NCBI GenBank assembly: GCA_006738865.1
Contig: AP019701.1
Span: 4,761,974 to 4,785,973 of the forward strand
Length of the DNA stretch: 24,000 bases
Reading direction: 5' to 3'
Source of the DNA: Stella sp. ATCC 35155
Lineage (GTDB): Bacteria > Pseudomonadota > Alphaproteobacteria > ATCC43930 > Allostellaceae
Position numbers and translations under genes: made by a program. Below, piece after piece: positions 1 through 24,000 of this stretch. Each line of letters opens with the position of its first letter. Position 1 is the stretch's first letter. The notes beneath the pieces were generated by a model. It worked only from the letters and a program-made list of their open reading frames with translations, made no database searches and was not told where the DNA came from.

Positions 1-168
1 CGCCTTGGGCAGGTCGACCGGGACGCCGACCGTCAGCAGCGGCGCCGTCACCATGAAGACGATCAGCAGCACCAGCATGACGTCGACGAAGGGCGTCACG
101 TTGATTTCGGACATCGGGACGTAGCGGCGGCGACCGCCACCGGTCCGCTTGAGGACGGCTCCGGCCAT
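1..168 (-). CDS. tolR: TolR/ExbD-family biopolymer transport protein, N-terminal part (3' end beyond window edge)
   Basis: Minus-strand ATG at 168-166 translates to [56 protein letters not shown]. This is the typical ExbD/TolR N-terminus: basic stretch, a single TM helix containing Asp, and a V.LP motif. It starts 4 nt after the tolQ stop. Confidence 0.85.
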
Positions 169-172
169 CGGA

Positions 173-898
173 TCAGCCCTTCTCGTCCATCTGGCGCGAC
201 AGGATCGCCGCGAACTCGCCGGTGAAAGCGTCGAGACGCCCGCCGTAGCGCCCGATCTCCGTCGCCAGCTTGTTGTAGGCGATGACCGCCGGGATGGCCG
301 CGACGAGGCCGAGCGCGGTCGCGAACAGGGCCTCGGCGATGCCGGGCGCGACGACCGCCAGCGAGGTGTTCTTGGAGGCCGCAATCGACTGGAAGCTGTT
401 CATGATGCCCCAAACGGTACCCAGCAGGCCGATGAACGGCGCCGTCGAGCCGACCGAAGCGAGGAACGACATGTAGCGTTCCAGACGCTCCATCTCCCGC
501 CCCGCGGCGACCCCCATGACACGCTCGATGCGCTCCTGCAGGTTGCCGCGCATCGACTCGGTCGCGATCAGCCCGCGCGCGGCCGATCGCCGCCATTCCC
601 GCATCGCCGCAGCGAACACCGTCGCCATCGGGTCAGCCGGCCGGGAGCCCACCCGGTCGTAGAGGTCGTCCAGCGACCCGCCCGACCAGAAGCTCTCCTC
701 GAACTCGCGGGCCCGTTTGTTGAGCCGGCGCAGACGCGCCCACTTGTCGAAGATGACGGCCCAGCACCACAGCGACAGCAGCAGCAGGATCAGCATCACG
801 ACCTTGACGACCGCGTCGGCCTGGAGAAACAGACTCCAGATCGACAGGTCGTGGGCGGCTCCGCCCAGGTTCATGGCGTCGACGGCACGATTCTCCAT
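173..898 (-). CDS. tolQ: TolQ (MotA/TolQ/ExbB proton-channel family)
   Basis: C-terminal 241 aa of track ORF 173..1174, starting at [13 protein letters not shown] (ATG 898-896). It contains the MotA_ExbB core ...[24 protein letters not shown]...[27 protein letters not shown]. Position is between ybgC and tolR. An alternative ATG lies at 874. Confidence 0.9.
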
Positions 899-915
899 CG
901 GAATACGGCTCGCAT

Positions 916-1386
916 TTACAGGGTTGATTGTGGCGTCACCAAGGCTTCGAGCACGGTCCGCAACGCCGCCGGCAGCCGCGTCGCGCGCCCGTGCGCCCGG
1001 TCGATGCAGGCAAGCCGGACCGAGAGCCGCGCGAGGTCTGCGCCACCGCGCCGGACCCTCTGATCGAGGTCGAGGCGGGCCGCCCCGACGTCGACGACGC
1101 GCGAAACCACCTCGATCGCATCGTCCAGGCGTGCGGGCAGCAGATAGTCGGCAGTGCAGCGGCGCACCGCCCACAGAACCCCGGCCTCGTCCATCAGCCG
1201 GCGGTGACCGGTCCCGGCCGCGCGCATCATCTCCGTCCGCGCGCGCTCGGCGAATTTGAGGTAGTTGGCGTAGTAGACGATGCCGGCCGCGTCCGTGTCC
1301 TCGTAATAGACCCGGAGCGGCAGCACATGGGCCCCGCCGGCGATCCGGCCCTCGGACGGCAGTCCGGCGTCGGCCTCAGACACCAC
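916..1386 (-). CDS. ybgC: Tol-Pal-associated acyl-CoA thioesterase (4HBT/YbgC family)
   Basis: The translation contains [36 protein letters not shown], the YbgC hot-dog fold motif (YYEDTD..G.V.H/Y.NYL.F.E.AR). There is no ATG in range. Tandem GTG codons at 1386/1383 overlap the ruvB stop, consistent with translational coupling. The longer 189-aa track ORF would run deep into ruvB. Confidence 0.8.
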
Positions 1387-2425
1387 CCGCCTCCTCACCG
1401 GCCAGGAGGTCGAACTGGGCCGCCGCGACGGCACGCGGCGGTAGCCCGAGATACTCGTAGGTCTGATTGGTGACGAGCCGCCCACGCGAGGTCCGCTGCA
1501 GGAACCCCTGCTGGATGAGGTAGGGCTCGATCACTTCCTCGATGACATCGCGCTGCTCCGACAGGGCGGCGGCCAGCGTCTCCACCCCGACCGGCCCGCC
1601 GGCATAGTTGTCGGCGATGCAGCGCAGGTAGCGCCGGTCCATGGCGTCGAGGCCGCGCGGATCGACGTCCAGCCGGCGCAGGGCGGCATCGGCCTCCGCG
1701 GCGCCGACCCGGCCGGTGCCGGCGATCTCCGCGAAGTCGCGGACGCGGCGCAGCAGGCGCCCCGCGATGCGTGGCGTCCCGCGCGAGCGGCGCGCGATCT
1801 CGTCGGCGCCGTCGGGCCCGAGGTCGAAGCCCAGGATGCGCGCGCCGCGGGCGACGATGCCGCACAGCTCGTCCGGCTGGTAGAAGTCGAGGCGCAGCGG
1901 GATGCCGAAGCGGTCGCGCAGCGGCGTCGTGATCAGCCCCGAGCGCGTCGTCGCGCCGACCAGGGTGAAGGGCGGCAGGTCGATCTTGACCGAGCGCGCC
2001 GCCGGGCCCTCGCCGATGATGAGGTCGAGCTGGAAGTCCTCCATCGCGGGATAGAGCACCTCCTCGACGGCGGGCGAGAGGCGATGGATCTCGTCGATGA
2101 AGAGGACATCGCGCGGCTGCAGGTTGGTGAGCAGGGCCGCGAGGTCGCCCGCGCGCAGGATGACGGGCCCCGAGGTGGCACGGAAGCCGACGCCGAGTTC
2201 GCGCGCGACGATCTGGGCCAGCGTCGTCTTGCCTAGGCCGGGCGGGCCGAAGAAAAGGACATGGTCCAGCGCCTCGCCGCGGCCGCGGGCGGCGTCGATG
2301 AAGACCCGCAAATTCTCCCGGACGCCGCGCTGGCCGACGAACTCCTCGAGGCTGAGGGGCCGGAAGGATGCCTCGCCAGCATCGTCCGTCTGTTGCTCCG
2401 GCGCCACCGGACGGGACCGGCTCAC
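1376..2425 (-). CDS. ruvB: Holliday junction branch-migration ATPase RuvB
   Basis: Contains Walker [14 protein letters not shown], Walker [11 protein letters not shown], and the RuvB C-terminal winged-helix region (LDAMDRRYL...[18 protein letters not shown]). The GTG start at 2425 overlaps the ruvA TGA (GTGA). The upstream part of the 614-aa track ORF is an off-frame shadow over ruvA/ruvC. Confidence 0.95.
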
Positions 2426-3036
2426 GAGGCGAGCTCCGCCAGGCCGGCGCGGATCAGGGCCTCGATCGGAGCGTCGGCGCCGAGCCGGCGCTGCGCCCCG
2501 GCGACGGCGCCGAAGGCGTCGATGCGCCGGTAGCCGAGGTTGACGAGGGCGGAGATCGCATCGTCCGCGACGCCGCCGGCCACGGCCGCCGGCGCGCTGC
2601 CGCGCCCGCCGTCGAGCGGCGCCACCGTCGCGATGCCGCCGACCTTGTCCTTCAGTTCGTTGGCGATGCGGGCGGCGAGCTTGGCACCGACGCCGTCCGC
2701 CCGGGCGAGCGCGGCCTTGTCCTGCAGCGCGATCGCCGCCGTCAGCTCCGCGGCCGTCAGCGCCGACTGGATGGCCAGCGCGAGGCGGGCGCCGACGCCC
2801 TGCACCGTCGTCAGCAGCCGGAACCAGTCGCGGTCGGCGGCGTCGAGGAAGCCGTAGAGATGGATGTGGTCTTCGCGGACATGGGTGATGACCGCGAGGC
2901 TGACCGGCTGCCCCGGCGCCGGCAGGCGACCGAGCGTCCGGCCGGAGCAGTAGGCGATGTATCCCACCCCGCCGACATCGACGACGCAGCCGTCCGCGTC
3001 GACCGAGTCGAGAACGCCCGACAGCTTGGCGATCAC
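2422..3036 (-). CDS. ruvA: Holliday junction DNA helicase subunit RuvA
   Basis: [12 protein letters not shown]....VVDVGGVGY...HIHLYGF....R.WF..L..VQGVGA+LALAI is the canonical RuvA N-terminus and HhH region. 204 aa. Its start overlaps the ruvC stop by 4 nt. Confidence 0.95.
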
Positions 3037-3581
3037 GGGCGAGCCCCGGCGGCTGGGCGCCGACCGATCCCGTCGGCCGGCCGCATCCAGGCGCGCTGCG
3101 TCGCGCGGTGATGGGCGTGGCAGATGGCGACGGCGAGCGCGTCGGCGGCGTCCGAGCGCGCTGGCAGCGCGCCGGGCAGCAGGCGCCGCACCATCGTCTC
3201 GACCTGGACCTTGTCCGCATGGCCGGCGCCGACGACCGACTTCTTGATGAGGTTGGCCGAATATTCGTGGACCGCCAGGCCGCGCTCGGCCGGCGCCAGC
3301 AGCGCGATGCCGCGGGCGACGCCGAGCTTCAGGGTCGAGGCCGGGTTCTTGTTGACGAAGGTCTCCTCGACCGCGGCCTCGGTCGGCGCGAACTCCGCGA
3401 TGACGGCGACGAGGCCGCGATAGAGCTCGACCAGGCGCTCGGCCAGCGGCAGGCGCTCGTTCGACGACACGGTCCCGTCGGCGACATGGATCAGCCGGCT
3501 TCCCGCCACGTCGACGATGCCCCAGCCGGTGTGCCGCAACCCCGGATCGAGCCCGAGCAGGCGTGCCCGGTCCGGAACCAA
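3033..3581 (-). CDS. ruvC: Crossover junction endodeoxyribonuclease RuvC
   Basis: [15 protein letters not shown]...[20 protein letters not shown]...KKSV.G.G.A.K.QV..MV..LL......[13 protein letters not shown] are RuvC catalytic and signature motifs. It lies immediately downstream of yebC. Confidence 0.95.
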
Positions 3582-3582
3582 G

Positions 3583-4332
3583 TCAGGCGTCCGCGCGGCT
3601 CATGGCCGCCTCGCTCGCCTCGAAATTGGCGTGCACGTTCTGCACGTCGTCATTGTCTTCCAGCGTGTCGAGCAGCTTGAACAGGGTCTCGGCGGTATCG
3701 TCGTCGACCGGCGTCACCGTGCGCGGCCGCCAGGCGAAGGAGGCGCCCTGCGCGGCGCCCAGCTTCTCCTCCAGCGCCTCGCGGACCTGGTTCAGGCTCT
3801 CGGGCGCGCACAGGATCTCGTGACCCGCGTCGTCCGACTGGACGTCGTCGGCACCCGCCTCGACCGCCATCTCGAAGATCGTGTCGGCGTCTCCCGCTTC
3901 GGCGGGATAGCGGACCGAGCCGAGGCGGTCGAAGAGGAAGCCGACGCTGTTGGTCTCACCGAGCGCCCCGCCATGCTTGGTGAAGGCGGAGCGCACCTCG
4001 GCGGCAGTGCGGTTGCGATTGTCGGTCAGGGCCTCGACGATGACGGCGACGCCGCCCGGCCCGTAGCCCTCGTACCGCACTTCCTCGTAGTTGGCGCCAT
4101 CCTCGCCGCCGGCGCCGCGCTTGATCGCCCGGTCGATCGTATCCTTCGGCATGTTCGCGTCGCGGGCGGCGAGGACGGCCGCGCGCAGGCGCGGGTTGGC
4201 CGCCGGGTCGGGAAGGCCCGAACGCGCGGCCACCGTCAGCTCCCGGATGATCTTGGTGAAGATCTTGCCGCGCTTCTTATCCTGGGCACCCTTGCGGTGC
4301 ATGATGTTCTTGAATTGGGAATGGCCCGCCAT
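3583..4332 (-). CDS. yebC: YebC/PmpR-family DNA-binding transcriptional regulator
   Basis: [45 protein letters not shown] is the near-invariant N-terminus of the YebC/TACO1 family. 249 aa. The yebC-ruvCAB arrangement is classical. Confidence 0.95.
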
Positions 4333-4516
4333 GACGCTCTTCTAACTCGGGGATGCAGCGCCCGCGTGTATACCAGATGTGGTGTTGAACGCCCAGATTC
4401 CGCGGGTTTCTAAGTACGGTTTATGGCTGAATTGAGGCGCCCGCCGATTGCATCCGGCCCGACCTGCGCTAGCATCCTCGCCCCTGCCCTCCTCCTCCAG
4501 ACCGGGAACTTGGCCG
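4333..4516. promoter_or_regulatory. Divergent intergenic control region (yebC-ruv-tol operon leftward, amidase rightward)
   Basis: Both flanking genes start here and diverge. It includes the locally least GC-rich stretch (gtgtataccagatgtggtgttgaac...tttctaagtacggtttatggctgaattgagg). No individual -35/-10 pair could be assigned with confidence. Confidence 0.4.
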
Positions 4517-5950
4517 ATGACGACGACCGACGACGCGCTCGAACTCGATGCCATCGGCCAGGCCGAACTCGTCCGGCGGAAGCAGGTATCCGCGGCCGAG
4601 CTGGTGGAGGCCGCGATCGCCCGCATCGAACGGGTGAACCCGAAGGTCAACGCGGTCGTCATCGAGACGTTCGAGCGTGCCCGGGAAGCCGCCCGAGCGC
4701 CGTTCGAAGGCCCCTTCTCGGGCGTGCCGTTCCTGCTCAAGGACATCGCCTGCGAGGAGGCCGGCGTGCCCCTGCGCAGCGCCAGCCGCTTCGGCGACGA
4801 CGTCGCGCCGGCCGCCGACAACGAACTGGTGCGGCGCTATCGCGCGGCGGGCCTCGTCTTCCTCGGCCACACCAACGCGCCCGAACTCGGCATCGGGCCG
4901 ACCACGGAGCCCCTGCTCTACGGGCCCGCCCGCAACCCGTGGGATCCCCAGCGCTCGACCGGCGGCTCCAGCGGCGGCGCCGCGGCGGCCGTCGCGACCG
5001 GGATGGTCGCCGCCGCCCACGGCAACGACGCCGGCGGCTCGATTCGCATTCCCGCCGCCTGCTGCGGCCTGTTCGGGATGAAGCCGACGCGGGCGCGCAA
5101 TCCCGTCGCGCCGAACTTCGGCGACATCATCGTCGGCATCGCCCAGGACCATGTGCTGACCCGCAGCGTCCGCGACAGCGCCGCCCTTCTGGACGTGACC
5201 GCCGGGCCGACCCTGGGCGACCCGTACTGGGCGCCGCCCGTCGCCCGTCCCTACGCCGAGGAGGCGCGGACCGAGCCGCGCCGGCTGCGCATCGCCTTCT
5301 CGACCGTCTCCCCCATCGGCACGCCGATCGATCCCGACTGCGTCCGCGTCACGGTCGAGACGGCAAAGCTGCTCGAATCCCTCGGCCATATCGTCGAGGA
5401 AGCCGCCCCTGAAGTGGACGGCGAGGCATTCTGGCGCGCCTTCACGACGGTCATCGCCGCCGGAGTCGGCTGGGCGCTGGCGGGGCTGGAGCGCCGGCTC
5501 GGCCGGGAGGCGACGCCCGACGACCTCGAACCCTTCGTCTGGGGCTTCACGCGCCGCGCGCGGGAACAGACGGCGCCGCAGTTCCTGCTCGCATTGCAGG
5601 ACATGCAGCGCCATTCGCGCGAGATGGCCGGGTTCTTCGTCGAGCACGACCTGTGGCTCACCCCCGCCCTCGGATCGCCGCCCCTGCCGCTCGGGACGTT
5701 CAAGCTGCAACAGGGCGGCGACGCCATGGCGCTGCGGCGCCAGATGAACGTCTTCACGCCCTTCACCTGGATGTCGAACGCCTCCGGCCAGCCGGCGATG
5801 TCGGTCCCCAGCGGCTGGACCGAAGCCGGCCTGCCGCTCGCCACCCATTTCGTCGGCCGGTTCGGCGACGAGGCGACGCTGTTCCGCATCGCCGCGCAGA
5901 TCGAGGCCACCCGCCCCTGGATCGGCCGCAAGCCGCCGATCCACGCCTGA
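4517..5950 (+). CDS. Amidase-signature (AS) family amidase
   Basis: Shows the AS hallmarks: catalytic Lys context PFLLKDI, the GGSSGG motif ([16 protein letters not shown]), and [22 protein letters not shown] at 4517 gives [29 protein letters not shown], a typical N-terminus. An in-frame upstream ATG at 4448 is possible but less likely. Confidence 0.9.
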
Positions 5951-5959
5951 GCCGACGGG

Positions 5960-6310
5960 CTATCGCGGTACGAGGGCCGTCGGCGCGACGATCCGGGCCA
6001 GCGGGCGCAGCCAGCGCGCCCGCCAGGTCAGGGTCGCCGTCACGGCGAACGCGACGGCCATCAGCAGGCACGACCAGAGCAGCGCGCCGAAGCCCGCACC
6101 GTCCCGCGCCAGCAGGACCGCCAGCGACGCCGCCAGAAGGCCGTATCCGGCGATGCGGACCCGCACCACGGTCGGGCGCCCGAGCGAGCGGGCGCCGCCG
6201 ATCCCGCGCCAATGCCGATCCTGGCTCAGCGCCAGCAGCGCCAGCCCGAGATAGAGGGCGACGATCGACGCCGGCAACAGGGGAGCCGTCCACGCGTCTT
6301 CTGGCCACAT
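5960..6310 (-). CDS. Small integral membrane protein, DUF3325-like
   Basis: Three or four hydrophobic helices. The pattern LGLALLALSQDRHWRGI.G......R.AGYGLLAASLA.......G.G.LLW..LL........TWRARWL matches my recollection of DUF3325 proteins (..ALA..RHHR.. motif). The start is taken at ATG 6310 (MWPEDAW); the track ORF extends to 6370. Confidence 0.6.
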   Translation of the reverse strand: MWPEDAWTAPLLPASIVALYLGLALLALSQDRHWRGIGGARSLGRPTVVRVRIAGYGLLAASLAVLLARDGAGFGALLWSCLLMAVAFAVTATLTWRARWLRPLARIVAPTALVPR

Positions 6311-6424
6311 GTCTTGGTTCCGCAGCGGTTCGATCCGGGGATCAGGCCTTCGGCCCGATCTGCGAATCATTCTTAAATATTCTGCCGCTCGCTTCCGTCG
6401 CCCGCAATGCCCGGACCTGTCTGG

Positions 6425-7231
6425 TCACATCGCCAATTTGCGCCCTACGGCCTTGAAGAAGGTGTAGCAGAAGGTGCCGTCCGGGGCGGCCGTGCGCCGG
6501 AGGTCGGCAATGCCGGCATCGAAGCGTTCCGCGCGGATGCTGGCCGAGGCCAGCGCGCGGTCCCGCGCGCCCGCGATCATCGCCGTGAAGGTGCGGCGGG
6601 TGAAACCCTCGGCGAGGTCCGGGCGGGCGCCGTCGACATAGACCAGTCGCGGCGACACCGCGATCTCCTCCAGCCCGGCCGAGCCGAGCAACGGGTAGAG
6701 CCGGCGGCCGATCATCGGGTCGCCACCCGCCGCGCGCTGCAGGGCGACCAGCGCAGCGATGGCATCGCGCGCGGCCGCGCTCTCCAGATGGAACAGGATC
6801 GAGCCGTGGTCGCCCTCGATCACCGTCAGCGACCCGCCCGGCCGCAGCGCCCGCAGGATCTCGGCAAGCGTGCGCTCCGGCTGCGCCAGGTGCTCCAGCA
6901 GGAAGCAGACGAACGCATGGTCGAAGGCACCGTCGGCGAAGGGAAGCTGCGCCGCATCCGCCTGGTGGAATTCCAGGTTCGCCAGCCCGGCCGTCGCCGA
7001 CCGTGCCGCGGCGATCGCGGCGGCGGAGCGGTCGACCGCGGTGATCGCCATGCCCGGGTTGCGGCGAGCCAGGGCCACGGTCTGTGCGCCGACGCCGCAG
7101 CCGACTTCGAGCACGCGGGCGCCCGCCGGGTAGACCGTGTCCGAATGCAGCAGGGCTTCCAGCGTCCGCGCCTGACCGTCGAGGCGCGCACGCTCTGTAG
7201 CAGCGTAGCCGTGGACGTAATCCGATCCCAT
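6425..7231 (-). CDS. Class I SAM-dependent methyltransferase
   Basis: SAM motif I is VLEVGCGVGAQT. Post-I is AVDRS, motif II is FDHAFVCFLLEHL, and motif III is LRPGGSLTV. 268 aa. Substrate unknown. Confidence 0.85.
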   Translation of the reverse strand: MGSDYVHGYAATERARLDGQARTLEALLHSDTVYPAGARVLEVGCGVGAQTVALARRNPGMAITAVDRSAAAIAAARSATAGLANLEFHQADAAQLPFADGAFDHAFVCFLLEHLAQPERTLAEILRALRPGGSLTVIEGDHGSILFHLESAAARDAIAALVALQRAAGGDPMIGRRLYPLLGSAGLEEIAVSPRLVYVDGARPDLAEGFTRRTFTAMIAGARDRALASASIRAERFDAGIADLRRTAAPDGTFCYTFFKAVGRKLAM

Positions 7232-7314
7232 GGAACCTCCGGAGATGCCGTTCGGACCGGAGATCGCCCAGGCAGGGGCACCGGGTCTTGAACGATATTG
7301 CGCCGCCCTGCGGA

Positions 7315-8118
7315 TCAGGCGACGGCGGCCCGGTAGCGTGCGGGCGTAACGCCGAAACGGCGGGCGAAGGCACGCGTCAGGTGGCTCTGGTCGGCAAAGC
7401 CGGCTGCCGCCGCGGCCGCGGCCGGGGTCTGGCCACCGGCGAGCAGACGCCGGGCGAGATGTACCCGCCGGTCGATGCGGTAGGCATGCGGCGTCACCCC
7501 CATCTCCCGCGCGAATGCCCGCACCAGGCCGAAGCGGCCGGTGCCGCAGACCCGCGCGAGCTCGGTCAGGGGCATCGGTTCCTCGGGCGCGGCATCGATG
7601 CGCGCGACGGCCCGCCGCACGTCGGGTGCCGCCGGCGACCGGCCCGGCCGGCGCGAGCCATGCCGGCGCAGCGTGCAGGCCAAGGTCGCGACCAGCGCCT
7701 CCTCGGCCGCATCGGCCGGGCCGGGCGGCGCGGTCGCGAGCCGGAACAGCCGCAGCGTCAGGCGGGCCAGGGGCGGATCGGTAAAAGCCGGCCGCGCGAT
7801 CTCCATGGCCGGCATGTCCTCCTCGGCGGCAATCGCCGCGACGAGGGCGGGAGCGAAGTAGAGTGTCCGCCAGCCGCGCGCCCGGCCCGCGACGGGGGCG
7901 CCGTCATGCACCTCTCCCGGATTGACGGAGACGAGCGCGCCGGGCTCGGCCTCCACGGCCCCCAGTCCACTCCAGGAGCGGTGGGCCCCGAACACCAGGA
8001 CGCCGATGCCGAAATGATCGTGCGAATGCCGCGCGAGGCTGCGGTCGGAGACGATCGACACCGCCTCGACCCTGGCCAGGACGACGCGGTGCTGGGTCGC
8101 GCGATGGATACCCGCCAT
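7315..8118 (-). CDS. AraC-family transcriptional regulator (N-terminal cupin-type sensor plus C-terminal HTH)
   Basis: The N-terminus HSHDHFGIGVLVFG......G......PGALVSVNPGEVHDG is an AraC-binding cupin. The C-terminus L.ELARV.G...F.L.RAF....G.TPHAY....R...AR.LL..G......A....GFADQSHLTR.F.R.FG.TPA.YR is the AraC HTH signature. Confidence 0.85.
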   Translation of the reverse strand: MAGIHRATQHRVVLARVEAVSIVSDRSLARHSHDHFGIGVLVFGAHRSWSGLGAVEAEPGALVSVNPGEVHDGAPVAGRARGWRTLYFAPALVAAIAAEEDMPAMEIARPAFTDPPLARLTLRLFRLATAPPGPADAAEEALVATLACTLRRHGSRRPGRSPAAPDVRRAVARIDAAPEEPMPLTELARVCGTGRFGLVRAFAREMGVTPHAYRIDRRVHLARRLLAGGQTPAAAAAAAGFADQSHLTRAFARRFGVTPARYRAAVA

Positions 8119-8129
8119 GGTCGGCCGGC

Positions 8130-8945
8130 TCAGTCCGGCGGACGCGCCTCGGCGAGCCGCCCGCCCAGCCGGACCGGTGCAACCTGCAGCGCAAGGCCGG
8201 TCGCATCGTCGGTCTCGACGAACACGCCGCAGAGCGTGCCCTCGCCCTCGGCCGGCGACAGCCGTTCGCCCGGCACCTTGCGGACGAAGCGCGCGACGGC
8301 GGGTTCCTTCTTCATGCCGATGACCGAATCATAGTCGCCGCACATGCCCGCATCCGTCTGATAGGCGGTGCCGCCGGCGAGGATCCGCGCGTCGGCCGTC
8401 GGGACGTGCGAGTGGCTGCCGAACACGGCCGATACCCGGCCGTCGAGATGATGGCCCATCGCCATCTTCTCGCTCGTCGCCTCGCCATGGATGTCGACCA
8501 GGATCGCCGCCGCACCGTCGCCCAGGCGATGCGCCTGCACGGCGGCCTCGGCGGCGGCAAAGGGGCAGTCGAGCGCATCCATGAAGAGGCGCGCCATCAG
8601 GTTGACGACGACCACCTGCCGCCCATCGGCGAGCGCGAAGGCATGGGCGCCCTCGCCCGGCGTTCCGGCCGGATAGTTCGCGGGCCGCAGCAGGCGCGGC
8701 TCGGACGCCAGGGTCGAGACGATCTCGCGCTTGTCGAAGAGATGGTTGCCCGTCGTCACGGCATCGACGCCGGCGGCGAAGAACTCGCGGCAGATCGCCT
8801 CGGTGATGCCGAAGCCGGCCGCCGCGTTCTCGCCGTTGACCGCCACGAAATCGATGCCGTGGCGGCGGCGCAGGGCCGGCATCCGGCTGGTGACGGCCTC
8901 GCGGCCGGAGCGGCCGACGACATCGCCGCAGAAAAGCAGTCGCAT
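8130..8945 (-). CDS. ymdB: YmdB-like metallophosphoesterase (TIGR00282-type, 2',3'-cyclic-nucleotide phosphodiesterase family)
   Basis: MRLLFCGDVVGRSGREAV......L+.....DFVAVNGENAA.G.GIT......F...GVDA.T.GNH.....E ... VDIHGEATSEKMAMGHHLDGRVSAV.G.HSHVPTAD..IL.GGTAYQTDAGM.G.YDSVIG is the characteristic motif set of this family. Confidence 0.9.
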   Translation of the reverse strand: MRLLFCGDVVGRSGREAVTSRMPALRRRHGIDFVAVNGENAAAGFGITEAICREFFAAGVDAVTTGNHLFDKREIVSTLASEPRLLRPANYPAGTPGEGAHAFALADGRQVVVVNLMARLFMDALDCPFAAAEAAVQAHRLGDGAAAILVDIHGEATSEKMAMGHHLDGRVSAVFGSHSHVPTADARILAGGTAYQTDAGMCGDYDSVIGMKKEPAVARFVRKVPGERLSPAEGEGTLCGVFVETDDATGLALQVAPVRLGGRLAEARPPD

Positions 8946-8952
8946 CGCCGCC

Positions 8953-9585
8953 TCAGGCCCGGTCGAACCGCCGGAACGCGGCCTCGGTCACGACCGCATC
9001 GAGGCATGCGTCCGTCAGCCCGGCCGGCACCCGCGCGCTGCGCTGGCCCTCATAGGCCACGCCGATCGCGACGATCGGGCGCCGTGCGCGCAGGCCAGCC
9101 AATGTCCGGTCGTAGAAGCCGCCGCCATAGCCCATGCGGCGCCCCGCCTCGTCGAAGGCCAGCAGGGGCACCAGCAGCAGGTCGGGTTCGATCGTCGGCG
9201 CATCCGGTCCCGGCTCCAGCAGGCCGAACGGCCGCGCGACCAGGGGATCGCCCGCCCGCCAGACGCGGAAGGACAGCGGCAGGCCGCGCCGCGGGGTGAC
9301 CGGCAGGCAGAGGGTGCGCCCGGCGGCGGCAAGCCGCGCCATCAGCGGGCGCGGGTCGATCTCGTCGCCGATGGGATGAAAGCCGGAGATGACGGGGCCG
9401 ATCCCGGCGAGCGGCATCGCGGCAAGAAAGTGATCGGCCAGCCGGGCCCCGCTGTCGCCCGGCGCGGCAGCGGCCACGGCGGCACGCCCCGCGATCGCGG
9501 CCGCACGGAAAGCGGCCTTCTCGCGCAGAAGGCCGTCGTCACGGTCGGAAAGGGAAGTGGACGGTGCCGCCTCGGCCGTTGGCAT
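8953..9585 (-). CDS. ygfA: 5-formyltetrahydrofolate cyclo-ligase (MTHFS, YgfA/Fau family)
   Basis: C-terminal motifs DLLLVPLLAFDEAGRRMGYGGGFYDRTL and D..LDAVVTE. The only canonical start is ATG 9585 (MPTAEAAP..); the longer track ORF to 9753 crosses the structured RNA region. Conserved position downstream of zapA and the 6S RNA. Confidence 0.85.
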   Translation of the reverse strand: MPTAEAAPSTSLSDRDDGLLREKAAFRAAAIAGRAAVAAAAPGDSGARLADHFLAAMPLAGIGPVISGFHPIGDEIDPRPLMARLAAAGRTLCLPVTPRRGLPLSFRVWRAGDPLVARPFGLLEPGPDAPTIEPDLLLVPLLAFDEAGRRMGYGGGFYDRTLAGLRARRPIVAIGVAYEGQRSARVPAGLTDACLDAVVTEAAFRRFDRA

Positions 9586-9722
9586 GCTGAACCCTCCGTG
9601 GCCTGCTAACGCAGGTGGGCGCCATGTATCGCGACCACGGTCGCGACAGGGACAGCTCCCGAGAGGTTGTGAAAGGCCCCGGGGTAAATGCTTCCTGACG
9701 CACCAGGCAGCACCGTCCACCC
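9555..9722 (-). ncRNA. ssrS: Candidate 6S RNA (ends approximate, +/-10 nt)
   Basis: A 15-bp long-range inverted repeat has arms at 9706-9720 and 9557-9571. On the minus-strand transcript, 5' GUGGACGGUGCUGCC pairs with GGCGGCACCGUCCAC 3' with one G.U wobble. The same position would be a C/A mismatch on the plus strand, which favours the minus strand. The repeat encloses about 135 nt with further hairpins, including CGCGACcgugGUCGCG and the CCCCGGGG region. The location between zapA and the 5-FCL gene matches the zapA-ssrS-ygfA synteny known from E. coli and many proteobacteria. Not verified with a covariance model. Confidence 0.55.
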
Positions 9723-9727
9723 GAAAG

Positions 9728-10054
9728 CTAGGACTGCTCGAGCCTCGCCGCAATGGTCTCGACGCGCTGGGCGACGAGATCGAGTTCCCGGCCGAGCGAA
9801 TCCTGGACGGAATTCTGGCCCTCGGCCGATCGTTTCAGCCGGGCGATCTCCTCGAACGCGGAGGCGAGTTCGTCGGCGATCAGGAGGCCGGCCATCAGGA
9901 TGATCCGCGCCTCGCCGATCTGGCCGAGTTCGCCCGAAATCTGGGTCGCCTTCTGATCGATGTAGCTCGCCAGGCGGCGCAGCCGCTCCTCTTCGCCGGC
10001 CCCGCAGGAGACGCTGTAGGAACGGCCGTTGATCGTCAGCGCCACGGACGGCAT
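9728..10054 (-). CDS. zapA: Cell division protein ZapA
   Basis: From ATG 10054: MPSVALTINGRSYSVSCGAGEEERLRRLASYIDQKA........G......ILMAGLLIADEL, the ZapA signature (I.G+.Y...C...EE..L..LA..++). 108 aa. Confidence 0.85.
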   Translation of the reverse strand: MPSVALTINGRSYSVSCGAGEEERLRRLASYIDQKATQISGELGQIGEARIILMAGLLIADELASAFEEIARLKRSAEGQNSVQDSLGRELDLVAQRVETIAARLEQS

Positions 10055-10058
10055 CGGC

Positions 10059-10334
10059 TCAATGCGTCCGGTCGAGCGCGCCGCGGGTGCGCGCGATGAC
10101 GCCGTCGAGGCGATGGGCGGCCGCATCCGTCGCCTGTCGCAGCGCCGCCTTCTCGGCTTCCATCTGGGCCAGGGCGCGCGCCAGCCGGTCGCGCTCCTCG
10201 GTCAGGGCGCGGCGCTCGGCCGTCAGCACCGGAATGCGGGCCGCGGCAGCCTCCAGCCGGTCGAGCGCTCGCTCCAGCCGGTCATGGGCGCGCTGCATCG
10301 TCGAGGGGGGAATCGGAATCGTCGGAGCCGCCAT
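10059..10334 (-). CDS. Coiled-coil protein, DUF4164-like (ZapB-like partner encoded upstream of zapA in alphaproteobacteria)
   Basis: 91-aa Ala/Arg/Leu/Glu-rich heptad-like sequence (LERALDRLEAAAA...ERRALTEERDRLARALAQMEAEKAALRQ). It lies 4 nt upstream of zapA on the same strand. The family assignment comes from remembered synteny. Confidence 0.65.
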   Translation of the reverse strand: MAAPTIPIPPSTMQRAHDRLERALDRLEAAAARIPVLTAERRALTEERDRLARALAQMEAEKAALRQATDAAAHRLDGVIARTRGALDRTH

Positions 10335-10459
10335 GGATATAGTTGTAGCGACCGCCGCGGCAGGGCGTCAACGAACCCGGACCGGCACCGATTCGCGCTG
10401 CCGGTTGACTGCGGGGGTCGCGAACGGCAAGTTGCCTGCCCTTTTGCCCCGGATTACCG
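10335..10459. promoter_or_regulatory. Divergent intergenic control region (DUF4164-zapA leftward, tkt rightward)
   Basis: Both flanking genes start here. It contains a TTGACT hexamer (10407-10412) followed 17 nt later by CAAGTT, and a GGCAAgTTGCC palindrome (10425-10435). The promoter assignment is tentative. Confidence 0.35.
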
Positions 10460-12439
10460 ATGCCGAACGCTGCGCCCGCCCCCGATCTCCGCGCCATGGC
10501 GAACGCCATCCGTGCCCTTTCCATGGACGCCGTCGAGGCGGCCAAGTCGGGTCACCCCGGGATGCCCATGGGCATGGCGGACGTGGCGACGGTCCTTTTC
10601 ACCCGGTTCCTCGCCTACGACCCGGCCGATCCCGCCTGGCCCGACCGCGACCGCTTCGTGCTGTCGGCCGGCCACGGCTCGATGCTGCTCTATTCCCTGC
10701 TCCATCTGACCGGCTACGCCGACATGACGATGGACGAGCTGCGCCGCTTCCGCCAGCTCGGCAGCCGCACCGCCGGGCACCCGGAATTCGGCCATGCCGG
10801 CGGCATCGAGACCACGACCGGCCCGCTCGGCCAGGGGCTGGCGACCGCGGTCGGCATGGCGATCGCCGAGCGGCACCTCAACGCCGCGTTCGGGGACGAA
10901 CTCGTCGACCACCGGACCTATGTCGTCGCCGGCGACGGCTGCCTGATGGAGGGCATCAGCCACGAGGCGATCTCGCTCGCCGGCCATCTCAAGCTCGGCC
11001 GGCTGATCGTGCTCTTCGACGACAACGAGATCTCGATCGACGGCCGCACCGGCCTGTCGGTCTCGGACGACCAGCAGGCGCGCTTTCGCGCCAGCGGCTG
11101 GGACGTGCAGGCGGTCGACGGCCATGATCCGGACGCCGTCGCGGCCGCCATCGAGCGCGCCCAGGCGACCGACACGCCCTCGCTCATCGCCTGCCGGACC
11201 CAGATCGCCTATGGCGCGCCGACCAAGGCCGGCACCGCGGCCGCCCATGGCAGCCCGCTCGGCGCCGGCGAGATCGCCGGCGCGCGGGAGAGGCTCGGCT
11301 GGACGGCCGCCCCCTTCGAGGTCCCGGCGGACATCCTGGCTGCATGGCGCGACGCCGGCCGCCGCGCGGCCGGCCGCGCCGAGGCCTGGCGGAAGCGGCA
11401 CGCGGCCGCTGCCGGGCGCGCCGAGTTCGACCGGCGGATCGCGGGCGAAGCGCCGGCGGCCCTCGCGCCGGCATTTGCGGAATACAAGGCGGCCCTCATC
11501 GCCACCCCGCCCAAGGTCGCGACCCGCCAGGCCTCCGGCAGCACGCTCGACATGCTCGCCGGCGTCATGCCCGAACTCGTCGGTGGGTCGGCCGACCTGA
11601 CGCCCTCGAACAACACCAAGGCGAAGGGACAGACGCCACTGGCGCCCGGCAGCTACGGCGGCACCTACATCCACTACGGCGTGCGCGAGTTCGGCATGGC
11701 GGCGGCCATGAACGGGCTGGCCCTCCATGGCGGCATCGTGCCCTATGGCGGCACCTTCCTCGTGTTCACCGACTATGCCCGGCCGGCAATCCGCCTGTCG
11801 GCGCTGATGGGCGCGCGCGTCATCTACGTCATGACGCATGATTCGATCGGCCTCGGCGAGGATGGTCCGACGCATCAGCCGGTCGAGCATCTGGCGGCCC
11901 TGCGCAGCATCCCGAACCTGCATGTCTTCCGCCCGGCCGATGCGGTCGAGACGGCGGAATGCTGGGAACTGGCACTGGCCGCGCGCTCCACGCCGTCCGT
12001 CATCGCGCTGACCCGCCAGGGCGTGCCGGCGCTGCGGCAGGAGGCGACCACCAACCGGTCCGCCCGCGGCGCCTATGTGCTGGCCGAAGCCGACGGCGCG
12101 CGGGCGGTGACGCTGCTCGCCACCGGCTCGGAGGTCGGCCTCGCCATGGAGGCGCGCAAGCTGCTCGCCGCCGACGGCATCGCCGCCGCGGTCGTGTCGA
12201 TGCCCGCGTTCGATCTCTTCGAGGCACAGGATGCCGCCTACCGCGCCGAAGTGCTGGGCAGCGCTCCCAGGATTGCGGTCGAGGCGGCCGTGCGCTTCGG
12301 CTGGGACCGCTGGCTCGGCGAGCGCGGCGCCTTCGTCGGCATGCCGGGATTCGGGGCATCGGCGCCGGCCGGCGACCTCTTCCGCCACTTCGGGATCACC
12401 GCCGAGGCGGTTGCCGCCGCGGCGCGCGACCTCATCTAG
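10460..12439 (+). CDS. tkt: Transketolase
   Basis: [18 protein letters not shown]...[25 protein letters not shown], the ThDP motif [34 protein letters not shown], and later [26 protein letters not shown]. 659 aa. Confidence 0.97.
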
Positions 12440-12445
12440 TAGTAT

Positions 12446-12477
12446 CTGCGGGAATGAAATCGCCCGCGGAACGTTTG
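12446..12477 (+). terminator. Possible weak intrinsic terminator or attenuating hairpin after tkt
   Basis: CTGCGGG(12446-12452)-10 nt loop-CCCGCGG(12463-12469) forms a 7-bp stem including one G.U pair. It is followed by AACGTTTGC, which has only a short T run. Confidence 0.25.
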
Positions 12478-12589
12478 CAGGGCGTCCCGCGTCCTTCTAC
12501 GTCCGGCCGGCATTCCTGAACGCCGGGCCGCGGCGCTCGACCGCCCGGTTGCGCCCACCCCATCCGAAGCCAGGAGGAACCCCCCCATC

Positions 12590-13600
12590 ATGGCCACCCG
12601 CCTCGCGATCAACGGTTTCGGCCGCATCGGCCGTCTCGTCTTCCGCGCCCTCGCCGAGAGCGGCCGCACCGACCTCCAAGTCGTCGGCATCAACGACCTG
12701 GGCCCGGTCGAGACGAATGCGCATCTGCTGCGCTACGACAGCGTCCATGGCCGCTTCCCCAAGGAGGTGAAGACGGGCGAGGGCATGATGGATGTCGGCT
12801 ACGGACCGATCCGGGTGAGCGCCGAGCGCGACCCGGCAAAGCTGCCGTGGAAGGACCTCGGCGTCGACATCACGCTGGAATGCACCGGCATCTTCACCAA
12901 GCGCGACGCGGCCGCCAAGCACCTGGAGGCGGGCGCCAAGCGGGTGCTCGTATCGGCCCCGGCCGACGGCGTCGACCTCACCGTCGTCTATGGCGTCAAC
13001 CACGACCAGTTGAAGCCCGAGCACACGATCGTCTCGAACGCTTCGTGCACGACCAACTGCCTGGCGCCGATGGCCTATGTGCTGCACCAGGCGATCGGCA
13101 TCACCAACGGCTTCATGACGACGATCCACGCCTATACGGGCGACCAGCCGACCGTGGACACGATGCACAAGGATCTGCACCGGGCGCGCGCCGCCGCGCT
13201 CTCGATGATCCCGACCTCGACCGGTGCCGCCCGTGCCGTCGGCCTCGTGCTGCCGGAACTCAAGGGCAAGCTCGACGGCACCTCCATCCGGGTGCCGACC
13301 CCGAACGTCTCCGTCGTCGACCTGACCTTCAACGCCGCCCGCGACACGACGGTCGAGGAGATCAACCAGGTCATGACCGACGCCGCCGCCAGCAGCCGCT
13401 TCAAGGGCATCATCGAGATCAATAGCGCGCCGCTGGTGTCGAGCGACTTCAACCATGTCCCGGCCAGCTCGACCTTCGACGTCGGGCAGACGGCGGTCAT
13501 CGACAAGCGCCTGTGCCGCGTCCTTTCCTGGTACGACAACGAATGGGGCTTCTCGAACCGGATGCTGGACACGGCCGCGGCGATGGCGAAGCTGGGCTGA
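12590..13600 (+). CDS. gap: Type I glyceraldehyde-3-phosphate dehydrogenase
   Basis: INGFGRIGRLVFRA, the active site SNASCTTNCLAP, WYDNEWGFSNRMLD. A strong SD AGGAGGA lies upstream of ATG 12590. Confidence 0.97.
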   Translation: MATRLAINGFGRIGRLVFRALAESGRTDLQVVGINDLGPVETNAHLLRYDSVHGRFPKEVKTGEGMMDVGYGPIRVSAERDPAKLPWKDLGVDITLECTGIFTKRDAAAKHLEAGAKRVLVSAPADGVDLTVVYGVNHDQLKPEHTIVSNASCTTNCLAPMAYVLHQAIGITNGFMTTIHAYTGDQPTVDTMHKDLHRARAAALSMIPTSTGAARAVGLVLPELKGKLDGTSIRVPTPNVSVVDLTFNAARDTTVEEINQVMTDAAASSRFKGIIEINSAPLVSSDFNHVPASSTFDVGQTAVIDKRLCRVLSWYDNEWGFSNRMLDTAAAMAKLG

Positions 13601-13623
13601 CCGCCGCGGGCGGGGAGCGGGCC

Positions 13624-14022
13624 GTGGAGGTGCGGTCGTCCGCCGAAGCGCTGACGGCGGCCGATGCCGCCGCCGCGCTCGGTCGGCCGCTGCTGCTGGT
13701 CAGCCCCCGCGGGGGCGCGGCGTCGTTCGGTCCGGCCATGTTCGCCGCCATCGTCGAACGCGCCCGGGCCCGCCACGACGCGACGCGCGGCCTGCTCGAC
13801 TGCGAGGAGGCCGAGGGGCATGTGCTGCTGGCACTGCGCGTCGGCATCGATGCTGTGATCTACAAGGGCCCGGATTTCGTCCGCGAGAAGCTGGCGGCGA
13901 TCGCCGCCTGCGAAGGGCGCCGGGTGCTGGCGGAGCGGCCGCCGGCACTCGTCCTCCATCGCGAGCGTGACCCTATCGCAGCCTGCCGCCGCTGGCTTGC
14001 GCAGCCCGAGATATCCCACTGA
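13624..14022 (+). CDS. Hypothetical protein (about 132 aa) occupying the gap-fba spacer
   Basis: The frame of track ORF 13513..14022 shows strong G/C preference at third codon positions throughout, read by eye. It has no ATG after the gap stop. GTG 13624 is preceded by GGGGAG 8 nt upstream. No family recognised (..LLLVSPRGGAASFGPAMFAAIVERARA...GHVLLALRVGIDAVIYKG..). Confidence 0.5.
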   Translation: MEVRSSAEALTAADAAAALGRPLLLVSPRGGAASFGPAMFAAIVERARARHDATRGLLDCEEAEGHVLLALRVGIDAVIYKGPDFVREKLAAIAACEGRRVLAERPPALVLHRERDPIAACRRWLAQPEISH

Positions 14023-14079
14023 CTTGACATTTCGGGCCGCTCCCGACGGGCGGCCCCCGAATAGGGAAGGAGAAGTCCG

Positions 14080-15009
14080 ATGAAGGTGACGCAGAAGGTC
14101 AAGCGCATCCTCGACGGGTACGAGAGCGACAATCCCGGCACCAAGGCCAACCTCGCCCGCATCCTGATGCAGGGCCGGCTGGGCGGCACCGGCAAGCTGG
14201 TGATCCTGCCGGTCGACCAGGGCTTCGAGCACGGGCCCGCGCGCAGCTTCGCGCCGAACCCCGAGGGCTACGACCCGCACTATCATTTCCAGCTCGCGAT
14301 CGATGCCGGCCTTTCGGCCTATGCCGCGCCGCTCGGCATGATCGAGGCGGGCGCCGACAGCTATGCCGGCGCCATCCCGACGATCCTCAAGGTCAACAGC
14401 GCCAACAGCCTCGCCCGCGACAAGGCCGGACCGTCGCAGGCCGTGACGGGTTCCGTCCGGGACGCCCTGCGGCTCGGCTGCTCGGCCATCGGCTTCACGA
14501 TCTATCCCGGCTCGGACAACGCCTTCGGCATGTTCGAGGAACTGACGGTGCTGGCCGAGGAGGCGAAGGCGCACGGGCTGGCTGTCGTCGTCTGGTCCTA
14601 TCCGCGCGGCGGCGACCTCTCCAAGGCCGGCGAGACGGCGATCGACATCTGCGCCTATGCCGCGCACATGGCGGCCCTGCTCGGCGCCCACATCATCAAG
14701 GTGAAGCCGCCGACGGCGCATCTCGAACTCGACGCCGCCAAGAAGGTCTACGAGTCGAAGAAGATCGACGTCTCGACGCCGGCCGCGCGCTTCGCCCACG
14801 TCGTCCAGTCCTGCTTCGCCGGCAAGCGCATCGTCGTCTTTTCGGGCGGCGAGGCGAAGGATCTGGAGGGCATCTACAACGAGGCCCGCGCCATCCGCGA
14901 CGGCGGCGGCAACGGCTCGATCATCGGCCGCAACACCTTCCAGCGCCCCAAGGCCGAGGCGCTGGCGATGCTCGACCAGATCGTCAAGATCTACCAGGGC
15001 AAGGCCTGA
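14080..15009 (+). CDS. fbaB: Class I fructose-bisphosphate aldolase (DhnA/FbaB-type)
   Basis: [29 protein letters not shown]....NP.GYDP.Y.F.LAI.AG..A.A...G ... AHIIKVK (Schiff-base Lys context) ... SGG......IGRN.FQR. SD GGAAGGAGAA lies before ATG 14080. Confidence 0.9.
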
Positions 15010-15038
15010 GCCCGGTGGCAGCGCAAGGAACCCGCACC

Positions 15039-15680
15039 ATGGACGGCGACGACCGCTGCCGCCTCTACCTGATCACGCCCGCGACCCTGGAGCCGGCGGC
15101 CTTCGCCGACCGGCTCCAGGCCGCGCTCGACGGCGGCGACGTCGCCTGCCTGCAGCTTCGGCTGAAGGACGTGGATGACGACGCCTTCCGGCACGCGATC
15201 GAGCGGCTGATGCCGATCGCGCATGCCCGGGACGTGCCGTTCCTGGTCAACGACCGGCCCGACCTCGCGGCCGAGTTCGGCTGCGACGGCGCGCATGTCG
15301 GACAGCAGGATACCCCGTATGCGGAGGCACGCCGCCTCCTCGGGCCCGAGGCGATCGTCGGCGTCACCTGCCACGACAGCCGCCACCTCGCCATGGAGGC
15401 GGCCGAGGCCGGCGCCGACTACGTCGCGTTCGGCGCCTTCTTCCATACCGAGACGAAGCCGCCGCGCTTCTGGGCGACGCCCGAGCTGATCGAGGCCTGG
15501 ACCCAGTCGACCACGGTGCCCTGCGTCGCGATCGGCGGCATCAAGCCGGACAATCTGGGCCCGATCGTGCGGGCAGGCGCGGACTTCATCTGTGTCGTCA
15601 CGGGGGTCTGGGACCATCCGGAGGGCCCGGCTGCCGGCGTTGCCGACTACAACCGGGCGATCCGGGAGGCGCTCGGCTGA
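15039..15680 (+). CDS. thiE: Thiamine-phosphate synthase
   Basis: RLYLITP.......F...L..AL.GG.VA.LQLR.K........A..L..IA....[11 protein letters not shown]....CDGAHVGQ.D ... [13 protein letters not shown] ... VAIGGI are ThiE motifs. ATG 15039 has AGGA about 10 nt upstream. The track ORF begins at GTG 15015, an alternative start. Confidence 0.9.
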
Positions 15681-16851
15681 CGGCACCGGCGGACAAGCCG
15701 GCTGACGGCCCGGGCTCCGCCGCCACCGTGCGAATGGGCACAGCGAGCCCGAGTGCAGCCAGCCGGTCGCGGATCTCGCCCGCATAGATCGGATTCATCG
15801 CCACGACGAGGTCAGGCCGCAGGGCCGGCAACCGCTCCGGCAGGATCACCGGATGGGCGGTGCCGGCGAGAAAGGTTCCGTCCTTGCGCGGGTTGATGTC
15901 GACCACGGCCACGACGCCGGGCACCGGGGCGACCGCCGTCAGGAACGCGACGGCCTTCGAGCCGCCGCCCCAGAGCGCGACGCGACCGGCCCCCGCCAGC
16001 CGGCGGCGCCACGCGTCGATCGCCGCCGCCGCCCGTTCGGCGAACCCGTCGGCCGGCCGCGAGTGGCGAGGCGGCGCCGACCGGAGCGGGCGACCTTCGG
16101 CGACCGCTTCCAGGGTGAGATACTGGCCGCCATAAGCCTCCCGGACCGCCTCGACGCGAAAGCCGGCGGCGGCCGCGATGCCGGCCAGGGCGCCGGCGTC
16201 GAAGTAGTTGCAGTGCTCGTAGTAGACGTCCCAGAAGCCTGCCCGGTCGAGGATCGGCCGGGCGTCGGGCACCTGCAGGAAGAGCCGGGTGCCTGGCCCC
16301 TGTCGCGCGGCGACCAGCGCCAGCAGCGCCCCCGGCCGGGCCACATGCTCCAACGTCATCTTGCACACGACCAGGTCGGCCGGCGCCCGGGGCATGTCCT
16401 CGTAGAGCATCGGCACGATCCGCGTCGGCCCGGCAGCCGCACCCGTTGCCGCCCAGGCGGGGTCGCAACCGATGCCCTCGCATCCCGCCTCGCCGCACAG
16501 CAGGGACAGGAATTCGCCCTGACCACAGCCGATCTCCAGAACGCGCCGCCCGGCGAGCGGGATTCGGCCTGCCAGTTCCTTGGCCAGAGCACGATGAAAG
16601 GCGTCGAAGGTGGGCGAATGGCTCTGCGTGCTTTCGTAGCCGGGCGAGTAGTCGACGCGCGCCGGATCGAACGCCGCGTTGACGACGAGGCCGCACGCCG
16701 GACATTGCGCCAGCCGAATGTCGCCGCGGGGCACCGCCAGGGCCTGCGCCGGATCGGCGTGCAGACGGACGCTGTTCGTCGGCACCCGATCGACCGCGAA
16801 GAAGGGGGCGCCCATGCCGGGAGCGCCGCACCCGGGACAGGGGCCGGGCAT
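15598..16851 (-). CDS. Zn-ribbon / class I SAM methyltransferase / C-methyltransferase-C-terminal-domain protein (divergent paralogue, 'MT-B')
   Basis: This is the last 417 aa of the 1302-aa track ORF. The N-terminal CxxC...CxxC ribbon is CPGCG...[12 protein letters not shown] motif I is [21 protein letters not shown] motif is present. The C-terminal Rossmann-like part is [14 protein letters not shown]....VVDINP.K.G.FL.G...P. ATG 16851-16849 overlaps the upstream gene's TGA (ATGA). The stop at 15598 lies inside the 3' end of thiE on the opposite strand. Confidence 0.8.
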
Positions 16852-18098
16852 CAGGCGTCGAGCCCGATCACGCGCGGCACCGGCAGGGGCACGATGAACC
16901 GCCCGCCGCGTCGCCGGTACTCCGCCTGCTGCGCCAAGATCTCTTCGGCGAAGTTCCAGGCGAGCAGCAGGACGTGGCTCGGCATGGCCTCCACCAGCCG
17001 CGCGGGCGGCACGATCGGCAGGCGGGATCCGCCGAGCCGCCGGCCCCACTTGTGCGGATTGAGATCGGCCACGAAGGCGATCGTGCGGTCGTCGATGCCG
17101 CAATAGGCGAGCAGGGTCGTGGCCTTGGCGGCAGCGCCATAGGCCGCGATCGAGGCGCCGTCGGCGATCAGCTTCGCCAGCAGAGCGTTGAGCCGATCCC
17201 GCAGGGTGTGGACCGCGGCCGCGAAGCGCGCAAGGACGGGGCCGCCGACCAGCCCGCACCGCCGCTCCTCGATGCGCAGCGCCGCGACGGCCTCGGACGG
17301 GGCGCCGTCGGATCCGGCATGCACCCGCAACGAGCCGCCCTGGGTTGTGAGGCGTTCGACGTCGAGGATGCGAAGGCCGTAGCGGATCAGCAGCGCCTCC
17401 AGGCTCGTCAGCGAGAAGTAGCAGAGGTGCTGGTGATAGATCATGTCGAAGGCGAGGCCGCCCACGAGATCGCCGAGATAGCCGACCTCGAACACCGCGC
17501 GGCCGCCGGGTGCGAGCAGCTGGGCGACGCCGGTCACGAAGTCGCCGGGATCGGGGACATGCGCAAGGACGTTGGCGGCATAGATGAGATCGGCCGACCA
17601 CCCCTCCTCCACCAGCCGCCGCGCCAGCGCGGCATCGAAATAGGCGTCGAGCGTCGGCACCCCGACGTCGCGCGCGACCGATGCCGGACCGGGCGAAGGG
17701 TCGATGCCGAGGACCGCCAGCCCGCGCGCAGCGAGATGCCGCAGCATCGCGCCGTCGTTGCTGGCGATCTCCACCACCCGAGCATGGCGCTGCAGGCCGT
17801 AGCGCCCGGCCAGTGCCGTGGCGGTACTGGCGAAATGGGCGCGCAGCGCCGGTGAGACGGACGAGTAGTAGGGATAGCCCTGGCCGAAGAGATCGTCCGG
17901 CGGCACCGTGACGGTCAGCTGGACCAGCCCGCAGTCGCTGCAGATCACCACCGCCAGCGGCTCGGTCCGGTCCGCCTCCGGCGGATCCTCCGGCGCCGCC
18001 AGCCGGTCGGCCAGCGGCGTGCGCCCGAGGTCGAGCACCGGCACGAGGTTCGTGTGCCCACAACTGCGGCAACATCGAACCCGTACCGCCTTGCCCAT
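16851..18098 (-). CDS. NDP-hexose C-methyltransferase, TylCIII-like (Methyltransf_13 / SAM MT / Methyltransf_14 architecture, 'MT-A')
   Basis: CRSCGHTNLVPVLDLGRTPLADRL....PL.VVICSDCGLVQL....PPDDLF...YPYYSSVS is the Zn-ribbon domain. VVEIASNDGAMLRHL is the family-typical E-I-x-S/C-NDG SAM motif. Also present are FDMIYHQHLCYFS, GGSLRVHA, and the C-terminal IAAYGAAAKATTLL.YCGI....I.FV.D.NP.K.G....GS.+PI....L......VLLLAWNFAEEI. ATG 18098 has SD GAGGGGGG 5 nt upstream; the track ORF starts at GTG 18104. Confidence 0.85.
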   Translation of the reverse strand: MGKAVRVRCCRSCGHTNLVPVLDLGRTPLADRLAAPEDPPEADRTEPLAVVICSDCGLVQLTVTVPPDDLFGQGYPYYSSVSPALRAHFASTATALAGRYGLQRHARVVEIASNDGAMLRHLAARGLAVLGIDPSPGPASVARDVGVPTLDAYFDAALARRLVEEGWSADLIYAANVLAHVPDPGDFVTGVAQLLAPGGRAVFEVGYLGDLVGGLAFDMIYHQHLCYFSLTSLEALLIRYGLRILDVERLTTQGGSLRVHAGSDGAPSEAVAALRIEERRCGLVGGPVLARFAAAVHTLRDRLNALLAKLIADGASIAAYGAAAKATTLLAYCGIDDRTIAFVADLNPHKWGRRLGGSRLPIVPPARLVEAMPSHVLLLAWNFAEEILAQQAEYRRRGGRFIVPLPVPRVIGLDA

Positions 18099-18110
18099 CA
18101 CCACCCCCCC

Positions 18111-19160
18111 TCAGGTCGGGCGCGCCGTGCTTGCCGGACGCAGGTCGCCCGTGACCCGGCCGGCCGCGCGCTGGCGCAGCAGGTGGGGGAGGCGGTTGAA
18201 GCGGGCGCCCTCGAAATCGCAGGTCGGCAACCCCAGTCCCACGATCCTGCCGTGCAGGTCCGCCACCCCCTTGGCGATCGTCCAGCACGGCCGGAAGTCC
18301 GGGAGGATCTGCGCGACCCGCGCGAAGGAGACGCGATAGCTGCGCCGGTCCGGTTCCGCCCCCGTCATGCGCTCGACACCGGCTCCCGGAATAGCGGCTG
18401 CCACGAGCTCTGCCAGGTCCGCGATCCGGACGTTGTCGTCGTCGCTTCCGACATTGACGGTCTGGGCGTGGACGGCCTGCCGCGGCGCATCGAGCGCGGC
18501 CACCAGCGCGTCCGCCATGTCGGCGACATGGATCAGCGGACGCCATTGCGTGCCGGTGCTCTTCAGCAGGACGCGCCCGCTGGCGATGGCATGGGCGGTC
18601 ATGTTGTTGGCGACGAGATCGAACCGCAGCATCGGCGAGTACCCGTAGGCGGTCGCGAAGCGCAGCAGGATCGGCGTGAAGGCATCCGCGGCAAGCTGCA
18701 GGATCGCGGTCTCGGCGGCCAGTTTGGCGGCGGCATACGGCGTCACCGGCCGCGGCGGCGTTGCCTCGTTCACCACGTCGTCGCCTGCGGCGCCATAGAC
18801 GCTGCAGGTCGAGGCGAAGACGAAGCGGCCGACGCCCGCACGCCGGGCGGCGGCGGCCAGCGCCGCAGCGGCATCGCCATTGATGCCGGCCGTCAATGCC
18901 GGGTCGAGGTCGCCGAGCGGATCGTTGCTCAGGCCGGCAAGATGCACGACGGCATCGATGTCTTCGAGGTCGGCGGCGCCGACATCGCGGATGTCGCGGC
19001 ACAGGCTCCGGTCCGGCTGCGGCGACGGCGACGGGCCCGGCACCGCGCATTCCGCGAAGAGCCCCGTATCGATGCCCAGAACCCAATGCCCCCGTCGCTG
19101 CAGGAGGGGCAGCAGAATGGCGCCGACATAGCCGCGGTGGCCGGTGACGCAGATCCTCAT
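18111..19160 (-). CDS. Extended-SDR NAD(P)-dependent sugar epimerase/reductase-like enzyme
   Basis: MRICVTGHRGYVG carries the TGxxGxxG Rossmann motif. The catalytic Ser context is FASTCSVYG, and YxxxK is PYAAAKLAAE. LRFATAYG is also present. 349 aa. ATG 19160 overlaps the rfbF-like stop (ATGA). The remainder of the 665-aa track ORF upstream is an off-frame shadow. Confidence 0.85.
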   Translation of the reverse strand: MRICVTGHRGYVGAILLPLLQRRGHWVLGIDTGLFAECAVPGPSPSPQPDRSLCRDIRDVGAADLEDIDAVVHLAGLSNDPLGDLDPALTAGINGDAAAALAAAARRAGVGRFVFASTCSVYGAAGDDVVNEATPPRPVTPYAAAKLAAETAILQLAADAFTPILLRFATAYGYSPMLRFDLVANNMTAHAIASGRVLLKSTGTQWRPLIHVADMADALVAALDAPRQAVHAQTVNVGSDDDNVRIADLAELVAAAIPGAGVERMTGAEPDRRSYRVSFARVAQILPDFRPCWTIAKGVADLHGRIVGLGLPTCDFEGARFNRLPHLLRQRAAGRVTGDLRPASTARPT

Positions 19161-19912
19161 GGCGTCGGGACCCGACAGCGCGACCATGGCGCCGAGGCGC
19201 CTCGGCAGACCGCCGCCAGGTCTTCGAGATCGCCCGGCGTATCGATGCAGCGCCAGAAGCCGGCATGCCGATAGGCGGCGAGCCGGCGGGCCGCCGCGAG
19301 GGGTACCAGGACATCCCGTTCCCAGGAACAGCGATCGCCGCCGATCCACGCCAGCGCTTCCGGCTCGACCACGAAGAAGCCGCCATTGATCCACTGGTCG
19401 TCGAGCCGCGGCTTCTCGCGGAACCCGACGGCGAGGTCGTCCTCCAGACGGAGATGGCCGAACCGGCTCGGCGGGTGGACCGCCGCCACCGTCGCGAGAC
19501 GGCCATGCCGGCGATGGCAGGCGACCAGGGCCGCGAGGTCGAGATCGGTCAGCCCGTCGCACCAGGCCAGGACGAACGGCGCTCGTTCGAGATGGCCTGC
19601 CACCCGGGCGATGCGGCCTCCGGTCTCGACATCGGTCCCGGTATCGAGAAGGGTCAGCCGGTGGGCCAGGCCGAGCGCCGCCGTATCGCAGCGGACCGGC
19701 CCCGGTCGCCCGGCCGCGCCCGGCGCGAACGCCCGCACCACCGCATCGGCATGATGCCCGAGGGCGACGAAGACGTCCGCGATGCCGAAGGCGTTCAAGT
19801 GGCGAACCGCATGCCAGAGCAGCGGCCGTCCGGCGACGGGCACCAGGGGCTTCGGGCTGCCGACGGCGGCCAGTCGGCTGCCGCGGCCGCCTGCGAGGAT
19901 CACGCCCTGCAT
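19157..19912 (-). CDS. rfbF: Glucose-1-phosphate cytidylyltransferase (RfbF-like)
   Basis: MQGVILAGGRGSRL.....KPLVPVAGRPLLWH, LDTG....TGGR+.RV, WCDGLTDLDL, FREKP......INGGFFV.EP and GFW.C+DT..D...L......APW align along the whole length with remembered RfbF/DdhA sequences. 251 aa. Confidence 0.88.
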   Translation of the reverse strand: MQGVILAGGRGSRLAAVGSPKPLVPVAGRPLLWHAVRHLNAFGIADVFVALGHHADAVVRAFAPGAAGRPGPVRCDTAALGLAHRLTLLDTGTDVETGGRIARVAGHLERAPFVLAWCDGLTDLDLAALVACHRRHGRLATVAAVHPPSRFGHLRLEDDLAVGFREKPRLDDQWINGGFFVVEPEALAWIGGDRCSWERDVLVPLAAARRLAAYRHAGFWRCIDTPGDLEDLAAVCRGASAPWSRCRVPTP

Positions 19913-19921
19913 CGACCTGGG

Positions 19922-21031
19922 TCAGCCGGCGGCTTGGGAGGAAACGCGCGCGCCGGACCGCGCGGCCGCCCCGAGCGCGACGACGAGCCGATCGCAGAGA
20001 TCCGCGAGCCCGGCATGCTCCTGGAGGACGACCAGCGCGCGCGAGGCCCGGTCGAGGAGCCGCCGGCCCAGCATCATGCGTCCCGCGCGCCCCTCCACCT
20101 CGCCCCACAGCGGTCGGTTGATGCCGGCGATGGAGATCAGCGCATCCGCTTCCTGCCGCATCCGCGAACCATAGAGTTCACGCTGCGTCCGGATCGCCAC
20201 CCGTGCCAGCGTCTGGCGCTGCTCCTCCGACACCCGGGCAAGGGAGATCATTTCGAGATAGGCCCAGGTGAAGTCGATATAGGGTGTCAGACGATCGAAC
20301 CGGCGGAACAGGCTGCGCTCGTCCAGTTCCTGAACCGCTTCTTCGGAAAAGACCCGCGCCAGGTGATCGACCTGGTTGCGCCGGTGGCGGCGCAGCCGCA
20401 GCAACGGCTCGTCCACGAACCGAATGTCGGCATAGAGCGCCAGCTCGCAGACGAAGGCGACGTCGGAGCCGTAGAGCGGCCGTTGCGGCTGCAGGCGTTC
20501 GAACACCGTGCGGCGATACATGCCGAAGAAGTAGTTGGCGTAGTGCCAGCCGCGCATGACGGTGGCGGCGGCGGCCACCGGGTTCGCATGCCGGGTCTCG
20601 AAGCTCCGCTGCGGCTCCCACTCGTCCTGCCGCAGGGTGCGGGATTCCTCGTCGATCGCGACGATGCGGGCGGCGACCAGGCCGACTGCGGGATCGGCCC
20701 GGATCCGGTCGAGCAATCGTTCGACATAGGTCGGTTCGAGGACGTCGTTTGCCGCCAGCGGCACGACGAAGTCGCCGGTGGCGACCGCATGGATGCGGTT
20801 GTAGTTCCGAAGCTGGCCGATGTTGACGGCATTGCGATGGTAGGAGAAGCGGCGGTCGGCGAGAAAGTCGCGGCAGATTGCCGAGGTGCGGTCGGTCGAG
20901 GCATTGTCGAAGATGTGGACCTCGACAGCGCGGTGGGTCTGGCGCCGGATCGATTCCAGCATCTCGCCGACATGCCGTTCCTCGTTGAAGACGGCGAGGC
21001 AGAGGCTCACCGTCCCGGTACTTGCCACCAT
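19922..21031 (-). CDS. Family-2 (GT-A fold) glycosyltransferase, apparently soluble, with about 150-aa C-terminal helical extension
   Basis: From ATG 21031: VSLCLAVFNEERHVGEMLESIRRQTHRAVEVHIFDNASTDRT...ATGDFVVPLAANDVLEP.YVERLL is a typical GT2 N-terminal half. No hydrophobic TM-length segment was seen by eye. The track ORF extends 78 codons upstream into the intergenic region. Confidence 0.85.
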   Translation of the reverse strand: MVASTGTVSLCLAVFNEERHVGEMLESIRRQTHRAVEVHIFDNASTDRTSAICRDFLADRRFSYHRNAVNIGQLRNYNRIHAVATGDFVVPLAANDVLEPTYVERLLDRIRADPAVGLVAARIVAIDEESRTLRQDEWEPQRSFETRHANPVAAAATVMRGWHYANYFFGMYRRTVFERLQPQRPLYGSDVAFVCELALYADIRFVDEPLLRLRRHRRNQVDHLARVFSEEAVQELDERSLFRRFDRLTPYIDFTWAYLEMISLARVSEEQRQTLARVAIRTQRELYGSRMRQEADALISIAGINRPLWGEVEGRAGRMMLGRRLLDRASRALVVLQEHAGLADLCDRLVVALGAAARSGARVSSQAAG

Positions 21032-21230
21032 TCGCGCGTCTCCGCGGGGCGCGACCCATCCCGGAGCCGCCTTGGCGCAATTATCACGAAGCGGGTCCAG
21101 AATTCTACAATTGGAGTTGAATCGCGCTCGCGCACTCGCGTGCGGCGCGCATCGGGCCGGCAGGTTGCGTCCGCGAGGGGCTGCTGATAGGTTCCGCGCC
21201 CACGCCAGCAGGGCGCCCCCCGGGAAATCC
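21032..21230. promoter_or_regulatory. Divergent control region between the GT2 operon and efp
   Basis: Both genes start here, 199 bp apart. It includes a locally AT-richer patch at 21074-21125 with CAATTG and GAATTC palindromes. A possible minus-strand promoter is TTGTAG (21110-21105) - 19 nt - GATAAT (21085-21080). That assignment is tentative. Confidence 0.4.
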
Positions 21231-21797
21231 ATGAAGATCACAGCCATCGAAATCAAGCCCGGCAATATCCTCGAGCATCAGAACCGCCTCTGGGTCGTCC
21301 TGAAGCGCGAGTTGATCCAGCCGGGCAAGGGCGGCGCATTCGCCCAGGTCGAGATGCGGGACATCCGCACGGGCAACAAGACGAACGAGCGGTTCCGCAC
21401 CCAGGAGACGGTCGAGCGCGTCCGCATGGACGAGAAGGAATACCAGTTCCTCTTCGCCGAGGGCGACACGCTGACCTTCATGGATCAGGAATCCTACGAG
21501 CAGATCACCGTCGACCGCGCCAAGGTCGGGGATCCGGCCGACTTCCTGCGCGACGGCATGACCGTGACGATCCAGACCTACGAAGGCGAGGCCATGGGCG
21601 TGACCTTGCCGGCAACGGTCACGATGCTGCTGACCGAGGCCGACCCCGTGGTGAAGGGCCAGACCGCCTCTTCGTCGTACAAACCGGCAATGCTCGAGAA
21701 CGGCCGCAAGATCCTGGTTCCGCCCTTCATCGAGGCCGGTACCCGCATCGTCGTCGACACGACCGAAGGCACCTACGTCGAGCGGGCCAAGGACTGA
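21231..21797 (+). CDS. efp: Translation elongation factor P (Lys-type loop)
   Basis: MKITAIEIKPGNILEHQNRLWVVLKRELIQPGKGGAFAQVEMRDIRTGNK....F is the EF-P domain I with a PGKG loop (Lys33). The C-terminal VKG.TASSSYKPA.LE.G..I.VP.FI..G..I.VDT..G.Y..RA is also present. 188 aa. Confidence 0.96.
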   Translation: MKITAIEIKPGNILEHQNRLWVVLKRELIQPGKGGAFAQVEMRDIRTGNKTNERFRTQETVERVRMDEKEYQFLFAEGDTLTFMDQESYEQITVDRAKVGDPADFLRDGMTVTIQTYEGEAMGVTLPATVTMLLTEADPVVKGQTASSSYKPAMLENGRKILVPPFIEAGTRIVVDTTEGTYVERAKD

Positions 21798-21804
21798 CCC
21801 GGCA

Positions 21805-22620
21805 ATGGCCCGTCCCTCGCCCGTCGTCAATGTCATGACCGCCACCGCCCGCAAGGCGGCGCGGGATCTCGTGCGGGACTTCGGCGAGGTCGAGCAGTTG
21901 CAGGTCTCGCGCAAGGGTCCGGCCGATTTCGTCAGCGCCGCGGACCTGCGGGCGGAAAAGACGATCCATCGCGAGCTCGCCAAGGCGCGGCCCGGGTATG
22001 GCTTCCTCATGGAGGAGTCGGGCAGCAGCAGCAGCGGCGACGGACGTCACCGCTGGATCGTCGACCCGCTCGACGGAACGACGAATTTCCTGCATGGCGT
22101 GCCCCATTTCGCCATTTCGATCGCGCTCGAGGTCGACGGAGAGATCGTGGCCGGGGTCGTGCATCAGCCCCTGACCGACGAGACCTACTGGGCCGAGCGC
22201 GGCCAGGGCGCCTATCTCAACGACCGGCGCCTGCGCGTTTCCTCCCGCACCAAGCTCGAGGATTCGCTGATCGGCACGGGCATTCCCTTCAAGGGCGAGG
22301 AGGGCCACGGCCACTATCTGGCGACGCTCGCCAAGATCGCGCCGATGGTCAGCGGCGTGCGCCGCATGGGCGCGGCCTCCCTCGACCTCGCCTTCGTCGC
22401 GGCCGGCCGCTTCGAGGCCTTCTGGGAGTTCGAACTCAACCCCTGGGACATCGCGGCCGGGATCCTGCTCGTCCGCGAAGCCGGAGGCTACGTCACCACC
22501 CCGACCGGCGACCCCGACGTGCTCAAGAGCGGCGACGTGGTCGCGGCCAACGACCGGCTGCACCAGCCGATGGCGGAACTGATCCGCCAGGTTCCGCGCA
22601 CGGTCGGCGCCGCCGCCTGA
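21805..22620 (+). CDS. suhB: Inositol monophosphatase family protein (SuhB-like)
   Basis: Motifs FLMEESG, WIVDPLDGTTNFLHG.PHFAISIAL and WD.AAG.L+V.EAGG.V. 271 aa. The efp-suhB adjacency is common in alphaproteobacteria. Confidence 0.9.
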   Translation: MARPSPVVNVMTATARKAARDLVRDFGEVEQLQVSRKGPADFVSAADLRAEKTIHRELAKARPGYGFLMEESGSSSSGDGRHRWIVDPLDGTTNFLHGVPHFAISIALEVDGEIVAGVVHQPLTDETYWAERGQGAYLNDRRLRVSSRTKLEDSLIGTGIPFKGEEGHGHYLATLAKIAPMVSGVRRMGAASLDLAFVAAGRFEAFWEFELNPWDIAAGILLVREAGGYVTTPTGDPDVLKSGDVVAANDRLHQPMAELIRQVPRTVGAAA

Positions 22621-22688
22621 TCCCGGCTCCCGCGGGTTGTGGCTGGCACGAGCCATGCGATAGAAGGGTTCGTGCGACGGAGAGCTTT

Positions 22689-22707
22689 GCCGCCCGAGCA
22701 GCGGGCG
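22689..22707 (+). other. Perfect GC hairpin in the suhB / ompA-like spacer (possible U-tract-less terminator or 5'-UTR element)
   Basis: CCGCCCG-agcag-CGGGCGG forms a 7-bp all-Watson-Crick stem. No T run follows. It lies 5 nt upstream of the GAGGAGG SD of the next gene. Confidence 0.3.
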
Positions 22708-22724
22708 GACAACGAGGAGGTTGC

Positions 22725-23666
22725 ATGACGCAGGACCGATCCACCCGAAGGCTGGGGTTGGCGCTGATGCTGGCCGTCGCCGGCATCCTGCAGCCCGCCG
22801 GCGCGCGGGCGGCATCCGGCGGCGACGTGCATGTCGATCTCAGCGCCCTCGATCAAATGGGCTTCACCCGGGAGCGGCGGCCGGACGATGCCCGCCCGCT
22901 CGTGCTCACGCCGCCGGGCGGACAACCGGCTGCCGCCCGGCGCGGACCATCTGCCGCCCCGGTGAGCGCCGCCGCCCCGCCTGCAGCCACGGCCCCGGCA
23001 GCCACCGCCCCACCGGTCGCAGCCCCAGCGGTCGCCGCGCGCTCGTCGGCGCCAGCGGCCGCAGCGCCCGAACGGCCGGCCAGGGCCGCGGCGTCCCCGG
23101 CGGCGCCACCGCCGCCCAGCCCCTCCCCGGCACCGCCGAAGCAGGCGGCGCCCGCGACCGCGCCGCCGCCGCGCGATGTCGCGGCCGCCACGGCCACCCC
23201 GGCGCCGCCCGCCCGACCGGCACCGACCGCACCCGCGCCGGCCCAACCCACGCGGTCGCGCGCCGCGCCGCCGGCTCCGGTCGTCGCGCCGCCGCCGACA
23301 CCGGCCGCGCCGTCGCAGACCGCGGCCCTGCCGCCACCGGCCGTCGCGCAACGCCGCGGCGAGGCCCGCGTCAGCTTCCCCGCCGGCGGCACGGACCTGC
23401 CCTCCTCTGCCCGTTCCGAGCTCGACCGGGTGGCGGGCCGGCTTGCCGCCGACGAGGCGCTCCGGCTGCAGCTGAACGCCTATGCGGCAGGCGAAGGCGA
23501 ACAGTCGAGCCAGGCGCGACGGCTGTCCCTCTCGCGTGCGCTGGCGGTGCGCGCCTACCTGATCGACAAGGGCGTCCGCAGCACCCGCCTCGACGTGCGG
23601 GCGCTGGGTCAGCCCCAGGACGACGGCCCGGCCGACCGCGTCGACCTGGTGGTCGTGGGACGCTGA
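22725..23666 (+). CDS. Secreted or anchored OmpA_C-like peptidoglycan-binding protein with a long Pro/Ala-rich linker
   Basis: SD GAGGAGG precedes ATG 22725. The N-terminal signal-like segment is RRLGLALMLAVAGILQPAGARAAS. A Pro/Ala-rich region of about 150 aa follows. The C-terminal OmpA-like fold pattern is V.F..G...L......LD.VA..L.......L.L.AYA.......S...RLSLSRA.AVRAYLI.KGV...RL.V.A.G. Confidence 0.8.
   Translation: MTQDRSTRRLGLALMLAVAGILQPAGARAASGGDVHVDLSALDQMGFTRERRPDDARPLVLTPPGGQPAAARRGPSAAPVSAAAPPAATAPAATAPPVAAPAVAARSSAPAAAAPERPARAAASPAAPPPPSPSPAPPKQAAPATAPPPRDVAAATATPAPPARPAPTAPAPAQPTRSRAAPPAPVVAPPPTPAAPSQTAALPPPAVAQRRGEARVSFPAGGTDLPSSARSELDRVAGRLAADEALRLQLNAYAAGEGEQSSQARRLSLSRALAVRAYLIDKGVRSTRLDVRALGQPQDDGPADRVDLVVVGR
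22905..23351 (+). repeat. Low-complexity Pro/Ala-rich coding region (degenerate AP/PA/APA repeats)
   Basis: Residues ~61-209 of the OmpA-like protein are almost only A, P, S, T, R (e.g. APPAATAPAATAPPVAAPAVAA, PPPPSPSPAPP, PAPPARPAPTAPAPAQP). No exact long tandem unit was seen. Confidence 0.7.
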
Positions 23667-23724
23667 CGCCGGTGAACGGCCGCGGCGCATACGAGATCGC
23701 CCTGTTGCGGGGAGCTGACATCCG

Positions 23725-24000
23725 GTGACCAATCCGCGGCGCTTCCTGTTCCGGATGGTGGTCTTCCTGATCCTCGTCTTGGGGTCGCTGGCGCTGCTCT
23801 ATCCCGGGCTCGAACGGGCGTTCTTTGCCAAGCCGGCCCTGAACAGCCTGATTGTCGGGATCATCCTGTTCGGCATTGCCTACATCATGCGGCAGGTGAT
23901 CCAGCTGGAACCGGAGGCGGCCTGGGCCGATACCCTGCGCCGCAGCGAACCCGGCCTGTCGGTGATGCGGACGCCACGGCTGCTCGGCCCCGTCGCCGCC
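23725..24000 (+). CDS. Membrane protein, N-terminal part; probably a MotA/TolQ/ExbB-family proton-channel protein (3' end beyond window)
   Basis: The frame is open from GTG 23725 (GGGGAG 10 nt upstream) to the window end and is not listed in the ORF track. It translates to VTNPRRFLFRMVVFLILVLGSLALLYPGLERAFFAKPALNSLIVGIILFGIAYIMRQVIQLEPEAAW.., with two clear TM helices. This resembles my recollection of the N-termini of long MotA/ExbB-like proteins of Rhizobiales. The channel domain itself would lie outside the window. Confidence 0.5.
   Translation, partial: MTNPRRFLFRMVVFLILVLGSLALLYPGLERAFFAKPALNSLIVGIILFGIAYIMRQVIQLEPEAAWADTLRRSEPGLSVMRTPRLLGPVAA

Follow-up and report, generated by a model that had tools for sequence, protein, structure and literature searches.

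A strain-variable five-gene operon between thiE and efp of Stella sp. ATCC 35155, predicted to make and transfer a C-methylated CDP-hexose

Five genes for sugar activation, modification and transfer lie among housekeeping genes in the window, which is the whole 24,000-nucleotide stretch of DNA that was analysed. What sugar could such a cassette make, and to what acceptor would it be attached? The features concerned are listed below.

15015..15680, plus strand: thiE, from the ORF list, with PF02581 on close homologues; second insertion border
15598..16851, minus strand: MT2, a distant paralogue of sugar C-methyltransferases, 417 aa (PF13489, 85 bits; PF08484, weak at 27 bits)
16851..18098, minus strand: MT1, an NDP-sugar 3-C-methyltransferase of the TylC3/TcaB9/KijD1 type, 415 aa (PF08421, PF13489 and PF08484)
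18111..19160, minus strand: extended SDR, 349 aa (PF01370, 148 bits)
19157..19912, minus strand: RfbF/DdhA-like sugar-1-phosphate cytidylyltransferase, 251 aa (PF00483 and, below its cutoff, TIGR02623)
19922..21031, minus strand: GT2-family glycosyltransferase, 369 aa (PF00535, 83 bits)
21032..21230, no strand: divergent intergenic region from GT2 to efp, 199 bp; one insertion border
21231..21797, plus strand: efp (EFP domain in the syntenic loci L002 and L091)
21805..22620, plus strand: suhB (Inositol_P domain in the same two loci)

The five co-directional ORFs at 15598-21031 are all present on the minus strand and intact, in the order GT2, cytidylyltransferase, SDR, MT1 and MT2. The domains predicted for the five proteins in the preliminary description were recovered with Pfam and NCBIfam. 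None of the proteins carries a TM-like segment by KD19 hydropathy, as had been judged by eye; the sole hydrophobic peak (KD19 2.10, in MT2) is a Rossmann-type stretch common to soluble homologues. Three of the junctions are as first described: a 9-nt gap between the GT2 stop codon and the cytidylyltransferase gene, an ATGA overlap of the cytidylyltransferase and SDR genes, and a 12-nt spacer carrying GAGGGGGG upstream of the MT1 start. The MT1/MT2 junction had been given as a second ATGA overlap, but it is TGATG with a 1-nt overlap. No terminator-like site was found inside the cassette. The five genes are a genuine operon between thiE and efp. Its promoter is presumed to lie in the region 21032..21230. 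A sigma-70 consensus scan of this region gave no match, and such a scan is uninformative at 72% GC. At the other end, thiE is convergent with MT2 and overlaps its 3' end by 83 nt. The flanks are indeed housekeeping genes (thiE on one side and efp-suhB on the other), the remaining genes of the window are likewise housekeeping, and no flippase, polymerase, priming transferase or exporter is encoded within the 24 kb.

It had been asked whether thiE and efp are adjacent where the cassette is missing. This is the case in a relative, L091, in which the synteny is identical yet thiE directly adjoins efp. Homology to this empty site restarts at 21223, and the GC3 of the cassette is lower than that of the flanks. 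In L091 thiE abuts efp, and hence the insertion of the operon between the two genes is strain-variable. Its adjacency to efp is accidental, since L091 carries the same efp without the cassette. The locus L002 retains all five genes with 94-98% identity. In the related MAG locus L003, a larger cluster adjoins thiE, and its extra genes encode a second GT2, an RmlC-like protein, a DRL/SAF oxidoreductase and RTX proteins.

The analysis supported the idea that the co-directional genes are a self-contained module, which encodes the formation of a CDP-activated, C-methylated hexose together with its transferase. On balance, and with some reserve, we favour the reading that the operon makes a rare C-methylated (branched) CDP-hexose, which the soluble GT2 would transfer to an acceptor, likeliest a lipid-linked surface glycan. 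First, the RfbF-like enzyme would form a CDP-hexose; by homology, this would most likely be CDP-glucose, made from Glc-1-P and CTP. RfbF of S. typhi (1tzf) is a full-length match of the cytidylyltransferase (E 2e-46), and therefore a CDP-hexose is the likely starting point. The score against the RfbF equivalog model TIGR02623 (214.9 bits) falls short of its cutoff of 300.25, which counts against this reading. Second, the SDR is predicted to oxidise C4 without 4,6-dehydration. It has the motifs TGHxGYxG, S-T-C-S-V-Y-G and YxxxK, and F-S-S-S/T-C-S-N-Y-G is kept across 66 orthologues. No dehydratase model of NCBIfam, TIGR02622 included, matched the SDR, and the Asp-Lys dehydratase dyad is not present in it. 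Its best PDB matches are 6vo6, 6wjb, MoeE5 and TunA. The top solved-structure match, 6vo6 (E 1e-23, residues 2-302), is presumably the C4 dehydrogenase Cj1427, from which a 4-keto sugar is released. Because the dehydratase dyad is missing and C-methyltransferases require a keto group, we infer that the SDR is a CDP-hexose C4 oxidoreductase and not a 4,6-dehydratase.

Third, MT1 may methylate the carbon adjoining the keto group, which would be C3 by homology. KijD1 (5t64, E 5e-90), TcaB9 (E ~1e-83) and MtmC (E 7e-76) are full-length matches of MT1. At the positions of Y222-D-E224-H225 of TcaB9, MT1 has Y-H-Q-H, and the Gln at the Glu224 position counts against the proposed pathway. A second methyl group could come from MT2, on carbon or possibly on oxygen, and a third would be added in related modules. 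MT2 has no Pfam match to PF08421. Its N-terminal CxxC...CxxC is kept, with C50 and C53 invariant and C5 and C8 present in 90% or more of the sequences, and its Y-Y-E-H motif preserves the E-H pair found in the active site of TcaB9. The PDB match of MT2 is MtmC/KijD1 (E ~2e-9), and its family comprises 1448 clusters at E<=1e-30. It is identical to the database protein 'NDP-hexose methyltransferase [Allostella sp. ATCC 35155]'. Fourth, the keto group would be re-reduced, perhaps and speculatively by the same SDR. The use of one SDR for oxidation and re-reduction is without direct precedent in such a context, which counts against the pathway; Cj1427 requires alpha-ketoglutarate and a separate reductase (PMC10680097). 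Finally, the GT2, without any TM segment (KD19 maximum 1.18), would place the sugar on the acceptor at the cytoplasmic face. In its AF2 model (pLDDT 85), a GT-A domain at the N-terminus is followed by a helical C-terminal domain. Foldseek matched the model to CgT, SpsA, TarS/TarP, RmlT and K4CP, of which TarS, TarP and RmlT are the best full-length fold matches. The GT2 has only 7 close full-length homologues and groups with its counterpart in the canonical module.

The same enzymes could be read with a different chemistry. The NCBIfam and PDB neighbours of the SDR are mostly 4-epimerases (e.g. GalE, MoeE5 and 6wjb), and MT2 is remote from the proven C-methyltransferases. The SDR might then be merely an epimerase or terminal reductase and the MT2-type enzymes O-methyltransferases, with an O-methylated, at most mono-C-methylated, CDP-hexose as the product and not a poly-C-methyl sugar. 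Deprotonation of a hydroxyl, and not only of a carbon, could be achieved by the conserved E-H base, and the LPS of alphaproteobacteria commonly carries O-methylated terminal sugars. However, this seems rather unlikely. MT1 is a full-length homologue of TylC3/TcaB9/KijD1, whose chemistry depends on a neighbouring keto group, and within the conserved module only the SDR is a candidate to provide it. MT2 retains the Y-x-E-H motif and the C-methyltransferase architecture of three domains. The top SDR match, which we take to be Cj1427, also argues for the C-methylated product. This SDR carries out an oxidation at C4 without dehydration, and the resulting 4-keto sugar is released (PMC10680097). Such a C4 oxidation is the activity that the C-methyltransferases would need.

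The cassette is a two-methyltransferase member of a widespread multi-phylum module. The order cytidylyltransferase-SDR-MT1-MT2 was found in 42 of 80 fetched loci and in more than 10 phyla, and the complete order with GT2 in front recurs in 18 of the 80 unrelated loci, often with a third methyltransferase. The latter count puts the arrangement far beyond chance, and the five genes do travel together. The phyla with conserved gene order include Chloroflexota, Acidobacteriota, Planctomycetota, Nitrospirota, Chlamydiota, Bacteroidota, Actinomycetota and Proteobacteria. A CDP-linked TylC3-type minimal cassette had been called uncommon, but the module is present in hundreds of species from many phyla.

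The absence of nearby export partners had been taken as a sign of a closed system that decorates a single cytoplasmic acceptor (protein, small molecule or membrane lipid) and not an exported polysaccharide. The 24 kb without such partners and the soluble GT2 fit this view. So do the standalone six-gene versions of the module (e.g. L090 and L004) and the lack of any further gene consistently linked to it beyond the module genes. Besides, no polysaccharide genes were found near the cassette in the window, L002 or L090, which counts against a surface glycan. However, GT4, Wzx, Bac_transf, Wzz and Wza genes are strongly over-represented among the neighbours of homologous modules. Wzx, Bac_transf (priming transferase) or Wzz genes occur in at least 18 of 49 long module loci, and GT4 is the top neighbour family in the remaining loci too (13 of 128 ORFs). 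Wzz, Bac_transf and WecG are present in the module locus of Azospirillum thermophilum, a polysaccharide export gene in that of a Leisingera plasmid, and Wza, Wzc and GT8 in that of S. meliloti pSymB. The typical targets of soluble GT2 enzymes are lipid-linked or polymeric glycans, and the best full-length fold matches of the present GT2 are TarS, TarP and RmlT; the accidental adjacency to efp also speaks against a cytoplasmic acceptor. Genetics of S. meliloti implicates LPS: it is altered in ddhB mutants, and insertions in ddhA and ddhB lower the fitness under polymyxin B (PMC5539429). A single cytoplasmic acceptor is thus unlikely. The module probably forms a methyl-branched CDP-sugar for attachment to surface polysaccharide. 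For the present operon, the acceptor would most likely be a lipid-linked glycan of the cell surface (LPS, O-antigen or EPS), with its assembly and export encoded at other sites of the genome. Homologous sets are embedded in polysaccharide loci in part, and no homologue cluster with a characterised product and acceptor was found. That the cassette is a decayed, non-functional remnant of a larger glycan island like that beside thiE in L003, as the run of MT2 into thiE might suggest, is highly improbable, because its five ORFs are intact and translationally coupled, all five are kept in L002, and the set recurs with unchanged order in other phyla.

Among known systems, the actinomycete antibiotic 3-C-methyltransferases TylC3, MtmC, TcaB9 and KijD1 align with MT1 over the full length (E 5e-90 to 7e-76) and share its Zn-ribbon, SAM and C-terminal domains; with MT2 they have the fold type and the E-H pair in common. 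Their substrates are dTDP-4-keto-2,6-dideoxy or 3-amino sugars from RmlA and RmlB. In contrast, the cassette combines its methyltransferases with a non-dehydratase SDR and a cytidylyltransferase of the RfbF type, Glu224 is replaced by Gln in MT1, and the glycan module is without aglycone biosynthesis genes nearby. The classical CDP-3,6-dideoxyhexose pathway (ddh/rfb; RfbF-RfbG-RfbH-RfbI) shares the RfbF-type first enzyme, whereas the cassette has methyltransferases instead of an RfbG-type dehydratase and E1/E3 (RfbH/RfbI) homologues. The virenose pathway proposed for the LPS of Coxiella burnetii is similar in that a 6-deoxy-3-C-methyl sugar is made by a TylC3-like methyltransferase at the nucleotide-sugar level. 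However, it is GDP-linked, begins with a true 4,6-dehydratase (Gmd) and has a single methyltransferase. Cj1427, presumably the nearest solved-structure match of the SDR through 6vo6, is the GDP-heptose C4-dehydrogenase of the Campylobacter jejuni capsule pathway. Its similarity to the SDR is low, its nucleotide is GDP and its sugar is a heptose; it works by a ping-pong mechanism with alpha-ketoglutarate, and the separate epimerases and reductases that act after it are missing from the cassette. The ddhA-ddhB-SMb21418 locus on pSymB of S. meliloti 1021 is embedded among Wza, Wzc, GT8 and PIG-L polysaccharide genes, has three methyltransferases, and has its GT2 and one methyltransferase set apart from the rest. 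The label 'CDP-glucose 4,6-dehydratase' of its ddhB is an annotation only. Like the cassette, the locus contains a cytidylyltransferase, an SDR, MT1-type and MT2-type enzymes and a GT2. The identities are 45.5% for the SDR, which shares the SSCS-N-YG and YxxxK motifs, 47% for the MT1-type C-methyltransferase and 36-39% for the MT2-type enzymes.

The cassette is of a recognisable kind, namely a probable nucleotide-sugar synthesis and transfer module for the decoration of surface glycans. All of its five genes were found as open reading frames, and their domains were confirmed by Pfam and NCBIfam, as the preliminary description had claimed.

Genes of the cassette (ORF calls)
19922-21031, minus strand, GT2 glycosyltransferase
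19157-19912, minus strand, RfbF-like cytidylyltransferase (CT)
18111-19160, minus strand, SDR
16851-18098, minus strand, MT1, a methyltransferase of the TylC3/TcaB9/KijD1 type
15598-16851, minus strand, MT2, a distant paralogue of MT1

A 9-nt gap lies between GT2 and CT, CT and SDR share an ATGA overlap, SDR is separated from MT1 by a 12-nt spacer with GAGGGGGG, and MT1 and MT2 have a 1-nt TGATG overlap. The first three junctions had been described in the same way, and the last had been given as a second ATGA overlap, which is a minor error. None of the five proteins has a convincing TM segment, and the cassette is flanked by thiE at one end and by efp-suhB at the other, again as described. 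The remaining genes of the window are housekeeping genes (tolQ-like, ruvB, yebC, amidase, ymdB, 6S RNA, tkt, gap and aldolase). The cassette had been said to lack export or polymerisation partners, and indeed no priming transferase, flippase/polymerase or ABC exporter was found in the 24-kb window, which is thus not of the O-antigen, EPS or capsule locus type. Scans for consensus promoters and terminators gave nothing and are uninformative at the GC content of the window, about 72%.

Several other features of the window were recorded. The convergent MT2 and thiE genes overlap by 83 nt at 15598-15680, and the same overlap is found in a 94% identical relative. The tail of MT2 within this overlap is a low-complexity Pro/Gly/Ala stretch, and it is regarded as an extension past the conserved domain because only about 88-90% of the query is covered by its homologues. 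A 6S (SsrS) RNA gene at 9560-9716 on the minus strand scored 73.9 bits against Rfam RF00013 (gathering score 46.4) and overlaps a spurious 266-aa ORF (8953-9753). ARAGORN called an 88-nt tRNA-Ala(GGC) at 23051-23138 (minus strand), in the Pro/Ala-rich part of an OmpA-family ORF (22725-23666, 77-79% GC); it is probably a false positive, since Rfam gave no tRNA there. A 169-aa ORF at 13513-14022 (plus strand), between gap and the class I aldolase gene, had no Pfam match, and a 135-aa unannotated ORF occupies its position in L091, a locus from a related metagenome-assembled genome. The ORF at 1376-3220 (minus strand) is mechanically 614 aa long, with RuvB domains spanning only residues 287-591; its N-terminal 286 aa probably come from over-extension of the ORF or from an in-frame upstream gene.

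The enzymes of the cassette were then assigned to families. The glycosyltransferase matched PF00535 with 83 bits, and its residues D42, D47 and D96 are invariant, which places it in GT2 (GT-A fold). Its predicted structure (pLDDT 85) is a GT-A GT2 domain plus a helical C-terminal domain. Foldseek related the model to SpsA, CgT, TarS and TarP at E 1e-13, and over the full length its fold is best matched by TarS, TarP and RmlT, which decorate polymers. A polyprenyl-phosphate glycosyltransferase of the GtrB/ArnC kind was considered and set aside, because TM helices are missing from the window protein and from nearly all of the 48 module GT2s. The glycosyltransferase is rare: of 5.8 billion proteins, 7 are close homologues over the full length. 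The more distant among these 7, at 46% and 42% identity, lie in unrelated genomic contexts and are still beside CT, SDR and two methyltransferases. The CT aligned over its full length with Salmonella RfbF (1tzf) at E 2.3e-46, query residues 3-244 on chain residues 5-256. Against TIGR02623 (glucose-1-phosphate cytidylyltransferase RfbF/DdhA), it scored 214.9 bits in two stretches, below the equivalog cutoff of 300.25.

The SDR does not appear, from its sequence, to be an RfbG- or RmlB-type dehydratase. It gave no match to TIGR02622 (CDP-glucose 4,6-dehydratase RfbG/DdhB) at E≤0.01, and the dTDP-glucose dehydratase models reached only 38 bits. In dehydratases, the catalytic Thr is followed by an acid/base pair, Asp-Lys or Asp-Glu. 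The window SDR reads T-C-S after the catalytic Ser/Thr and 60 of the 66 orthologues read S-C-S; for the whole motif, the window SDR has S-T-C-S-V-Y-G, and those 60 orthologues and the Sinorhizobium meliloti 'DdhB' have S-S-C-S-N-Y-G. The closest solved structure is 6vo6, at only E 1e-23 and with 4-epimerases scoring almost equally. We take 6vo6 to be Cj1427. Cj1427 is a C4-dehydrogenase whose product, a 4-keto sugar, is released with no dehydration step, and its tightly bound NADH is recycled by alpha-ketoglutarate (PMC10680097).

MT1 contains the PF08421 Zn ribbon, a SAM methyltransferase domain and the C-terminal PF08484, all above their cutoffs. Over its full length it is homologous to the sugar 3-C-methyltransferases KijD1, TcaB9 and MtmC (E 5e-90 to 7e-76), whose structures have been characterised. 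At the Tyr222/Glu224/His225 site of TcaB9, MT1 reads Y-H-Q-H, with Gln replacing Glu224, and Gln is the commonest residue at this position among the module MT1 orthologues. MT2 and MT3, the third methyltransferase of larger modules, read Y-Y-E-H at the TcaB9 active-site positions. MT2 matched PF13489 and PF08484 (27 bits, cutoff 23.5) and did not match PF08421; it is a distant paralogue of the sugar 3-C-methyltransferases (E about 2e-9). In its four-Cys N-terminus, C50 and C53 are invariant, and C5 and C8 are present in at least 90% of the sequences. MT2 is 100% identical to an NCBI protein named "NDP-hexose methyltransferase [Allostella sp. ATCC 35155]", which assigns the window to this star-shaped alphaproteobacterium, known earlier as Stella. 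The MT2 family is large, with 1866 matches in a word-indexed search and 1448 clusters at E≤1e-30 in an exhaustive search, and among the 600 pattern matches listed its relatives are encoded in at least 438 stretches of GTDB species genomes. Average-linkage clustering did not separate MT2 and MT3 into clean orthogroups. Two proteins, P0259 (820 aa) and P0260 (815 aa), are natural fusions with two MT2-type units per polypeptide, which would fit a joint action of MT2 and the third methyltransferase.

To determine the distribution of the module, 80 loci were fetched. They belong to Chloroflexota, Acidobacteriota, Planctomycetota, Nitrospirota, Chlamydiota (Waddliaceae), Bacteroidota, Ignavibacteriota, Verrucomicrobiota, Actinomycetota, Myxococcota and alpha-, gamma- and delta-proteobacteria. 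A CDP-linked cassette with a TylC3-type methyltransferase had been thought uncommon. This view is not supported, since the order CT-SDR-MT1-MT2 occurs in 42 of the 80 loci and in many phyla. The full window order with the leading GT2 occurs in 18, with exactly two methyltransferases in 8 and a third one in 9. The CT, SDR, MT1 and MT2 of the modules are 37-52% identical to the window proteins. Clustering of all ORFs showed that only CT, SDR, MT1, one or two MT2-type methyltransferases and a TM-less GT2 are consistently linked, and the window-type glycosyltransferase falls in the same cluster as the module GT2. The window cassette is a member of this module, having orthologous content in the same order (the type of the S. 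meliloti ddhA/ddhB locus). Among the 49 long loci (at least 15 kb), the methyltransferase set is MT1, MT2 and a second MT2-type enzyme (MT2') in 19, MT1 and MT2 in 18, and MT2 and MT2' in 5. This variable content suggests that each enzyme adds its own methyl group, and the module would therefore encode a family of differently methylated sugars. Standalone modules like that of the window also exist, for example L090 and L004. L004 (9716-15035; GCA_050186895.1) has a window-type glycosyltransferase (46% identity), CT, SDR and two MT2-type genes, with no TylC3-like MT1, and is placed between the NAD kinase and saccharopine dehydrogenase/ornithine decarboxylase genes.

At its own site, the cassette is probably an ordinary accessory operon for glycan decoration. 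In L091, whose thiE is 85% identical, the order yebC, amidase, ymdB, tkt, gap, aldolase and thiE is shared, and efp-suhB follows about 100 bp after thiE with the cassette absent. Thus thiE and efp are adjacent where the cassette is missing, as had been predicted. Homology to this empty site stops inside the 3' end of thiE and restarts 8 bp before the efp start codon. All five genes are present at the same site in the 94% identical relative (L002). Considering the empty site of L091, the cassette was gained or lost at the thiE-efp junction. The GC3 of its genes is lower (0.84-0.885) than that of the flanking genes (0.90-0.94). At its borders, repeats, whether direct or inverted, did not exceed the chance level, and neither an integrase nor a transposase was found. 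The more distant relative L003 (GCA_050187535.1; glycosyltransferase 64% identical) has a larger, different glycan cluster adjoining thiE. Its island at 7644-11682 contains MT1, a window-type glycosyltransferase, CT, an RmlC-like protein, a DRL/SAF oxidoreductase, a second GT2 and SDR, and is followed by three tandem RTX calcium-binding repeat proteins (391-408 aa).

Regarding the acceptor, the module is linked to surface polysaccharides. A gene for a Wzx-type flippase, a Bac_transf priming transferase or Wzz/tyrosine kinase lies within 10 kb in at least 18 of the 49 long loci, and loci with surface-glycan genes rise to 29 once GT4 is counted. Neighbouring genes in 16 of the other long loci belonged most often to GT4, with a wide lead over all other families (13/128 ORFs), and further Wzx-type, PIG-L and GT2 genes were present there as well. 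The module locus of Azospirillum thermophilum has Wzz, Bac_transf, WecG and GT4 genes, and on Leisingera plasmids rfbF and the SDR are found together with three methyltransferases and a gene for polysaccharide export. RTX or calcium-binding proteins, which are near some modules (L003, Inquilinus, Leisingera), were weighed as acceptors and were rejected as they occur at only a few alphaproteobacterial loci, where EPS loci are often accompanied by secreted RTX glycanases. EF-P, from whose gene the glycosyltransferase gene diverges and which has a Lys-type loop as read from its sequence, was rejected since L091 has the same efp beside thiE without the cassette, and more distant cassettes are not adjacent to efp. 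In S. meliloti, ddhA and ddhB insertions had significantly lower fitness under polymyxin B in Tn-seq (PMC5539429), and ddhB mutants have altered LPS according to earlier work as cited there. The proposal of a single cytoplasmic acceptor is thus not supported, given the Wzx, Bac_transf and Wzz genes beside homologous modules and the S. meliloti genetics, which points to LPS.

By homology, the module would form a CDP-hexose and carry out at least one SAM-dependent C-methylation of the TylC3 type. The keto group may be supplied by the SDR through C4 oxidation without 6-deoxygenation. A second methyl would be added by MT2, on carbon in the preferred reading and on oxygen in a rival one, and the keto group would then be reduced again. 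At the cytoplasmic face, the soluble GT2 may pass the sugar on to a glycan that is lipid-linked or polymeric and whose assembly and export are presumably encoded elsewhere. A tentative candidate for the product is an undescribed CDP-hexose that keeps its 6-OH and bears two C-methyl branches (three in larger modules). If this is true, a widespread, unrecognised branched-sugar pathway would feed surface glycans in more than 10 phyla. Branched C-methylated sugars are mostly known from actinomycete antibiotics and a few LPS structures. CDP-vinelose of Azotobacter was considered and set aside; vinelose is a 6-deoxy sugar and needs a dehydratase, which the SDR does not seem to be, and the literature searched made no mention of CDP-vinelose. 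The family chemistry is a moderately interesting point: a non-dehydratase SDR would work on a CDP-sugar with two or three C-methyltransferase-type enzymes, and the literature searched gave no description of the product. The analysis shows a wide distribution of this compact CDP-based module, which has two or three TylC3-like methyltransferases. Knowledge of the product would give a name to an LPS/EPS sugar, set right a propagated annotation and supply enzymes for glyco-engineering.

For characterised homologues of the module, the literature search gave only the S. meliloti genetics. The closest studied relative of the cassette is the pSymB module of S. meliloti 1021, composed of ddhA (SMb21416), ddhB (SMb21417), SMb21418 and neighbours. 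The ddhA homologue is read there in two frames (residues 1-63 and 88-244; L094 20780-21620, NC_003078.1 about 692.7-693.5 kb), which suggests that the reference record contains a frameshift or a sequencing error, and the gene was treated as functional in the Tn-seq work. The S. meliloti module is part of a locus that also has Wza, Wzc, GT8 and PIG-L, whereas the window is without such genes. On the other hand, the S. meliloti "DdhB" shares the non-dehydratase motif type of the window SDR, and it is annotated as a 4,6-dehydratase although its family is without the dehydratase residues.
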